From an uncultured virus (IMG/VR IMGVR_UViG_3300035182_002585) (Duplodnaviria; Heunggongvirae; Uroviricota; Caudoviricetes): a stretch of DNA of 64,000 nt. The translations under genes were made by a program, and so were the position numbers. The notes below the pieces were generated by a model. The model did no database searches. It was not told the DNA's origin and saw only the letters and a list, made by a program, of their open reading frames with translations. This document shows, piece by piece, positions 1 through 64,000 of this stretch (within the stretch, counting starts at the first letter, position 1; every line of letters starts with the position of its first letter). Location: IMG/VR virus record IMGVR_UViG_3300035182_002585. One strand, given 5' to 3'.

Positions 1-87
1 CCCGGCGACGTTGCGGATCAGGACGGCCATCGACGCCTTGAAGCGCTCGGCCACCCGTTCGCTCGCGCTCTTCTTCGTGTCGCTCAT
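1..87 (-). CDS. Hypothetical protein, N-terminus only (runs off window)
   Basis: ATG at 87 with AGGAG RBS and GGTGTA motif at 98-103; MSDTKKSASERVAERF. Confidence 0.6.
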   Translation of the reverse strand, partial: MSDTKKSASERVAERFKASMAVLIRNVAG

Positions 88-276
88 GATCTCCTACTAC
101 ACCGGGTAACGGTGCGGCGGCCCCATCGGCTGAAGAACGTCCGCCGCGGTGCGGCGTTGGCACGCCTCTTTACCCGCACGGCTGCCCCGAAAGTCGGCGT
201 TCGAGGCGCCTTTTAGGGCAAAGCCGGCGCGCTGCTTCGGGTCCATCAGGTCCACGTCTCCTCTCGACACACACGG

Positions 277-759
277 TCAAGGCGCAGAAGCGTGTGCAGC
301 TCGGCGCTCTCGGACCGTCATCTTGGCCAGAGGGCCGAGGGCGGCGAGCACCTCCTCTCGGGAACGGTATTCGAAGTGCTCTAGCCAGAGCCGATGGAGC
401 GGGTGTCGGTTGTACCTACCCTCCATGAACGGCCGGGTACGCACGTCCAGATCCAGCTCCTCGAACGTGAGGGCGTAGAGGTCACCTCGCCAGTCCTTGA
501 AGGGGTCGCACAGTACGGGAAGGTCTCCGAGGTCGAAGTTGTCGCCACGGTCCGTCCCGTAGTAGCCGAGGAGGTAGTCGGGCGGGCCTACCTTCGGGTT
601 CTTCCGCTCCCACTCGGCGTTGGCGTTCTCGGCCCAATAGGCGCCGCCATCGGTCGAGAGGAACTGCCAGAAGGGCCGAAGCAGCGCGATGGCGCGCTCC
701 CACGCCTCCTTGCCAGGCGCGCGGAGCGGGATGTAGACGACACCGCCATCGGCGCCCAT
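277..759 (-). CDS. Hypothetical phage protein
   Basis: MGADGGVVYIP..., starts just after the upstream stop; high GC3. Confidence 0.65.
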   Translation of the reverse strand: MGADGGVVYIPLRAPGKEAWERAIALLRPFWQFLSTDGGAYWAENANAEWERKNPKVGPPDYLLGYYGTDRGDNFDLGDLPVLCDPFKDWRGDLYALTFEELDLDVRTRPFMEGRYNRHPLHRLWLEHFEYRSREEVLAALGPLAKMTVRERRAAHASAP

Positions 760-761
760 GG

Positions 762-1232
762 CTAGACTCCCGCCTCGATCGTGACGACGTTCTTCCACCA
801 TGGGGGCGGCTTCATGGCCTGGAGGCGGGCGGCCATCCTCAGGATGGTCTCCTCGGGGACACCGTGGGTGCAGCGCCGGGCGGCGACGATGGGGTCGCAG
901 ACGATCCAGTGCAGGGCGACTTCGTAGCCGTAGCTCTCGGCGGCGAACAGATAGGGCGTGATCTGCGCCTCGTTCGTGTTGGTGTTGTCGACGATGACGA
1001 GGTTGGTCTCGGCGAGGATGGCGCTCATGAACTGGCGGAAGCACGCGTGGTGCGCGTCGCCGATCTTCGCGGGGTCGTACTTGTAGGACCCGTCCGCGCG
1101 GACGAAGTAGTCGTCGGCCGAGAACATCTCGGCGGTGAAGCCAGCCTCGCAGGCGGCTCCGAGCAGAGAACGCCCGTGGGTACTCTTCCCGGACCCGGGG
1201 ATCCCCTGGAGGATGATGACGAGCCTATCCAT
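762..1232 (-). CDS. P-loop kinase, AAA_33 / polynucleotide kinase (N4BP2-like)
   Basis: Walker A GIPGSGKST, SADDYF, VIVDNTN, RCTHGVP. Confidence 0.85.
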   Translation of the reverse strand: MDRLVIILQGIPGSGKSTHGRSLLGAACEAGFTAEMFSADDYFVRADGSYKYDPAKIGDAHHACFRQFMSAILAETNLVIVDNTNTNEAQITPYLFAAESYGYEVALHWIVCDPIVAARRCTHGVPEETILRMAARLQAMKPPPWWKNVVTIEAGV

Positions 1233-1243
1233 GTGCCCCTCTC

Positions 1244-1271
1244 TACACTGCGGGGCGGCGGGTGATCCATC
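1244..1271 (-). promoter_or_regulatory. Class A bipartite promoter (GATGGATC-N14-AGTGTA), first of 14 copies
   Basis: Same motif pair and spacing recurs upstream of 14 genes. Confidence 0.8.
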
Positions 1272-1277
1272 CGGCTC

Positions 1278-1331
1278 ACAAAATCAGCGAGGGCAGGGGG
1301 TGGGATCACCCCCTGCCCTCGCTGATTTTGT
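1278..1331. repeat. Perfect 25-bp inverted repeat with 4-nt loop (terminator or cruciform)
   Basis: ACAAAATCAGCGAGGGCAGGGGGTG-GGAT-CACCCCCTGCCCTCGCTGATTTTGT, just downstream of gene 1339-2616. Confidence 0.9.
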
Positions 1332-1338
1332 TTGCTCG

Positions 1339-2616
1339 TCAGGAGATGGTCGGACGCCGGCTGTCCCCGTTGATCCTCCTGATCATATTCCCGTACTCGC
1401 ACAGGCCGAGGCTGACGATCTGACCGTCTCGCAGGGCTCGGTACCCCTCGAAGTCCTTACCCTGCTGTCCGCTCCCCGGTTGATCTCGGATGAGACCGCA
1501 GAAAGCCACCCCCTCCTCAGGCCGGACGAATTTGATCCAGAAATCCCCGACCCCAACCGGAGAAAACGACCGGGTGTCGATGTAGCGGGTGTCCTTCTCA
1601 GGCCGTGTGTCGTTGATCAGGGCCATCCAGTTGAGCCCCGGGACATGGCAGCTCGGAAGGAGAACAGCGGGCCCATTGTCCGTCTGCACTAGCTCAGGGA
1701 CCATGCGGGTTCGAAGGTAGTTCGGGTCGTAACTAGTGAGCCGACCCATCCACTCCCTTGCGAGGGCTGTAAGGGACTTTCCCGTGGGCAGGGGCTCCGC
1801 AGGAGGGAGCCCCTCCTCTACGTCGATCTCTTCCCGTGTAGTTGCGTGTCGAAGATGCTCTTCCGCGAGCTTACGTCCTTCCGGCAGAAGGGTGTACTTG
1901 GCACGTCCAAGGGCTTTGAAGTATGTGCCACGCTCATGAAGAGCGTGAGAAGCGGCACCTTTGGGGATCTTGTTTGTGAAGCACCCCTTGGCTTCGATGG
2001 CCTTTAGAACGTCCTGCGGGCGCATTGAAGAGAGTTTGCTCTGCGCCAATGCGATGGCGACTTCGATGTCGAACATGCGGACATCGCACTTCTCGCACTT
2101 CTCGTTGTAGTCCTCTCGTATACACGCATCTGCTGCCGCCTTGGTGCGACAGTGGCCTTCCGTGATGGTGCGGTTACGGAGGTACTCGTCAGCCGTCTTG
2201 CCGTTGCTGAAGTGGTAACGGACGCGACTGAAGGTGCGATCTTCGACCTTCACGATGGTGAGCGACTCGTACTTCGCAGCACGAATGTGCTTTGGGTAGT
2301 GTACACAGCCAGCTTCGATACCCCCAGGAAAGACCAGAGCAGGCGGCACCAGTGCAGGCGGCACCAGTGCGGGGGCTTTGAGAAGGGCGTCCAGTTCGGC
2401 GTGCTTCTCTTTGATGTCTTCTCCGGCCTTGACCCTCTGGTACTCGGCTTGGAGAGTGTCGCCCTCCCGCGTCTTCTCCGCGATGAGCCGTCGCAGCTCC
2501 TCCACCGCACCTACCTGGTCTGAGATGCGATCGGTGAGAGCCAACAGGCGTTCGTGCTGTGAGGCTTCCAGTGCCCTCACTTCGTCAAACAGACGAGCGA
2601 TACGATCCTTGTCCAT
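1339..2616 (-). CDS. Coiled-coil protein with a central winged-HTH (HARE-HTH-like)
   Basis: 425 aa; N-terminal heptads; MRPQDVLKAIEAKG...FKALGRAKYTL; lower GC than neighbours. Confidence 0.6.
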   Translation of the reverse strand: MDKDRIARLFDEVRALEASQHERLLALTDRISDQVGAVEELRRLIAEKTREGDTLQAEYQRVKAGEDIKEKHAELDALLKAPALVPPALVPPALVFPGGIEAGCVHYPKHIRAAKYESLTIVKVEDRTFSRVRYHFSNGKTADEYLRNRTITEGHCRTKAAADACIREDYNEKCEKCDVRMFDIEVAIALAQSKLSSMRPQDVLKAIEAKGCFTNKIPKGAASHALHERGTYFKALGRAKYTLLPEGRKLAEEHLRHATTREEIDVEEGLPPAEPLPTGKSLTALAREWMGRLTSYDPNYLRTRMVPELVQTDNGPAVLLPSCHVPGLNWMALINDTRPEKDTRYIDTRSFSPVGVGDFWIKFVRPEEGVAFCGLIRDQPGSGQQGKDFEGYRALRDGQIVSLGLCEYGNMIRRINGDSRRPTIS

Positions 2617-2731
2617 GTCTTCTCCGTTTGGGGAGGCATGTCACCCCCAACAGCGAGGGTTGAGGAGGACGTTACACCATCTAGGGTTCAGCGCCCGTAC
2701 AGAAAGTCTCTGGTGAACGATGATCCCAGCA

Positions 2732-2780
2732 CACACGACGCACACGACGCACACGACGCACACGACGCACACGACGCACA
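2732..2780. repeat. Tandem repeat (CACACGACG) x5 plus partial copy
   Basis: Directly visible 9-bp unit. Confidence 0.95.
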
Positions 2781-2824
2781 GCCCAAAGGTCCACCGCGAC
2801 GCCCTGACGCTACACCGTGCCCCG

Positions 2825-3043
2825 TCACTCTTTCGGCAGGGTCCACGAGGGCAAGGACGCCCCGAGCTTGCGGATCCTGGCCTCCAGGGCGGCCGCGAAG
2901 TCCATCATCCGGACCATGTTCGCGTTCTCGCGGCGTTCCTCGCTGGTCGTGTGGTCGAGGATACGGCGCTGCGAGAGTAGAACCTGCGTCATCGGGGTGA
3001 CGTTGGTGAGGAGGCCCGCGATGACGCTCGGTTGGTGGGGCAT
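2825..3043 (-). CDS. Hypothetical protein
   Basis: GGTGTA 9 nt upstream of ATG. Confidence 0.6.
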   Translation of the reverse strand: MPHQPSVIAGLLTNVTPMTQVLLSQRRILDHTTSEERRENANMVRMMDFAAALEARIRKLGASLPSWTLPKE

Positions 3044-3072
3044 GATCGCTCATACACCGGGAACCTGTGGTC

Positions 3073-3489
3073 CTAGACCACGCTCGCGTACAGAAGCTCG
3101 TCGTGCTGATCCTTGGTCAGAAAGCGGCCCGGGGCGAGGTCCGAGAGGGGGCGCAGGTCGCTCTGAGGGATGGCATCGCACGGAACGCGCCAGAGGGGCT
3201 TGTGGTGCTCGGGCCGGATGTCGGTGATGAACGCGTACCCACCGAGGATAACGGTCAGGTCGAAGTGCGGGATCTCGTTCGTCGCCAGCGCCGCATCGAT
3301 GCAAGGGTTGCCCGTCTTGATCGGGCGTTCGCTCCAGATCCCGGTCTCGACGGGCGTAACGGCGAGCACGAAAGGGGTCCCCACGGGCTTGGCTCGATCC
3401 CGGTCTCCGGTCAGGTGGATGGGGAGGCACCCGTTTGGGTTCGCACAGGGGCTCGTGATGTCCCAAGACGACTGGGACGCGGCCACCAT
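3073..3489 (-). CDS. Hypothetical protein
   Basis: ORF with protein-like composition. Confidence 0.6.
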   Translation of the reverse strand: MVAASQSSWDITSPCANPNGCLPIHLTGDRDRAKPVGTPFVLAVTPVETGIWSERPIKTGNPCIDAALATNEIPHFDLTVILGGYAFITDIRPEHHKPLWRVPCDAIPQSDLRPLSDLAPGRFLTKDQHDELLYASVV

Positions 3490-3499
3490 CGGTCGTATG

Positions 3500-3823
3500 C
3501 TAGCTGGCGAGGTAGCACTTAATGCGGTCTGCTTCGGTGAGGGTGACGGAGATGCGACCGTCGGCCCGATAGGTCACTTCGCGCTGCGGGAAGTCCGGCA
3601 TGATCTTACTGGACCCGTGAGTGTTCCACCACTCGGTCAGGTTGAGCCGCTCCTCTTCGGTCAGCTTCGCGTCCGAAGCCTTCAGATCCGCGGTCCGCAC
3701 GTAGACGCCGCTCCTCTTCGTGTGGAGCCTCACCATGAGGGGGTCGTCTGCTCTCCAGTACGGGCCCCGGATCAGAAACACACGCGACAGGGCGTCGTCA
3801 CTGCCCCGGCAGAGGATGCCCAC
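3500..3823 (-). CDS. Hypothetical protein, possibly N-terminally truncated
   Basis: Weak GTG start abutting the end of 3831-3980. Confidence 0.45.
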   Translation of the reverse strand: MGILCRGSDDALSRVFLIRGPYWRADDPLMVRLHTKRSGVYVRTADLKASDAKLTEEERLNLTEWWNTHGSSKIMPDFPQREVTYRADGRISVTLTEADRIKCYLAS

Positions 3824-3830
3824 GGACCCC

Positions 3831-3980
3831 TCATGGTTGGAGTTCTAGGAGGGCGTCCCCGACCTTAGGGACGGTGGCTGCGAGCGTCGGCGGGTACTCC
3901 ACCGTGAACGGGCCGATCTGCTGCCGTACGGGCTCCTGAGCGGCTAGGAAGCGGCGGAGAACGCGGTCTGCGAGGGACAT
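3831..3980 (-). CDS. 49-aa protein with N-terminal LADRVLRRF signal, possibly truncated
   Basis: Manually translated MSLADRVLRRFLAAQEPVRQQIGPFTVEYPP...; CTTGTC motif at 3998-4003. Confidence 0.55.
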   Translation of the reverse strand: MSLADRVLRRFLAAQEPVRQQIGPFTVEYPPTLAATVPKVGDALLELQP

Positions 3981-4016
3981 CCTAACGGGGGTGCTCTGAC
4001 AAGAGGAAGGTGTACA

Positions 4017-4103
4017 GTCGGGGCGGGGTCCAGACCATAGCCTCCGTGTGTCAACACACGGAGGCTACGGGTACGCCCTGCGCTGCTACGTGGACTGCCC
4101 GAC
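4017..4103 (+). ncRNA. Candidate structured small RNA
   Basis: GGTGTA at 4009-4014 with no start codon at the usual spacing; closing stem GTCGGG..GGTCCA/TGGACT..CCCGAC; perfect 13-bp hairpin at 4038-4067. Confidence 0.45.
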
Positions 4104-4133
4104 GTCTCGACCGCTACCGGCGCCGCTAATGAG

Positions 4134-4169
4134 TTGCGCTCGAACCCTGTGGTCAGGGTTCGAGCGCAA
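4134..4169. terminator. Perfect 16-bp hairpin, probable terminator
   Basis: TTGCGCTCGAACCCTG-TGGT-CAGGGTTCGAGCGCAA downstream of the DGQHR gene. Confidence 0.7.
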
Positions 4170-4190
4170 TGGTTTACCGCGTCGTCCGAT

Positions 4191-5351
4191 TTACTCGGCT
4201 GCGCAGGCTGGAACCGTGGCAGCGAGCATCGCTGCCACTCCGGTCTTCTCCCGGAGGTACGTGTGGACTGCGGCGCGATTGCTGCGCCCGCCCCCCTTCG
4301 CGAGCGCCGAGACTTCCGAGGTGTTGCTCCAGTCCAGCGAGGCGAGACGATCGAGGACGTCGTGGATCACCGTCTGGTCCGCGTGCAGGACGAAGAAGAG
4401 GTCGTGGATCAGCAGGCCGAGCGCCTGCCACGCGCTTGCACGCAGGTGGAACGAATCGGGGTTCTTGAACCGCACGCTCCCCATCCGCTTCGCGAAGCCG
4501 TCGAGGACCGCCTCGATGTTGACCGCGACCGCCTCGAACGTCTCGCGCGTCAAGTTCGCGTGGTCGGGGTCCGGGTAGTAGTTGTCCCGCTCCTGGTACT
4601 TCGTGCCTTCACACGCGCCGACGATGAAGCGACGCAGGATCTTGAACGTCACGAGCGCGTTGGAGCCCTTCGGGACCTGCGCCTTCTTGTCGAGGATCCC
4701 CCCATGATCGCGGATCGGGGCAGACTCGGCGATCCGCCGCGTGAGGGTGTTCCAGAGGCTTGCCGTGTCGAGTGCAGCGGAGTGCAGCTCGGGGATCGGA
4801 GTCGCGAGATCGAAGTCGCGGAACATCTGCCCGAAATCCTTGACGGTCAGGGCCCCCTCACTCGGTGCGTAGAACGTGACCGGCAGCGTGTAGTTCCGAT
4901 CCGTGATACTCCCAGCCTCGAAGAGGTCGAGGGAGACCGTACCGCGACACAGACCGTCGAGGAGCAGGCGCTCCTCGGCCGACCCGTAGTTCAGGTCCAC
5001 CGTGATGCCGTCGGGGTGCAGCTCGAATTCGGGCCGCGTCGTCATGACGATCGAGATCGCCGGGAGGGCGCCGATCGCGTCCGGGTTCATCCCGCTGCGG
5101 TTCATGACGTAGCGTTCGAGCGGCGACTTCCTCTTCGCGTCCGCCTTGCGCTGGATGATCGTGTACATGTCCTTGATGGAGGGCGGCGTCGAGTTCTTCT
5201 TGCGGTTGAGGTTGCGCGGGTCGTGCCCGAGAACGTGCACGAGTTCGGACACGAGGATGCGCGACTGGAACACGAGCAGGCGCGGCCCGAAGTGACCGAG
5301 GATTGCCGGGACCGTCGTGCTGATGCTGGAACGGACGTACGCAGGGAGCAT
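4191..5351 (-). CDS. DGQHR / DndB-like (ParB-Srx superfamily) protein with DGLCR variant motif
   Basis: LPAISIV...RLLLDGLCRG...LPVTFY...QMFRDFD; GGTGTA near 5447 with an ~90-nt leader. Confidence 0.7.
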   Translation of the reverse strand: MLPAYVRSSISTTVPAILGHFGPRLLVFQSRILVSELVHVLGHDPRNLNRKKNSTPPSIKDMYTIIQRKADAKRKSPLERYVMNRSGMNPDAIGALPAISIVMTTRPEFELHPDGITVDLNYGSAEERLLLDGLCRGTVSLDLFEAGSITDRNYTLPVTFYAPSEGALTVKDFGQMFRDFDLATPIPELHSAALDTASLWNTLTRRIAESAPIRDHGGILDKKAQVPKGSNALVTFKILRRFIVGACEGTKYQERDNYYPDPDHANLTRETFEAVAVNIEAVLDGFAKRMGSVRFKNPDSFHLRASAWQALGLLIHDLFFVLHADQTVIHDVLDRLASLDWSNTSEVSALAKGGGRSNRAAVHTYLREKTGVAAMLAATVPACAAE

Positions 5352-5592
5352 GGTCGTACCCTCGACTTGGGCGAGATCCCTCGCCAGTTTAACCTCCGGC
5401 GGATAGCTAGGTGCAACCCAGCGTCGTTCGCCGTCCGTGCGCCAGATACACCGGCACGAGGCAACCCTGAGCAAAATGTTCCCGGCGTCGCGGCGGTGCG
5501 ATGAAGTCCCCATTCTGCGGTTGCTCGGCGCGCCGCGTCCCTGAAGAAACCGCGTCCCACTTCGGGAAGTCTCTTGTGCGCCCTGTGAGGGC

Positions 5593-6204
5593 ATGGGTTG
5601 GCTTGACACCTTCCTCGCGCTCATCCTCGGGACGCTGCTCTACGTCGGCGGCTATCAGATCTACTTCTACGCGCAGGATCGGACGCAGAGCCGGTCCAGG
5701 CCCTTCCCGGCGTGGGCCCGGACGCTTGACGAGTGCTTGCCCTTCGTGCCGCAGACGGTGTGGGCATACACGCTGCTGTATTATCCGGCCGTCGTCATCG
5801 TGGCCGTCACGTCGAGTCACGACTGGCAGGCGTTTGCATACACGGCGACGAGCTACCTCGCGCTCTTGGGTGTGCTGACGATCTGGTTCTTCATCCTGCC
5901 CGTGACGACTCCGCCAGGCTGGAGATCGTTCAACCCAAACGCCTCCGTGCACCACAAGCACCTCGCGTGGGTGCAGAAGATGGACGGCTCGAACGGCTGC
6001 TTTCCGTCCGGGCACGCGGCCATCTCGACGCTGACTGGAGGGCTGCTCGCGGCGCAGATGGGGCTGGGAGTCGGCGTGACCTTCGCCGTGCTCGTGTGCC
6101 TCTCGTGCGTGCTCTGCAAGCAGCACTACATTCTCGACATCGTGGGCGGCGTCTTGCTCGGCCTCGGGTGTTTGTGGTTGCGAGGCCGGCTGCTAGGGCA
6201 CTAG
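5593..6204 (+). CDS. PAP2-family membrane phosphatase/transferase
   Basis: FPSGHA and KQHYILDIVGG motifs; multiple TM segments. Confidence 0.85.
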   Translation: MGWLDTFLALILGTLLYVGGYQIYFYAQDRTQSRSRPFPAWARTLDECLPFVPQTVWAYTLLYYPAVVIVAVTSSHDWQAFAYTATSYLALLGVLTIWFFILPVTTPPGWRSFNPNASVHHKHLAWVQKMDGSNGCFPSGHAAISTLTGGLLAAQMGLGVGVTFAVLVCLSCVLCKQHYILDIVGGVLLGLGCLWLRGRLLGH

Positions 6205-6205
6205 A

Positions 6206-6638
6206 TCATCCGATCTTGCTCCGCACGTGGTCGATGAACTCCTGCGGGGGCTTGACTGCGTGCTTCTCCACGTAGTGCGAGAAGCCCTCGGGCCAGACGT
6301 ACGTACCGTCGGTCCGGTCGGTGGTCCCCATGTCCATGCACCCCGTGCACCCGAGCCTGCACCACGAGAAGCCCCGCCACGACTCATACGTCTTCCCACC
6401 CTTGAGATAGGCGAGAACGAGGGCGCGTTCGGCCGGGTCCCACGTCTCGTCGATGAAGTCCGAGGGCACAGGGAGGGACTCGAAACGCTCGGCGTAGCGG
6501 TCGAACTCGATCCCCGTCTTGTTCGGGAGCTTCGTCTTGGGGTCGATGGCGACCGAGTGCCAGTAGCCGAGGAACTTGAGGGTGGTCTGCTTGCCGGGCC
6601 GATCGGGGAGACGGTCGAGGATCATCGAAGAAGGCATG
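6206..6638 (-). CDS. Conserved hypothetical protein (WPEG..HYV..H type)
   Basis: GFSWCRLGC...TDGTYVWPEGFSHYVEKH; GGTGTA 9 nt upstream. Confidence 0.75.
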
Positions 6639-6661
6639 GTGGGGGCGTACACCGTCGCCCC

Positions 6662-7000
6662 TCAGCCCCACCGTCGATGCGCCTTGCGATCGCGATCGAT
6701 CTTGCCCGCGATCGTGTCGTTCATGATGGTCGCCGCGAGGGTCCAGAGGTCGTCAGTCGAACGAGCTTCCCTGTTGAAGCGACCGTTCTGCGTGATGCGC
6801 CCGAGGTCGTCGAGGTCGTGTTTCCGGTGCTCCTCGTCCATCCAGTTACCGAGCATCACGAGGTCACGGGTCCGCTGGTCACAGGCCCAATTCTCAGGGC
6901 GGTTGGCCGAGTACGAGGCGAAGAGTCGGATCGCCTCCGCTTGAACTGCGTTCTTGATCGTCTCGGCCGTGTAAGCGGGCCGGTCGCTGTGGTTGTTCAT
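6662..7000 (-). CDS. Hypothetical protein
   Basis: GGTGTA at 7015-7020. Confidence 0.6.
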   Translation of the reverse strand: MNNHSDRPAYTAETIKNAVQAEAIRLFASYSANRPENWACDQRTRDLVMLGNWMDEEHRKHDLDDLGRITQNGRFNREARSTDDLWTLAATIMNDTIAGKIDRDRKAHRRWG

Positions 7001-7013
7001 GGTTGCGGAGGAT

Positions 7014-7298
7014 CTACACCGCCGGAGGGACGTTCTCCAGAATGACTCGAACGGCGTCATCGAGACTCGGTACCTCGCGCTCTGTGACCTGCTGCGGGCC
7101 GGACATCCAACACACAGTGAACCCCACATCCTCGATAGAGACGTGGAACGTGATGCCCGTGTAGACCCCAATCCCGTTCAGTCTTTCGGGCGGCACGTAC
7201 GCCTGCGCCCCGATGATCTGGAGGGTGTCGTTACGGGCGTTGGCAGCGAGTCCTGCTGCACGGATCTGTTGGACGGCTTCGTCGACGGTCATAGACAC
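7014..7298 (-). CDS. Hypothetical protein
   Basis: ORF ends GTG TAG inside the next motif. Confidence 0.6.
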   Translation of the reverse strand: MSMTVDEAVQQIRAAGLAANARNDTLQIIGAQAYVPPERLNGIGVYTGITFHVSIEDVGFTVCWMSGPQQVTEREVPSLDDAVRVILENVPPAV

Positions 7299-7492
7299 CG
7301 CCCGATCGCGTAGATGATCGCCGTGATGACGAGGGTGACGATCGCGGCGGGGACGAGCATCGTGTCCGCGCGGCTCGGCGGCTCAGGATCGGTTTCGCAC
7401 CGCTTGCAGGGGTGCGTTTGATCGTGCCTGTAGCACCACGGGATGCACACACACGTGTCGGGTGGGTTGCCACAGTGAAGGCACTCGAACAT
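7289..7492 (-). CDS. Small Cys-rich membrane-anchored protein
   Basis: CxxC motifs and a C-terminal TM helix. Confidence 0.5.
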   Translation of the reverse strand: MFECLHCGNPPDTCVCIPWCYRHDQTHPCKRCETDPEPPSRADTMLVPAAIVTLVITAIIYAIGRCL

Positions 7493-7496
7493 GGCA

Positions 7497-7925
7497 CTAG
7501 GGTGAGCTACCGGTCTCACTCGGTCTCTCCCCGGGGTAGTCAAGGAAGATCCCGAGCGCGTGCCTGGCGCCATCGTGCTGTTGGTTGGCATGGCTCTGTT
7601 TCTGGATTTGGAAGTCGACGGGTAGGTCCGTCTGCTGCCGCAACCAGAGGGAGATCGAGGTACACATCAACGACCAGAGGGGGTTGAGCCACCCGTTGTG
7701 ATCCTTGAACAGGTGGTCGTACGCGTCGTCGCTCATGATGTAGCGAACGTCCACGTCGCGGTAGTCACGCCGCACGAGCGCGGACCCTACGAGGTAGCAG
7801 CCGATGCCACCAAACGCGTCGTTGATCAATTTGCACGCGTGATTGAGGGTGAAGAAGTGGGGTGCCGGAACGTAGTTGCTCCGCTGCCACTTACGGGGCT
7901 CCTCGGGCGTCTTCTCGTCGGTCAT
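7497..7925 (-). CDS. Minimal nucleotidyltransferase-fold protein
   Basis: YLVGSA...RDVDVR (GS..DxD); GGTGTA 10 nt upstream. Confidence 0.7.
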   Translation of the reverse strand: MTDEKTPEEPRKWQRSNYVPAPHFFTLNHACKLINDAFGGIGCYLVGSALVRRDYRDVDVRYIMSDDAYDHLFKDHNGWLNPLWSLMCTSISLWLRQQTDLPVDFQIQKQSHANQQHDGARHALGIFLDYPGERPSETGSSP

Positions 7926-7942
7926 GTGGGGCCCGTACACCA

Positions 7943-8317
7943 CTACTCATGCTTCGTCGGGCGGGCCGTGCAGTAGTCGCAACCAGACTCCCCGCACACG
8001 GCTTCGAGCCACACCCCGCTCGTCGGGCAGTGGTAGGCGTCGAATTTCGGGTCACGCAACCCTGTTGCCCCACACTTGCAGGTGGGCACCCGCATCGGTT
8101 GGTCACTGCTACGCCCGTGCTCGCTCATCGTCCTACATCCCGGCCCCCGCGCTGTGGGCGAAGTACTCAAGTCGTGCTCGACGTGCATCTGGACACGGTG
8201 TTCGTCCCCACGTGCGAGGAGGGCGGTCCGGGCCTCGTATGCACGGATGGCGCGAAGAGTGAGCAAGACGAGGACGACGGCGAAGAAGAGAACCCACAAG
8301 AAGACGAAAGCGAACAT
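7943..8317 (-). CDS. Hypothetical protein, N-terminal TM and C-terminal Cys cluster (may be two fused genes)
   Basis: GGTGTA 11 nt upstream; DAYHC...WLE..C....C.YC. Confidence 0.5.
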   Translation of the reverse strand: MFAFVFLWVLFFAVVLVLLTLRAIRAYEARTALLARGDEHRVQMHVEHDLSTSPTARGPGCRTMSEHGRSSDQPMRVPTCKCGATGLRDPKFDAYHCPTSGVWLEAVCGESGCDYCTARPTKHE

Positions 8318-8369
8318 CGAACCTCTGCTACACCGGTTCTGGGGGTTTCTCTTGTCGGGGCACTAGGGC

Positions 8370-8651
8370 GTGAGCGAAAGCTATTCGCGATTTCGTCCGC
8401 CCCCGCACTCAGCGTCGGGGTCTTTCCCTCGGCCTCGCCCGGAAGACGAGGCTGTCACTGTGGTGCGCCCGGAGGAGTCCGAGGTCATGGCCCTGTTGGA
8501 ACAGGTGATCTCCACGGCAGAGGATGCCGAGCGCTACGTCCAGGATGACAGTCGAATCACTGGCCGCAGCGACCGACGAGAGATCATCGATCGGCTTCAC
8601 CATATCCGTGCGCTGACGTTGGAGATCGAGCATCTCATCGAAAGAGGGTGA
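8370..8651 (+). CDS. Hypothetical protein (class C motif)
   Basis: CTTGTC 13 nt before GTG. Confidence 0.55.
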   Translation: MSESYSRFRPPPHSASGSFPRPRPEDEAVTVVRPEESEVMALLEQVISTAEDAERYVQDDSRITGRSDRREIIDRLHHIRALTLEIEHLIERG

Positions 8652-8985
8652 GGACGATGCTCACGACAGCGAGCAGCCCCATCAGCCACGTCAACACGAT
8701 CGGCAGCGGCTTGAGTCGGAAGCGCGGGCGAGAAGGCACCGCGAGGTGGCGTCGGAACGGCATCGGGAACGGCGTGCGCCAGCGATAGCCACACCCCTCG
8801 TGCAGGCGACGATCACAGGCGTACTGACTCTCGGTCCGAGGTACCGTGAAGTCGAGGAGACGCACCGAGAAGTACGCCTTGCATTGAGGGCACACAGGGG
8901 CCACTTCCCACGGGTGGGACGGGAGCGGCCGGTCGGGCTCGATGGCGGCAGGGTCGCGGTAGGTCGTCATATGGCTTTCAGCCAC
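8635..8985 (-). CDS. Zn-ribbon membrane protein
   Basis: CPQC...C......C.Y.W and a C-terminal TM. Confidence 0.55.
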   Translation of the reverse strand: MAESHMTTYRDPAAIEPDRPLPSHPWEVAPVCPQCKAYFSVRLLDFTVPRTESQYACDRRLHEGCGYRWRTPFPMPFRRHLAVPSRPRFRLKPLPIVLTWLMGLLAVVSIVLTLFR

Positions 8986-9215
8986 GGTAGAAGGCCGCCT
9001 GGATGGTTTCAGGTAGCCACGTCGGGCGTGGGCCGGTCGCGCAGACGTAGGACGCCGCTTCGAATCCGGCAGTCTCCGGGTCCATGAAGGGCGCCGCCCC
9101 TTCGGGGTACAGGTCCGTGGAGATGGAGCGCAGATCGCGGTGCAAGTAGGCGAACTGCGTCAGCCCCATCGCCCTCTTGTAGAGGGTGGGGTAGATCGTT
9201 CCGGAGGGTCGCCAT
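8978..9215 (-). pseudogene. Frameshifted hypothetical gene (or sequencing error)
   Basis: Class A motif points to ATG 9215 (MATLR); the protein-like frame (IYPTLYKRAMGL...) needs loss of one A near 9199. Confidence 0.5.
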
Positions 9216-9249
9216 GCCTCTTGTACAACGTGTGAGGTAGGCCGATCCA

Positions 9250-9456
9250 TCAGTCGTCCGCGTCGAGGATCGGATCAAAGCCAGTGGCGCACCACTCGGG
9301 CATCCCGCAGTCCGGGCAGGTCTCCCGGCCTCTCCGGTGCCGGTGGTCGCAGCGGGAGAGTAGGCGGTCCAGCTCCGCACGGGCGACTCTCTGACGGGTG
9401 TGTAGCCCCCGCACCTCGCTCTTGAGCGCCTCGATGCGCCTGCGGTAGGGGGTCAT
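9250..9456 (-). CDS. Small coiled-coil/Zn-finger protein
   Basis: C.H...CPDCG. Confidence 0.5.
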   Translation of the reverse strand: MTPYRRRIEALKSEVRGLHTRQRVARAELDRLLSRCDHRHRRGRETCPDCGMPEWCATGFDPILDADD

Positions 9457-9641
9457 GGCCGTCGCGGGAAACGGAACGGAAGCCCCGCCAGCTTCCTCCC
9501 GAGGAACCACCCGAGCGAACCCTCGGGGAAGCGGTCCGCAGCGGCAGCGCTCGCGGCCTGGAACGCCCTACGGAACTGAGCCTGCCCCGCCTTCGTTTGA
9601 AGGGCCCGAGCTACGATCTCGTCGCGCTTTTCCTTGGTCAT
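9453..9641 (-). CDS. Small protein with a capsid-N-terminus-like helix
   Basis: IVARALQTKAGQAQF motif shared with 13390-15054 and 52243-52869. Confidence 0.55.
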   Translation of the reverse strand: MTKEKRDEIVARALQTKAGQAQFRRAFQAASAAAADRFPEGSLGWFLGRKLAGLPFRFPRRP

Positions 9642-9907
9642 GTCCAGTCACCGATTTCTTGCCGTGCAAAGTGCCCGAAGATCCGAAGAGCCTGCACGAG
9701 AGTCATCCCGGGCGCCCACACTTCGAGCCCCGTGTCCCAGTGCCCTCCCCTCCCCTTCGGCGCGTGTTGGTGCCGTATGACACCCGTGGCCACCCACGCT
9801 TCGCCGCGACTCCCCCAGGTGAGACGGTTCAGGATAAACACGCCACCGCGCAGCGTTAGTCGGGCGAGTCGACGGCGACGCTGCCTCAACCAATGGGAGG
9901 GTCTCAC
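9638..9907 (-). CDS. Hypothetical protein
   Basis: Overlapping start/stop coupling. Confidence 0.5.
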   Translation of the reverse strand: MRPSHWLRQRRRRLARLTLRGGVFILNRLTWGSRGEAWVATGVIRHQHAPKGRGGHWDTGLEVWAPGMTLVQALRIFGHFARQEIGDWT

Positions 9908-10152
9908 GGCCACTCCTCGACCGCCTCGTTCGCGCCTTCGAGAGGGAGTCTCTTCTCGAAGTCATCGACGGGGAGCCACAGGCTGCTCCAGCAGGACTCG
10001 ACCCACCGCAAGGCCCATTTGCCGCCGTACCAGCGTCGAAAGAGCCGGTAGTTGGCCAGAACGGGGTACAGATAGCGCGTGAGCCCGCGCAGGAACCGCC
10101 AAGCGTGGGGACGCGGCAGAGGAGGGGGAGCCTCTCGGTAAGGTGCGATCAC
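9904..10152 (-). CDS. Hypothetical protein
   Basis: GGTGTA at 10163-10168. Confidence 0.55.
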   Translation of the reverse strand: MIAPYREAPPPLPRPHAWRFLRGLTRYLYPVLANYRLFRRWYGGKWALRWVESCWSSLWLPVDDFEKRLPLEGANEAVEEWP

Positions 10153-10161
10153 GACAAGGAT

Positions 10162-10377
10162 CTACACCTCGTCGAACGTCTTCACGACGATACGTTTCTT
10201 GCCCATCAGGGCCCGCAGGGCTCGGGGGTTGACGAAACCCCCACCAGTCGTCTCCCGTACCGTCCAGCCCACTGTAGGGCGGCCCGCCGGATCGGCACCA
10301 AGGACCAGGGGCGTCTCCTCTGAGGGGAGGCTCGGATCGATCACGATGAGGTCGGGCGGGATGCGGTCGTTGCTCAC
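10162..10377 (-). CDS. Hypothetical protein
   Basis: GGTGTA at 10390; ORF ends GTG TAG. Confidence 0.5.
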   Translation of the reverse strand: MSNDRIPPDLIVIDPSLPSEETPLVLGADPAGRPTVGWTVRETTGGGFVNPRALRALMGKKRIVVKTFDEV

Positions 10378-10398
10378 GAACGCATCCCGTACACCATG

Positions 10399-10578
10399 TC
10401 AGGCTTCTTGCAGCTCGCGGCGGATGATGGCGAGGCCGACGCGACGGCGCGCCCGACGCAGGCCCTTCTTGAGCCCCCACGCGCGCGGGTGACAGCAGCA
10501 GCGGTCGTACTGCGTCAGCCCCTTGGAGGTCACCGCTCCGGTCCGCGTGGCCTCGGGGATGAATTTACCGGCGCCCAT
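10399..10578 (-). CDS. Small basic protein (59 aa)
   Basis: Manually translated MGAGKFIPEA...KKGLRRARRR... Confidence 0.5.
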   Translation of the reverse strand: MGAGKFIPEATRTGAVTSKGLTQYDRCCCHPRAWGLKKGLRRARRRVGLAIIRRELQEA

Positions 10579-10613
10579 GATGCGTGCGGGCTAGCACAGC
10601 AGAGCCAACCCGT

Positions 10614-11123
10614 CTAGCGCTTGGACAACATCGCAAGGATGCGCTGCGCGTACGGGGTGCCGGCGCTCTTCGCGAGGTACGTGATCACGTCGATGTTGTA
10701 ATCGTCCTCGCTGTGCTCCGTGTCGCTGAAAACGAGCGTGATCACGTCTCCGGACCCCGTGTACACGTCCGCTTGGCCGTCACGGTCGTAGGGGATGGTC
10801 CCGAGGTACGTGCCGGGAACGCCTTCTGGACGAACCCACACAGGCTGGTCGATTGTCGCCTCGAAGATTTTGGGTTGAGACTCGGGGTCCAGTTCCTCTT
10901 CGGCGATCTGCCGAGCCTCGTCGAGGGTACTACAGGAGATGTGGATCTGCGGCTTGCTGACGACACGAACGACCCATTCGTTCGGCCGTTCGGCACGCCC
11001 ACCGATCCAGTAGACGCGAACCGCCACCTCTTCTCCTACATAGAGGAGGTGGTAGAAGTCCCGCGCCCGTGTTGAGTTCGCATACTCTGGAAGGCGAGGG
11101 ACGGTCACCCAACGGCTAACCAT
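10614..11123 (-). CDS. Hypothetical protein
   Basis: ORF with a CTGTA-type upstream motif. Confidence 0.6.
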   Translation of the reverse strand: MVSRWVTVPRLPEYANSTRARDFYHLLYVGEEVAVRVYWIGGRAERPNEWVVRVVSKPQIHISCSTLDEARQIAEEELDPESQPKIFEATIDQPVWVRPEGVPGTYLGTIPYDRDGQADVYTGSGDVITLVFSDTEHSEDDYNIDVITYLAKSAGTPYAQRILAMLSKR

Positions 11124-11144
11124 GCCTCGTACAGTACAGCAGGA

Positions 11145-11399
11145 TCAGGCGGCGTCTAGGTCCACCCCCGGCTCGATCGAGTAGCAGCCGGGTACGATCG
11201 TGGTTGCCCCGCTGGACGCGAAGGTCACCGCCGTGGGGCTCGTACGAGTGACCGCCAACCACTCGCTCTTGCGGAGCCAGGATTCGAGGGAATCGAGCTT
11301 CCCGATCGCCTTCTCGACCGTCGAGAAGGCCCCCACGACCTGGACAGCTCCGGGGCCGCCGGCCGGGTTACAGGTCCGGAAGAGCACGATGTGGATCAT
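11145..11399 (-). CDS. Hypothetical protein
   Basis: GGTGTA 11 nt upstream; VVGAFSTVEKA. Confidence 0.6.
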   Translation of the reverse strand: MIHIVLFRTCNPAGGPGAVQVVGAFSTVEKAIGKLDSLESWLRKSEWLAVTRTSPTAVTFASSGATTIVPGCYSIEPGVDLDAA

Positions 11400-11692
11400 G
11401 CCTTGGGGCTTACACCACCAGAGCGGTGGTCCGCATCCAAGGCCACCTCGATCACCAGCTCGGTAAGGGCCTGCCAGGCTCGCATCTCCTCTGCGTGGAG
11501 CGCCATGTCGAGCGCTCCGGTCGACCGGACGGCCCCGAGGCTCGCCAACCGCCAGACCTGTTCGGTGGCGTAGATGTCGAGGTGGGCGCTGGCGACCTGC
11601 TCGATGAGCTGGAGCGCGTCCTGTGCTGGCTCGCGGCCGCACGTGCAGGGGTGACCACCACGGACGTGGCAGCGGTCGGTGTGCTCGCTCAT
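11396..11692 (-). CDS. Hypothetical protein
   Basis: Translationally coupled ORF. Confidence 0.55.
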   Translation of the reverse strand: MSEHTDRCHVRGGHPCTCGREPAQDALQLIEQVASAHLDIYATEQVWRLASLGAVRSTGALDMALHAEEMRAWQALTELVIEVALDADHRSGGVSPKA

Positions 11693-11964
11693 CAGACGTC
11701 CCAGTGCCCGGCGACGCCGCGCGTGAGGCGGCGATCGATCTTGGCCTGCCCGTACGTCTTGTCGATCAGCGCGTCGTCCTGGACGAGATGAAGGTCATCC
11801 GGGTGGATGGTCATCAGACCCTTGGTGCCGCACGGGGTCCCGTTACTCCTGTTGCACGTGTGTCGAAGCCTCTGCGCTTCGACGATCACACGAACCTTCG
11901 TGACCCTGATGACCTTGCCCTCGACGATGGACTTGTCGGCGGCGATGAGGCGGATCTTGAGCAT
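11692..11964 (-). CDS. Hypothetical protein (SH3-like beta)
   Basis: GGTGTA at 11978-11983. Confidence 0.55.
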   Translation of the reverse strand: MLKIRLIAADKSIVEGKVIRVTKVRVIVEAQRLRHTCNRSNGTPCGTKGLMTIHPDDLHLVQDDALIDKTYGQAKIDRRLTRGVAGHWDV

Positions 11965-12181
11965 CGGGAGGGGAAGGTACACCAGGTGTACCCTCTCTCG
12001 TGCCCTATGTGATCGCTCGCGACGACGGCGAGTTCTTTGAGGTTTGGCAAGCGCACCGGAGCTGCTTTGGAGGGTACACCAGATACACATGACACGCGGG
12101 GGGCTATTGGACCACTTGGAGTCAGGGGTGAGTTGGATAGGGGTGATCATCTTGCCCTAGACCCGGCCATAAACACCCTTG

Positions 12182-12379
12182 TCAATCGATGGGCCAGCCC
12201 TCAGGGTCTTGCCCACTCAGCTCGATCTTCGAGGCGATCGCTTTCGCCATGGCGTGGCACGCCCCACCCTCACGCCACCAGCGGGCTTCGGCGAGGGCGA
12301 TCTTCACGCACCGCTGCCGCTCCGAACGAATGGCATCCTGGATGCGGGCTTCGACGATCGGGTCCTTCTCCGTGCTCAT
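12182..12379 (-). CDS. Hypothetical protein
   Basis: Follows the ligase; ERQRCVKIA. Confidence 0.55.
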   Translation of the reverse strand: MSTEKDPIVEARIQDAIRSERQRCVKIALAEARWWREGGACHAMAKAIASKIELSGQDPEGWPID

Positions 12380-12381
12380 GG

Positions 12382-13350
12382 TCACCCCGCAGCGAGCATC
12401 GCGCGGTAGATGGGCCCGAGGACCTTCGAGACGGCGCCGGGCAGCACCTTCTCCGTGCACCCCGTCGCGACCCACTCGGCTTCGTGCTCCTTGTGGAGGT
12501 CCGCGACGATCTCCGTAAGGAGCGCCGGCATGTCGGCCATCGTGTTCTTGAGCGCGACGCCACGATCAGCGAGACGGCCGATCGCGTTGGTGACCCGCCC
12601 CTCCGTGACGAAGGTGGCGGCGAAGTCGTCGGCAGGCGAGGCGGTGCGCTCTTTCGGCGCCGTCGGGGCGTGCGCCACCTCGGAGAACTTCTTGCCCTTG
12701 TGCTTCACGATCAACCACTCCCCGAACACATCGCGGAGCAGCGGGTTGGAGCGGATGACCACACCTTCCGCGAGGTTGTTCACGTCGGTGATGCCGTTGA
12801 GTATGCCTTCCGTCGAAGGCTTCTCCAGTAGCGCGTCGAACGCCTCCTGCGTCGGCTCTCCACGCCACACCTCGTGCACGCGTGGGCAGCCCATCTTGTC
12901 CACCAGCTCGACGAAGAGGTCGTAGGTGACGAAGTTCGGGCCCACCATCAGGTCGAAGGCGCGGAAGAGAACGCCCTGCCCGAGGCTGTACTTCACTCCC
13001 TTGGCCTTCACCCCCGGTCCGTAGACCTCGCCGAAGATCGTCGCGTCCGAGAAGTTGTAGGACTTGATCACTTCCCACATCGCAGTGAGAAGCTCCGGCC
13101 GCTGCTTGCACCAGTTGATCGCGTTGCCGAGGGGGAAGTCGGCACCCGGCGTGTAGTCGACCGAGTGCGAGCCGTACCTGATGTCGTCGAGGCTCGTCAT
13201 CCCGCAGGGGAAGTGGATGCGGAAGGTCGACCCGTGCAGCTTCTCGGTCGCGATCACTTCCTTGACCGCGAAGATCTCCGGCCTCTTATAGACGAGGACG
13301 ATCTCCGGGTACTTCGGGAACGGGGCGGGCGGGGCGGGCGTCGAGTCCAT
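12382..13350 (-). CDS. RNA ligase, Rnl2 family
   Basis: Motif I TEKLHG, III FGEVYG, IIIa FRAFDL, IV EGVVIR, V IVKHK. Confidence 0.9.
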   Translation of the reverse strand: MDSTPAPPAPFPKYPEIVLVYKRPEIFAVKEVIATEKLHGSTFRIHFPCGMTSLDDIRYGSHSVDYTPGADFPLGNAINWCKQRPELLTAMWEVIKSYNFSDATIFGEVYGPGVKAKGVKYSLGQGVLFRAFDLMVGPNFVTYDLFVELVDKMGCPRVHEVWRGEPTQEAFDALLEKPSTEGILNGITDVNNLAEGVVIRSNPLLRDVFGEWLIVKHKGKKFSEVAHAPTAPKERTASPADDFAATFVTEGRVTNAIGRLADRGVALKNTMADMPALLTEIVADLHKEHEAEWVATGCTEKVLPGAVSKVLGPIYRAMLAAG

Positions 13351-13389
13351 GCTCCTCTCTACACCGAGAGGAGCATGGACCCCCGGCTG

Positions 13390-15054
13390 TCACTCAGGCA
13401 GCGTCACGCGTGCCGACATGCCCACGTGGAGGTAGATGGCCGTGCGGCCATCCTCGTGCCGCACAACACCTCCGGCGAGGTCCGGCGACACCGTGGCGTA
13501 GGCGATCCCGATGGGGATCAGGTCCGACGCGACGACGGCGATCCTGGTAGGCACGTGCGGAAGCAGTTTCAGCAGGTGCTTCTTGTGGGCGTACAGGTGC
13601 GTGATCGGATCCGGAAGCTCCCTCTGGAGCGTCTCGAACACCGTTTGGTACGTTTCTACACGAACAGAGTCGCGCCCCGTGCTCACCGTGTCCGCATCGA
13701 AGATCGCGTAGAGGCGCTCTTCGATGGCGTGTTCGTTCTCGTACGCGACGAAGGGCACGAAGATGTTCTTCGGCACCTTCACGAGGATGATGCCCTGTCC
13801 GTCCTCGTTCATGAGAAGCGCGCCGGGCCCCCGGTTCTTGATCGTCGCCAGAGGAGACGGGTCGAGAGACCGCGTGAACACCTTCACGGGAGACGGGAGG
13901 ACTTCGCCCACGTCGTAGAGGGACACGAGGTTCTGCGGGTAGCTCAGCGTCTCGGGAAGGGTGGCTGCGTGCACTGCGTTCTCGGGTGCCTCCGCAACGT
14001 GCGCGAAGCCTTGAGGAATGAGCCGGCTCACGTAGACCTCGCACCGAACCCTCTCGTCATCTGCCGTCGAAGCCCTGAGGTTCCCCTGAAAACCGATCCG
14101 GAGGAGGTCCGCCTTCGTGCAGGGGTCGAGGCGGCCCGTGCCCGTCCCACCGTGGTACTTGCGCACGTCGGCATAGTCCACGACGTTGAGGAACACGACC
14201 TTCGCCTCGGGCGTGTCGAACAGGTGGGCGTCGAGCAGGTCGAGCTTTCGTGCGGTCGGGCCCTTGGCGGTGGAGACCGGCCAGGGGACACGAGGCAGGC
14301 GAGAGATCCCGCGCAACTTGGCGTGGCTCCCTTCGGGAAGAGGAACTTCGACGTACCGATCGACACTGACCCCCGGCTGCTCCGAGCCCGGCTCCCTTCC
14401 GTCGTTACGCTTTGCGTAGGCACGCACGTGAGTCGGCGTGACTTCGAGGCGCGCGACCGGATGCCCACTCTTTTCGAGACCTCCCGCCGCCTCCTCGACG
14501 TACGGAGAGAGGGCCTTGACGACCGCGTAGTTCGCGCAGTCGATGCCCGGCGCACGGACGTACCCGAACCCGGGCATCGTCTGCATCTCCGTAACAGTGC
14601 CGCTGTCGAAGCTCTCCCCCGTGTCTACGGGAAGGCTCATGTCGAACCCGCGAGCCTTCAGCTCCCCTTCCATCGCATCGATGCCCTGGAGAAGATTTTG
14701 CACCCCTTGTTTGGCGCCCGTTACGTCTTCGGCTGCGTCCTTGCGAACCCCCCTCATGATCACCCGGAGCCGCTGAACGCGGCTCGCGAGTTCGATAGGG
14801 TTGTGATCCGTGAGGCGCATCGAGTCGAGGAGCTTGGCTCGACCCTCGGGCGTTGTGAGGTAGTGTCTGACGAGCAGGCGAGCAGCCGTATCGTGCTGCG
14901 CTTCACTCCCCTCGAACATTGTGGGAGACCACGACGGAAAGTGCCCCGTCTCACCCGTGTCCGTGCTCTCACGGAGGCTGTGGACAGCCGCCTCGTGAGA
15001 CATCCCGGTCGACTTCATGCGCGCACGAACGCGCTTCTTACGTGTACTAGGCAT
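13390..15054 (-). CDS. Multi-domain protein containing a degenerate major-capsid-like segment
   Basis: YLTTPEGRAKLLDSM; VFLNVVDYADVRKY...LLRIGFQGNL...VSRLIPQG; Arg-rich N-terminus. Confidence 0.55.
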   Translation of the reverse strand: MPSTRKKRVRARMKSTGMSHEAAVHSLRESTDTGETGHFPSWSPTMFEGSEAQHDTAARLLVRHYLTTPEGRAKLLDSMRLTDHNPIELASRVQRLRVIMRGVRKDAAEDVTGAKQGVQNLLQGIDAMEGELKARGFDMSLPVDTGESFDSGTVTEMQTMPGFGYVRAPGIDCANYAVVKALSPYVEEAAGGLEKSGHPVARLEVTPTHVRAYAKRNDGREPGSEQPGVSVDRYVEVPLPEGSHAKLRGISRLPRVPWPVSTAKGPTARKLDLLDAHLFDTPEAKVVFLNVVDYADVRKYHGGTGTGRLDPCTKADLLRIGFQGNLRASTADDERVRCEVYVSRLIPQGFAHVAEAPENAVHAATLPETLSYPQNLVSLYDVGEVLPSPVKVFTRSLDPSPLATIKNRGPGALLMNEDGQGIILVKVPKNIFVPFVAYENEHAIEERLYAIFDADTVSTGRDSVRVETYQTVFETLQRELPDPITHLYAHKKHLLKLLPHVPTRIAVVASDLIPIGIAYATVSPDLAGGVVRHEDGRTAIYLHVGMSARVTLPE

Positions 15055-15210
15055 GGCGTTCCCTCGTGCTGCCGAGCCCGATCCTCCCCCTCAGACCCGC
15101 AGCGTGGAACGCGGCCACTCCGCTCTGAGGTTGTACCCTCTCTGCTTCGCGTAGGTACGGCCACGGGGAGGGCGGCCGGTGCGAAGTTGGGCCGGAGAGG
15201 CGGCCCGTGA
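15055..15210 (-). promoter_or_regulatory. Structured ~155-nt 5' leader
   Basis: GGTGTA at 15217-15222; stems GGGCCG/CGGCCC and CCTCAGA/TCTGAGG. Confidence 0.5.
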
Positions 15211-15240
15211 GGAATGTACACCAGGGCGGCACCCCGTCAA

Positions 15241-16434
15241 CTAGACCCCCGTGCGCATCGCCGGGATGTAGGGCAGGTGGTCCGGGCCCTTCACGTAGCT
15301 GTCACGCCAGTAGGTCAAGATCGCCATCCACTCGTCGGGTTTCTTCGGCGACATCTTGCGGGCCGTGAGCCTCTCGTGATCCTCGGAGAGGGGTTCCTTG
15401 TCCGCGTAGATGCGGTAGCCACGGGCAGCCAGGCGGTCCTGGACCTCGGGATCCATCGGCAGCGCGCCGCGCAAGACGCGGGTGCACTCGTGCGCGCGGA
15501 CATCGAAGCGGTGCGAGAACTCCCTCGGCGGCTTCGTGCTCTGCGTGTGGAGGTCGAACGCGCGGTTCACCGCCTCGTCTTCGAGCCTCACGACGTAGTA
15601 GGGCTTCGGCAACGGCAAGGTGCCAGCGTTCGGCGCCATCTTCCGCGTGAGCCGCTGGCCCATCGTCCAGGCCGTAGCCGTGAGGCTTCTGTGCTCGTTG
15701 ATCGCGTGGATGATCGACGGCACGACCCACGGGTCGAGGTCGTACGGATGGTCCCACTCACCATCCTCGTAGGCGCGGAGCAACATACAGTGCCAGTTGC
15801 CGGGATCATCCACGCGCATTCCGCTCACGAAGGCGTAGGCGATGGCACGGTCTCCCTCCCACCAGAGGAGGTGCCCGTTGATCGTGAAGCGCTCGAATCC
15901 AAGACGCAGAAGGAACTGCGTCCCTTTCGTCCCCGCGCGCGCACCGATGTGATCGATGGAGATCCCAACGTTACCGTAGGCGAGGAAGACCGCATCGAAC
16001 GGGAGCCTGCCGGGGAAGGCGATGTGGCGGCCCGCTTCGGAGCACGCAACCATCAGGTGCTCGGGGTCCGTCTCGTCTTTGTGCTCTTCGAGAAGCTGCT
16101 TCTTGAGCTGTTCGCGCGCTTCTTCAAAGGCAACAGGGTCACCGATGCGGAGGGGCTCTTTCGGCCCGAACCACTTGAGGCCCGCCAGAACTTCCGTCGT
16201 GTAGAGGTCGGCCTTCCGATAGAAGCGGGCGTATGTCGAGGGCTCAACCACGAAGATGCGGGCCCTTTGGAGGGCCGCCCACGCATGCTTGGCGCGTCGG
16301 TGCCCCTCCTCTTGGGGGATGCCCCCGGCGACGATCCCATCTCCGCGAGCTTGCTCGCGCGCCGAGTCGCAGGCTGCGAGGTAGGCTCGCAGCGCGCTGT
16401 CTTGGATCTGCTTCTCCGCCTTCGAGGTGGCCAT
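15241..16434 (-). CDS. Conserved hypothetical phage protein
   Basis: C-terminal SHRFDVRAH...WRDSYVKGP; GGTGTA 9 nt upstream. Confidence 0.75.
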   Translation of the reverse strand: MATSKAEKQIQDSALRAYLAACDSAREQARGDGIVAGGIPQEEGHRRAKHAWAALQRARIFVVEPSTYARFYRKADLYTTEVLAGLKWFGPKEPLRIGDPVAFEEAREQLKKQLLEEHKDETDPEHLMVACSEAGRHIAFPGRLPFDAVFLAYGNVGISIDHIGARAGTKGTQFLLRLGFERFTINGHLLWWEGDRAIAYAFVSGMRVDDPGNWHCMLLRAYEDGEWDHPYDLDPWVVPSIIHAINEHRSLTATAWTMGQRLTRKMAPNAGTLPLPKPYYVVRLEDEAVNRAFDLHTQSTKPPREFSHRFDVRAHECTRVLRGALPMDPEVQDRLAARGYRIYADKEPLSEDHERLTARKMSPKKPDEWMAILTYWRDSYVKGPDHLPYIPAMRTGV

Positions 16435-16450
16435 GGTGACTAGTACACCC

Positions 16451-16981
16451 TCACTCGGCCGCAGCCGCGTGTGCTTCACGGCGCACGAGCCGGACGTACT
16501 CTCGTCCCTGGACCCGCAGGCCCTTGGACCCTTCGGTCCGGTAGGGGTCGTCGTCGGCCAGAGGAACGCAGTCGTAGGCCGCCAGGGGGCGATCGTAGAG
16601 CGCCTGGATGCGAGCCTCGTCGTCCGCGGTCATCGAGCACGGGGACGTGCCGTAAGAGCGCTTGACGGCCTTCACGGCCGACACCCCATCGATGAGCCAG
16701 AGGTCCTGCCCGACGAAAGCCCGGGCGAGAATGTCGAGCGCCAGGTTGAGGTAGTGCTGGTCGAGCTTGTAGAGGAACCGGTTGCCCTTCTTGTTTCGGA
16801 GCTGCACCTGCGCGACGAGGATGCCGCGACGCGCCGGGGCAAAGCCGACGGTCAGCACGTGGCGTGAGCTTCACCTCAAAGCCGTGGAAGGGTCCTCCGA
16901 GTGTTCGGGGGCGACGGCCGTGAGGTCACGGTAGCCGATTTCAGAGGGCTTGAGGGGGTCCGGGTAGACGTAGGGCTGCAC
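16451..16981 (-). pseudogene. Gene with a single in-frame TGA at codon 37
   Basis: Class A motif points to GTG 16981; TGA at 16871-16873 is in frame with the downstream 135-aa ORF. Confidence 0.6.
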
Positions 16982-17030
16982 ACCTCTTCTACAACGTGGA
17001 GTCAGCGCCGATCCATCCGGTGTACCGGCG

Positions 17031-18119
17031 TTGTTCGTGACCCATCCTGTAAACGAGGTTCTCTATGGTGACGCACACACGATGCTCTGCACGCTCCCGG
17101 ACAAGTACGTCCAGACATGTGTGACGAGTCCCCCCTACTTCGGGCTGCGGGATTACGGTGTGGCGGGGCAGCTTGGTCTGGAAGGTAGCGTATCAGAGTA
17201 CATCACGGGCCTCGTGAAGGTCTTCCGTGAGGTCAAAAGAGTTCTACGGGATGACGGGACCTTGTGGGTCAACATCGGCGACAGCTACGCTGGAGTACCC
17301 ATCGATGAAATGACGGGGACCGCGAAGTGCGGGGTGGACACCAAAGCGAAGAACCTTCTGGGTGTCCCGTGGCGTTTGGCCTTCGCTCTGCAAGATGACG
17401 GGTGGTTTCTTCGTACAGAGGTCATCTGGAACAAACCCAACGGGCTCCCCTCCTCAGTCAAAGACCGGCCGACCCGCTGCCACGAGTACATCTTCTTGCT
17501 GACGAAGGGGGGCCAGTACTTCTACGATCAAAACGCGATTAGAGAGCCCGACCCTGAAACGGGCGACACCTTGAACGGCGCCAACCGTCGTTCCGTGTGG
17601 ACCATCGCCACACAATCCTACACGGGGGCACACACGGCCGTGTTCCCGACTCGTCTGCCCGAGCTTTGCATTAAGGCCGGGACAAGTGCAAAAGGGGCGT
17701 GCGTAAAGTGTGGGGCACCCTGGAAGCGGGTCGTAGAAGAGGGGCGCCTTGTGTCGAGCGGGCGGGGGCGTTCTGGCGAGATCCACTCCAACCAATACCG
17801 TGACAGGTACAAGGTCGAACTGGGTGCTGGGTCCGCAGGCGGAGACACTGGCAGCGGGTTCGGAAAGTACGAGCGTCGTGACCTCGGGTTCCGACCTTCG
17901 TGTAAGTGCGAGGAGGGGGTGTGCCCCTGCGTCGTACTTGACCCGTTCACTGGAAGCGGCACCACTCTAGCTGTAGCTCGACAGCACTTGAGGTCCTACC
18001 TAGGTATAGAGCTGAACGAAGAGATGTACCGACCTCTGATCGAACGAAGGCTCGCCTCGGCCAATGACGAAGCGAGCCTTCGAGGGGGGTTTGAGGAGAT
18101 GCTGGATCTCTGCGAGTAG
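17031..18119 (+). CDS. DNA methyltransferase, N4C/N6A beta class, with Cys-rich insertion
   Basis: TSPPY, HTAVFP, VLDPFTGSGTT, GIELN; CVKC...CKC insert. Confidence 0.92.
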   Translation: MFVTHPVNEVLYGDAHTMLCTLPDKYVQTCVTSPPYFGLRDYGVAGQLGLEGSVSEYITGLVKVFREVKRVLRDDGTLWVNIGDSYAGVPIDEMTGTAKCGVDTKAKNLLGVPWRLAFALQDDGWFLRTEVIWNKPNGLPSSVKDRPTRCHEYIFLLTKGGQYFYDQNAIREPDPETGDTLNGANRRSVWTIATQSYTGAHTAVFPTRLPELCIKAGTSAKGACVKCGAPWKRVVEEGRLVSSGRGRSGEIHSNQYRDRYKVELGAGSAGGDTGSGFGKYERRDLGFRPSCKCEEGVCPCVVLDPFTGSGTTLAVARQHLRSYLGIELNEEMYRPLIERRLASANDEASLRGGFEEMLDLCE

Positions 18120-18122
18120 CCC

Positions 18123-18806
18123 TCACTTCTTCTCGGCGTCCCCCATGCTGAGATAGAGGCCCGCGATCGCGACCTTCAGACGCCGCCCCTGCTCCTCGTC
18201 GAGAACGCCCTCTTTCACCGCCTTGTCGATGGTTGCCGGCGAATCCAAGCCGTTGCTCTTGAGCATGCTCTTCGTCGCGCTGTCCGTGATCTCCTTGCGC
18301 TTCTGCTGACGCGGCCAGAAATTCTTGATCACGTCCGCGAGGTCCGTCGAACCTCGAACGCAGCCAAGGGCCACACAGAGTTCCTTCTCGTGATCTTCCC
18401 GCATGCGCCCCTTGTAGCTTCCGATCTGCGCTTTGAGCGCCTTCACGGGCGCGGTCGTTTCTCCCACCACGGTATCCGAGCGCTGAAGCACGGACGCGAT
18501 GAGCGGCAACGGGAGGAACACCTTCGGCCACCGCCAGGCAGCCCAGGCGATGAAGTGGCAGGCGCGGACGTTACTGCCCTTCACGTCTGCCTCAGGCGGA
18601 AGCTCGTACTCCGCCCGGGCTTTCGCAAGCATGTCCCTCGTACGCGCCTTCCCCGGCCAGGTCTCCTCCCCCAAGATCTGATCATCCTTCTTCCCGGCGA
18701 GGAACGGCTTCTTGGGGGGCTTCTTGGGGGTCACGGTAGCTTCCGTCATGGTTCCGAACTCCTCAACGATCGAACTCGCACGATCCGTAGCGTTGTCTTT
18801 GAGCAT
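18123..18806 (-). CDS. Hypothetical protein
   Basis: 227-aa ORF coupled to the upstream gene. Confidence 0.65.
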   Translation of the reverse strand: MLKDNATDRASSIVEEFGTMTEATVTPKKPPKKPFLAGKKDDQILGEETWPGKARTRDMLAKARAEYELPPEADVKGSNVRACHFIAWAAWRWPKVFLPLPLIASVLQRSDTVVGETTAPVKALKAQIGSYKGRMREDHEKELCVALGCVRGSTDLADVIKNFWPRQQKRKEITDSATKSMLKSNGLDSPATIDKAVKEGVLDEEQGRRLKVAIAGLYLSMGDAEKK

Positions 18807-18815
18807 GGCGGCTTC

Positions 18816-20126
18816 CTAGCAGCGGTAGCTGTTGATGATTTGACAGTCTTTCTCGGCGACCTTGAACTTCTGTGCGTCGACTTGGCCAAGATGTCCGCGA
18901 TCTGGGTGATGAGTGCGGAGGACCTTGAGAACGGCACGGCGCGCCTCCTCATCCGTCTGCACACCGTATCGCTCTCGGATCTCTTTCATCTGTGGTGCAA
19001 GGCGCTTCTTACGCGCGGCCCTGTCTTTGCGCCCACGTTCGTAGACCTGTCCCCACTGCTGCTTGAATCCAGCGAGAACGATCTCGGTGTGTTGCTCCTG
19101 CGCCGCTTTGTTGAACTTGACGAAGCAAGCGGACACCCACGCGCGAACGCGTGCGAACACCCGCTCAGAATCGTGTAGGTCACCCGCTTCCCCATCCAAC
19201 CGCACAGGCAGACCATGCTCGTAGACCGGACTCAGGACCGACTTGATGCCGTCGTGTGCAAGCGTCCGCTCACGCTCCCGATCAGCCTCGTCCATACCCA
19301 CCGTACACCCATTGACGTGATCGTCGATCACCTTCATCAGAGAGGTGGGGAGAACGACTTCTTTGGTGGTGTCTTTTCGTTGCCCCCAACCACCCTTGTT
19401 CCCCTGACTGAGGAACTCGGTGACCCTCTGCTCAATGGCCTCTTGAAGGGTCGCGACCCCTTGGAGTACATCACACCGAGCGTGGTTCTGGATCTTGTTG
19501 ACAGTGCAGAGGGGGATGCCCGCATCCAGCAACTCGAAGAGGCGGTCCTTCGTACGCACCTTCAGTGCTTCTCGTGCATCGGGTGAAAGGTCCATCCGGT
19601 CGATGAGCAGGCTCATCCCCCCGCCGCTCCCGATGGTGTGCAAGTAGTTGAAGTCCGGCGTGGGCAGCCCCGTGCAACGTGCCATGACGGCATCGTGCGA
19701 CAGATTGAGACCGGACGTGTTCACCGCGCCCTTGTAGAGGCCCACCAGTGCGACTTCACGCTGGTAGCGTTCGCGGTACGACATGGATCCCCGTTCGTGC
19801 ACGTACGCCTCAAACTGCGGAAGGATGTCGGGAGGCGGCTCGGGGAGCTTCATGAAGCGCTGCGGCGAAAGGCGGGCCAAGAGCGCTTGAATCGCCGCGA
19901 CTTCCTTCGTCTTCTCCTCGAAGTGCGACACACGCGCCCACGGGGAGGACATCTGACGAACAGTGGTCTCTCTCCCTGCCACGAAGTGGCTGAGGAGCTT
20001 GGCGATCGTAGCCTTCTCACCAACCGGGTGGGCAGCGAAAGCCGTCACCACCCGCTGAATATCGGGGTCGTTTGGAAAGTTGACCGGGAGAAGAGGGTCC
20101 TCCACCGTCTTCTTGGTTTTGTTCAT
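18816..20126 (-). CDS. Large helical protein with a C-terminal J-domain-like HPD
   Basis: RRAVLKVLRTHHPDRG...INSY; class A motif. Confidence 0.6.
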   Translation of the reverse strand: MNKTKKTVEDPLLPVNFPNDPDIQRVVTAFAAHPVGEKATIAKLLSHFVAGRETTVRQMSSPWARVSHFEEKTKEVAAIQALLARLSPQRFMKLPEPPPDILPQFEAYVHERGSMSYRERYQREVALVGLYKGAVNTSGLNLSHDAVMARCTGLPTPDFNYLHTIGSGGGMSLLIDRMDLSPDAREALKVRTKDRLFELLDAGIPLCTVNKIQNHARCDVLQGVATLQEAIEQRVTEFLSQGNKGGWGQRKDTTKEVVLPTSLMKVIDDHVNGCTVGMDEADRERERTLAHDGIKSVLSPVYEHGLPVRLDGEAGDLHDSERVFARVRAWVSACFVKFNKAAQEQHTEIVLAGFKQQWGQVYERGRKDRAARKKRLAPQMKEIRERYGVQTDEEARRAVLKVLRTHHPDRGHLGQVDAQKFKVAEKDCQIINSYRC

Positions 20127-20133
20127 GTCCCCT

Positions 20134-20952
20134 CTACAACACGAGACGAGGGTGATCCATCCGCCCATTTTCACGAACCGTGTCGACCACCCTCCACCCA
20201 TAGGGGTCTGGCTCGATGACGTGCCGGTTGCGAAGGGCCCATAGCGTGCTCGCTACAGCCCCCGTCGTCGTCCCTAGTCGTTCGGCAAGGTCTATAGCCG
20301 TGAAGGTGTGGCCCGACATCTCTCGGACAAAGGCCCACACCTCGGGCTTGATCTCTCCCCGGCGGGCGGGGTTGTTCTCTCCCGTAGCACACCAGTGCGC
20401 CGGTCGAGCATCATCTCGCTTGACGTTCCCTTCGTTTTTGAGCCTCGTGAGACAGCTCGACACGAAAGGCGTTGGGAGATCTAGGTGCTGTGCAATCTGG
20501 TCCACCGTGCAGCCGGGGTTCTGCGCGATGTAGCTGATGATCCGAGGGCGCCCGTCCTTCTTCTGTGTGGGGACACGAAGGGCACGTGCCACGCGCGCCC
20601 TCTCTCCCGCTTGGACTGGAAGCACGACCCATCGGGCGCAACGATCCACGAGTGTCTCCGAAAAGCGCCCCACCAGTTCAACCACGGTCGACACCCCCAC
20701 AGGTGGCTGGCGTGGCATGAATCTGCGGATCGTTTCCATGTGCGCGTCGATCTCTTGGACCAGGAACGGGGGCAGAGGCTCTCCCTCAGCAACTCCCTCC
20801 ACGATCATGGCGACGCTACGAAGCGCCTCGAAGAGAGCCACCCCCTCAGGCATACGATCTCGTACCCGACGGGTACGAGATTTCGAGGTGGGGGCGCCGA
20901 ACGACGACGGACGCCCCATTTCCGTATGCAGAAGGTCCGAGAAGAGGTCCAC
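20134..20952 (-). CDS. Tandem winged-HTH DNA-binding protein
   Basis: NPGCTVDQIAQHL...LTRLKNEGNV; FTAIDLAERLG...LWALRNRHVI. Confidence 0.7.
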   Translation of the reverse strand: MDLFSDLLHTEMGRPSSFGAPTSKSRTRRVRDRMPEGVALFEALRSVAMIVEGVAEGEPLPPFLVQEIDAHMETIRRFMPRQPPVGVSTVVELVGRFSETLVDRCARWVVLPVQAGERARVARALRVPTQKKDGRPRIISYIAQNPGCTVDQIAQHLDLPTPFVSSCLTRLKNEGNVKRDDARPAHWCATGENNPARRGEIKPEVWAFVREMSGHTFTAIDLAERLGTTTGAVASTLWALRNRHVIEPDPYGWRVVDTVRENGRMDHPRLVL

Positions 20953-20964
20953 AGAGGTCCTCTT

Positions 20965-21612
20965 TCAGGAGGGGGGAGAGGCCGACGGGCGCGACGGACG
21001 CGACGAGTTCGATGCCGTTCGCAGAAGGTTGACGAGAGCCGGCAAGTGCGTGTAGAGGACCGCCTCCACAGCTCCGGCGCGCCCCGTCTCCATCGCTTCC
21101 TGGCGCAACTTCGAGATCTCGCGCAACAGCTTGCTGTTCTCGCGGTTGACGTTCGCCGTTTCCGAGGGGTTGATCGTCACGGGCCCGGGACGAGAGCGTC
21201 GACGAGGACCCCCTTGATTTGCGGCGAGAACGTCGAGTACGACGGCGTTCAGCTCCGCCTGTCCGAGGCAGCGGCCCAGAGAGGCTGCCCTGCGGAGTGC
21301 CGTGCGACACACCTGATCGCGCACATCGCTCGCCAGCTTCACGACCCGCGAGCAGCCGTTGATACCGATCGCGTCCACCATCGGACGCCCATACGCGTCG
21401 CACACGGCGACGAAAGCCTCGTACGTTGCGGGGGTGCAGAGGCCCTCCTGACGAAGCATGGCCGCTACATCGCCGTCGTACACGTCCGACCAGATGGCAG
21501 TGTTGTGGACCAACCGCTGCACTGCGAAGAAGTACGCAACGCGCATCGCCTTGATGCGCGACTGTTGGACGAGGAGGCGGCCAACGGCCACCCGAAGCTC
21601 TTGGAGGGGCAC
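20965..21612 (-). CDS. Hypothetical protein
   Basis: AAGGAG RBS; GGTGTA at 21685; leader hairpin GAAGACCC/GGGTCTTC. Confidence 0.65.
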   Translation of the reverse strand: MPLQELRVAVGRLLVQQSRIKAMRVAYFFAVQRLVHNTAIWSDVYDGDVAAMLRQEGLCTPATYEAFVAVCDAYGRPMVDAIGINGCSRVVKLASDVRDQVCRTALRRAASLGRCLGQAELNAVVLDVLAANQGGPRRRSRPGPVTINPSETANVNRENSKLLREISKLRQEAMETGRAGAVEAVLYTHLPALVNLLRTASNSSRPSRPSASPPS

Positions 21613-21679
21613 AGTGATCTCCTTGGGGTAAGGGTTACCCTCAGAAGAAGACCCAGAGGGTCTTCGCGGTATGTGGGGT

Positions 21680-21931
21680 CTATCTACACCGGGGCGAGGT
21701 GACTCTCCGCAGACAGCTCAGAAGGAAGCGTTGCAGAGCCAAGGACTCGCAGTCCACGGCCATCTCGCGACGGCCCCCGGGCCACTGGTCGAGGTCCACC
21801 TTGTCGGTCCGCTGCTGCTCGGCGTCGGTCGCGATCCGCTCCATGTAGGACGCCAGGATCTCGTCCCCGTCCACCCCACGGCGATGCACACGCCGCTCGA
21901 TCTCTTGTTGAAGTCGCCGCATGACGATCAC
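21680..21931 (-). CDS. Hypothetical protein
   Basis: GTGA overlap with the upstream stop. Confidence 0.5.
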   Translation of the reverse strand: MIVMRRLQQEIERRVHRRGVDGDEILASYMERIATDAEQQRTDKVDLDQWPGGRREMAVDCESLALQRFLLSCLRRVTSPRCR

Positions 21932-22620
21932 ACGAACAGGTGCTTGGTGAAACGACCGAGCCACGTGACCAGGCCCCGGTGCCCGAACCACTGGTAGAGC
22001 GCGGAACCGGGGACCGTCCGGCAAGTGAGGAGCATGGCCGTGAGGTAGCCGTGCGGGCCCCGATGCTCTTCGAGGATGGCGCGCGCCTTCGCGTACGCAG
22101 CGCGCAAAATCGCCACCTCTTCGGCCTGTAGTGGGTACGAGAACATCGCGGCGAAGTCGGGCCAGGGGGTCGTCAGCGGGGGCCACGGCGGAAGTCTGTG
22201 CGGGGACTTCAAGATCTCACGCACAGCGTCTCTCGCCTCGGTCAGGTCATGGCGGGACGTGCCTGATCTGGACGTGCTGAACGCCATCATCTCGCCAGCC
22301 ATCCCGGCGAGGGAGATCACCAGAGCACACCAGGGGACTTCCTCTGAACGGATGCGGTACGAGATGTGAGGGTTCTTGGACGCGCTCTTGGGCACCTCTT
22401 CGATCGTGACGTGCTGGATTTCCGAGACGAGGGTGCACCTCAGGACCACGATCCCATGCCCGGCCTCATGCACCGCCCGTCTGGTCTCGGGGGTGTCGAT
22501 GACGGGCGGCGGAGGGTCCGGGACTTCCCGCTCGGCCCTCACCATGTGGGCGTAGAGCGACCACGCCACGTAGAGCCCGAAAAGGAGGATGATCCCGATG
22601 AGTGTCAGCGCCAGAGCCAT
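21928..22620 (-). CDS. Membrane-anchored M41/M50-like zinc peptidase
   Basis: N-terminal TM; AVHEAGH; LAGMAGE; D ligand. Confidence 0.8.
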   Translation of the reverse strand: MALALTLIGIILLFGLYVAWSLYAHMVRAEREVPDPPPPVIDTPETRRAVHEAGHGIVVLRCTLVSEIQHVTIEEVPKSASKNPHISYRIRSEEVPWCALVISLAGMAGEMMAFSTSRSGTSRHDLTEARDAVREILKSPHRLPPWPPLTTPWPDFAAMFSYPLQAEEVAILRAAYAKARAILEEHRGPHGYLTAMLLTCRTVPGSALYQWFGHRGLVTWLGRFTKHLFV

Positions 22621-22631
22621 GGCGTGACAGC

Positions 22632-23465
22632 CTACACCGTGGCGAGATACTGAGACGAGCCCTGGTCGGGGCGCACGTGCAAATACCGGGAGGTTGTCGA
22701 GACATTCTTGTGCCCAAGGCTTCGCTGAACCACGTGGATTGGGCACCCGTGGTTGATGGCGTGCGTCGCGTGGGCGTGCCGGAGCCAGTGGGGACTCAAG
22801 GTGAGGCGTGCCCTCTCGGCCGTCAGGTAGACGATCTCCCGCGCGCCCCGAACATCGAGGGGGCGACGGCGGCGGACCGACAGGAAGACGTTGGCAGCGT
22901 CATCCTGGCCCTCCCCACGCAGGGCGCGGAGGTCGGTCAGGATGGGCTCAGGAACCGTCAGGGTGCGCGTGCGGGCTCCCTTCCCTTGCACCGTCAGGCG
23001 CCCCTTCCCGATGTCCTTCCACCGGAGCGCCACAGCTTCGGAGATGCGGACCCCGGCGATGTAGAGGAGCCGGATGAGCACCCGATCCCGGCCTGGCTTC
23101 GCAGCCACGACGAGCTGCTGGACGTGCTCTTCGTCCATGATTCGCTCGTGTAGGGTGTCGGGAACCTTCACGCACTTGAGGACCCGTGCGACGTTCGCGG
23201 GGACGTACCCGGTCTTCCAGGCGAACGAGAACAGGCTCTTGACCGTGGCCACCCGCCGCGCCCGCGTCGCGGCCGCGCCCGTAAGGGCGTCCATCCACTC
23301 GATGAGGTCGGCAGCCGTTGCCGTCCGTACGTCCGTGACTCGCTCCCGGAAGACGGTCACGGTCTCCCGGTAGACCCTTTGCGTGCTCTCAGGGCGGCCC
23401 GCAAGCCACAGCTCGACGAGATGGTCGTCGTCACGGGCTCCAGAACGATCGGGACGCGTTTGCAT
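22632..23465 (-). CDS. Tyrosine recombinase/integrase (XerC/D-like)
   Basis: GVRISEA, GKG, SPHWLRH, LGH...TTSRY. Confidence 0.93.
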   Translation of the reverse strand: MQTRPDRSGARDDDHLVELWLAGRPESTQRVYRETVTVFRERVTDVRTATAADLIEWMDALTGAAATRARRVATVKSLFSFAWKTGYVPANVARVLKCVKVPDTLHERIMDEEHVQQLVVAAKPGRDRVLIRLLYIAGVRISEAVALRWKDIGKGRLTVQGKGARTRTLTVPEPILTDLRALRGEGQDDAANVFLSVRRRRPLDVRGAREIVYLTAERARLTLSPHWLRHAHATHAINHGCPIHVVQRSLGHKNVSTTSRYLHVRPDQGSSQYLATV

Positions 23466-23486
23466 ACCCTCAGTACCACGTGAGGG

Positions 23487-23774
23487 TCAGGGCGATCCAT
23501 CGCGACGGGCGCGAGCGTTGTCCCGTGCCATGTCCTTCCGCATTTTGAGCACCCGCTTCTCGACCGCGAGGCACTCCGCCGGCAGGGTGGCGACGATCTC
23601 CCACTCGCCCGTGTAGCTATGGGTGGGCTTGTCGCAGGGGATGACCATCTGGCCGGTGTGGCTCGGACCAAGCAGCTCGACGAGCGTGCCGCCCACCACT
23701 GTACAGAGGATCCGGGCGTACTGCTCGCACCCGATCGTACGGCGGAGGGGCGTCCCTGGCTTCCAAGTGCTCAT
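23487..23774 (-). CDS. Hypothetical protein
   Basis: Class A motif 8 nt upstream. Confidence 0.6.
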   Translation of the reverse strand: MSTWKPGTPLRRTIGCEQYARILCTVVGGTLVELLGPSHTGQMVIPCDKPTHSYTGEWEIVATLPAECLAVEKRVLKMRKDMARDNARARRDGSP

Positions 23775-23808
23775 GCCCCCACTACAACGTGGGAGCGGCA
23801 CGGATCCA

Positions 23809-24102
23809 TCAGGGAAGCAGGACTTCGGGCGTCTGGCCGGGAGCGACGCCCAACGGCATCGGGGCCGGGGCCGGGGTCGTGGTGGACCGCTCCGATGCCG
23901 CACGGCGGGCGTCGAGGGCAGCGACCAGGCAGTCGATGGAGCAGAAGTCGAGCTGCCCCGTCAGGAAGTCGCTCGTCCATGTAGTCTCGCGGATCCCCCG
24001 ATAGCGCGCGAGGTTGCCATGCAGGTGGATCCACCCGGCCTGCGAGCACGCGTTGTCGGTTCGATCCCCGCAGTGGTCACAGACGTCGATGCTGACTTTC
24101 AT
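23809..24102 (-). CDS. Zn-finger protein
   Basis: CDHCG...DFCSIDC. Confidence 0.6.
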   Translation of the reverse strand: MKVSIDVCDHCGDRTDNACSQAGWIHLHGNLARYRGIRETTWTSDFLTGQLDFCSIDCLVAALDARRAASERSTTTPAPAPMPLGVAPGQTPEVLLP

Positions 24103-24120
24103 GGGCGCACGGTACACCAC

Positions 24121-24609
24121 CTAGATGAAGTCCGCTTCCCACGCTTCACGTGCCTCGCCCTCCGGTAGGCTCGCGATGACCGCTTCGGTATCGACGCGAA
24201 AGAAACCAAGCGCCCCGCTCCAAGGGACGAACGGGAGCGGCTCCACGTGATCGAGGGTGAGCGCGAAGCGGCCCATCCACCAGGCTTGTTGTCCTGCCCT
24301 GTGCTCAGGGTCTTCAGCGATGTAGGCGTCGAGGTCGTCCTGCGTCGAGATCGTACCCGTCACAACGGCGCGGCCGATGAACCCGCCCCGCCGCAGCTCG
24401 ATGGGCGGTCTCCACGACAGACCGCGTTCGCTCATGAACCCAACGGCCTCGTCGTACTCTCGCTGCGTCATCCCGGCGGCCGCGTGGATGAGGATGAGCC
24501 CGCGGAAGGAAGAGGACTTCCACTTCACGCGGTTCTCGACTCGCTTGCCCCCGTGGACGACAGCACCACCCCACGGCTGACGAAGCGAAAGCGCCCGAAC
24601 GATGGACAT
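24121..24609 (-). CDS. ASCH-domain protein
   Basis: ALSLRQPW...GGKRVENR...ILIHA. Confidence 0.85.
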   Translation of the reverse strand: MSIVRALSLRQPWGGAVVHGGKRVENRVKWKSSSFRGLILIHAAAGMTQREYDEAVGFMSERGLSWRPPIELRRGGFIGRAVVTGTISTQDDLDAYIAEDPEHRAGQQAWWMGRFALTLDHVEPLPFVPWSGALGFFRVDTEAVIASLPEGEAREAWEADFI

Positions 24610-24639
24610 CGCCGGGCGCTCTACACCGAGTTGGGCTTG

Positions 24640-25023
24640 TCACCCGTGCGAGAGGAAGACCGCGAAGAACTCGCCCTTCTTGTCGACGTAGAACTCGTGG
24701 CAGATGACGTCGGGAACCGTCGATGCCGCCTTCTCCATCGCTGCGCTGATCTCCTTGGGATCGAGCTTCTCGCCGAGCTGGCCGAGCGACTTGCAGTGGA
24801 GCTTGACGGGATAGCCCTGCGCCCCGTCGACGTAGCCGAGGGTGAGGACGACGCGATCCTTGGATTCGAGGTACTCGACGCCGACGCTCTTGATGGCGAG
24901 CGTCGAGTTGCCCTTCGCGAAGGATTCGACCGCGAGGTGCACCGAGTCGTCCAGAAGGCCGTCCGTGCCAGGGGTGGAGATGAAGGTGGCGAACCTGTTG
25001 TGGATCTGAGATTGGATGCTCAT
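24640..25023 (-). CDS. Conserved hypothetical protein
   Basis: Strong GC3; GGTGTA 10 nt upstream. Confidence 0.7.
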   Translation of the reverse strand: MSIQSQIHNRFATFISTPGTDGLLDDSVHLAVESFAKGNSTLAIKSVGVEYLESKDRVVLTLGYVDGAQGYPVKLHCKSLGQLGEKLDPKEISAAMEKAASTVPDVICHEFYVDKKGEFFAVFLSHG

Positions 25024-25541
25024 GTGCTCTCTCTACACCGGGAAAGGCGGTTGTAGCAGGGTTTACAGTGGCCCTTCGCATAGTGGGGCTTGTCTGTGCG
25101 CTTGCACGTCAAGCAGGCGTCAGGCTTGCGACCAACACCCCACATCCCACGGGGGGATCGGACCCCCCGGTGCGAGAAGATCTTCCCCCGCCCATGCTCG
25201 CGCAAGTACGCGATGATGCGCCCCTCTTGATCCATGTCGATCGCAAAGTCTCGCGGCTTGCCCCCATGGTCACCCCGGAAGACTCGGCGGAGTTTGAGCC
25301 CGAGGTTCCTGGCGACCTTGCGCACGACGGAGAACTCGTAGCCCGTCTCACGCGCGATCTGCTGGAGGGTCTTGGCCCCTCGGCGCACACCCCCAAGGGA
25401 GAGACCGACAGCCTTGCGAAGCACCGCCATGTGCGTGCGGCCTAGCTGCTGCGCAATGTGCTCGATGGACGACTCAGCCCACTGCCAACGGAGAAGAGCT
25501 ACCTCGTCTTTCGTCCAGTGCTTCTTGGTCCGGGGCTCCAC
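25020..25541 (-). CDS. Myb/HTH-type DNA-binding protein with C-terminal Zn finger
   Basis: WTKDEVALLR...IAQQLGRT; CLTC...AKGHCKPCY. Confidence 0.7.
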   Translation of the reverse strand: MEPRTKKHWTKDEVALLRWQWAESSIEHIAQQLGRTHMAVLRKAVGLSLGGVRRGAKTLQQIARETGYEFSVVRKVARNLGLKLRRVFRGDHGGKPRDFAIDMDQEGRIIAYLREHGRGKIFSHRGVRSPRGMWGVGRKPDACLTCKRTDKPHYAKGHCKPCYNRLSRCREST

Positions 25542-25557
25542 GACAGCACGCGTACAC

Positions 25558-26664
25558 CTACTCGGCAGCGGACGCCCGCAGTTGGGTCGAGGAGATGTCC
25601 CACCGGCCGTCGACGTGCTTGAAGATGTCCCCGAGCCCACGCGCTTCGGGGATGTCCGCGAGGGTCACGAACCCGCCGTCGTCCTGCACGCGACCGAGCA
25701 CGTAGAACTTCGTCCCGAGGTCCCGAAACTCGTCGATCATCGGCTCGACCGGGCACCACTTGGGGTCGAGCATTCGACGCGCCGTGTCCGCCCCGACGAT
25801 GAACGATGCTCCCGGGAATCGTCGGGCTTTCTCGATGAACAGAGCGTCGCCCTCGGTGAAAACCACATCCTTCCCCCGGAGCATCTTGGCGCGTTCCAGC
25901 ATGTCGTGGAGGCCGAGGGGGTCCTTGTGCGGGGGGTTGGCCGTCACGCTGAAGATGATGCGCTTCCCCGTCAGGGCACGAACAGCTTCGGCGGCGCCGA
26001 AGTGTCCGTTGTGCGGAGGGTTGAACGATCCGGGGAGGAAGGCGACATTCGATGAACCGAGGAGCCGCGACGACACGCGTTGCCCGTCGGAAGCGAACCA
26101 GCCGCGCTCGAAGAACAGCTCCCGAGCCTGATAGCTCATGGGGAAGGCCCCCTCCGTGAAGGGCTCCGCCAGCTCCGGCATCCCAAGCGCGATCATCAAC
26201 AGGGAGAGGCCCACACGATCGGTGGTCTCCCCGTCAGCGCGGCGCGCAGCAGCCCCCACGTCCTTGGGCAGGCCGATGTGCATTGCGAGGATCCCACAAT
26301 CACGGGCCATGACGGCCACGTGGACCCGGTGCTCGCCACGGTGGGCCTGGAGCGACGCCACAGACGCCGTGATCCCGAGCCCGACCGGCTCGGCCTTCGA
26401 CTGGGGGTCGTACGCGCGGCGGTAGGACTCCATCGCGAGGTCGATGGCCATCTCCCGCGAGCAGTACCCGTGCGTGGGCTCGAAGCCGAGGAACTCGGCG
26501 GTGGCGTCCTGCGCGTACGGGAAGGATGCCCCGGCGAGGAACGACGACGCCCCCGGTACGTCCCACAGGCGGCCCTGGAGGCCCGCCCCCGCCCCCGTGG
26601 CGGCCACGTAGAGGCGGAAGGGCTTCTCGCGGTCTCGTAGCTTTGTCACGAGGTTTGTCGTCAT
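25558..26664 (-). CDS. CinA/PncC-like domain fused to an HxGH nucleotidyltransferase (NMNAT-like)
   Basis: VPGASSFL...PY; PGSFNPPHNGH; F.EKA; VGADT; ISSTQLR. Confidence 0.8.
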   Translation of the reverse strand: MTTNLVTKLRDREKPFRLYVAATGAGAGLQGRLWDVPGASSFLAGASFPYAQDATAEFLGFEPTHGYCSREMAIDLAMESYRRAYDPQSKAEPVGLGITASVASLQAHRGEHRVHVAVMARDCGILAMHIGLPKDVGAAARRADGETTDRVGLSLLMIALGMPELAEPFTEGAFPMSYQARELFFERGWFASDGQRVSSRLLGSSNVAFLPGSFNPPHNGHFGAAEAVRALTGKRIIFSVTANPPHKDPLGLHDMLERAKMLRGKDVVFTEGDALFIEKARRFPGASFIVGADTARRMLDPKWCPVEPMIDEFRDLGTKFYVLGRVQDDGGFVTLADIPEARGLGDIFKHVDGRWDISSTQLRASAAE

Positions 26665-26668
26665 CTGC

Positions 26669-27331
26669 TCACCCATGCGCGGTCTCCGTTTCGGTGGCTT
26701 CGTAGCGCGCGTGGGCACGCTCCGTGGTGGCTCGGATCTCGTCGCGCAGCCAGGAGAGACGCGTGCGGTACTCCTCGGGGGCGAGGGTCAGCATGCGATC
26801 GAACACGACGTAGTATTTGCCGCGCGTTTCGTCGATCTGCTTGCGTTGGAAGGCTCGCGAACTGCCGGCGAGGGAGCGGAGGTTGTCCAGCCTATCGCAC
26901 GCCTTGATCGCGTAAGGCCGCCAGTCCGTCGAGAGCGTGAAGCGCTCCAGGTAGCCTTCCTTCGGCACCTTGGACAGCGTGAGCACGATGCCCGTCACGT
27001 TGGTCCCGAACGAGTGCTCGATCAGGGCCGGAGTGATGTCCCGCGTGTCCTCCACGCAGTCGTGGAGAAGCGCCGCGAGGACCATCTCACGAAGCGGGAT
27101 GCGAGCCTCATCGATCAGGATCAACGCGACGCGCCTCACGTGCTCGAAGTAGCGAAGGGGCTCACCATCCGGCCCAAGCTCCTTGCGCGTCTGCGACCGG
27201 TGCCCGAACTTCGCCAGCGTGTACGCCAGCTCCACGTCGAGAACGATGCTAGGCGGGAACAGGGGCCGGAGGCGCGCCATGAAGGTCGCCCGGTTCTCTG
27301 GGGTGTCGTCGGGAGGAGGGATCGAGGTCAT
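26669..27331 (-). CDS. HD hydrolase, RelA/SpoT/Mesh1-like (small alarmone hydrolase)
   Basis: H..Q.RK; YFEH; AALLHDCVEDT; IKACDRLDNLR. Confidence 0.88.
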   Translation of the reverse strand: MTSIPPPDDTPENRATFMARLRPLFPPSIVLDVELAYTLAKFGHRSQTRKELGPDGEPLRYFEHVRRVALILIDEARIPLREMVLAALLHDCVEDTRDITPALIEHSFGTNVTGIVLTLSKVPKEGYLERFTLSTDWRPYAIKACDRLDNLRSLAGSSRAFQRKQIDETRGKYYVVFDRMLTLAPEEYRTRLSWLRDEIRATTERAHARYEATETETAHG

Positions 27332-27346
27332 GCTTGGAGTACAGCG

Positions 27347-27709
27347 TCAGGCAGACGACGATCCATCCACCGGCGGGAGGACCTTGCGCACGTGGTCAGC
27401 ACTCACCCGGACGAGCTGGTCGTGCCCCGGGCAGGTGCAGCCGTACGGCCTCTCCCGGGTGACGCCCGGGGGGACGGGGCCGTCAACTTCGATGTAGATG
27501 TCGACCTTGGTAGGAGCGACCGGATCGTTGCCCCGGAAGTGACGGGCAACCCCGGTGACCATGATCTCCGTGGCGCCGAACTTCATCTGCACGCCGGACA
27601 GGCCGGCGATGTGGGCGTCATACCACTGAGCGACGATTCGAGTGCCCTTCGTGATGTAGGGGGTACTCGAACCGGGGTCTGGTTTGTTGGTCTTGTAGGG
27701 AGAGCGCAT
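27347..27709 (-). CDS. Hypothetical protein
   Basis: Class A motif upstream. Confidence 0.6.
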   Translation of the reverse strand: MRSPYKTNKPDPGSSTPYITKGTRIVAQWYDAHIAGLSGVQMKFGATEIMVTGVARHFRGNDPVAPTKVDIYIEVDGPVPPGVTRERPYGCTCPGHDQLVRVSADHVRKVLPPVDGSSSA

Positions 27710-27753
27710 GTTGGCCCCTTAGATACCTCACGGGGGTAGGGACGATCCATCCG

Positions 27754-28344
27754 CTATCCGTCGCACCGCTTCCAGTCAGACACTTCGCGATGACTGTCGC
27801 CCCACACCTCGACAGTGAACTTCGAGAACTGGAGCTTGATCACCACTTCATCGGGCAGAGACGAGAAGCCGATGTCCTGGTCGATGAAGCTGACGAGCGC
27901 GCGATCCCGCACCGTGATGTCGTACGGCCGCTTCATCGAAAGCAGCTCGTCCAGGCGTTCGAGGTAGGTCTTGGGGACGCGGTAGTTCTCCCTGCGGATC
28001 GAACCCATCGACAGGACCGAGCTGATCACGAGGGACAGCCCCACCTTCTTCTCGACCATGAAGGACCCGAGGTGAAGTATCCCCGTCACCCGGTCGATCA
28101 CGAGGATGCTTCGGCTCGATCCCTCCCCGAAGATCCGGTCCCGCGTCTCTCCGAGGAGGGTCTCGTCACCATAGGGGTCGAGCACAAGCCAACACCCGGC
28201 GTTGGGACCCTTGATCTCGAAGTTGAAGAGCTTCGTCTTGTCCGGCGCTTTCGTGTCGACCTTGACGGCTTTCCAGTGCTGATCGGCGAGGTAGACGCGC
28301 TTGATGGTCTTCCCCTCCGCCTTCCGGGGCTCGATGTGCCTCAT
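27754..28344 (-). CDS. Hypothetical protein
   Basis: GGTGTA 9 nt upstream. Confidence 0.65.
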   Translation of the reverse strand: MRHIEPRKAEGKTIKRVYLADQHWKAVKVDTKAPDKTKLFNFEIKGPNAGCWLVLDPYGDETLLGETRDRIFGEGSSRSILVIDRVTGILHLGSFMVEKKVGLSLVISSVLSMGSIRRENYRVPKTYLERLDELLSMKRPYDITVRDRALVSFIDQDIGFSSLPDEVVIKLQFSKFTVEVWGDSHREVSDWKRCDG

Positions 28345-28363
28345 GCCCCTCTCTACACCGGGA

Positions 28364-29650
28364 CTAGAGGGTCTCCAGGTACTTGCCCACCAGTCTCCCG
28401 GCAGCCGCCATGTACTCGGTGGGTGCGTTGATGACCGTCTGCGCCCGCTGGAGGTAGGTCCGCGCGACCTTGTTGATCTCACGGAGCGTGACGGCTTCGT
28501 AGCGTGCGAGAGCCTTCTCCGGGGTCTCGACGCGCCCGTAGAGGAGGTAGTCGTTCGCCAGGTGCTTTGCGACGTGGAGGTTGTTTTCTAGAGCCAGAGA
28601 CACCACGCCTCGCATGTACGACTTCACGGCCGCCAGCTCGGTTGCCGTGACCCCCCGCTGCGCGATCTTCGCCAGCTCTGCGCCGAGGAGAGGGAGGGCC
28701 TTGCTCAGGTTCTCTGCCTCCAGCTCCATCCCGACGTGCATGGCCGACACGTCCGCGTACTCGATCGCCCCCGACCACACGGAGTAGCACAGGCTGTGCT
28801 TTTCCCGGAGGATCGAGAAGAGGCGGGCCGAAGAGTAGCCCCCGAGGACGTACCCGAGCAGAGTGAAGGCCGCCGTCTCCTTGTCGTTCTTCGGGGAAGG
28901 GCCCGCGAACCCGATGCGGATGAACGCGCGCGGCTGCACGGCCTTCTGCACGAGGGTCTGCGCGTGCTTGGGGGGCGGAGGCGTTTCGACGCGACGGCCA
29001 CTCGCCTTCGTGGGCACCTTGAAGGTCGCGTTCAGGCACTTGCGGACCGTTTCTGCCGTGGTCTCTGTGTAGTTGCCCGCGAGAGCGACAGCCACGTGCC
29101 CGCCGATGTAGTGCTGCTTGTAGTGCGAACGCAGGGTCTTCGCATCGACCCCCTGCACGTTCTCTTTGCGCCCCGCGATCGGTCGGCCGAGGGGGTTCGT
29201 ACCGTAGAGGAGCGCTTCGACGCCCACTTCGACCTGATCCCGGTCGTCCACGTCATACATCTGGATCTCATCGCAGACGACGGGGCGCTCCCGGTCGAGG
29301 TCGGCCGCTCGAAGCCGAGGGGTGCAGAGCAGCTCCATCGCCACGTCCGTGCCGATCGCCTGGTACTCCGACGCTACGCGCACCTGAATCGAGGTGGTTT
29401 CGTGGTTGGTGAAGGCGTTGTGCATCCCGCCCTTCGTGTCGATCTCCCGCGAGATGGTCGTTGCGTTCGCGTACTTCCCAGTCCCCTTGAACAGCATGTG
29501 TTCGAGGAGGTGGGAGATGCCGTTCGTCGCCTCGGTCTCGTGTCTCGACCCCACGTGGACCGTCGCGACGACCGCCACCGTCTTCATGGAGGGGTTGCGA
29601 GCGTGGATGATGACGGCGCCGTTGCGGAGAGTCTCGATCTTGATCTTCAT
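28364..29650 (-). CDS. M16 (pitrilysin-family) zinc peptidase
   Basis: GSRHE...GISHLLEHMLFKGT; NAFT; SARLFSILREK. Confidence 0.93.
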   Translation of the reverse strand: MKIKIETLRNGAVIIHARNPSMKTVAVVATVHVGSRHETEATNGISHLLEHMLFKGTGKYANATTISREIDTKGGMHNAFTNHETTSIQVRVASEYQAIGTDVAMELLCTPRLRAADLDRERPVVCDEIQMYDVDDRDQVEVGVEALLYGTNPLGRPIAGRKENVQGVDAKTLRSHYKQHYIGGHVAVALAGNYTETTAETVRKCLNATFKVPTKASGRRVETPPPPKHAQTLVQKAVQPRAFIRIGFAGPSPKNDKETAAFTLLGYVLGGYSSARLFSILREKHSLCYSVWSGAIEYADVSAMHVGMELEAENLSKALPLLGAELAKIAQRGVTATELAAVKSYMRGVVSLALENNLHVAKHLANDYLLYGRVETPEKALARYEAVTLREINKVARTYLQRAQTVINAPTEYMAAAGRLVGKYLETL

Positions 29651-29671
29651 GGGTGCCTGTGGGTACACCGA

Positions 29672-30061
29672 CTATTTGAGAAGACGCAGGCGCTTGAGCA
29701 GGGAGGGCGCCGCAGACCGGCGCATCGGCCAGAAGCCTACAACGGTCAGAGACCCCGCAGTGATCTCCGTTCGTCCGTTGTCCACGACCGTCACATGAGG
29801 GGGACCAAGAGCGGAAGCCTTGGCGAATTCCTTCTCGTCCGCCGCAAGCACGATCTTGGCGTAGTCCGTCGCGTACCACTCCTCTGCGAGCCTTCTCTCC
29901 TTGTCCTTCGCGGCGTCAGGGTTGCGAGACACCTGCTCCATCAAGCGCGTGAGCATCCCGACGGCGTGGCCCACCTGCGCCGCAGTCTTCCCCGTGCCCA
30001 TGCCGAGCGACGTGCGCACGACGAGATACATGACCGGATCGTCTCTGTCTTGCGCTTCCAT
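29672..30061 (-). CDS. pth2: Peptidyl-tRNA hydrolase, Pth2 family
   Basis: YLVVRTSLGMGTGKTAAQVGHA; KIVL; VVDNGRTEI. Confidence 0.9.
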   Translation of the reverse strand: MEAQDRDDPVMYLVVRTSLGMGTGKTAAQVGHAVGMLTRLMEQVSRNPDAAKDKERRLAEEWYATDYAKIVLAADEKEFAKASALGPPHVTVVDNGRTEITAGSLTVVGFWPMRRSAAPSLLKRLRLLK

Positions 30062-30291
30062 CACAGCCCCTTGATCGCTGCGTCGAGCAGAGCTTCGGCG
30101 AAGATCTCGACCGCCTGCCCGCCTCCCGGGACGATCCCGAACCCTTCGCCCCCTTCGGTCGCAGCTCCGCCCGCGATGTCCGTGGCGGCCGCCTTCGCTT
30201 TGACGACAGTGGCGTCGGAGTAGCCGAGGTCCCGCGCCCTCTTGTGGATAGCTTCGTGGAGACGCGTGAGGGGGTAGCTCGTGCTCGACAT
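30061..30291 (-). CDS. Hypothetical protein
   Basis: GGTGTA 10 nt upstream. Confidence 0.55.
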   Translation of the reverse strand: MSSTSYPLTRLHEAIHKRARDLGYSDATVVKAKAAATDIAGGAATEGGEGFGIVPGGGQAVEIFAEALLDAAIKGL

Positions 30292-30308
30292 GCACGAGAG
30301 GTACACCG

Positions 30309-30803
30309 CTACTTGAACCAGAGCACCAGCCGGGCTTCGGTACCCTTGACGTAGTGGGTCTTCTCGATGGTCACCATCATCGCGCACAGAGCCCGCAGCT
30401 CGTACCAGTCGTTCCCGCGCAGCTTCTTGTACTGGTCGGCCGCCTCCAGGACTTCCTTCGAGGTCAGCCAGGTGGCCACCTTCACGTCCGGGTCGATCAC
30501 GTAACCGTCGCGGAAGGGCCGCAGCTTCTTGGCAGCCTTGGGCGCCACGTACCTTTCACCAGGTTCGTCCGTAACGTAGAGCGCGTACTCCCCCGTAGGG
30601 ATGCTCCCCATGTTCCCCGGCACTCCTCGCGGCTTCACGATGGGCGGCGGGCCGTCATCCTCCCGAGGGTCATAGTCGCCCCACGGGTGACATAGGAGCG
30701 CGTGCGAGTCCACCATCGACTCCAGGTAGACGCGTGCGAAGCACCAGACGAGGCTGGAGTGTGGGACGACCAGCTCGACGAACGCCGTTGCCGAGAGGCT
30801 CAC
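30309..30803 (-). CDS. Conserved hypothetical phage protein
   Basis: KPRGVP...TWLT..E...RLVLWF. Confidence 0.65.
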   Translation of the reverse strand: MSLSATAFVELVVPHSSLVWCFARVYLESMVDSHALLCHPWGDYDPREDDGPPPIVKPRGVPGNMGSIPTGEYALYVTDEPGERYVAPKAAKKLRPFRDGYVIDPDVKVATWLTSKEVLEAADQYKKLRGNDWYELRALCAMMVTIEKTHYVKGTEARLVLWFK

Positions 30804-31810
30804 AGGGACGTCCCCCGGCGCACGAAGCCGAGCTTGTCGTAGACCGTTCGGAGGGTCCTCTGCGCCCGTACACGAGCCCGTACGCACCCAGCCTCGACGA
30901 CGGCATCCAGGTAGGAGCGGTCGTCGAGGTACCCCTGCGTCCGCTGGCGAACGGGACCCACGCATGCGACCACCGCATCGGCCGTCTCGACCTTGAGGTG
31001 TCCGTATTGACGCCCCGCGAAATGTTCGACCACCTGCTCGATCGTCCGACCCGTGACCGCCGCGTTGATCTGGAGGAGGTTGCGGACACCGAGCCGGCTT
31101 TCGTCTCCGGTCACCTCGCTGCCCGAGTCGGTGACGGCACGCTTGATTTTCTTCGCGATCACGTCGTCGGAGTCGAGGAGGAAGACCGCTGCGTGCGTGT
31201 CAGGGTCCGACTTGCTCATCTTCTTCGTCGGGTCCTGAAGGCTCATGATGCGGGCCCCGATCTTCGGGACAACCGGGACGGGCACGACGAACACGTCCCC
31301 GATGTGGCGGTTAACCCGTTGGGCGAGGTCTTGCGCGAGTTCGATGTGCTGCTTCTGATCCTCCCCGATCGGCACGTAGTGCGTGCGGTAGAGCAGGATG
31401 TCCGCCGCCATCAGCAGAGGGTAGGCGAAGAGCCCGGCGCCGATGGACTCTTCGGCGGCCAGCTTCGAGGTCTTGTCCTTGAACTGCGTCATGCGCGACA
31501 GCTCACCCATGCCCGCATAGCACGTGAGGACCCACGACAGCTCGGCGTGCTCGGGCACGTGCGACTGCACGAACACGATGGACTTCTCCGGGTCAATCCC
31601 GGCGGCGAGGTACGTCGCGAGCGCGGTGTACGTCTGATCGCGAAGCAGCTTCGGATCCTGTCGGACCGTGATGGCGTGGAGGTCCACTGCGCAGAATAGA
31701 CAGTCGTTGTTGGGGTCCGCCTGCATGTCGACCCACCCTCGGAGGGCGCCGAGGTAGTTGCCGAGGGTCAGGTTGTTCGAGGGCTGGACAGCCGAGAGAA
31801 CAGTTTTCAC
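30800..31810 (-). CDS. trpS: Tryptophanyl-tRNA synthetase
   Basis: TLGNYLGA, VDLHAIT, YPLLMAADILLY, GEDQKQH, KMSKS. Confidence 0.97.
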   Translation of the reverse strand: MKTVLSAVQPSNNLTLGNYLGALRGWVDMQADPNNDCLFCAVDLHAITVRQDPKLLRDQTYTALATYLAAGIDPEKSIVFVQSHVPEHAELSWVLTCYAGMGELSRMTQFKDKTSKLAAEESIGAGLFAYPLLMAADILLYRTHYVPIGEDQKQHIELAQDLAQRVNRHIGDVFVVPVPVVPKIGARIMSLQDPTKKMSKSDPDTHAAVFLLDSDDVIAKKIKRAVTDSGSEVTGDESRLGVRNLLQINAAVTGRTIEQVVEHFAGRQYGHLKVETADAVVACVGPVRQRTQGYLDDRSYLDAVVEAGCVRARVRAQRTLRTVYDKLGFVRRGTSL

Positions 31811-31889
31811 GATGGGGATCTACACCGGCAAATGAATCGAGCCCCCCACCCGCACAGGTAGGGGGCTCGGGGATGGGTCTGACGCTATC

Positions 31890-32939
31890 TCAGATCGGTG
31901 CGCTGACAACGACCCAAAAGTCGCTGGCGAGGCTTGTATCTCCGATGTAGTCGTAGCTGGCCCAGAAGTACCCGCCGATGCCCCAATCCGCACCCCACGA
32001 GTTGCGGACGAGGAAGGCGCCCTTGCTGGTCGACCCGTCTGCACGGGTGATGACCTTGTTGTCGTCGTAGCCGACCAGAGCCACGGCGTGACCACCCTGG
32101 AGCTGCTCCGTCGGCGCGGGGCGCGGGAGCAGGCCCTTCGTGGCCATCTCCGTGCTCATGAAGTAGTCGTAGACGTCGAAGCCGAACCCCACGAGGAAGC
32201 CGCTGGCGAGAGCCGACTTCATCGTCTGGAGGTCACCGTCGGCGATCGCGTGGTACGACGTGACCTTGTGGGTCGCTGCCGTCGTCCAAACGTTGGCCGG
32301 GGGCTTGACCGTGAACTTCGAGACATCGTACGGCCACGAATTCTCGTCGGCGACACCGTAGGTGGCCCCGCACTTGATAGCGTCACGGATCGAGGCGCCC
32401 GAGTCCTCGTTGACGGTCCGTTCGATCGTGCGCGTGCCGTAGTACTCGAAGAGGCGGCTCGCGCGCACGAACACCGCCGGGGGCGTCGGTGCAGGAGTGG
32501 GGGCCGGCGTCGGGGCCGGCGTCGGTGCAGGAGTGGGGGCCGGCGTCGGGGCCGGCGTCGGGGCCGGGGTCACCGTCGCTGTGAACGAGACGACACCCTT
32601 TGCATCGACCGTGACGTTCGAGGCCGTGACGATCGGAAGGGCCGCCGCTGCTGCGGCTACGGTCGCCGCTGCTGCTGCACCGAGCTTCGAGGGCTTGAGG
32701 CGCTTGATCTCGTTCGCCTCGACGAGAGCCGCGAACATGTGCGCCGTGCATGACCCCAGGTTCCCCTGGTCTTCGACTGCACTGCAAATCGACCGGTTGT
32801 CGACCGATGTGGGGATCGCGAGGAAGCTGCCGTGCAGCTTGATCTTGTACGCCTCGTCGCGGACGTCGACCGACTGACGCTTCCACGCACCAAGGTGGAC
32901 TTGACGAGGACCATGAGGATGTTGAAGGGTCTTGAGCAT
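31890..32939 (-). CDS. Papain-like (C1A) cysteine peptidase with an Ala/Pro-Thr insertion
   Basis: QGNLGSCT, GGHAV, RNSWG; (PTPA)n insert. Confidence 0.92.
   Translation of the reverse strand: MLKTLQHPHGPRQVHLGAWKRQSVDVRDEAYKIKLHGSFLAIPTSVDNRSICSAVEDQGNLGSCTAHMFAALVEANEIKRLKPSKLGAAAAATVAAAAAALPIVTASNVTVDAKGVVSFTATVTPAPTPAPTPAPTPAPTPAPTPAPTPAPTPPAVFVRASRLFEYYGTRTIERTVNEDSGASIRDAIKCGATYGVADENSWPYDVSKFTVKPPANVWTTAATHKVTSYHAIADGDLQTMKSALASGFLVGFGFDVYDYFMSTEMATKGLLPRPAPTEQLQGGHAVALVGYDDNKVITRADGSTSKGAFLVRNSWGADWGIGGYFWASYDYIGDTSLASDFWVVVSAPI
32483..32570. repeat. 12-bp coding repeats (PTPA)n
   Basis: ggggccggcgtc and ggtgcaggagtg units. Confidence 0.85.
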
Positions 32940-33005
32940 ACCCCGGGTGGGCGATAAAAAGCCTACTCACCGGGTGTACAGGGTTCGTAACTCTTGACCT
33001 AAAAC

Positions 33006-33386
33006 TTACACCACACAGAGTCCACGATGAAAACGTGAACAGGCCCACGGCGTGCGAGGGGTCGAAGTGCCGCACCCCCTGTCCGTCGTGCGAGACCGCC
33101 AGGCACTTCTCCAGGTTCTCGTAGCTCTTCTCATCGTTCGCTCCCCGCCAGCGTCCGAAGACCTCCTCCACGGAGGTCGAGGTGACGACGGGCTGGCCCG
33201 ACTGCGCGCAGTGGAAGAGGTTGGAGAGGAGCTTGAGTACGGTGGTCTTGCCCGACCCGTTTTCCCCCACAGGACGTTGAGCCCGGGCTTGAACTCGAAC
33301 TTGCGGGGTCCCGCAAGGGCGGGGACCTTGCTCCACCAGGAAATGGGGACGCTTGTGGGGTCGAGGATGTCGAGGGAGTGGATCAT
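33006..33386 (-). pseudogene. Frameshifted, truncated ABC/AAA_21-type ATPase
   Basis: FKPGLNVLWG, then Walker A (G)ENGSGKTT in another frame (G5 run near 33264); plausible homology ends near 33040. Confidence 0.7.
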
Positions 33387-33425
33387 GCTGTGCTTTCACT
33401 ACCGCGCGAGGCGGGGGCCGATCCA

Positions 33426-33821
33426 TCACCCGATGAGGTGGGGTTCCTTGGCGGCTTCGTAGGTCGACTTCGCAAGGTCCTCGTTCTTGGCCTCGAAGAC
33501 CATCTCGTACGTCCCGAGCCCCGTGAGGGAGAGCGGGTAGACGGTCGAACCGAGGAGGTCTTCGAGGTCCTCGACCGACTTGAACGAGAACACGCGGGGC
33601 CGCAGCGTGAGCCAGTAGATGACCGCTCCCGTCGAGTGCCCGAGGCTCGTCCCGTGAGCCCGGTTGTAGCCGCCTTCGAAGTAGCGGACGCCCTCCACGA
33701 GATCCTCGAAACCGTGCACCATCGGACGGTCTTTCGAGCCCGTCGCCTTGACGTAGTACTTCCCCTCGACGTGGAACATCGCAGCGGCAGTCGGGGTGGC
33801 CGGGTCCTTCTTCTTGCTCAT
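33426..33821 (-). CDS. Hypothetical protein
   Basis: GGTGTA 9 nt upstream. Confidence 0.65.
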   Translation of the reverse strand: MSKKKDPATPTAAAMFHVEGKYYVKATGSKDRPMVHGFEDLVEGVRYFEGGYNRAHGTSLGHSTGAVIYWLTLRPRVFSFKSVEDLEDLLGSTVYPLSLTGLGTYEMVFEAKNEDLAKSTYEAAKEPHLIG

Positions 33822-33829
33822 GCCCTTGC

Positions 33830-34432
33830 TTACACCGGTTCTGGGGGATCGAACCCGTAGTCCGGCGCGTTCTTCTTGAGCCACGCGAACGCCCGTCGAA
33901 CCGCCCCTGCGTGTGACAGCTCGGTCCACGTGACGGGGGGCGGCCATTCCCCACCCACACGAGCAAGCAGGGCCTCCCGGTCCTTGGGCTTCCAGTGGGT
34001 GAAGTCGTGCAGGCCGCAGTGGTAGAAGTCTTCCGCGAGCCCACCCTCCCCGATGTAGAAGGTTGCGAACCGCGTCGCCGGGCGGGGGCACAGGCTTCCA
34101 CGCCGGTAGTCGCGGAAGATGCACCGGGGCTCCAAGTGGTCCAGCAGGTCCACCACAGCCGGAGCGTCCAGAGAGGGCCCCTCCACCAGCGGGCGGATGT
34201 GCACGGAGGATGCCCCGATCTCGATCGTCCCGATAGCCGGCGGCGGGGGATACGACCCGCAGTAGGAGGAGAACCACAGGGAGGGCACCCCCTCTCGGAG
34301 GCGCTCGCCGGCTCCGTACAGCTCCCGGTAGAGCCCGGAGGTGGTGACCTCCCCCTCGGTGGCCTCCCCCCGGTCATAGGCGGCGAGAAGAGCCCGGAGA
34401 CGGGCCACAGAGGGAGGGTCGGGGTTGCTCAC
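33830..34432 (-). CDS. Hypothetical protein
   Basis: GGTGTA 10 nt upstream; ORF ends GTG TAA. Confidence 0.6.
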   Translation of the reverse strand: MSNPDPPSVARLRALLAAYDRGEATEGEVTTSGLYRELYGAGERLREGVPSLWFSSYCGSYPPPPAIGTIEIGASSVHIRPLVEGPSLDAPAVVDLLDHLEPRCIFRDYRRGSLCPRPATRFATFYIGEGGLAEDFYHCGLHDFTHWKPKDREALLARVGGEWPPPVTWTELSHAGAVRRAFAWLKKNAPDYGFDPPEPV

Positions 34433-34483
34433 CCTCTTCCGGTACACCAGAGCTGGCAGATCCTTCGATGGCAGACCCCTGGT

Positions 34484-35701
34484 ATGGCTCCGATCCCGGA
34501 AGATCCCCGTTGGAAGGTCTTTTCTGCGGCCACCCCCGCGACTGAGGCCGAGTTCCTCGGGACTTTCGCGCGTCGTCGTGCGGCGGATGACTCCGGATCG
34601 TGGCTGAGCGAGGCCCCGTCGCCGTCCTTCGGCGGCAACACGTGGTGGTCGCCGAACTCCTGGCTTGCGATCGCGCTCTTCAAGCGAGCCATCGCGGGAG
34701 GCCCGGCAGTCCGCGTCGGCGCTTGGGAGGGCAACCTCGTCGTCCCCTCGTCCGGCATGGTGGATGCCATCGAGCGGATCTTCCAGGTTCGTCGCGTCAA
34801 GATCGCGGGCGGCGACCGTCGTGGCAACGGCAACTTTGTGTTCGCGTCGGACACGACGATGATCGACCTCGACGTGCGGTCGAAGGGCCAGTTCGCTGAC
34901 GTGCAGTTCGTCACGGTGGACGAGTCTCTCGTCGAGAAGGCGGCGGCGTTCTTCAACCGGTGCGTCGTCCCAGACGATCCCAAGCGTGGGAACGTGTATG
35001 CGCTCGCGAAGGGGATGCAGGGGTACAACGTGACCCGCATCGGCGCTGCGGGCTCTCCCATCGAACGCGGGAACTACGCCCCGGACACGCTTCGGGACTA
35101 CGACCACATCGTCGAGGAGCTGGCCACGGAGAGCCCCTGTGGCCGTCTGATGATCCTTTCGGGTGTCCCCGGAAGCGGCAAGACGTACCTCGTGCGCTCC
35201 CTGCTCGGCGCTTCCCCGCGGTCGGCCTTCATCGTCGTCCCGCCCCATCTCGTGTCCGATCTCGGTGGGCCCGAGATCCTCCCGGCGCTCACCAACGCGC
35301 GGTCGGAGTACGACGGCAACGTGGTTCTCGTCATCGAGGACGCCGACGAGGTTCTCGTGCAGCGCGATCGCGGCAACATGTCAAGCATCTCGTCGATGCT
35401 GAACCTCGGTGACGGCATCCTCGGCTCGACGCTCGACATCCGCATCCTCGCGACGACGAACGCGAAGACCATCGAAATGGACGCGGCCACGCAGCGCCCT
35501 GGCCGTCTCTGCCGGCACCTCGAAGTGGGGGCGCTCCCGGCCACCTACGCCACGAAGGCGCTCCAGCGTCTCGTCCCCGGGACGACGGAGAGCTTCAAGG
35601 ACGAGACGACAATCGCAGAGGTCTACCAGAAGGCTCGCGGCCTTGGGTGGAAGGCCCCGCCCGTCGACAAGGGCATCGTCCAGCGTCCCGAGCTGCTCTA
35701 G
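34484..35701 (+). CDS. AAA+ ATPase
   Basis: GVPGSGKT, LVIEDAD, LNLGDG, ATTN, RPGR. Confidence 0.9.
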   Translation: MAPIPEDPRWKVFSAATPATEAEFLGTFARRRAADDSGSWLSEAPSPSFGGNTWWSPNSWLAIALFKRAIAGGPAVRVGAWEGNLVVPSSGMVDAIERIFQVRRVKIAGGDRRGNGNFVFASDTTMIDLDVRSKGQFADVQFVTVDESLVEKAAAFFNRCVVPDDPKRGNVYALAKGMQGYNVTRIGAAGSPIERGNYAPDTLRDYDHIVEELATESPCGRLMILSGVPGSGKTYLVRSLLGASPRSAFIVVPPHLVSDLGGPEILPALTNARSEYDGNVVLVIEDADEVLVQRDRGNMSSISSMLNLGDGILGSTLDIRILATTNAKTIEMDAATQRPGRLCRHLEVGALPATYATKALQRLVPGTTESFKDETTIAEVYQKARGLGWKAPPVDKGIVQRPELL

Positions 35702-36123
35702 CCAGCTCGGGTACGGCTCTTCTTCTTGGGGTTTGCCACCTTTTTGGCCACTGCTTTCTTCTTCGGGAGCGGTGGCGCGGCCATCTTCGGGGGCGGCGGC
35801 GACGGTGCGGCCGGGGGGACCGGCTTCGTGATGCGGCCTCCGACGGCGACGAGCGCGAACTTGCTCCTCTCGAAGTCCGGGACGTTCCAGCCCGTGCGGC
35901 GCGCTGCATCCGGGCCGTTGTCGACACGGAGGATCTCGAAGCCGACCGGACCGCCGTAGCGACGCGGCTTCGTGAGCTTCACGAGAACAGCCCCGAGGGC
36001 CTCGTTCCCGCCGTCTCCCGTCATGAACTCGACGATGTTGCCGACGAGTGACCGCAGTTCGGGGATCTCTTGCGCGTGTCGGGGAGTGAGAACGACATAG
36101 TGCTGAGGGTAGAACTGGTCCAT
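35698..36123 (-). CDS. Hypothetical protein with a Lys/Pro tail
   Basis: GGTGTA 11 nt upstream. Confidence 0.6.
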   Translation of the reverse strand: MDQFYPQHYVVLTPRHAQEIPELRSLVGNIVEFMTGDGGNEALGAVLVKLTKPRRYGGPVGFEILRVDNGPDAARRTGWNVPDFERSKFALVAVGGRITKPVPPAAPSPPPPKMAAPPLPKKKAVAKKVANPKKKSRTRAG

Positions 36124-36145
36124 GTCCCGCCTTCTACACCGCTGG

Positions 36146-36412
36146 TCAGTGAAGCACACGATCGTCAGAGAGGTCCCCCGGGTCGAAGATGGGGTGCACC
36201 TCGTAGAACGTGGCCTCCGCCTTGTTCCACGCACGGATGCCCTCCATTGCAGCCTCCGCAGCTTCTCGGCTGTCCCGCTCTAGGCGGACGAAGCCCCGTC
36301 TGGTCCGGCGGTCGAAGCACCAGCGCGGGCCCCCGTACTGCGAGCCCGTGTACCAAATGCCCCAACGGATGCCCTCGATACCGGGGGCGCAGTATGCGTA
36401 CCGGGACCCCAA
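36146..36412 (-). CDS. Hypothetical protein
   Basis: TTG start; protein-like frame. Confidence 0.45.
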   Translation of the reverse strand: MGSRYAYCAPGIEGIRWGIWYTGSQYGGPRWCFDRRTRRGFVRLERDSREAAEAAMEGIRAWNKAEATFYEVHPIFDPGDLSDDRVLH

Positions 36413-36420
36413 CGTGCCCC

Positions 36421-36771
36421 CTAGCCGGCCTTCTCGGCGGTGCCCCCACAAGCACTGCAAGCCGTCCCGATGTTCTTCGCGTGGGAAGCCACCCAATCGA
36501 AGCCACCCCCCTTGCACACAGGGCATGGGTCCTGTGCAGGGGCCAGGTTGAACTCGCGCCATCCGTAGGCGGCCATGCAAGGGTCACCTATGTGATCGAC
36601 CCAATAGACATCACCTCCGTGTCCTCCCACGACGCCGCAGATCACCCCGATCGCGTCCGGCTTGCGGACCTCCAGATGCTTCTCGCGGACGAACCACCCA
36701 CCCGTTGACAGCAACATCGAGCAGGTCTGCACCCGGGTGTTCTGCGGGAGGATGGCTTCGGGTTCGTTCAC
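36421..36771 (-). CDS. Protein with a DnaJ-type CxxCxGxG Zn finger
   Basis: CPVCKGGG...CSACGGTA. Confidence 0.6.
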   Translation of the reverse strand: MNEPEAILPQNTRVQTCSMLLSTGGWFVREKHLEVRKPDAIGVICGVVGGHGGDVYWVDHIGDPCMAAYGWREFNLAPAQDPCPVCKGGGFDWVASHAKNIGTACSACGGTAEKAG

Positions 36772-36989
36772 GGCGCCTTCTCCAGGGCCTCGACGGCCTT
36801 CAGAAAGAGGGCGCTCATCAGAAGAGCCGCAACGATCGCACACGTGAACCAGATCCACGCAGGGATCGCATAGCTCCGTCCCGCCGCCCCGCCGAGGAAG
36901 AGCATGGTGAAGAGGGCCGCAAGGCGAGTCTTTGCGAGCCCCCTCGCAGCCAGGGCCTTGTAGTCCACGGGAGGCTTCGGATCCTGCAT
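36768..36989 (-). CDS. Small membrane protein
   Basis: Two TM segments; GGTGTA 10 nt upstream. Confidence 0.6.
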   Translation of the reverse strand: MQDPKPPVDYKALAARGLAKTRLAALFTMLFLGGAAGRSYAIPAWIWFTCAIVAALLMSALFLKAVEALEKAP

Positions 36990-37030
36990 GCCCCTGGTCT
37001 ACACCACGGCAGCACGGTGTACAAAAGGCC

Positions 37031-37384
37031 ATGCAGCGAAAGGGCTTCGAGTACCGCGTCCTCGCCGACGTGCTCCTGACGAAGGAAGAGCACGCGATCC
37101 TGATGCAGCGGTCGTCCACCCACTACGACACGTACTGCAAGTCGATTTCGTCTCCCGGGCGTGGCAGCTTCCTCTACGGGTGGGGGGCACACTTCAACGA
37201 CGGAAAGGCCGAAGACGTCTTCCAAGCCACGTTCGACCAGCTCGACACACTGGCCAAGCTCACCGAAATGGTTCTCGATGACGAACCGGACGCCGAGAAG
37301 GCCGCTGCCATGCACTGGGAGATCCGCCGTATCATGCGCGACATCAACGACGAGGGGCGACGACTGAACCCGAAGGACACCTGA
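37031..37384 (+). CDS. Hypothetical protein
   Basis: GGTGTA at 37016-37021. Confidence 0.65.
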   Translation: MQRKGFEYRVLADVLLTKEEHAILMQRSSTHYDTYCKSISSPGRGSFLYGWGAHFNDGKAEDVFQATFDQLDTLAKLTEMVLDDEPDAEKAAAMHWEIRRIMRDINDEGRRLNPKDT

Positions 37385-37385
37385 G

Positions 37386-38099
37386 ATGAACGCCCGTACG
37401 GTCAAGAAACTCCTCCTCCGAGGACGCAACACGAGCTTCTGGGGGCGAAGGGCCTACCTTCACCTGCGCGTCCCCAAGGCGGTGCTGACGGTCCCGCGTC
37501 CGCCGATGCCCTCGTTTGGGAAGCAGGGCTCGTTCGAGGGGTACTGGACGGAGGACCGTGGCGAGGGGGTGACCAGACACTTCCGCATCAGCCACATCTC
37601 CAGCAATCGCGACCCCCTCAAAGACGACGACATCGATCATACCCCTCGTTGCCCGACCCTCGAATACGAGGGGAAGACCAGCAAGGGTGAGCCCTACCAG
37701 TCGTGGTCGTGGTGGGAGGCTCTCTGGTCTGACGTCCGTGAACCGGCTCCGGGCTCGGACGAGAAGCCGGAGGTTCTGGCACAGGGAGAGATCGACGACG
37801 AGCGCTTCACGGCGTACGTCACGCACTACCAGTGGGTGAAAAAGTACGTGGTCGGCAGCGAGGGCGAGACGGGCAACGAGATCCTCGACCGCGTGCACGG
37901 CGCGGCCCGGTGGGCGAAAACGACCTACCACCAGTTCGACGCGAACGGGGACCTGATCGTCATCTACTCCGTCAAGTACTTCTACCCCTACCGCGTGCTT
38001 CGGTTCTCCTCGGACCTCGCGAGCACGGTCAACTACGCGGCGAAGCACGGGGTCACCCTTCGGGTGCTGAAGGGTTCGCCCCCCGGGGAAGCCGATTGA
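37386..38099 (+). CDS. Hypothetical protein
   Basis: 237 aa, high GC3. Confidence 0.7.
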   Translation: MNARTVKKLLLRGRNTSFWGRRAYLHLRVPKAVLTVPRPPMPSFGKQGSFEGYWTEDRGEGVTRHFRISHISSNRDPLKDDDIDHTPRCPTLEYEGKTSKGEPYQSWSWWEALWSDVREPAPGSDEKPEVLAQGEIDDERFTAYVTHYQWVKKYVVGSEGETGNEILDRVHGAARWAKTTYHQFDANGDLIVIYSVKYFYPYRVLRFSSDLASTVNYAAKHGVTLRVLKGSPPGEAD

Positions 38100-38506
38100 C
38101 CTCCCACCGATGGCAGACGAAGATCTCCAGCCAGGAGGAGGTTTTCGTCTGCATCGAGTGTGGGTGCAGTGGCGGGCCCTCAGCGGCAGTCACCACGAAA
38201 GAGCCTCGGCCCTACATGGTGACTGTGGACATCCCGGTGGCAGACGACTGCCTCGTCGCGCAGCAACAGACCAAGTACTACGTGCTCGGCCGGCTCTCCC
38301 ACTTCCAGCTCGACGCGATCAACAGCAAGAACGAGGTCAGACGGACAACGGCGTGGCTCCTGGAGCGAGCGATCGAGCTGTCCCCCAAGGCCACGAACTT
38401 CGCGCCCCTCCTCAGGGTCCTACACGACGCTGAGGGTCTCTCACCTTCCGACCTGCGCCAGCGACTTGTCGTCGCGGGCTTCCACGTACCCCCGGCGAGC
38501 CAATGA
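38096..38506 (+). CDS. Hypothetical protein
   Basis: TTGA overlap start. Confidence 0.55.
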   Translation: MTSHRWQTKISSQEEVFVCIECGCSGGPSAAVTTKEPRPYMVTVDIPVADDCLVAQQQTKYYVLGRLSHFQLDAINSKNEVRRTTAWLLERAIELSPKATNFAPLLRVLHDAEGLSPSDLRQRLVVAGFHVPPASQ

Positions 38507-38820
38507 CCGAAGACCTCGACGCTTGGAGCCGCCTGCTTCGTGATGACCCCCTCACCCCTCCGGTGTTCACGGACGAGAGGTTCAGCCGTTGCCCCGTGTG
38601 CAACAGCATCGTAGAGGAGGTCCGCTGCACCAACCCCAACGACTGCGGGGGGTGTGAGACGTGCGACCAGTACTTCGGGGGCCGCTTCATGTGCAGCAAC
38701 ACCGCGTGTGAACAGCGCAAGCACGCCAACACCCTGATCGACGCGGAGATCGAGGCGTACTTCGGCGGCCCGACAACGCCCGGGCCCTGCCTGTTCGACG
38801 ACTTCCTCGACAAGGGGTGA
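38503..38820 (+). CDS. Cys-rich hypothetical protein
   Basis: ATGA overlap; several CxxC motifs. Confidence 0.6.
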   Translation: MTEDLDAWSRLLRDDPLTPPVFTDERFSRCPVCNSIVEEVRCTNPNDCGGCETCDQYFGGRFMCSNTACEQRKHANTLIDAEIEAYFGGPTTPGPCLFDDFLDKG

Positions 38821-38979
38821 CTACTCCCCCAACTTCGTCCTCACACCCTGGGCAACCGCCAAGATCTCTCTCCAGGTAGCATCTGTCTTGATTGTGTTTG
38901 CTCGGAAAGAGATCACCCACACGTTACCTCAAACGTACCCCTTCTCCGGCACGAGACGGTCAAGCGTGGGGCTACCCGC

Positions 38980-39200
38980 ATGGAACCGGCCCTCTCCGAT
39001 GTAGATAGGGACTGTACTCGCTGCTCAACCCGCTCGGCTACTCGGAGATCGAGGAAGGGACCTTCGACGCCCCCAACAACTGGCAGACGAACGGGCAGAC
39101 CATTCAGGCGCAAATGCTCGGCCTCGGCTTCGTGCAAGACGAGGCATTCACGCGCTTTATGGGGTCTCTCACGCGCTTCGAGGAGGCGCGGGGGCGTTGA
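38980..39200 (+). pseudogene. Decayed gene remnant
   Basis: Protein-like tail LYSLLNPLGYSEIEEG...GFVQDEAFTRF has no in-frame start; frameshift near 39012. Confidence 0.4.
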
Positions 39201-39594
39201 CCTTCTTGCGCTCGGACTTCTTCGTCCACGCGTTCCGGCGGCGGTCGGTCCGGCGTAGCCCGAGCTGCGTTCGCATCGCCTCGAAGTGGAGGGCCGCGTC
39301 CGGCGCTTCTTCGCTCCGGATGTGCGTCCAGAACAGGCCGCGCTCTGCCGGGCCGTAGGCGACCCGTAGGACCTCGTGGAGCGCGCCGGGCCCCTTGGTC
39401 TTGGTTGCCTGCCGCACCAGCCTCTTGACCACGCGCTTGAGGGCTCCGATGCTCTCGACGGCGCGGGGGAGGGTCGGGACGTACGCGGCGACCCGCATCT
39501 TCTGCCCGTCCCAATGGGCCATCAGGACCGTGACGTGATCGTCCGTGATCGTCGACAGGACGACGTGCAGAAACCGGTACTCGATGTGGGCCAC
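39169..39594 (-). CDS. Hypothetical protein
   Basis: GGTGTA 10 nt upstream. Confidence 0.6.
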   Translation of the reverse strand: MAHIEYRFLHVVLSTITDDHVTVLMAHWDGQKMRVAAYVPTLPRAVESIGALKRVVKRLVRQATKTKGPGALHEVLRVAYGPAERGLFWTHIRSEEAPDAALHFEAMRTQLGLRRTDRRRNAWTKKSERKKVNAPAPPRSA

Positions 39595-39829
39595 CCCAAG
39601 GATCTACACCGAAGCCGATGCGCGCCACGAACTGGCCGTGAAGGTCGTCAACGAGAACTTGCCCTCCGACCTGGAAGAGGGGCGGGGTCCGTTCAAGGCG
39701 CACCAGCTCTCCGTCGAGTACTCCCACACGTGCCACAACAGCCCGTTGGGGCACTGCGTCTACGACGACGAAGAAGACCCCTGTAACGACAATTGCCTCT
39801 ACTGTCATGAGCCTGAGGAGCGCAAGTGA
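39584..39829 (+). CDS. Small Zn-binding protein
   Basis: C..SPLGHCVY......CLYCHEPEERK. Confidence 0.6.
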   Translation: MWATPRIYTEADARHELAVKVVNENLPSDLEEGRGPFKAHQLSVEYSHTCHNSPLGHCVYDDEEDPCNDNCLYCHEPEERK

Positions 39830-40047
39830 CCGAGCCGAAGAGCCCAACGAAAGAGGCGCAACGCAACGCGTTGATGGCTCTTCATCTGGCGGAACGTCAG
39901 TTTCTTCTCGCTTGCGGTTGGACGACCGTTTTTCGACGCCTGCCCAATGGCGCGGCCGTTCTTCACTGGCTGGACCCCCATAACCGAGACGAGATGGATC
40001 GGCGGGCGGCTGTGGCGCGGCAGAAGACGCGGGTGGGGTGCCCCTGA
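39826..40047 (+). CDS. Hypothetical protein
   Basis: GTGA overlap. Confidence 0.5.
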   Translation: MTEPKSPTKEAQRNALMALHLAERQFLLACGWTTVFRRLPNGAAVLHWLDPHNRDEMDRRAAVARQKTRVGCP

Positions 40048-40099
40048 AATCGACCGGGGGTCCGATGGATCAACCTTGGGGTCGCGAGGTAGAAGGGAC

Positions 40100-40615
40100 A
40101 TGGCGACCTACTCCCCCTCAAACCACTCGGACCGCAACTCTCACTTCGTCGCGCAGCACATCGGCATGACCGTCAAGGTCATCACCCGCGAAGAGCGCGT
40201 GATGTCCGACGTGTACGCCGACGTGACCTACGCCGTCTGCTACATCCCCTCGAAGGACGCCTTCGAGTCGGTCTACGTTCGCGCGCACTTCGAGTGCGAC
40301 CAGTCGGGCAGCTACGCCGACGTGGACGCGACCGAAGAGGTCGAGGCCCGCTACGCCGCCTACCTCGCCGAGATCGAGGCCGCTCGCGTGGCGGACGAGA
40401 AGGCGCGCTTCGAGGCGCTGCGTATGGCCGAGGCGAAGCGCCCGGCAAAGGGTCGCACCCTCCGCGTCGTCCGTGGCCGCAAGGTCCCCGTGGGGACCAC
40501 CGGCGTGTGCTTCTTCGTGGGCCAGGGCCGCTACACCGGCCGCGTCGGCATGAACGTGCAGGGTCGCCCCGAGCCCGTGTGGGTCGACGAGCGCAACGTC
40601 GAAGCCGTCGTGTGA
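40100..40615 (+). CDS. Conserved phage protein with an SH3-like C-terminus
   Basis: Class A motif at 40064-40091; VVRGRKVPVGTTG. Confidence 0.75.
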   Translation: MATYSPSNHSDRNSHFVAQHIGMTVKVITREERVMSDVYADVTYAVCYIPSKDAFESVYVRAHFECDQSGSYADVDATEEVEARYAAYLAEIEAARVADEKARFEALRMAEAKRPAKGRTLRVVRGRKVPVGTTGVCFFVGQGRYTGRVGMNVQGRPEPVWVDERNVEAVV

Positions 40616-40681
40616 GGCCCTCGCAACAAATCAACGGGGGATACGATGGATCCCCCCTAGGCTCACGAGGTAGTACCGGAC

Positions 40682-41380
40682 ATGACCACCACCGAGACCA
40701 CGACGAAGATCGGCAAGGGCACGAAGTTCCACGCGACCTACCAGGACGGCAACCCCGAGTGGTCGGTCACGAAGTCGCGCGGCCGTGGCGTCTTCGAGGC
40801 GCGCATCGTGGACGAGCGCTGCTTCGGCGCCGTCACGAAGGTCTTCACGACCGAGGAGATCAACCGCTCCATCGCGATGTCGCAGTACTTCTCGAATACG
40901 CTGAGCGAGAGCGACCGCTTCTACGCTTCGCTGACGCTCGGCCAGGTCGTCCACTACCACAACAGCTTCGGCAAGTTCATTCGCTGCGTCGTCGTCGACG
41001 CCTGCCTCCCGGACACGGGCTTCAACAAAGTGCGCTGCCTCATGCCGATCGCGCTCGTCGGCCCGTGGCACAAGAGCGACCTGCCCAAGCGACGCCCGAA
41101 CGGCGAGGTCTACTACGGCTACAACGTGGACAAGATCCGCAATCAGGAGCCGTGGAAGCCCAACTACCAGCACATCTACGAGTCCGGAGCCGGCTCGACG
41201 GCCACCAGCTACGGTGACCCCTCGAAGCTGCCGGAGGTCGACCTGACCCTCCCCGAGCTGACCGCCGAAGAGCAGGCGACCGCCGCCCTGTGGGCGAAGG
41301 TCGATGCCATCCGGACCACGATCTCCAGCGGGAACGACCCCGCTGCCATTCTCGAAGCCGTTCGCGCCGCCCTCGGGTAA
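40682..41380 (+). CDS. Conserved hypothetical phage protein
   Basis: Class A motif at 40645-40672; VHYHNSFGKFIRC; very high GC3. Confidence 0.75.
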   Translation: MTTTETTTKIGKGTKFHATYQDGNPEWSVTKSRGRGVFEARIVDERCFGAVTKVFTTEEINRSIAMSQYFSNTLSESDRFYASLTLGQVVHYHNSFGKFIRCVVVDACLPDTGFNKVRCLMPIALVGPWHKSDLPKRRPNGEVYYGYNVDKIRNQEPWKPNYQHIYESGAGSTATSYGDPSKLPEVDLTLPELTAEEQATAALWAKVDAIRTTISSGNDPAAILEAVRAALG

Positions 41381-41403
41381 CATCCTCCACAGGAGACAAC
41401 TAC

Positions 41404-41592
41404 ATGGCCTCTTCGACCCCGCCCCCGACGCAAGCCCAACACCTTCACATGGCCACCAGAAGCATCGCGGAGCGCGATCTCGTGTTCCTCCACATGATGC
41501 GCACCAACCCGATCACCCACCTGGAGTTCCAGAAGCTCCTCGCCAAGCGGCCCGAGGTGTGGGACCGCTACCGAGCCTTCTTCGGGAGCTAG
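41404..41592 (+). CDS. Hypothetical protein
   Basis: AGGAG RBS. Confidence 0.6.
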   Translation: MASSTPPPTQAQHLHMATRSIAERDLVFLHMMRTNPITHLEFQKLLAKRPEVWDRYRAFFGS

Positions 41593-41596
41593 GCGC

Positions 41597-41818
41597 GTGG
41601 CTCAAACAAAGCGCGAGAAGACGCACCTGACGAAGGTGGTCCTCGTCCTGTCCGACCCCGAGCGGCGCGCACTCCACCTCGCAGTGGAGGCGACCGCCAC
41701 GGGTGACGACGATGCTCTCTCGAAGGTCTTCGGCGCGCACCATCACCGGGTCAAGGCGGCCCGACGGATGCGCGAGAAGATCCTTGAGGCACTCGGAAAG
41801 GTCGAAGACGGGGGCTAG
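41597..41818 (+). CDS. Hypothetical protein
   Basis: Follows in the operon. Confidence 0.55.
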   Translation: MAQTKREKTHLTKVVLVLSDPERRALHLAVEATATGDDDALSKVFGAHHHRVKAARRMREKILEALGKVEDGG

Positions 41819-42150
41819 CGACGGCTGCTGACGTCGCGGCCCGCCGTGATGGGCCCGCGCGTTGCACCGCAGGACACGTCCCGCCCGGCCGTGAGTGAGC
41901 CGTTGACGTTGCCACAGGATGCGTCGCGGCCCGCATTGACGTTCCCGTGGACGTCCCCGCACGTCACGTTCCCGTGGACTTCGAGATTGGCCAGGGGACC
42001 ATCCCACTTGATCGTGACCGGTTCCTTCGCCCCGGACACGTCGTCGACGGTCTTGCCGTTGACGATGACCTTGCCGTTGATGACGGAGATGGAGGAACCG
42101 TTGCCCTCGACGTGAACCGTGCGCCCGTTGATCGTGATGGAGCTGCTCTT
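41815..42150 (-). pseudogene. Beta-helix repeat protein whose start codon reads AAG
   Basis: GGTGTA at 42162-42167 predicts a start at 42150; (K)SSSITING...CGDV.G.V.AG repeats. Confidence 0.55.
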
Positions 42151-42236
42151 GCTCCGCCCACTACACCGGAGGCGGAGGCTCCTCACCAAGCTCGCACGCG
42201 TCGATGTCGTCGCTCATGCTGCCCGCGTACACCACG

Positions 42237-42611
42237 TCAGTGCTTGTGGTGCGGGCAGTCCTTCGACGTGGGCCTTCCGGCTGCCCACCAGGTTCTCTTG
42301 CACCCACTGCACTCGCAAGAGCAACAGAAGGGGTCGGGGCAGACCCCAATCGTGCTCCCGTGGTCCCCGATGCCGTGGATGTCCCGCAGCCCCGAGACGG
42401 CCGGCGCGGGCCCCTTCGCTTCCTCGTGCTCGGCCTCCAAGTGGTGGAGCATGACCACCAAACGGTCGCAGGCGCGGGCGCGTCGGATGCTCTGCGGCAG
42501 GTTAGGGTCCGTGAGAGGGGACGCTCTGACCTCGTGCAGCAGGGCGAGCAGCCCCTTCCGCTCGTCGATGGTCATGGACTGGAACCACGTGCTAGTGTGG
42601 GTGGTAGGCAT
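42237..42611 (-). CDS. Cys-rich hypothetical protein
   Basis: ORF. Confidence 0.5.
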   Translation of the reverse strand: MPTTHTSTWFQSMTIDERKGLLALLHEVRASPLTDPNLPQSIRRARACDRLVVMLHHLEAEHEEAKGPAPAVSGLRDIHGIGDHGSTIGVCPDPFCCSCECSGCKRTWWAAGRPTSKDCPHHKH

Positions 42612-42869
42612 ACCCTTACCTACATCGTATCCACGGACGAGTCAAGGGCCGGTCGTAGAAGCTCTGTCTACTTGGACCCCTCGTAGAACTGCCGCCACAG
42701 CTCCATCTGCTTGCGCATGGCGTCGGAGAGCTTGAGGACGGAGAGCGGGTACTCGGTGTGAAGGTCGATCATCCCGGCCAGCGTAACCACGGTACGGGCG
42801 TCCTGCGCGACATCGAAACCCCTGGCCATCGGTGCCTCATCGGTGCCGACCAAGGACTACGGGGTCAAA

Positions 42870-43151
42870 TCACACTTCGTCGGGCCACAGCCAGCAGTAC
42901 CCTTGAGGAACGCCCTGCACGCTGCCGTGCGAGACGCTCGTTGCGCGTTCCTTCTGGCGTCCGTAGGGGTCGACCTTCGCAGGGTCCGTCGACAGGAAGA
43001 GCAGGTTGATGCACGGCCAGTTGCCGTACAGCACCTTGTGCTCGTCTGCCGTCTTTTCCCCCGAGTGAATGACCTCCACGAGCGCGTTCACCCGCTCACG
43101 CGAGGGCGTGATGTAGATGACGTGTGCCCCGATTTCGAGCTTCTTCTCCAT
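42870..43151 (-). CDS. Small beta-rich phage protein
   Basis: G..VIY...ALV..I...INL...TSV.H...W.WP pattern; structured leader upstream. Confidence 0.7.
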   Translation of the reverse strand: MEKKLEIGAHVIYITPSRERVNALVEVIHSGEKTADEHKVLYGNWPCINLLFLSTDPAKVDPYGRQKERATSVSHGSVQGVPQGYCWLWPDEV

Positions 43152-43228
43152 GATGTCTTGCCCTTCTGCGGCTTCGTTGCCGCGCAGGGCGCCCTACCGT
43201 TCACCCTTGAACTCTAGCACAAGAACTT

Positions 43229-43774
43229 TCACTTCGAGGGCGGCTTTGCGGGAAGGGTCCCCCGAAGCACACCCCGCCGGTGCAAGAGAACGGCCCCTAC
43301 GGGCCCCTTGCCTCCGTTGTATGGGAAGATGACGCGTCCGACGTACTCGGCCTCCCCCACGGCAGTCACCGTGCGCGGCGGCATCGCCGCATGGATGTGG
43401 ACAGGGAGCTGCCCTGAGAAGCGTCGGACCTCCGCAGCCAGCTCCTCGTCGTGTACGACAAGGGCGCCGAGCCCGGTGTTCGCGACGATCCCCTCCAGGC
43501 GCACCTTGAGGGCCACGAGAGACTCGCTGACGGTGGAGTAGCTCACGTCGTGGTCACGGCACGCGGCGTTCAGTAGGAGCGCCACCACGTTGTCGATCGT
43601 CTCGGGGTCGGAAGGGATGACCATCGGGACCCGGACCCGCTCGTGCCCGATCAGCTCCGTGACCCGTCCCTCCGCGCTGAACACGGCGGCCCACCCCTTG
43701 TCGACGTCATAGACCGCTGAGTCCCCCGGATCCCGGTCCTTGAAGAGCACCTCGTGCAGCCTACGGCCCGCCAT
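43229..43774 (-). CDS. Miniature major-capsid-like paralogue
   Basis: VYDVD...AEG...RVRVP...SDPE and MPPRTV...EAEYVGR...RGV; GGTGTA 12 nt upstream. Confidence 0.5.
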   Translation of the reverse strand: MAGRRLHEVLFKDRDPGDSAVYDVDKGWAAVFSAEGRVTELIGHERVRVPMVIPSDPETIDNVVALLLNAACRDHDVSYSTVSESLVALKVRLEGIVANTGLGALVVHDEELAAEVRRFSGQLPVHIHAAMPPRTVTAVGEAEYVGRVIFPYNGGKGPVGAVLLHRRGVLRGTLPAKPPSK

Positions 43775-43826
43775 GAACCATGGGTGTACACCGACTGAGA
43801 GTCCTCTTTTCAGACCACTACCCCCG

Positions 43827-45104
43827 ATGGACCCGTCTGCGCTCCGCGTTGCAGCTCGCTACCAGGTGCTCGCCGAAGCGCTGGTCGTGGACTTCCACAC
43901 GAAGTTGCGGCTCTTGGAGAAGGTCGTCCAGTACACCACCGAGCTGGAGCCTCTACTGCCTCACATGCGAGAGGCACAGAAGGTCTGCGAGGAAGCTGGC
44001 CCGAACCTCCCCATCGACATCGCGAAGGGCCGTGTCACGGACCCTCGGGTTATCGTGGCGTACGAGCTGTTCTCTAAGAACATCCACAAGTTCGCCTACA
44101 GGCCGAATCTCAGCATCGAGTCGCTGCACACGATCGACGCAAAGACGTACTTCCTCGCGATCCTCCAGGAGTACGAGCTTCCCCCTGCCACGCGAAAGGC
44201 CATCGAAGCTGCGGCCCGCCTGGCGAGCAAGACTCGCGCTGTGCGCCCACCGAACAACGAAGCGCTCGACGTCTACGAGAAGCTGGTGGGGACCTACCGC
44301 GCCATGGAGGCCGCCGTCAAGGACGCACTCGCCCACGGCAAGAAGCGCAGCGAGCATGCGACCGAGGGTGGTCCAGGTCTCGGCAAGATGAAGGCGGGCC
44401 CTTTCACCCTGGTGAACACTGGGGGCTTCCCCGAGAAGACCATGGAGGAGGCGGCCAAGGTCGTAGAGACGGCCGCTCACCTTCTCTCCAGCCACGGTCT
44501 TGGCCGCGTCTGCTACGGCGAGATCCTGATCTCGCGTACCGTCTCGAAGGCCAGCACGCTGGCCTTCTACCTCGTGGGCAAGGACGAAATGTTCGTGCGC
44601 GCCAACCTCAAGGGCCACGAGCACGACGCAGTGCACACGATCTGCCACGAGCTTGGCCACCGTCTCGCGGTGATGTTCCTCGCGGACAAGAAGCGGCAGA
44701 TCAACGAGATCTACTGGGCCCTTGGACACAAGGAGCAAGCTGCGGAGAGGGAGCGCACGCACCAGCTCCTCACGGACCCTGCGTTGAAGGCGAAGCCTGG
44801 CGATACGATCGAAGTCGACGGCAAGGAGTACGAGTACCTCACCCTCGACGTGTCCCCCCGCGGTGGGGTCAAGGTGCAACTCGCCTTGAAAGGTGACCCT
44901 TCGAGGCGTTCCGTGGGCCGTATCAGCCTCGAAGGATTCGCAGAAAAGAGGGGCTTGCTCCCGAAGACCTTGGAACACGGATCGAACTTCGTGACCCCCT
45001 ACGCAAAGACCAGCGCCGACGAGAACTTCGCGGAAATGATCGCCTATCTGTGCCTCGGAAAGCTCCCTGCCGAGCAGGTGGCGATGCTCCAGACGGTTCT
45101 CTAG
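43827..45104 (+). CDS. Zincin-like metallopeptidase with N-terminal ALRVAARY signal
   Basis: CHELGH; VTPYAKTSADENFAE; class C motif. Confidence 0.75.
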   Translation: MDPSALRVAARYQVLAEALVVDFHTKLRLLEKVVQYTTELEPLLPHMREAQKVCEEAGPNLPIDIAKGRVTDPRVIVAYELFSKNIHKFAYRPNLSIESLHTIDAKTYFLAILQEYELPPATRKAIEAAARLASKTRAVRPPNNEALDVYEKLVGTYRAMEAAVKDALAHGKKRSEHATEGGPGLGKMKAGPFTLVNTGGFPEKTMEEAAKVVETAAHLLSSHGLGRVCYGEILISRTVSKASTLAFYLVGKDEMFVRANLKGHEHDAVHTICHELGHRLAVMFLADKKRQINEIYWALGHKEQAAERERTHQLLTDPALKAKPGDTIEVDGKEYEYLTLDVSPRGGVKVQLALKGDPSRRSVGRISLEGFAEKRGLLPKTLEHGSNFVTPYAKTSADENFAEMIAYLCLGKLPAEQVAMLQTVL

Positions 45105-45153
45105 CGGCTGTTTTCCTAGACACGGGCAACGAGGGATCTATCTTGAGCGCACC

Positions 45154-45894
45154 ATGCTCGTCAGCGCCCTGGGTCTGTCCATCATCCTGAACCTCGTCCT
45201 CGCGTTCTTCCTCGCCCTGAGTGCCGCTGGACGCTCGGCGCCCACCCGGCTTTCAGCGAAGGCCATCGTGGACAGGATGCGGGCGAAGGACGAGGAGAGG
45301 AAGGACCGGGAGTTCTTCGCGGCCTATGGACGCCCCCGGGGCGTGCCCGACCGTCTCCCTCGGACCACGAAGCGCATCGTCGCTGACCCCGCCCGCGAGT
45401 GCCCCGTCGTCAAGGTCGAGATGGCGACATCCCACTACGGGTACTGGCAGGCAGGGGACAAGAGTGACGAACCGTTCCTCGCGTTCCACTACCCCAAGGG
45501 AGGCAAGCACGGCGACCTCGTGATCCCGGTCGATGCATACGTCGTGGACCTCGGCCTGAAGACCCCGCTGCGGGTCTACCCGGGGGAGTCTTTCCGAAAG
45601 CAGTGCACGCCCGCGCTCGGTGGCGTTCGCGTCATGGGCACCAACAGTACCCGCCCGACGCACCCCGTCACGCCCCCCTTGGAACTGACCCCGCTAGAAG
45701 GACCGGAACTCTCCGAGAACCAGCTCGACGCCCTGGCCGAAAAGTACCAGCTCGGAGGGTTCCCGAGCGAGGAGCCGGCGGAGAAGGACATGAAGGCCCT
45801 CCTACAAGCGGCGTTCATCTCCATGCAGAGTCCTCCCTGCGCTGGCGAGCCCGTCCCGCAGATCGGCTTCCCCGAGAGCCCCGTGGCCAGCTAG
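45154..45894 (+). CDS. Membrane-anchored hypothetical protein
   Basis: N-terminal TM; sigma70-like TAGACA-N16-TATCTT at 45117-45144. Confidence 0.65.
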   Translation: MLVSALGLSIILNLVLAFFLALSAAGRSAPTRLSAKAIVDRMRAKDEERKDREFFAAYGRPRGVPDRLPRTTKRIVADPARECPVVKVEMATSHYGYWQAGDKSDEPFLAFHYPKGGKHGDLVIPVDAYVVDLGLKTPLRVYPGESFRKQCTPALGGVRVMGTNSTRPTHPVTPPLELTPLEGPELSENQLDALAEKYQLGGFPSEEPAEKDMKALLQAAFISMQSPPCAGEPVPQIGFPESPVAS

Positions 45895-46088
45895 GGCAAC
45901 TGGTAGCGGCTCCCGGGCTGCCCTGCTTCGTTCGACCCCGTGCACGAGTTGTCGTGGTTCGTGCTCTTCGGGCAGCGCTTGTTGCCGCAGTCCGGACACA
46001 CGATCATGTACTGCAACACGGGGTTGTTGATGCCGAGGCCCGGATCGTTCTGACAGTCGTAGCAAGGGCAGTCGAGGACTCTGGCCAT
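45891..46088 (-). CDS. Small Cys-rich phage protein
   Basis: MIVCPDCGNKRCPK...CTGSNE.GQPGS.Y. Confidence 0.7.
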   Translation of the reverse strand: MARVLDCPCYDCQNDPGLGINNPVLQYMIVCPDCGNKRCPKSTNHDNSCTGSNEAGQPGSRYQLP

Positions 46089-46098
46089 CAGGGCTAGG

Positions 46099-46362
46099 CT
46101 AGTCCTCGCTGAACCGGAACGCGACGACTTCTGCGAGGGAGCCGAGCTTCAACACGCCCTTGGGCGGCGGCATCCCGAACGCTTTCCCCTCGGACTCGAT
46201 CGCCAAAGCCGGCGCCGTCTTCCCGTCCGGGAGGACTTCGAGGGTCCTCTTGCTGACGGTGACGACCCCCTCCGCCGTTCCTCGCGGGTAGAGCTTGAAC
46301 CGCACCTTGTCTCCAGGGTGCAGGTCTTGGCCCTTCCGGTCTTTGGCGGGGGCGTAGTTCAC
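46099..46362 (-). CDS. SH3/KOW-like protein with C-terminal LAEVVAFRF
   Basis: DRKGQDLHPGDKV; GTGA overlap. Confidence 0.6.
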   Translation of the reverse strand: MNYAPAKDRKGQDLHPGDKVRFKLYPRGTAEGVVTVSKRTLEVLPDGKTAPALAIESEGKAFGMPPPKGVLKLGSLAEVVAFRFSED

Positions 46363-46766
46363 TTGCGAGCTTCGACCTTGACGGGCGTGATGTACGAGTA
46401 CGGCTTCCCGTCGTGTCCGGTGGCGTGGCACTCCAGCTCTTTCGAGCCGTGCGGCTGCACCTTGGCGCCGTGACCGAGACGCTTTTCGAGGTGCTTCTCC
46501 AACACCTTCAGGGGGATGTCGCCCTTGCGGAGGTCGACGGACTCCGGGTCCCCATCGTGCTCGTTGCCACCCACGTAGAAGTACGCGACGGCGTTGCCTT
46601 CGAGGGCCTTCGAGGGGTCGAGCTGCTGACGCTTGGCGGCGACGCGATCTGCCAGCGCCCGAAGCTCCGAAGCCAAGACCTCGCGGCTCGGCTCTTTTCC
46701 CTGGCTGTACGCCAAGAGGCGGTGCAGTTCGGCTTGAAGGTCCCGGGGTGACGCGATCTTTCGCAT
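46359..46766 (-). CDS. Hypothetical protein with LADRVAAKR motif
   Basis: CTTATC 13 nt upstream. Confidence 0.65.
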   Translation of the reverse strand: MRKIASPRDLQAELHRLLAYSQGKEPSREVLASELRALADRVAAKRQQLDPSKALEGNAVAYFYVGGNEHDGDPESVDLRKGDIPLKVLEKHLEKRLGHGAKVQPHGSKELECHATGHDGKPYSYITPVKVEARK

Positions 46767-46994
46767 ACCTCGGGGGTTCGATAAGGAAACTAACGGCTCG
46801 TTTCTCCGACGAACCCCTTGAAGAACCGCCCATGACCCTAACCCGCAAGACCTACGGCCTCGTCTACCACCCGATACCCATCGGGCAAACAGCGGGCTAC
46901 GAGCCCCTGTTCTCGAAGACGTACAAGCGTCGTATCCTTGCCCCCAAGCTGGGGGACGGGTACGATTCCCACCTCGAAGCTGACCGAGAGAACC

Positions 46995-48332
46995 GTGAAG
47001 TCGAAGGATCGAGCCCGAAAAACGACCCGCGCCGCTGAACGTCAGCAGGCCCGCGTTGACGCTGACCAGCGCAAGCGGGACCGAGCCGAACGAGCGGCGG
47101 CCCGGGAAGCGGAAGCGGCGGCCCGGGAAGCGGCCGTCCGGAGAGCCCTTTGCCGGCCCCCGACCACGGAGGCGACGGTCGTAGCTCGGGCACTATCCCG
47201 GAAAGACCCCGCTGGCGACCCCCTCTTCATGAAGCTGCGAGGGGTAGGAGCCGAGAAGGACCTGCCGAACCTCGCACCCTTGCTCACGACGGTGGCGGAC
47301 AAGGCCCCGCGCATCGTGGACAAGGACTACGGCGGCGCCCTCTACTGGATCGCCACGCTCCCGTGGGTGCGCCCCCTGGAGGCGTGGGAGCCCCGTGGGA
47401 AGGGGCGGGAGACCATCTTCCGGTCCCTGGTCGAGCACCTACTCGCGAAGTTCCGCACCCCGCCGTTCCTGTGGGACGCGTTCTTCGCGGAGAACGCCTC
47501 CACCACCCTAGTCCCTGTCGTTGCCCGTGTGGCGGCCGGCGGAAGCCTCGCGGATGAGGTGAAGAGCGGGGCGCTGCCTGTCCCCCTCACCCGGAAGATG
47601 TGCCACGACCTGCTCCTGACGACGGCCGAGTACCGCATCCTCGAAGCCATCCGTCGTGTCGAGGTCCGCGCCCACAAGGGTGACCCCCGCCTGTTCCGAG
47701 CCTGGATGGGAACGGAAGCGGGGCGCACGCTCCACAGCGCAGAGGACGAGGCGTTCTGGCTCACGGTCCTCGCGTGGTTCAGCGCCAACCCCATGCTGGA
47801 CCCCGAGAAGGTTGCACCTCTCGTGGACTACATCGGCTACCGCCGTCGTCAGGAAGCGGGCTTCTCCATGAAGGGGCGGACCCCGCTTGCGCTCATGCGC
47901 GGCATGGACGAGTGGCACGGAGACCTCGCGAAGGCCAAGGCCATCTCGGGGACCATCTTCCGGCCATCGGGCTTCAAGCCCGGCGAGTTCGATCGCTCCC
48001 GGCGCACGGCCACGGGGAACTTCCAGGCGGAGGTCTGGAAGGTCGAGGAGATCCTCACCTCGAAGGCTCTGGCCGCCGAGGGACGCGCGATGTCGCACTG
48101 CGTATTTTCATATGCATGGTCGATCGAGAAGGGTTCGACCTCCATCTGGTCGATGACCCTCGATGAAGGAATGGGCCCGGAGCGCACCCTGACCATCGAA
48201 GTCCGCAATGATCTCCGGCGGATCGTTCAGGCCCGGGGCAAGTGCAACAAGGCCGCTACCAGCCGAGATCACACGATTCTCGTCGCGTGGGCCGGAATGA
48301 ACAACCTGGAGATTTCCCTCGGTCGCTGGTGA
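46995..48332 (+). CDS. PcfJ-like domain protein
   Basis: L..EG..M.HCV.SY...TIEV...IVQARGKCN. Confidence 0.85.
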   Translation: MKSKDRARKTTRAAERQQARVDADQRKRDRAERAAAREAEAAAREAAVRRALCRPPTTEATVVARALSRKDPAGDPLFMKLRGVGAEKDLPNLAPLLTTVADKAPRIVDKDYGGALYWIATLPWVRPLEAWEPRGKGRETIFRSLVEHLLAKFRTPPFLWDAFFAENASTTLVPVVARVAAGGSLADEVKSGALPVPLTRKMCHDLLLTTAEYRILEAIRRVEVRAHKGDPRLFRAWMGTEAGRTLHSAEDEAFWLTVLAWFSANPMLDPEKVAPLVDYIGYRRRQEAGFSMKGRTPLALMRGMDEWHGDLAKAKAISGTIFRPSGFKPGEFDRSRRTATGNFQAEVWKVEEILTSKALAAEGRAMSHCVFSYAWSIEKGSTSIWSMTLDEGMGPERTLTIEVRNDLRRIVQARGKCNKAATSRDHTILVAWAGMNNLEISLGRW

Positions 48333-48347
48333 GGGTACTCTGCGCGC

Positions 48348-48596
48348 ATGCATGTCTTGAAACCGACGCGTCCAATCCCTCAACACCAAGACGTCTCATG
48401 CGAGTGCGGAGCAGAGCTTCGCATCGAGCTGAAGGACCTCTTCAAGGGAAGCCTCCCCGAGGAGCCCTCGAATGTGCTCGCCCTGTGGGAGTGCCCGGCC
48501 TGCCATCAGCAGTACCCCACGTCTGTGCCTGCGGACGTTCTGGTGACGCTGCCAATGCGGTCGGCACGGGTCAAGCGCGAGCTGTGGCAGGGCTAG
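48348..48596 (+). CDS. Zn-ribbon protein
   Basis: CECG...CPAC. Confidence 0.55.
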   Translation: MHVLKPTRPIPQHQDVSCECGAELRIELKDLFKGSLPEEPSNVLALWECPACHQQYPTSVPADVLVTLPMRSARVKRELWQG

Positions 48597-48865
48597 CGGA
48601 CGACCGCCTTCGCCCTGTCTAGGGCTTCCTCGACCTGATCCGGGTTCTCTTTCAAGAACTTCTGGATGTCCTCGAACATCTTGTGCTGGCGTTCGAGCTT
48701 GGCCCCCGTGTCCAAGATGCCGCGTATCTTGGCCTCGTACTTCTCGCGGCTGAGGGGCTCCTGCTTCTTCTTGCGCTTGCGCTCGACGTACTTCTCGTAG
48801 TCCCCGTCCGTCACGGCGGGGGTGTTCGCGAAGCGGGCAGCGACTCGAAGGGCCAGGGGGTCCAT
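48593..48865 (-). CDS. Small protein with N-terminal ALRVAARF signal
   Basis: MDPLALRVAARF; CTTGTA 13 nt upstream. Confidence 0.7.
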   Translation of the reverse strand: MDPLALRVAARFANTPAVTDGDYEKYVERKRKKKQEPLSREKYEAKIRGILDTGAKLERQHKMFEDIQKFLKENPDQVEEALDRAKAVVR

Positions 48866-48892
48866 GTAGTCAGCCCCCTACAAGTCGATCCC

Positions 48893-49603
48893 TCACTCCT
48901 CGACGGCGAGAAGCCTGTCGATGTAGGTGCGGTCGGCGGAGAAGATGGGGATCTCGTCATCCACGGCCCATTCGTTGCGTGTCGCCCCGTTGCGCTCGAA
49001 CGCCTTCTTGACGACGCAGCGACCCCGCCGAAGGTGCGTAGGCAGGTTGTTCCAGTTGAGCCCCTTCGTGTGCAACAGTTCGTGCATGTCGGGCCCCTTG
49101 AGTCCGTGCACCTCCTTGTGCGAGAAGTGGGCCCGCGTCATCATCGTGAGCGAGTTGCGCGTGGCGTCTTGCTGACGCCACAGGAAGTAGTTGCAGACCT
49201 CAGCCTCAGGTAGGACCCAGACACGCGCATCAAAAAGGACTTCTTGTCCGTACGCACGGGAGACGAGGGACGAGGGGATCGCCGCAGCGACACTGGCGAT
49301 CTTCTGCACCTCACTGTTGAACCAAGTGTCGCTATTGAGCCGCTTGTACCCGTGTACGAGAATAGAGATCTCGTCCGACTGCACGTAGGCGATCTGCGCG
49401 CCGCCGATCTTCTTGCAGAGGGTCACCGCCGCATCGTTCATCACCGAGATGAGGCGGTCGTCGAATGGGCGCTTCATGTGCTTGCAGAACGAGTGGAAGC
49501 ACACACCGTCCACACGGATCAGAAGGGGCATCCTTCTCGGTAGCTCGTACCGGAAAACCTGCTCCGCGCGTTTCATGCGATCCCCGAGGGAGTCTCGTGG
49601 CAT
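48893..49603 (-). CDS. thg1: tRNA(His) guanylyltransferase Thg1-like (3'-5' polymerase)
   Basis: RVDG..FHSF, YVQSDEIS, FDAR, NYFLWRQQDATRNS. Confidence 0.93.
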   Translation of the reverse strand: MPRDSLGDRMKRAEQVFRYELPRRMPLLIRVDGVCFHSFCKHMKRPFDDRLISVMNDAAVTLCKKIGGAQIAYVQSDEISILVHGYKRLNSDTWFNSEVQKIASVAAAIPSSLVSRAYGQEVLFDARVWVLPEAEVCNYFLWRQQDATRNSLTMMTRAHFSHKEVHGLKGPDMHELLHTKGLNWNNLPTHLRRGRCVVKKAFERNGATRNEWAVDDEIPIFSADRTYIDRLLAVEE

Positions 49604-49691
49604 GACGAAGGTATACACCGTCAACACCAGAGGACTTCCCCTTGGAGCTGCGAACGGTCTGTGGTCGGCGGGTGGAAGAGGTGTCGGAGCC

Positions 49692-49919
49692 TCACGCACT
49701 CTTCTTCGTGCGCTTTGTCTTGGTCGTCTTCGGGGTCTTCTTCGTGGCCACTTCGGTCTTCGGGCGACCAAGAGCCTCTTTGATGTCCGCGAGAGAGACC
49801 TCGAACCTGTGCACCACAGGACCCCCACCCCACGGCTTTGGTCCTGCGACGCGCAGATCGTTGAGGTAGAGACTCGGGCCCTCGACACCATTGACCACGT
49901 ACACGTCGACAGTAGACAT
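49692..49919 (-). CDS. Hypothetical protein
   Basis: GVEGPSLYLNDLRVAGPKPWGGG. Confidence 0.65.
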   Translation of the reverse strand: MSTVDVYVVNGVEGPSLYLNDLRVAGPKPWGGGPVVHRFEVSLADIKEALGRPKTEVATKKTPKTTKTKRTKKSA

Positions 49920-49941
49920 CGACCACCGCACCTTCCCGGGG

Positions 49942-50472
49942 TCACCCCCAATAGACGTAGAGCACTTCGGTGAGGCGCTCGAAGACCTCGGGGATGCCGA
50001 GCCAGAGGCAGAACGCCGCGATCACCAGGGGCGGCTTTCCTTTCAGGAACGGCTCGATCTCCCTGTCCAAGGACACCCACCGCTTCTGTTGCCCGTGAAG
50101 CTGCGTCTCCTCGGACCAGTCGATGTCATCGTTGTACCGGCGCCAGTTGGAGATGCGCCACCCCGGAGGGATGAAGACGATGCCGTCCTCGAAGCCGAAC
50201 TCGTCGTCATACTCGACGTAGCGCCCGAGAGACTCCCCGAGCATCTTGTCGTCCGCGAGACACATCAGGTTCACGTCGAGCATCGTGCGTCGGAACTTGT
50301 CGTCCTCGGTGGGAGCGAACGCCAGGATCTCGTCCTTGTGCGCTCGGCACCAGTCCGCGAAGTGTTCGAGGGTGACGTTCTCGTAGGCTTCGTTCAGACG
50401 GTCCCTGAACCCCTCGGGGGCCACGAAACCGCGCGCCCCGAAACCGATCTGCTTGTGGACCCTGATGCCCAT
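49942..50472 (-). CDS. Hypothetical protein
   Basis: ORF, high GC3. Confidence 0.7.
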   Translation of the reverse strand: MGIRVHKQIGFGARGFVAPEGFRDRLNEAYENVTLEHFADWCRAHKDEILAFAPTEDDKFRRTMLDVNLMCLADDKMLGESLGRYVEYDDEFGFEDGIVFIPPGWRISNWRRYNDDIDWSEETQLHGQQKRWVSLDREIEPFLKGKPPLVIAAFCLWLGIPEVFERLTEVLYVYWG

Positions 50473-50478
50473 TGCCCA

Positions 50479-50748
50479 CTACCCCTCATTCCGGTGGTAG
50501 TGGATCGTCGGGCACGCTGCGATCGCAGTCTCGTAGGCGGCGCGCAGGTCGTCAGGGAGAGCCTGCGGTGCGACTGGCGCACCATCCTTCGTCTCGATGT
50601 AGACGCGGGGTTCGCCGAACTTCTCCTTGACCTGCACGACTTCGTACCCCCCGGCCTCCAGCAACGTGACGAGCGGGCGGAGGGTGGGTTCCCACGGGTG
50701 GTCGTCCGGCAGATCCCAGCAGATCATCCCGTCGATGGCGTGCTTCAT
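50479..50748 (-). CDS. Conserved phage protein (QVKEKFG type)
   Basis: VVQVKEKFGEPRVY. Confidence 0.7.
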   Translation of the reverse strand: MKHAIDGMICWDLPDDHPWEPTLRPLVTLLEAGGYEVVQVKEKFGEPRVYIETKDGAPVAPQALPDDLRAAYETAIAACPTIHYHRNEG

Positions 50749-50820
50749 GTGGCCCGCTGTACACCGGGACCCCCTGAATCGAACGTGCCCGAAAACCCCT
50801 ACGAAAAGGCGCCTTTGGGG

Positions 50821-51048
50821 TCACCCCTTGAATGGATCTTCGAGCACGTGGTCGTAGAGCGTTGCAGGTGGCTCCAAGGGGCCCGGGGGTTTCCCCCTCT
50901 TCCCCATCTTGGCCGCAACCTCGTACGTGTTGAAGGCGAACTGGAGAGCCGAGCGAGTCGACGGAGCTAGGCCCGAGTGCGGGCTGAATGCGATCTTCCG
51001 CACGAGCTTGAGCAGCTCGTCGAGCCTGAGCTGTGCGAGCTTCGTCAT
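50821..51048 (-). CDS. Hypothetical protein
   Basis: ORF. Confidence 0.45.
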   Translation of the reverse strand: MTKLAQLRLDELLKLVRKIAFSPHSGLAPSTRSALQFAFNTYEVAAKMGKRGKPPGPLEPPATLYDHVLEDPFKG

Positions 51049-51213
51049 CAGGGTGCACAGACGATCGTGCTGAGAACCGGATCGTAGACGTGCTGGCACT
51101 CCGTGTCAGGAGTCACACCCGCCACCAGCAAGGCCACCGCGAGCAACACCGACGCCACGACGGCGAAGCGCAGTGCGCGGTGGTGAGGATCCTTGCGGGT
51201 CGAGGGCGTGGGG

Positions 51214-51855
51214 CTACCGCGTCCGGATGTTCTTCATCCGCGGGATCCGGTCCAGCGTCGCGACCAGCTCTTCGTTCGCGATCAGCGTGGCCTCGTCGAG
51301 GTTCTTGGCCGTCGCGAGGTAGCGCGGGTGCTTGAGCCACTCGGCGTAGGGCAGGTTGCCCCGGACCTTGTTGCACTTCTTGCACGCGCTCAGGAGGTTG
51401 GCCTCGATGCTCGGGCCCCCCTCCTCCCACGTGACGAGGTGGTCGATCGTCAGCGGCACGTTGTCGTTGGCGCAGTAGCGGCACTTGTAGCCGTCGCGCT
51501 TGAAGCACTTCCACGAGATGGTCGCCTCGATCTGGCGCTCGCACTTGCGCTTGATGACCTTGGCGATCGTGCCGTCCGACGCCTTCGTGAGGACCTCGGC
51601 CTCCATCATGTCCGTCTGACGGATGAACCGCTCCCAATCACCGGAGTCCATGTCGAGGGTGTGGACCTCGTGCTCCTCGTCGCTGCCGTGCGGCGCGAAC
51701 GTGACCGGGATCGGGCGGTCGCTGCCGATCACCCCCCGGTCCTCGGGGAAGAGGCAGAGGAGGAGCTGGCCATCACCCGCGTAGACGGCACCGACCATCT
51801 GGATCGTGTGGCCAACGGAGAGGAGGTTGAAGTCGGAGAGCTTCTTCGTGGACAT
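51214..51855 (-). CDS. HNH endonuclease
   Basis: RDGYKCRYC...TIDHL...GG...NL..ACKKCN. Confidence 0.88.
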   Translation of the reverse strand: MSTKKLSDFNLLSVGHTIQMVGAVYAGDGQLLLCLFPEDRGVIGSDRPIPVTFAPHGSDEEHEVHTLDMDSGDWERFIRQTDMMEAEVLTKASDGTIAKVIKRKCERQIEATISWKCFKRDGYKCRYCANDNVPLTIDHLVTWEEGGPSIEANLLSACKKCNKVRGNLPYAEWLKHPRYLATAKNLDEATLIANEELVATLDRIPRMKNIRTR

Positions 51856-51864
51856 GACCCCTCA

Positions 51865-51876
51865 TACACCGGTGTA
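51865..51876. promoter_or_regulatory. Back-to-back class B motifs forming the palindrome TACACCGGTGTA
   Basis: Serves divergent starts at 51855 (9 nt) and 51887 (10 nt). Confidence 0.8.
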
Positions 51877-51886
51877 CGGCGAGTCC

Positions 51887-52246
51887 ATGCGGACGTTCTT
51901 CATCTCCGGGCACTTGGATGTGACCGACGCGGAGTTCGAGACCCATTACAAGCCGCGGATCCAAGCGGCTGCGGAGGCGGGGGGTGCGTTCGTGGTTGGG
52001 GACGCCCGCGGAACGGACCACAAGGCACAGGTCTTCCTGCGCGTTCTTAACCACGAGCACGTGCGGGTCTTCCACATGTTCGAGGAGGCGCGTCACCACG
52101 AGGGCTACCCCACGATCGGGGGCTTCACCTCCGACGATACCCGCGACGCGGCGATGACGGCTGCGTCAGACGAAGACATCGCGTGGGTGCGCTCCGGCAG
52201 GGAGAAGAGCGGGACCGCCAAGAACCTCCAACGACGGAAGCGTTAG
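51887..52246 (+). CDS. SLOG-superfamily (Rossmannoid) protein
   Basis: FISGH...FVVGDARGTD...RDAAM...SGT. Confidence 0.7.
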   Translation: MRTFFISGHLDVTDAEFETHYKPRIQAAAEAGGAFVVGDARGTDHKAQVFLRVLNHEHVRVFHMFEEARHHEGYPTIGGFTSDDTRDAAMTAASDEDIAWVRSGREKSGTAKNLQRRKR

Positions 52247-52869
52247 GCTGCCCTCGGCGTTGTCTCTAGCTGCCGACGTACAAAGCGCGCCCACCGCGTC
52301 ACGACACGAATCTCACGGCTTGCGCCCTCAACGTAGGGGAGGAGCCTCTCAGCAATCTCCAGGCGGCCCACAAGAGCCGACCCACTCAGTCCCTCCACGG
52401 TCTCCGACGCCGCTCCCCGAACACGAACCCCGTGCCGGAGTGCCCCGAGCACGGCCGCTGCGAGGGCCGTTCGTCCACGGTCCGACTGTAGGGCGTGGTC
52501 GATCAGTTGCGTGCGCGTCATCGGCGGAGCGGCTGCCTGTGGTTGGGGCCGTGTCGTCACCCGCTGCCAGACTTGACGGTTGGCGAGCTGGAGGAGCGCG
52601 GGCTCGTCCGCCTCCAAGTAGAGCTTCTGGGCGAGCATCGTATCCGCGTCGGGGACATCTTCGACCGGGTGCACACACAGGCTCTCGACGATCTCCGTGC
52701 CGACGAGCACGTCGATGTTGCCGAACCGGCCTCGATGGATGCGGTACGTCCGGTCTGCACGAAGCACATCGAACCACCCGTGGGTGTCGAGGGTGTCCTG
52801 CTGTTCTTCCGTCAGATGCTCACGGAGAAGGCGTTCGGCCTTCACCCGGGCTGCGATCGGGTCCGGCAT
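52243..52869 (-). CDS. Conserved phage protein fused to a capsid-N-terminus-like helix
   Basis: LCVHP...DTMLAQKL.LE.DE; LIDHALQSDRGRTALA. Confidence 0.6.
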   Translation of the reverse strand: MPDPIAARVKAERLLREHLTEEQQDTLDTHGWFDVLRADRTYRIHRGRFGNIDVLVGTEIVESLCVHPVEDVPDADTMLAQKLYLEADEPALLQLANRQVWQRVTTRPQPQAAAPPMTRTQLIDHALQSDRGRTALAAAVLGALRHGVRVRGAASETVEGLSGSALVGRLEIAERLLPYVEGASREIRVVTRWARFVRRQLETTPRAA

Positions 52870-52872
52870 GGT

Positions 52873-53436
52873 CTACCCCGCCTCCGCGAACTTGAGGGAC
52901 TTTCCCGCAGTGGCGGCCACGCTGCTCTTGAGGCACTTCGCCCCGTCGACCCCCAATAGGACGGTCACGTACGAGTGGAACCGGATCTCTTTCGGTAGGT
53001 CCTGGGATATCGTGCAGAGCAGTACGGTCCCCTTCCCCACGCGCATCAATCGGGTCAAGTAGGCGCAGAACAGGAGGTCGACCTGCGGGGCGCTGATCAC
53101 GAGCAGGTCCCCGCTCTTGACCTCCGCTTCTCTTCTATGCCTCAACGCGGTGCTGATCAGGCCCCACTTGGCCACCCCATCCGGGGGGTCGATCGGCTCC
53201 GGCAAGAGCAGTCGCGTCCAGCCGTCGAGTTCGTCTTCGACCTTCGCGTAGCTGTCCTGGTAGTTCAGAAGACGGGTACAGCGCCATGGGGCTCGGCGCG
53301 CAGTGTCCGTGAGGGACAGGTGCAGGCTGTCCCATGCTGCGCGACTGTCGAACATGAAGAGGTTGAGCCTGCCCTTGGCCAGCCCACCGCCCATGAGGTC
53401 ATCGAGCCACGGAGTGTTGGTGGGAGCGAAGGGCAC
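52873..53436 (-). CDS. Degenerate RecA/DnaB-fold protein (no intact Walker A)
   Basis: TNTPWLDDLMGGGLAKGRLNL. Confidence 0.6.
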   Translation of the reverse strand: MPFAPTNTPWLDDLMGGGLAKGRLNLFMFDSRAAWDSLHLSLTDTARRAPWRCTRLLNYQDSYAKVEDELDGWTRLLLPEPIDPPDGVAKWGLISTALRHRREAEVKSGDLLVISAPQVDLLFCAYLTRLMRVGKGTVLLCTISQDLPKEIRFHSYVTVLLGVDGAKCLKSSVAATAGKSLKFAEAG

Positions 53437-53444
53437 GGCTTGTC

Positions 53445-54659
53445 CTACACCGCTTCGTCGAGTTGCCTCAGGCGCTCCAGGGCCACGCGGTTGATGTCCT
53501 TCACGGGGAGACCCAGCTTGTCCCCCCGCACGACCTCGATCCCGGCCTCCTTGAGCCATTGCGACAGCCTCTCCTTGCCGAGCCCAAGGCGCTTCGCGGC
53601 TGTACGGATCGGCTCCCTCCCACACTTGTCCGCTTTCTTGCGGGCAACGACGCGATCGATGACCTCACGGGGTACGCCCGAACGCCCGAACGTCACCCCG
53701 GCGGCCTTGAGCCAAATGGAGAGCGTCACGTACTTGATCCCGTGACGCTTCGCTGCGTCCTGAAGGTACTCCAGCTTCGTCTTCTTCGTCTCGTGTCGAC
53801 GAAGGGCCCGCTCGATGTCCTCGGTCAGGATGCGCCACACCGGACGCTTCACCTTCGGGGGGTCGACCCCTAGCTCCTTGAGGAGGTCTCGAAGCTGCCC
53901 CTGCACCATCTGCGAGGGTAGACGGATACGGACCTTCCCCCGGTTGACCTTGAGCCCGGTGGCCTCCACTGCGTCCTGGATCGCTGCTGCCACCTTGGGC
54001 GTGAGGTCTTCCATCAGCACTTCCCAGAAGGTCTGGCTGTTCGGTGGTTCGACTCCATCCGCTACGAGTATCTTTCGCAGGGTGTCCGGGAGCAGCCCCC
54101 GCTTGCAGGCCGCGTAGTACAGGGTCTCTGTTGCGAGCCGGTGCTCGACGGCGGCGTCGACTTCCATGGTCCTGACGATGAGGTGTCGGAGCCACTTCCC
54201 CTTCGTTCGGAGCTGCTTCGCGGTCAGGTCCCGGTACGAATACGAGGGCAGGATCTCGACGTCCGCTTCGGCGAGGATCTTCTTGAGAGTCCCGATGTCG
54301 TACCCCACACGCTTGGCTGCGTGCCCGAGGTGCTCGAACCCTGGCGGACACCCGCCGGCAAGGCTAAGGTGGTTGATCGCACGAAGGTAGACGCTACGTT
54401 GTGGGCGCCCGAGCTTCCGGCTGATGTCCTCCATGGGCTCTTCACCCCACAGACGACGGACCAGCTTGTCTTCGTCAGCGGTCCAGGCTCGGAACTTCCG
54501 AAGCCCTAGTTGATCGGCACGTCGGTAGAGGGCGACTCGGGGCAGCGTGGGGAACGTGGCAAAGGCCGCCTTGACCCCTCCACGGGCGTACGCCGCACGG
54601 AGCTGCGCGTCCTTCTCCTCGTCCCATACGTGAGCAGGATCCTTGGCGTTTCGACGCAT
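53445..54659 (-). CDS. Multi-HTH DNA-binding protein (Myb-like plus repeated HTH)
   Basis: WDEEKD and WTADED repeats; several AAKR.G HTH units. Confidence 0.75.
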   Translation of the reverse strand: MRRNAKDPAHVWDEEKDAQLRAAYARGGVKAAFATFPTLPRVALYRRADQLGLRKFRAWTADEDKLVRRLWGEEPMEDISRKLGRPQRSVYLRAINHLSLAGGCPPGFEHLGHAAKRVGYDIGTLKKILAEADVEILPSYSYRDLTAKQLRTKGKWLRHLIVRTMEVDAAVEHRLATETLYYAACKRGLLPDTLRKILVADGVEPPNSQTFWEVLMEDLTPKVAAAIQDAVEATGLKVNRGKVRIRLPSQMVQGQLRDLLKELGVDPPKVKRPVWRILTEDIERALRRHETKKTKLEYLQDAAKRHGIKYVTLSIWLKAAGVTFGRSGVPREVIDRVVARKKADKCGREPIRTAAKRLGLGKERLSQWLKEAGIEVVRGDKLGLPVKDINRVALERLRQLDEAV

Positions 54660-54889
54660 CGGGGTGTCGGTACACCAGGAACGTCAGCCTTCGCGGGAGG
54701 CTTTCTCTGCCGCGACCCCGGCCTCCGTGAGACGCCAGATCGGGCCCCGCTCGGGGTACGTGTGCATCAACCCCTCGTCCATGACGATGAGTCCGTCTGC
54801 GAGGAGCTGGTGCACCAGGGCCTTGGACAGGTCGGCGGAGGAAGCGTAGCCCCGCCTCAGTCGTTGGAGCGCGCGAGCTACACGAGGTG

Positions 54890-55267
54890 TCACGTGCCCT
54901 CGTGGTTGCACCCGAGACACGCTGGACCGCACGTCTGGCGCATCACTCGGCAGTAGAGCGCGTGCTTCTCGGGGTCGGTGTCCACGTCTGTAATCGCCCC
55001 GTCGAGGAGTTGCGAGAGGTAGGTCTTGACCTGCTCGATCCCGTCGTGCTCGGTGTCGACGAAGACCCCCTCGTCGGTCTGCACGATCGCGAACTCCCCG
55101 AAGCCCCGCCCTTTCTCAGAGAAGCTGAAGACGAGGACGATCTTCTTCGGGAGGGGCGCGCCGGAGGCGTCGTACTCGTCCTTCTCCTCCATCCTCGCGT
55201 AACGCAGAGAGACGACCGAAGGCAGGGCGTTCAAGAACGGAGTGATGTCCGGCTTCGGCTTGCTCAT
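54890..55267 (-). CDS. Hypothetical protein
   Basis: GRGFGEF; GGTGTA upstream. Confidence 0.65.
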   Translation of the reverse strand: MSKPKPDITPFLNALPSVVSLRYARMEEKDEYDASGAPLPKKIVLVFSFSEKGRGFGEFAIVQTDEGVFVDTEHDGIEQVKTYLSQLLDGAITDVDTDPEKHALYCRVMRQTCGPACLGCNHEGT

Positions 55268-55286
55268 GGTCCCTCTGTTCCTACAC

Positions 55287-55508
55287 CTAGAAGGGCGTTA
55301 CGTCATCTCGCAGCCGCTCCCACAGAGACAGCGGGGCCAGCTCCAACTCCTCGAAGCCGAAACCCCCGTCCCACGTGTACCCGTCGAGCCGCACAAGGCA
55401 CCCCCCGCTCGTGGGCACCACGGCGACGACCTTCCCGTACTCCCCACGGGCCAACGTTCCAACGGCCCTCACGTAGTCTCCGGGAGCGATGGTTGCGGGA
55501 TTGACCAT
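55287..55508 (-). CDS. KOW/SH3-like small protein
   Basis: PGDYVR...GKVV; GGTGTA 9 nt upstream. Confidence 0.6.
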   Translation of the reverse strand: MVNPATIAPGDYVRAVGTLARGEYGKVVAVVPTSGGCLVRLDGYTWDGGFGFEELELAPLSLWERLRDDVTPF

Positions 55509-55623
55509 GCTCTTGGGTACACCGCCTGACTAAATGGCCCTGGTTAACCCGTGGGTCAGGCGGCCGGTTATACGCAGGTCTGGGCTCGTCGACGTATAAC
55601 GACCCCTGCGTTACGATAGGGGC

Positions 55624-56037
55624 ATGTCCGGGCCCAAGGTACTCCAGTCCCCTCGCGAGATGCTCAAAGGCTACCCCGGGGAAACGACCACGCTCCGAAC
55701 CATGGCCGCCGACGTGGTGACCGAGCCCGAGTACTTCGAGTACCCCGGCGTCACTGCCTGCCTCCCGGGTGACGAGCCCCATCTGCTAGCGGAGACGGCT
55801 CGCAACCCGTTCCCGCCCGGCGTGAGCGTCATGGCGATCGCCCGTGCCCTACGTGAGGGGTGGATCAAGGATCCCGGCCTGGCGAAGCGAGCGCGAGCCT
55901 ACGTGGACGCCTACCAAAAGCAGCTCGGCCAGCCGTTCTACGACGGCCGGATGCAGAACGTGCTTCCCGATGGGATCGGAGTGAACGAGCACCAGAGGGT
56001 GACGCGCGGAGACCCCTGGCCGTTCGACGATCAGTAG
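55624..56037 (+). CDS. Hypothetical protein
   Basis: ORF with an inverted-repeat-rich upstream region. Confidence 0.6.
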   Translation: MSGPKVLQSPREMLKGYPGETTTLRTMAADVVTEPEYFEYPGVTACLPGDEPHLLAETARNPFPPGVSVMAIARALREGWIKDPGLAKRARAYVDAYQKQLGQPFYDGRMQNVLPDGIGVNEHQRVTRGDPWPFDDQ

Positions 56038-56246
56038 CCCCACAGGTGCCAGCCGTTGCGGCACTTGGTCCGTAGCGACTGCTTCTGCGGCAAGTCGTCG
56101 TAGCTCCCCTTTCGGAGGCACTGGCGGTTGCCCCGCCGAGCCTCACGCGCAGAGAGCTGCTTCGCCCACTTGAGGGAGTGGTTCAGGTGGTAGTGGCGGA
56201 CCTTGGACCAGCCCTGCTGGTCCTTGCGACGGTGGTTGCGGTGCAT
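56031..56246 (-). CDS. Small basic protein preceded by a leader peptide
   Basis: GAAAGGA RBS; Arg/Lys-rich; upstream ORF at 56273-56314. Confidence 0.65.
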   Translation of the reverse strand: MHRNHRRKDQQGWSKVRHYHLNHSLKWAKQLSAREARRGNRQCLRKGSYDDLPQKQSLRTKCRNGWHLWGY

Positions 56247-56335
56247 GTCTGTCCTTTCATTCCCGAGGGAATTCAGAACAGAGGCGCGTCCGCCTTTCCT
56301 TTGGTCGCGTCCATGAGGGGGTACTGTACTCTAGA

Positions 56336-56578
56336 TCACGGGGTGTCGCACTCCGTGACTCCGAACTCCTGCACCACGGCGTCGATCGCCTTCTGATAGG
56401 CATCCACCCGGGCGACGGCCGCACCGAGAAGATACTGACTCTCCTCGTGTACGGAGTGAATCTGGATTGTAGCCCGCGCCGAGTCCCGGTAGCCCTTGAG
56501 GACCCCCAAGAGCTTCTTTGGGTCTGGCTTGAGCGGCTGACCTCTGGTGGGCTCGATCTCCTTGTCGCTCCAGGCCAT
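56336..56578 (-). CDS. Hypothetical protein
   Basis: GAGGAG RBS. Confidence 0.55.
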   Translation of the reverse strand: MAWSDKEIEPTRGQPLKPDPKKLLGVLKGYRDSARATIQIHSVHEESQYLLGAAVARVDAYQKAIDAVVQEFGVTECDTP

Positions 56579-56589
56579 GTTCAGGCTCC

Positions 56590-56724
56590 TCAGGGAAGGA
56601 TTCTTGTCCCACGCACTGTATCCCCACGGTAATCAGCGGCAGCGAGGGCTCGGAAGGCGGCCTTGATGACCGGCGCGGACGCCCGAGGGTTGATCTCCAG
56701 ATCGTCGTAGAGAGAAGCCGTCAT
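56590..56724 (-). pseudogene. Truncated J-domain (DnaJ helices I-II, no HPD)
   Basis: MTASLYDDLEINPRASAPVIKAAFRALA; GGTGTA 9 nt upstream. Confidence 0.7.
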
Positions 56725-56747
56725 GGTCTCTTGTACACCGGCAACGG

Positions 56748-57227
56748 CTACTCCTGGGGGAGGAGCGCCTTCAAGATCGGCGTGGGGTCGAGGATGTTCG
56801 AGGGGTAGGGAGTGTCGCGCTCTTGCAGCTCACAGCAGTTGCGCGTCCCGTGCGTGTACAGCTCCAGGTGGAGCATGGACAGAGGACGGCCCTTGTCGTG
56901 TCGAAGGACACGCTTCACGTGGCCGATGATGCCCCCCTCGGCCACGCGGTCCCCCACGAACACGAACTCCATGACCTCCCCGTAGAGGAAGACGCCCGAG
57001 GCGCCCTCGACGAGAACCGCACGGGTCGGGAGCCACCAATTGCAGCCGGCTTGAGGGCCGGTGAAGTCGACGATGGCGACGACCTCACCGGCCTCGATAG
57101 CGGTCACAGGGTGGCCCACCGGAGCATAGAGGTCGACCCCGAGGTGGACATCGTGCTTGCGCACAGCACCAAAGCAGCCGTGAGAGGGAGGAAGGGACGC
57201 GTAGAGGTTGGGCAGCGGCCAGCGCAT
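56748..57227 (-). CDS. M23 metallopeptidase
   Basis: HLGVDL...V.A...G.V; MLHLE. Confidence 0.88.
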   Translation of the reverse strand: MRWPLPNLYASLPPSHGCFGAVRKHDVHLGVDLYAPVGHPVTAIEAGEVVAIVDFTGPQAGCNWWLPTRAVLVEGASGVFLYGEVMEFVFVGDRVAEGGIIGHVKRVLRHDKGRPLSMLHLELYTHGTRNCCELQERDTPYPSNILDPTPILKALLPQE

Positions 57228-57242
57228 GGTTTGACGGTAGGG

Positions 57243-57695
57243 CTACACCGACTGCGCTTTCAAGCGGAGCCGCTCGTAGCTCTTCCGCCTGGACTCGTTC
57301 GAGCTGTAGCAGCTCTCGCAGAGAGGGGTAGGCTCCGCGTCGACCGCATTCATCCCGCGAACGATGGTGGCCTCTTTCGTCGCCACGTTCGTGCAGGCGA
57401 AGTGCCGGCACGCGAGCACCGTCGGCACGGCCTCCAAGGCCGCAAGCCTCGCCTTGGCGCTGAGGATGGAATCCACGCACTCCTGCCTCATCTCGTCGCG
57501 CACGCGGTCCGGCAGCACCGTGACCTCTTCCCACCCGTAGCCGTAGGAGTCCCTCGTCTCGCCCGTGCACGTGTGGCGTGCCCACTCGCGGGCCATCTCC
57601 TTGAGTTCTTCCTCGTCGGCACGATACGAATCATGGACGAGGAGGTACTTGACCTCCTCGCCGGCACCACCACGGACCCAGAGCTTAACCCACAT
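57243..57695 (-). CDS. Hypothetical protein with C-terminal Zn finger
   Basis: Class A motif; ORF ends GTG TAG. Confidence 0.6.
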   Translation of the reverse strand: MWVKLWVRGGAGEEVKYLLVHDSYRADEEELKEMAREWARHTCTGETRDSYGYGWEEVTVLPDRVRDEMRQECVDSILSAKARLAALEAVPTVLACRHFACTNVATKEATIVRGMNAVDAEPTPLCESCYSSNESRRKSYERLRLKAQSV

Positions 57696-57747
57696 GATCT
57701 CATCTACACCGTGGGGCCGGAGTCGATCCATCGGTGTAGAACGGGGC

Positions 57748-58290
57748 ATGGCGAACTACAGCCACATCCACCTGGCGGAGCCCACGACCCCCGAGGAGCT
57801 GGAGGAGCGCCTCAAGGAAGCGGTCCTGATGTGGTTCAACGGGCGGGCGCAAGTCATCACCGCTCCGTGGGAGCACCAGAACCCCACCTGGTTGGTCTAC
57901 ATCCCCGGAACGGCGCAGAGTGACGAGAAGAAGGCTCTGCACAGCATGCTCGCGCCGGGAGAGGACGTGGGCTTCCCCGTGGAGCTGGAGGGCGAGGGAC
58001 GCACGATCGCCTTACGTCACTCGCCCAACATGTGCGAGACCTGGATGCGAGGTTGCATCGAAGAGATGCTCTCGGAGGTCTACGGGGTGGGCGTCTTCTA
58101 CGACGCCACTGACAGGCTGGCCCCACCGGGCTCGCGTGAGTACCGAAGGGGCCGCCGCCTGTTCGACTACCTGTCGCGCAACTTCAAGCGGCCCCTGACG
58201 AAAGAGGACATCGCCTATCTGTCGCGCTACCGGACGGGGTGCCCGGCGGGGTTCTGGGGAGGGCCCGGCGGCGAGCCCACCCCCGGATGA
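57748..58290 (+). CDS. Hypothetical protein
   Basis: GGTGTA at 57733-57738. Confidence 0.7.
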   Translation: MANYSHIHLAEPTTPEELEERLKEAVLMWFNGRAQVITAPWEHQNPTWLVYIPGTAQSDEKKALHSMLAPGEDVGFPVELEGEGRTIALRHSPNMCETWMRGCIEEMLSEVYGVGVFYDATDRLAPPGSREYRRGRRLFDYLSRNFKRPLTKEDIAYLSRYRTGCPAGFWGGPGGEPTPG

Positions 58291-58319
58291 GAGCCCTTAG
58301 AGCACCGTCTCTTAGCGGC

Positions 58320-58438
58320 GTGTGTACCAGGGGAATCCCCGGAAGGGTCATCGGAAACCCTGGCGCCATGTTCGAGAGACCGCCGAAGACCTCGTTGGTC
58401 TTCTGGAAGACAGCGCACTCGGCCGGGTCGTACTTCAT
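58320..58438 (-). pseudogene. NADAR (YbiA-like) N-terminal fragment
   Basis: F.KTNE.FGGLSNMAPGFP, then an abrupt change before the expected SEA.YQA segment. Confidence 0.65.
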
Positions 58439-58447
58439 GGGGGCCGT

Positions 58448-59122
58448 CTACACCGCGCCCTGGTTGACGTACGCGCGCAGGGCCGGGAGGACCTTGTGGT
58501 TCTTCCACTGGTTGAACATCGCGTAGCCCTTGGCCGTCGAGAACTTCGCGCTGATTCCCGGCAACATGCGGAACGCATCCACGTCCGCGATCCCGTCGGC
58601 CGCGAGCTTGAAGTAGGCGGGCAGGTCGGGGTGGATGTCGGTGAGGAAGGCCGTCACGCGGTCGATCTGATCGGCCGTCATCGGCGCATCGAGGTTCGCG
58701 CTCGGATCCTCGACCTTGACCGCCTCGACGCTCTGCTTCGCGTGGTATTTGGCTCGACGCGAGGTCTTCTGCTTCGCGTTCTCCATGTGGAAGCGCAGCG
58801 CCGTCATCACGAAGTACGTCGCCGACTGGAGGTTGTGCCCGCCCTTGATGTTGGGCTCCGTGAGGAACGAGAGCTGGAAGTCGCTCAGCGTGTCCCGAGC
58901 CACTTCGAGGCTCAGACCCCCCGCCTGGAGCATCTTCATCGCTTGCGCTCCGAACACGTCGCCGTAGCCCTTCGGGAGCTTGCTAGTGAGGCGAGGGCTC
59001 GACGTATCGAACTCGGTGGCCGGGACCCCGTTGATGTCCGGCATGCCCGTGATGCCCGCGCGGAGGAACTCCACGTAGACGATGAGGCCGAAAACCGATG
59101 CGATGGGGTCGATGTTGTTCAT
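58448..59122 (-). CDS. Putative divergent sigma-70/ECF-like factor
   Basis: EVARDTLSDFQLSFL...YFVMTALRFHMENAKQKTSRR (region 2-like); LTDIHPDLPAYFKLAADG (region 4-like). Confidence 0.45.
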   Translation of the reverse strand: MNNIDPIASVFGLIVYVEFLRAGITGMPDINGVPATEFDTSSPRLTSKLPKGYGDVFGAQAMKMLQAGGLSLEVARDTLSDFQLSFLTEPNIKGGHNLQSATYFVMTALRFHMENAKQKTSRRAKYHAKQSVEAVKVEDPSANLDAPMTADQIDRVTAFLTDIHPDLPAYFKLAADGIADVDAFRMLPGISAKFSTAKGYAMFNQWKNHKVLPALRAYVNQGAV

Positions 59123-59166
59123 GTCCCCACTACAATGCGGAGTAGGGGGCGATCCATCGGCGAAGC

Positions 59167-59922
59167 TCAGAACGTGTCGACGGACTCGTCCACCAGGCTC
59201 GCGAAGATGCGCTCGTAGAGGTTCGGCACGTCCTGACGCACCAGGTCGTAGAACCGCCCCTCACAGTCGGACGAGCAGACGACCGCGAAGCCCTCCCTCT
59301 CGTCCACAACGTAGCGGACGGTTTTCCAGGGGGAATCCTTGAACCGCTCCGGCAGCTTCTCCCCCACCTCGTGCGTGTAGAGGCTGCCGTGCCGCTTGAA
59401 GCAGACGATGCAGAACTCTTTCTCCGGCATCACGGGCGGCGTACGGGCGGCGATCTCCACCCGGATGCGCAGCAACTCCTCGCGGAAGTAGGCGCAGTCC
59501 GAGCAGTAGTCGTTCGCCCGGACCCCATGACTGCACGGGCCATAGTGCTCCGGGTTCAGGTTGCGGGGCGCGTCCGGGGGCCCGTAGTCCTTGCCGTTGG
59601 GCGCCGGGTCGAGCACGAAGGGCTTTTTGGCCCGGCTGTTGGGGCTCCACCCCGCCTTGAGAGCGGCCTCGATGGCGTTGCGTACGTCCTTCGGAGAGAA
59701 GGCCGCCTGGTGGGTGCGGGCGTTCTCCGGGTCGCGCTCGTGCTCGTCCAGCCAGTTCTTCGAGAAGAACTGCGTCGTGAGCATCGCCCCACTCGGGGAG
59801 AGCACAACGAGGTTCACGCTCTTGGGGCTCCACCCCTGGTATCTGTGGGGGGAGTGCCACCGCGCCTTCCACTGGTAGGCGATGTCTTCGACCGTGATGT
59901 TGCGAGCACCGCTGAGGGCCAT
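59167..59922 (-). CDS. Hypothetical protein, probably two domains
   Basis: R.I.V....YQW...P.DV..AI..AL..GW.P; C-terminal Cys motifs. Confidence 0.65.
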   Translation of the reverse strand: MALSGARNITVEDIAYQWKARWHSPHRYQGWSPKSVNLVVLSPSGAMLTTQFFSKNWLDEHERDPENARTHQAAFSPKDVRNAIEAALKAGWSPNSRAKKPFVLDPAPNGKDYGPPDAPRNLNPEHYGPCSHGVRANDYCSDCAYFREELLRIRVEIAARTPPVMPEKEFCIVCFKRHGSLYTHEVGEKLPERFKDSPWKTVRYVVDEREGFAVVCSSDCEGRFYDLVRQDVPNLYERIFASLVDESVDTF

Positions 59923-59960
59923 ACAGAGGGATACACCGCCCGCTGGTGTACTAGCGCCAC

Positions 59961-60160
59961 ATGGCTTGGGAATCCGGCCTCGTCGAGAGGCTCAAGAAGG
60001 GCGAGACCGTGCAGTTTCGACCGCACGGGAACTCCATGGTGCCGATCATCAAGAGCGGCCAGCTCGTGACCGTGGCCCCCCTTCAAGTCTTCGGCGACGA
60101 GGCGGGCCGAGAGGTCGACGGCGTGCAGAGATGCGTCCAGAAGGGAGACGCAGTGTTCTG
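59961..60160 (+). pseudogene. S24/S26 peptidase-like protein, C-terminally truncated
   Basis: GNSMVPIIKSG...KGDAVF, then runs into the antisense DUF262 end. Confidence 0.6.
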
Positions 60161-60899
60161 GATGGCGCGGCGGAGAGCATCTTCCACCTCGTCCGCGCCC
60201 ATGCGAGTCCCCGCCGTGTTCAGCCGGCGGAACATGTTCATCACGTTCGCGAGCGACCATTGGTAGGGCAGCCCGACCGTCGCGACGACGCGGTAGATGA
60301 GGTCATCCGCCAGACGGCCGGCGTGGTCCGCCCCGTCGGAAGCCTCGATCCAGCGCAGGATGTCCATGTCTTCGTCGGACCTCATCGTCGGACCTCATCG
60401 TCGGACCGTAGACGAGGTGCAGCGGGAGGACCGTCTTGCTCAGGGGCACGTCGACGACGAACTTGCCCGCAGCGAAGTCGTAGGCGAAGCGCTTCGAGGT
60501 GAAGGCTTGGTGCAGGCTGACGAGACGCTGCTGACCATCGATGACGAGGAAGCCTCGCTTCTTGTTCGCGTCGGAGAGGGGGACGCCCCCCACGGTCTTG
60601 ACCTCGGGGAGGATGTCGTAGCTCTCCCACAGAAGCAGCGAGCCCACGTAGTAGCCGCACCACAGCGAATCGAGCAGATGCAGGACTTGCCCGTCGGTCC
60701 ACAACGTGCCCGCGCCGATCTGCTCCACGAGCTGCCGCACGGTCCCCGCCGCCCCCTCCTACCGAGGAGGAGCTGGCTCGACTGCCCGAGCACAGCGGGT
60801 CTCGTCGCCAAGTGCCGGGCGAGGCGCTCGTCGTCGTACTGCTTGTCCCGCGCCATTCGAGGGCGGCGGCTTCTTCGAACGCACGGAACTACGACCCAT
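60083..60899 (-). pseudogene. DUF262 (GmrS/ParB-like) pseudogene with multiple frameshifts
   Basis: LLDSL..GY.VGSLLLW, VIDGQQRL, F.RLN..G; 13-bp duplication at 60373-60398. Confidence 0.8.
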
Positions 60900-60932
60900 G
60901 TTCCCTCTACACGGCGGCGACGGGCCGATCCA

Positions 60933-62288
60933 TCACAGCCTCGGGAACTTGTCCAACGCGGTCGGCCCGTGCGACTTGATGACCACCGGGACCCCGAGGC
61001 GCTCCGCTACCTTGGTGTCCATGTTGGTCGAGGGGGTCTGCCACATAATGGGCTTGGCCGTGAACAGGGCCTTCGTGATACGCTCCTGCCGGTCGAGGTC
61101 GACCTTGGGGTCATGGCGGATGCGAGTCGCCCGGTTCAGCTCCCCATCGAAGAGGTTCGGGTCGATGTTGTCATCCAGACGGTAGCCCGTGCAGACGTTC
61201 AGGTCCCCTGCCACGTGGGACAGGCGGTCGAGGCAGGTCAGCGCAAGGCCGTCGACGGGCCCGAGCACATCGAGGGCGTACCGCGCGGCCACGAGGTCGA
61301 GGGCGCCGCTCCGGAAGTTCTGCTGCCACTCCCCGAAGGTGTTGTGGTCGTGCGAGGAACACGCGCCGTAGTGGCGCTCGTCCTCAGTGACGAACGGACC
61401 GGCTCCGTGGCGGGTCGCGTAGGCCCGTAGGACGGCGAGCTTGGTGACCTCCACCGGCTCCGCCTGGAGGGCCTCCAGGGCGTTCTTGAAGGTCGTGTGA
61501 GCCCACGTGGTGTGGGGGTGGAACCCGTAGTCCTCGTCGAGGAGCACGCCTTGGGAGCCCTCTCCAATGATGGTGGCGCCGGCTTCCGTAGCCGTGTGGA
61601 GAACGAGCCCGTCGGGGTCGATGTGGATGCGGGTAGCACACTGGACGAAGCGCTCCACGCAGTCTTCGACGGAGCTTTCGCTCTCCAGGATGTCCCGTTC
61701 CCGCTCGAACGTGGACGACGGAGAGGTGACCTTGAGAAGGGCCCGCATGGCGGACGTGGCCAAGAGCATCCGCTCCCGGACAGCTTCGAGCTTCTCCCTC
61801 AGGGTGCGACGCACGAGGAGGTCCGACGCACGGAGGGCCAGGTCCGGATAGCTCAGCGCGTCCTGGACGGTCTCGCCGATCCCCATACCGCAGCTCCCGT
61901 GACGGTTCTGGCCACGAGCCAGCTCCCGAAGTCGGTTGGCCGCGATGTGGAAGGGCGTGGTGAGAAGAGCGCTTTCTTCGACGTTGATCAGCGAGAGGGG
62001 GTTGTTGACCCCGAGAGTGTGCAGGTGCCTCGCCTCGCTGACCAGCGAGATGGGGTTGAAGAGCATGTGCCGGGTGAGCAACGTCCGCGCTCCGGCCAGC
62101 GTCCCGCTCCCGAACTGAGAGAACGTGTGGTGTTTACCATCAGGCGTTACGACCGAGTGTGCAGCCTGTGCGCCCCCACTGAACCGGAAGACGAGCTTCG
62201 CGTCATATTTTCGCGTCAAAAAATCGGTGGTGGAACCTTTACCCTCATCACCGTACCCCAGACCAACGACGATTAGTGCACGTCCCAT
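60933..62288 (-). CDS. purA: Adenylosuccinate synthetase, divergent PurA-type
   Basis: GYGDEGKG, RFSGG, HGSCGMGIGE, EGSQG.LLD, TRHGAGPF. Confidence 0.88.
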   Translation of the reverse strand: MGRALIVVGLGYGDEGKGSTTDFLTRKYDAKLVFRFSGGAQAAHSVVTPDGKHHTFSQFGSGTLAGARTLLTRHMLFNPISLVSEARHLHTLGVNNPLSLINVEESALLTTPFHIAANRLRELARGQNRHGSCGMGIGETVQDALSYPDLALRASDLLVRRTLREKLEAVRERMLLATSAMRALLKVTSPSSTFERERDILESESSVEDCVERFVQCATRIHIDPDGLVLHTATEAGATIIGEGSQGVLLDEDYGFHPHTTWAHTTFKNALEALQAEPVEVTKLAVLRAYATRHGAGPFVTEDERHYGACSSHDHNTFGEWQQNFRSGALDLVAARYALDVLGPVDGLALTCLDRLSHVAGDLNVCTGYRLDDNIDPNLFDGELNRATRIRHDPKVDLDRQERITKALFTAKPIMWQTPSTNMDTKVAERLGVPVVIKSHGPTALDKFPRL

Positions 62289-62326
62289 GGTTCTTACCCT
62301 AGTCTCCTTATCAAGTAGGGTCTGGT

Positions 62327-62971
62327 ATGACCGCAGGTGTCTGCCCGCAGTGCAAAGTCAACGTTGTCGTCCGCACCAAGAAGTTCGGGACACTCCCACG
62401 ATGCGATGAATGCCTCGAAAAGAACAAGAGGGGTCGCTACGACCGCCGCAACGCCAAGGTCAGAGCCGGTCGGTCAGTGCACCACGCTGCCAACGGTGAG
62501 AGGTACCCTGACAAGTCAACATTGATGGAAGTCGTCTGTGCCTTCTGTGGTGACCCCTTCCAGAGATCCAGTAAGGTGCGGGGTCGAGCAGTATGCCCCA
62601 CTTGCCAACCTAAGGCAGACGAAGAACGTAGAGAGAAAAACAGGAAAAAGGTCCAAGCACTATACTGGCGAGACCCGACAGAGGCCAAACACAAGAGGAT
62701 GCGGAGGACTCTGACTCAGATGGGTTTGAACCCCGACTGGTACGAGAAACAGCCGAAACTATGTGGTATCTGTGGTACAGACGACCCTGGTGAAAAGGGT
62801 TGGCATATCGATCACGACCACACGTGCTGCCCCCCTGGTGTTCGGCAAGGGTGTAGTAACTGTGTGCGAGGACTGCTTTGCAGTAATTGCAACACAGGTC
62901 TAGGACACTTCAAAGACGATCCAGTTAGACTCCGAGCAGCTATCGCTTGGGTACAGCGGTCTCGGGCGTGA
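62327..62971 (+). CDS. Endonuclease VII-family HNH (homing endonuclease-like)
   Basis: CGICG...HIDHDH...VRGLLCSNCN.GLG.FKDD; low GC; CTTATC 14 nt upstream. Confidence 0.88.
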   Translation: MTAGVCPQCKVNVVVRTKKFGTLPRCDECLEKNKRGRYDRRNAKVRAGRSVHHAANGERYPDKSTLMEVVCAFCGDPFQRSSKVRGRAVCPTCQPKADEERREKNRKKVQALYWRDPTEAKHKRMRRTLTQMGLNPDWYEKQPKLCGICGTDDPGEKGWHIDHDHTCCPPGVRQGCSNCVRGLLCSNCNTGLGHFKDDPVRLRAAIAWVQRSRA

Positions 62972-63194
62972 ACTCGACGGTGATGACCCAACGACCGCGC
63001 TTCTTCCCCGTGTCGGGAAGGATGTCGTTCGGGTAAACCCTGCACTCATCGTGTCGTTCGACGCGTTGCTCAGTCGGGAGGCTCCGCTCCTGTGCTTGCT
63101 CTTCCCACGAACGCTTGTCGAAGCAGAAGCACTCACAGTCACCAGAAGCGCAGTAGCCGTCGAGCACGGTGACCTTCTTGACGGTCTCTACCAT
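62940..63194 (-). CDS. Hypothetical protein
   Basis: Coupled to the Nudix gene. Confidence 0.55.
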   Translation of the reverse strand: MVETVKKVTVLDGYCASGDCECFCFDKRSWEEQAQERSLPTEQRVERHDECRVYPNDILPDTGKKRGRWVITVEFTPETAVPKR

Positions 63195-63196
63195 GT

Positions 63197-63703
63197 TCAG
63201 TGTCCCGGCCCGAAGAAGAACCAGCGGGCCGCCTCCGAGTGCGTCGCGAAAGCGAGGTTGATGGGGTCTTCGGGCGAGAGGATGACAATCTCCGAGACTT
63301 CTTCGTTGGGCACGAAGTCGTCAGGAGGCTCGACGGGTTGCGTGACGCCGAAGATGAGCACGCTCGTCCGGGCGGAATTCACCTTCACGTCGTGAAGGGA
63401 GAGCGTCGCTGGACTGACGACGATGCCCGTTTCTTCGAGCAGCTCCCGCGCCCCCGCTTCTTGCCACGATTCCCCCATCTCCATATAGCCTCCGGGAAGG
63501 GCAAGCTGGCCCTTCCCGGGTTCGGTGGCGCGCCGGATCGTCAGCAGGTGTGTCTCCCCGTCAGGGCGAAGAACGGCGACGAGCAGGGCGACGACGGGGA
63601 TGGGGTTGCGGTACGTGACCTGGTGGCACGCGCCGCACCTACGGGGCCAAGCCAGGTGTGTGTGCTTGGCCCCGCAGAACGAGCAGTGATCGTGGAGTCT
63701 CAT
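63197..63703 (-). CDS. Nudix hydrolase with an N-terminal Zn ribbon
   Basis: CSFCG...CGAC; LPGGYMEMGESWQEAGARELLEETG. Confidence 0.92.
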   Translation of the reverse strand: MRLHDHCSFCGAKHTHLAWPRRCGACHQVTYRNPIPVVALLVAVLRPDGETHLLTIRRATEPGKGQLALPGGYMEMGESWQEAGARELLEETGIVVSPATLSLHDVKVNSARTSVLIFGVTQPVEPPDDFVPNEEVSEIVILSPEDPINLAFATHSEAARWFFFGPGH

Positions 63704-63763
63704 CGAAGGCACACCCCGTTGTACACCAGGAAGCATTTCTCGATGTATAACGGGCCTGGGGGT

Positions 63764-64000
63764 TCAGAGACGCTCGACGCTGGACGTGGCGGCGACGGCC
63801 ACCGGAGCCGAACCCGCGACGCGCGAGTGGACGACCGACTTCGCCAGCGGGTCGAGGACGCGACTGAGATGGTTGATTGCATCGGCCGAGGCGCCGATCG
63901 AGCCGAGCCCCTCGCGCAGCCCCGAGCCCATCGTACCCTCGACGAGCCCGACGATGCTGCTGACCGTCTCGCAGATGTGGTCCGCGTGGGCGAGCATGAT
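63764..64000 (-). CDS. Hypothetical protein, C-terminus only
   Basis: Open to the window end. Confidence 0.45.
   Translation of the reverse strand: MMLAHADHICETVSSIVGLVEGTMGSGLREGLGSIGASADAINHLSRVLDPLAKSVVHSRVAGSAPVAVAATSSVERL

What the first reader, a model, noticed from the sequence alone, without database searches (positions are those of the whole stretch)
58448..59158. Candidate phage sigma factor that may drive the promoter cascade
Seen: 224-aa protein under a class A motif, with segments resembling sigma region 2 (EVARDTLSDFQLSFL...FVMTALRFHMENAKQKTSRR) and region 4 (LTDIHPDLPAYFKLAADG). Inference: it may recognise class B or C motifs. A degenerate region 4 would fit -10-only promoters, as with T4 gp55.
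Basis: inference. Interest (0 to 1): 0.7.

Follow-up and report, generated by a model that had tools for sequence, protein, structure and literature searches.

The report
Leaderless early phage sigma-factor copy
This gene of an uncultured giant phage encodes a very divergent ECF-type sigma factor (the part of RNA polymerase that picks promoters), predicted to bind the host polymerase and likely reading the two-box promoter that sits in front of its own gene, while a sister copy with a leader peptide may travel in the virus particle.

Summary
The ORF is real and belongs to an unannotated family of ECF-like sigma factors. The family profile hits SigH/SigR at E 1e-6, 27 of 69 members hit TIGR02937 (112), and the model shows sigma2 then sigma4. 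The predicted complex with the beta' clamp scores 0.80 against 0.00 for controls. Region 4 is not degenerate in the model.

The gene lies under GATGGATC-N16/17-GTA-N8-ATG (14 sites in the window, 0.03 expected). Related jumbo phages share an invariant YGGTGTA box and each carries its own variant of this two-box promoter. A second ECF-like gene, (b), has a near-invariant -10-reading segment and fits YGGTGTA. This family is variable there and fits the variable two-box class (99, 128). So it more likely reads its own class A than classes B or C (about 55%).

Relatives carry one copy with a leader under a late-type motif. This phage seems to hold both that copy and this leaderless early duplicate. 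No RNAP subunits were found. Promoter assignment and virion delivery are inferred, not shown.

The parts
58448..59122 (-). ECF-like sigma factor gene, 224 aa, leaderless copy (a1)
58739..59083 (-). sigma2-like helical domain (residues 14-128), with a ~30-residue family-specific insertion after the first helix
   Evidence: SigW Z 5.8, rmsd 3.8, 85 aligned; SigK Z 5.7; sigmaE region 2 Z 5.2
58859..58909 (-). region 2.2 helix (residues 72-88), predicted to pack on the beta' clamp helices
   Evidence: D77, S80, D81, L84 touch beta' 275, 278, 282, 295; D or E at 77 in 60 of 69
58769..58831 (-). region 2.3-2.4 helix (residues 98-118), the putative -10 reader
58454..58681 (-). sigma4-like helix-turn-helix domain (residues 148-223)
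   Evidence: SigH Z 5.0, rmsd 3.2, 66 aligned; SigD4 Z 4.9
59131..59158 (-). class A two-box promoter-like site GATGGATC-N17-GTA, 8 nt before the ATG
59932..59938 (-). class B box CGGTGTA before the upstream gene (59167..59922); read-through into the sigma gene is possible, no terminator-like site found between
58449..58455 (-). class B box CGGTGTA overlapping the sigma gene's stop codon, 10 nt before the next ATG
1244..60934 (.). the other 13 class A sites of the window: + 40064, 40645; - 60934, 57732, 33427, 27751, 27367, 23810, 23501, 20161, 17017, 9251, 1271 (5' ends)

Best explanation
The protein is a divergent ECF-type sigma factor that is predicted to dock on the host RNA polymerase clamp and likely directs it to the phage's two-box promoters GATGGATC-N16/17-GTA, including the one in front of its own gene. 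Shown: the gene, the family's homology to ECF sigmas, the promoter-like motifs and their spacing, and the absence of detectable RNAP catalytic subunits in the records searched. Predicted: sigma2 binds the beta' clamp helices. Inferred: sigma4 reads GATGGATC, sigma2 melts at GTA, and transcripts start at or next to the ATG (leaderless). Inferred further: the gene is an early-expressed duplicate that amplifies class A transcription by positive feedback. Its sister copy (P0002) keeps a ~35-residue leader and a late-type motif, and may be the copy that starts the cycle. Class A would also turn on the second sigma (b), which likely reads YGGTGTA.
For: Homology: 12 of 13 PDB matches to the 69-member profile are sigma factors, best E 1.3e-6; 27 of 69 members hit TIGR02937 at E<=0.01, best 3.2e-10. 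Fold: pLDDT 92; sigma2 then sigma4 in order, 11 of the top 16 rows are sigma entries. Binding: score 0.80, best of 3 controls 0.00 (mark reached by 116 of 157 solved and 2 of 215 mismatched pairs); runs agree in >=93% of contacts, partner pLDDT >=82. No PF00562 or PF00623 match in G000, G001, G002; sigma70-type promoters not enriched. Promoter match: 12 of 12 records tabulated have YGGTGTA before starts, and each has its own spacing-specific two-box class. The ATG is modally 8 nt after the -10 triplet in 11 of 13 records. That places G-T-A at -11/-10/-9, as in the AATGTA box of phiEco32 gp36 (PMC12276001, introduction). Region 2.3-2.4 identity over 12 records is 0.27 in this family (57% of its windows score as high) and 0.61 in (b) (top 1%); sigma4.2 is 0.28 and 0.24. 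The two copies are sisters (100/98) and share a changed sigma4 helix in the one lineage with the GATGGATC box.
Against: No experiment and no RNA data. Structural Z-scores are all below 6, and Foldseek found nothing at E<=0.001. The complex pass resembles many solved sigma-clamp structures, so it shows likeness, not binding, and E. coli beta' is a stand-in for an unknown host. The GTA versus GTT/GTC split in class A follows one clade split seen in both this family and (b), so it does not separate the two. (b) itself sits under class A in 5 of 17 records within the 50 nt shown, which also fits autoregulation by (b). Low conservation of regions 2.2, 2.4 and 4.2 could mean relaxed function. This copy has lost family-typical E102, N111 and R118. 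No class A motif was found in 136 kb of G019, 54 kb of G004 or 28 kb of G003. The class A patterns were drawn from the same sequences in which they were counted.
Confidence: 0.55

Rival explanations
1. The family is the late sigma that reads the class C motif CTYTTRTY, which stands before its own canonical gene (autoregulation); this class A-driven copy would switch late genes on. This is.
For: 16 of 18 records have the class C motif before the canonical gene (G012/G014 and G008/G009 are near-duplicates). ECF genes are often autoregulated (recalled). I found no other sigma2-bearing candidate for class C in G001 or G002.
Against: Class C is conserved across records while region 2.3-2.4 of this family is not. 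Class C ends 13-17 nt before the ATG, unlike the gp36-like register. Loss of the leader in the class A copy is unexplained.
Confidence: 0.13
2. The roles are swapped: this family reads the -10-only YGGTGTA box and (b) reads class A.
For: (b) is under class A in 5 of 17 records. One residue of its region 2.4 (H/R versus I) splits with GTA versus GTT/GTC. Some (b) proteins have an E..R pair in sigma4.2 like sigma70 (recalled pattern).
Against: YGGTGTA is invariant in 12 of 12 records while this family's -10-reading helix has only 0.27 identity. The clade split is a single event.
Confidence: 0.12
3. It is a sigma-fold protein that binds core RNAP but has little promoter specificity: a decoy or host shut-off factor, or a decaying duplicate.
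For: The most conserved part tested is the N-terminal extension, not the DNA-reading helices. This copy has lost several family-typical residues and the family's sigma4 loop is shortened.
Against: The ORF is intact with GC3 0.92. It keeps the aromatic wedge residue F104 and N115 and a consensus class A site. The family is a single-copy gene in all 4 records >=90% complete.
Confidence: 0.15
4. It is not related to sigma factors; the resemblance is a common helical arrangement.
For: No direct family hit; Foldseek blank; Z below 6.
Against: Profile E 1e-6 to SigH/SigR, 27 of 69 TIGR02937 hits, two domains in sigma order, clamp interface on the region 2.2 helix (135).
Confidence: 0.03

Closest known systems
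ECF (group 4) sigma factors: SigH, SigR, SigL, SigW, SigK, sigmaE
   Same: sigma2 + linker + sigma4 layout, region 2.2 helix predicted on the beta' clamp, two-box promoter with a GT[A/T/C] -10 core
   Different: About 30 extra residues after the first helix; an insertion in the sigma4 turn; below all curated cut-offs for this protein; phage core gene; no anti-sigma looked for; canonical copies carry a ~35-aa leader
phiEco32 gp36 (PMC12276001; abstract, introduction, start of methods and passages read)
   Same: Phage sigma on host core; reads AATGTA centred at -11.5, the same GTA register as class A here; chain 9m7y_F appears weakly in both fold searches (E 1.3; Z 4.6)
   Different: gp36 serves middle and late genes after sigma70-driven early genes and works with gp79; only a -10 consensus is described in what I read; no sequence match to the family profile
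T4 gp55 (recalled; chain 7d7d_F at Z 4.5)
   Same: Phage sigma2 on host core
   Different: gp55 lacks sigma4 and needs gp33 and the clamp (recalled); this protein has a modelled sigma4 and sits under a two-box motif
SPO1 gp28 / gp33-34 sigma cascade (recalled, no call)
   Same: Successive phage sigmas, each gene under the previous promoter class
   Different: SPO1 starts with host sigmaA; here sigma70-type promoters are not enriched
Sigma factors of RNAP-less jumbo phages (PMC7824862, PMC13282480; passages read)
   Same: No own RNAP; phage sigmas proposed to recruit host core
   Different: Those passages describe RpoD-like or HTH-only sigmas, not a tandem pair of ECF-like sigmas with a genome-specific two-box promoter

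Membership tests
sigma70 family, ECF-type | sigma2 domain by sequence | tested here: met
   family profile to SigR sigma2 E 7.9e-6 and SigH E 1.3e-6 (24); 27 of 69 members hit TIGR02937 (112); 12 of 69 hit PF04542 at E<=0.1 (22); the query alone hits none
sigma70 family, ECF-type | sigma2 fold | tested here: inconclusive
   best Z 5.8, rmsd 3.8, 85 aligned; sigma entries lead the list but Z is under the tool's bar for helical bundles; Foldseek blank
sigma70 family, ECF-type | sigma4 helix-turn-helix after sigma2 | tested here: met
   residues 148-223 align to four sigma4 domains at Z 4.2-5.0 (57); the SigH profile match runs through region 4.1 (24); PF08281 in 3 of 69 and PF04545 in 2 of 69 (22); support is modest
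sigma70 family, ECF-type | no region 1.1 and no full sigma3 | tested here: met
   224 aa; a 17-residue low-confidence linker joins the two domains
sigma70 family, ECF-type | binds the beta' clamp helices | tested here: inconclusive
   prediction passes, 0.80 versus 0.00 (135), but may be from likeness to solved complexes; no experiment
sigma70 family, ECF-type | promoter-specific initiation and melting | not testable with these tools
   only comparative inference
T4 gp55-type late sigma | sigma2 only, no sigma4 | tested here: not met
   modelled sigma4 domain, pLDDT 88-97 over residues 151-220 (29, 57)
T4 gp55-type late sigma | gene expressed before late genes and reading a -10-only late box | not testable with these tools
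   no expression data
virion-packaged internal proteins with a targeting leader (T4 CTS type; concerns the sister copy) | N-terminal leader shared with other late cargo genes | tested here: inconclusive
   52 of 69 members have >=30 residues before the core and 44 of 69 match a loose R-[VILMF]-A-x-x-aromatic/aliphatic pattern, with no control run; RVAAR-type leader genes often sit under class C; this copy has no leader
virion-packaged internal proteins with a targeting leader (T4 CTS type; concerns the sister copy) | present and processed in virions | not testable with these tools
   phage uncultured

The most novel reading that the evidence does not exclude
These 400-600 kb phages carry no RNA polymerase yet bypass the host's sigma from the first minute. 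They pack a leader-bearing ECF-like sigma into the head, inject it, and let it drive a private two-box early promoter that co-evolves with it and differs from phage to phage. This phage split the job between two genes: a late, leadered copy for delivery and this early, leaderless copy for amplification. The family would be a natural library of orthogonal sigma-promoter pairs.
Probability: 0.3. Interest if true: 0.85.

Novelty: new variant of a known kind. Interest (0 to 1): 0.55.

Why it matters
Phage sigma factors are known, but this is an unannotated core family of a large uncultured jumbo-phage group. It comes with defined candidate promoters, so the claim can be tested by in vitro transcription. 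About a dozen natural sigma and promoter variants (GATGGATC, CTTGAA, TAGAGT, TTGATC, GTATAG, GGAAAA and others) allow a cross-matrix test of specificity. If the leadered copy is injected, early transcription by a virion-borne sigma on host core would be a third strategy beside host-sigma promoters and virion RNA polymerases. I found no description in six literature searches.

Tried and rejected
Direct family scans of the protein were blank. The word-index homolog search gave only itself and 4 hits with the profile. The single-sequence fold was useless (pLDDT 41). Foldseek against PDB and BFVD gave no match at E<=0.001. The ESM Atlas gave only weak Sigma70_r2 look-alikes (TM 0.35-0.42). No match among 50,697 GenBank phage records. 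The one genome-contig hit is a 34-residue fragment and was ignored. No RNA holder was listed. The collection scan for class A (44) was dominated by single chance matches and not used.

The apparent CTTGAA-N17-GTA class in G001 (12 versus 1.4) was rejected: the sites do not precede genes. The TAGGAA dyad there is a repeat array. Hairpins around class A sites are no stronger than shuffled halves. CTATYKG is not enriched. Class C is not enriched in the window itself (8 versus 7.5) and only before starts in G001 (15 versus 4.0).

The tandem-sigma4 gene (c) was rejected as the class A reader because its helices are 92-94% identical across records. It is not directly under class B, so a closed loop B to (c) to C is unsupported and the class C reader stays unknown. 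Profile comparison of this family with (b) is weak (probability 8.5%), and the two-sequence (b) profile finds no sigma in the PDB. (b) as a sigma rests on weak hits. The host was not determined.

Full report
Observation. The ORF 58448..59122 (-) encodes 224 aa with GC3 0.92. Its protein record lies on a contig of 620,031 nt, and the window is a dense run of mostly unknown phage-type genes. There is no earlier in-frame start, and the upstream in-frame stretch shows no leader. The motif before it is GATGGATC-N17-GTA-N8-ATG: 14 sites in the window against 0.03 in 100 shuffles. Of the 17 exact GATGGATC words in the 76 kb held, 14 have GTA at this spacing. I call this class A. YGGTGTA (class B) occurs 53 times against 6.8, and 40 times before a start against 1.0. 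CTYTTRTY (class C) is defined from relatives.

Is it a sigma factor? Alone it hits nothing in Pfam, PHROGs or NCBIfam. A full HMMER search found 69 proteins including itself. Their profile matches 13 PDB sequences at E<=10, of which 12 are sigma factors: SigH E 1.3e-6, SigR sigma2 7.9e-6. 27 of 69 members hit TIGR02937 at E<=0.01 and 12 of 69 hit PF04542 at E<=0.1. The alignment-based model has pLDDT 92. Foldseek found nothing significant. The wide structural alignment placed residues 14-128 on ECF sigma2 (SigW Z 5.8, rmsd 3.8, 85 aligned) and 148-223 on sigma4 (SigH Z 5.0, rmsd 3.2, 66 aligned); 11 of the top 16 rows are sigma entries, but all Z are under 6. Folding residues 1-135 with E. coli beta' 1-345 scored 0.80 against 0.00 for the best of 3 controls; 116 of 157 solved and 2 of 215 mismatched pairs reach that mark, the runs agree in at least 93% of contacts and partner pLDDT is at least 82. 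The contacts join D77, S80, D81 and L84 to beta' 275, 278, 282 and 295, the known sigma region 2.2 site (recalled). Many such complexes are solved, so this shows likeness. I put sigma homology at about 95% and a working sigma on host core at about 80%. Region 4 is present, so the gp55 analogy fails on that feature.

Genomic setting. The nearest relative, P0002 (44% identical), is encoded in record G001 and is sister to this protein (100/98). Its contig has the same length as the window's. G001 has 66 class A sites, shares almost no DNA with G000, and only 11 G000 frames have a match in it. G000 and G001 are therefore probably complementary parts of one genome, and I do not count G001 as independent. 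Using a conserved tandem-sigma4 gene (c) as bait gave 45 loci. Of the 25 larger records searched, 16 hold the family, including 4 of 4 that are at least 90% complete, each as one gene. In 15 of 18 records a second ECF-like gene (b) was found, always directly upstream of it, as in G002; in G001 the two are 240 kb apart. Evidence that (b) is a sigma is weaker. No RNAP beta or beta' domain was found in G000, G001 or G002, with controls ringing in 14 of 14 genomes. Sigma70-type promoters are not enriched (1 vs 0.8; 8 vs 8.3; 36 vs 48.6).

Promoter classes in relatives. I sampled 28-160 kb from 12 further records and all of G001 and G002. YGGTGTA before starts is enriched in all 12 records tabulated. 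Each of these also has one spacing-specific two-box class: ATGGATC..GTA (G000, G001), CTTGAA..GTA (G002), TAGAGT..GTA (G006), TTAGRT..GTA (G009), TTGATT..GTA (G011), TTGATC..GTA (G012), TTGAAC..GTA (G017), TTGAA..GTT (G010), GTATAG..GTT (G015), TTGAWT..GTT (G016), GGAAAA..GTY (G018). The patterns come from the same data, so the off-spacing controls test spacing only. None was found in the samples of G003, G004 and G019. GATGGATC-type sites number at most 4 in any of the 25 records. The ATG lies modally 8 nt after the triplet in 11 of 13 records. If the ATG is +1, GTA falls at -11 to -9, the register of the AATGTA box read by phiEco32 gp36 (PMC12276001, introduction). A sigma70 reading of the same TA would put the start inside the ATG (inference).

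Which sigma reads which class? Two sigma2-bearing genes face two GT-type classes. Over 12 records the two families are equally diverged overall (0.29 and 0.33). Region 2.3-2.4 is 0.61 identical in (b), its top 1% of windows, but 0.27 in this family; sigma4.2 is 0.24 and 0.28. An invariant -10 reader with a free sigma4 fits invariant, -10-only class B. A variable reader fits variable class A. The helices of (c) are 92-94% identical, which excludes it for class A. The two copies here share a shortened, changed sigma4 helix in the only lineage with GATGGATC. Against this: the GTA/GTT split follows one clade split visible in both families; (b) is itself under class A in 5 of 17 records in the 50 nt shown; and low conservation may mean lax function. 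I give class A 0.55, class C 0.13, class B 0.12 and decoy or decay 0.15.

The leader. Canonical copies carry about 35 extra N-terminal residues (52 of 69 have at least 30; some short ones are mis-called starts). They sit 13-17 nt behind class C in most records; 16 of 18 match, two with uncertain starts. Class C also precedes an endolysin and many genes that begin with an RVAAR-type peptide, which suggests late genes and possibly head cargo, by analogy with the T4 capsid targeting sequence (recalled; PMC3012670 seen only in a search listing). Class B precedes a primase, a helicase, dCTP deaminase and methylases (39 of 82 longer class B proteins scanned). 15 of 19 class A proteins had no PHROG hit, though one is a helicase. 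This order is soft. The window's copy has lost the leader and moved under class A, as an early amplifier would. It can also be reached by read-through from a class B site at 59938. Packaging of the sister copy is not shown; I rate it near even.

Known and new. It works like an ECF sigma and like gp36, and passes the sequence and domain-order tests for the sigma70 family; function is untested. Reviews note that RNAP-less jumbo phages encode sigmas (PMC13282480, PMC7824862, PMC7162821; passages read). PMC12619734 (passages) describes another lineage, whose relation to this one I did not test. Six searches gave no account of this family, of these motifs, or of a virion-borne sigma on host core; no supplements were read and subscription papers are not covered. 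Earlier AI notes of this scan report leadered sigmas in other phages; they are unchecked and add no support. Verdict: a real, divergent ECF-like phage sigma, a new variant of a known kind, interest 0.55.

Noticed in passing
G001:C1 about 501,200-501,900 (L170:1219-1860): CRISPR-like array: 9 copies of a 36-nt repeat at 71-76 nt spacing, next to a 796-aa gene with a transposase-family hit (L170:1849-4236 -) that could be a type V effector.
   Followed up: partly
G001:C1 93,299-94,477 (+) and G002:C1 105,371-106,354 (-): Second ECF-like gene (b), with a 100-200 aa insertion inside sigma2 (Cys-rich in one clade); a truncated paralogue at G001 491,832 (+) lies under a class A site.
   Followed up: partly
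G001:C1 71,530-72,171 (-); L190-L234: Highly conserved tandem-sigma4 protein with no sigma2 match, 55-66% identical across 44 other loci; role unknown.
   Followed up: partly
G001:C1 479,458-479,694 (+): RpoD-type sigma4 stretch above the TIGR02937 cut-off in a frame with no obvious start; possibly a broken or split gene.
   Followed up: no
window 43827 (+), 48865 (-), 3980 (-): Genes starting with an RVAAR-type peptide, two of them behind a CTCTT-type motif; many more in G001 and G002.
   Followed up: partly
window 58184-58438 (-): 84-aa ORF right after the sigma gene whose first 30 residues recall the start of NADAR/YbiA proteins (recalled; no Pfam hit); possibly a remnant.
   Followed up: no
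window 57705-57738, 16990-17024, 51865-51876 and others: Back-to-back promoter boxes on opposite strands overlap (class A with class B, or two class B boxes forming TACACC..GGTGTA).
   Followed up: no
window 12382-66500: Metabolic and other genes: RNA ligase 12382, DNA methylase 17031, tyrosine recombinase 22632 (under class A), CinA/nucleotidyltransferase 25558, HD protein 26669, M16 peptidase 28364, class I W/Y tRNA synthetase 30800, PcfJ 46938, M23 peptidase 56748, adenylosuccinate synthetase 60933, NUDIX 63197, DndB-like 4191.
   Followed up: no
G019 (L250): The most divergent family member keeps a canonical ECF helix-turn-helix without the insertion, and no class A motif was found in 136 kb of its record.
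   Followed up: partly
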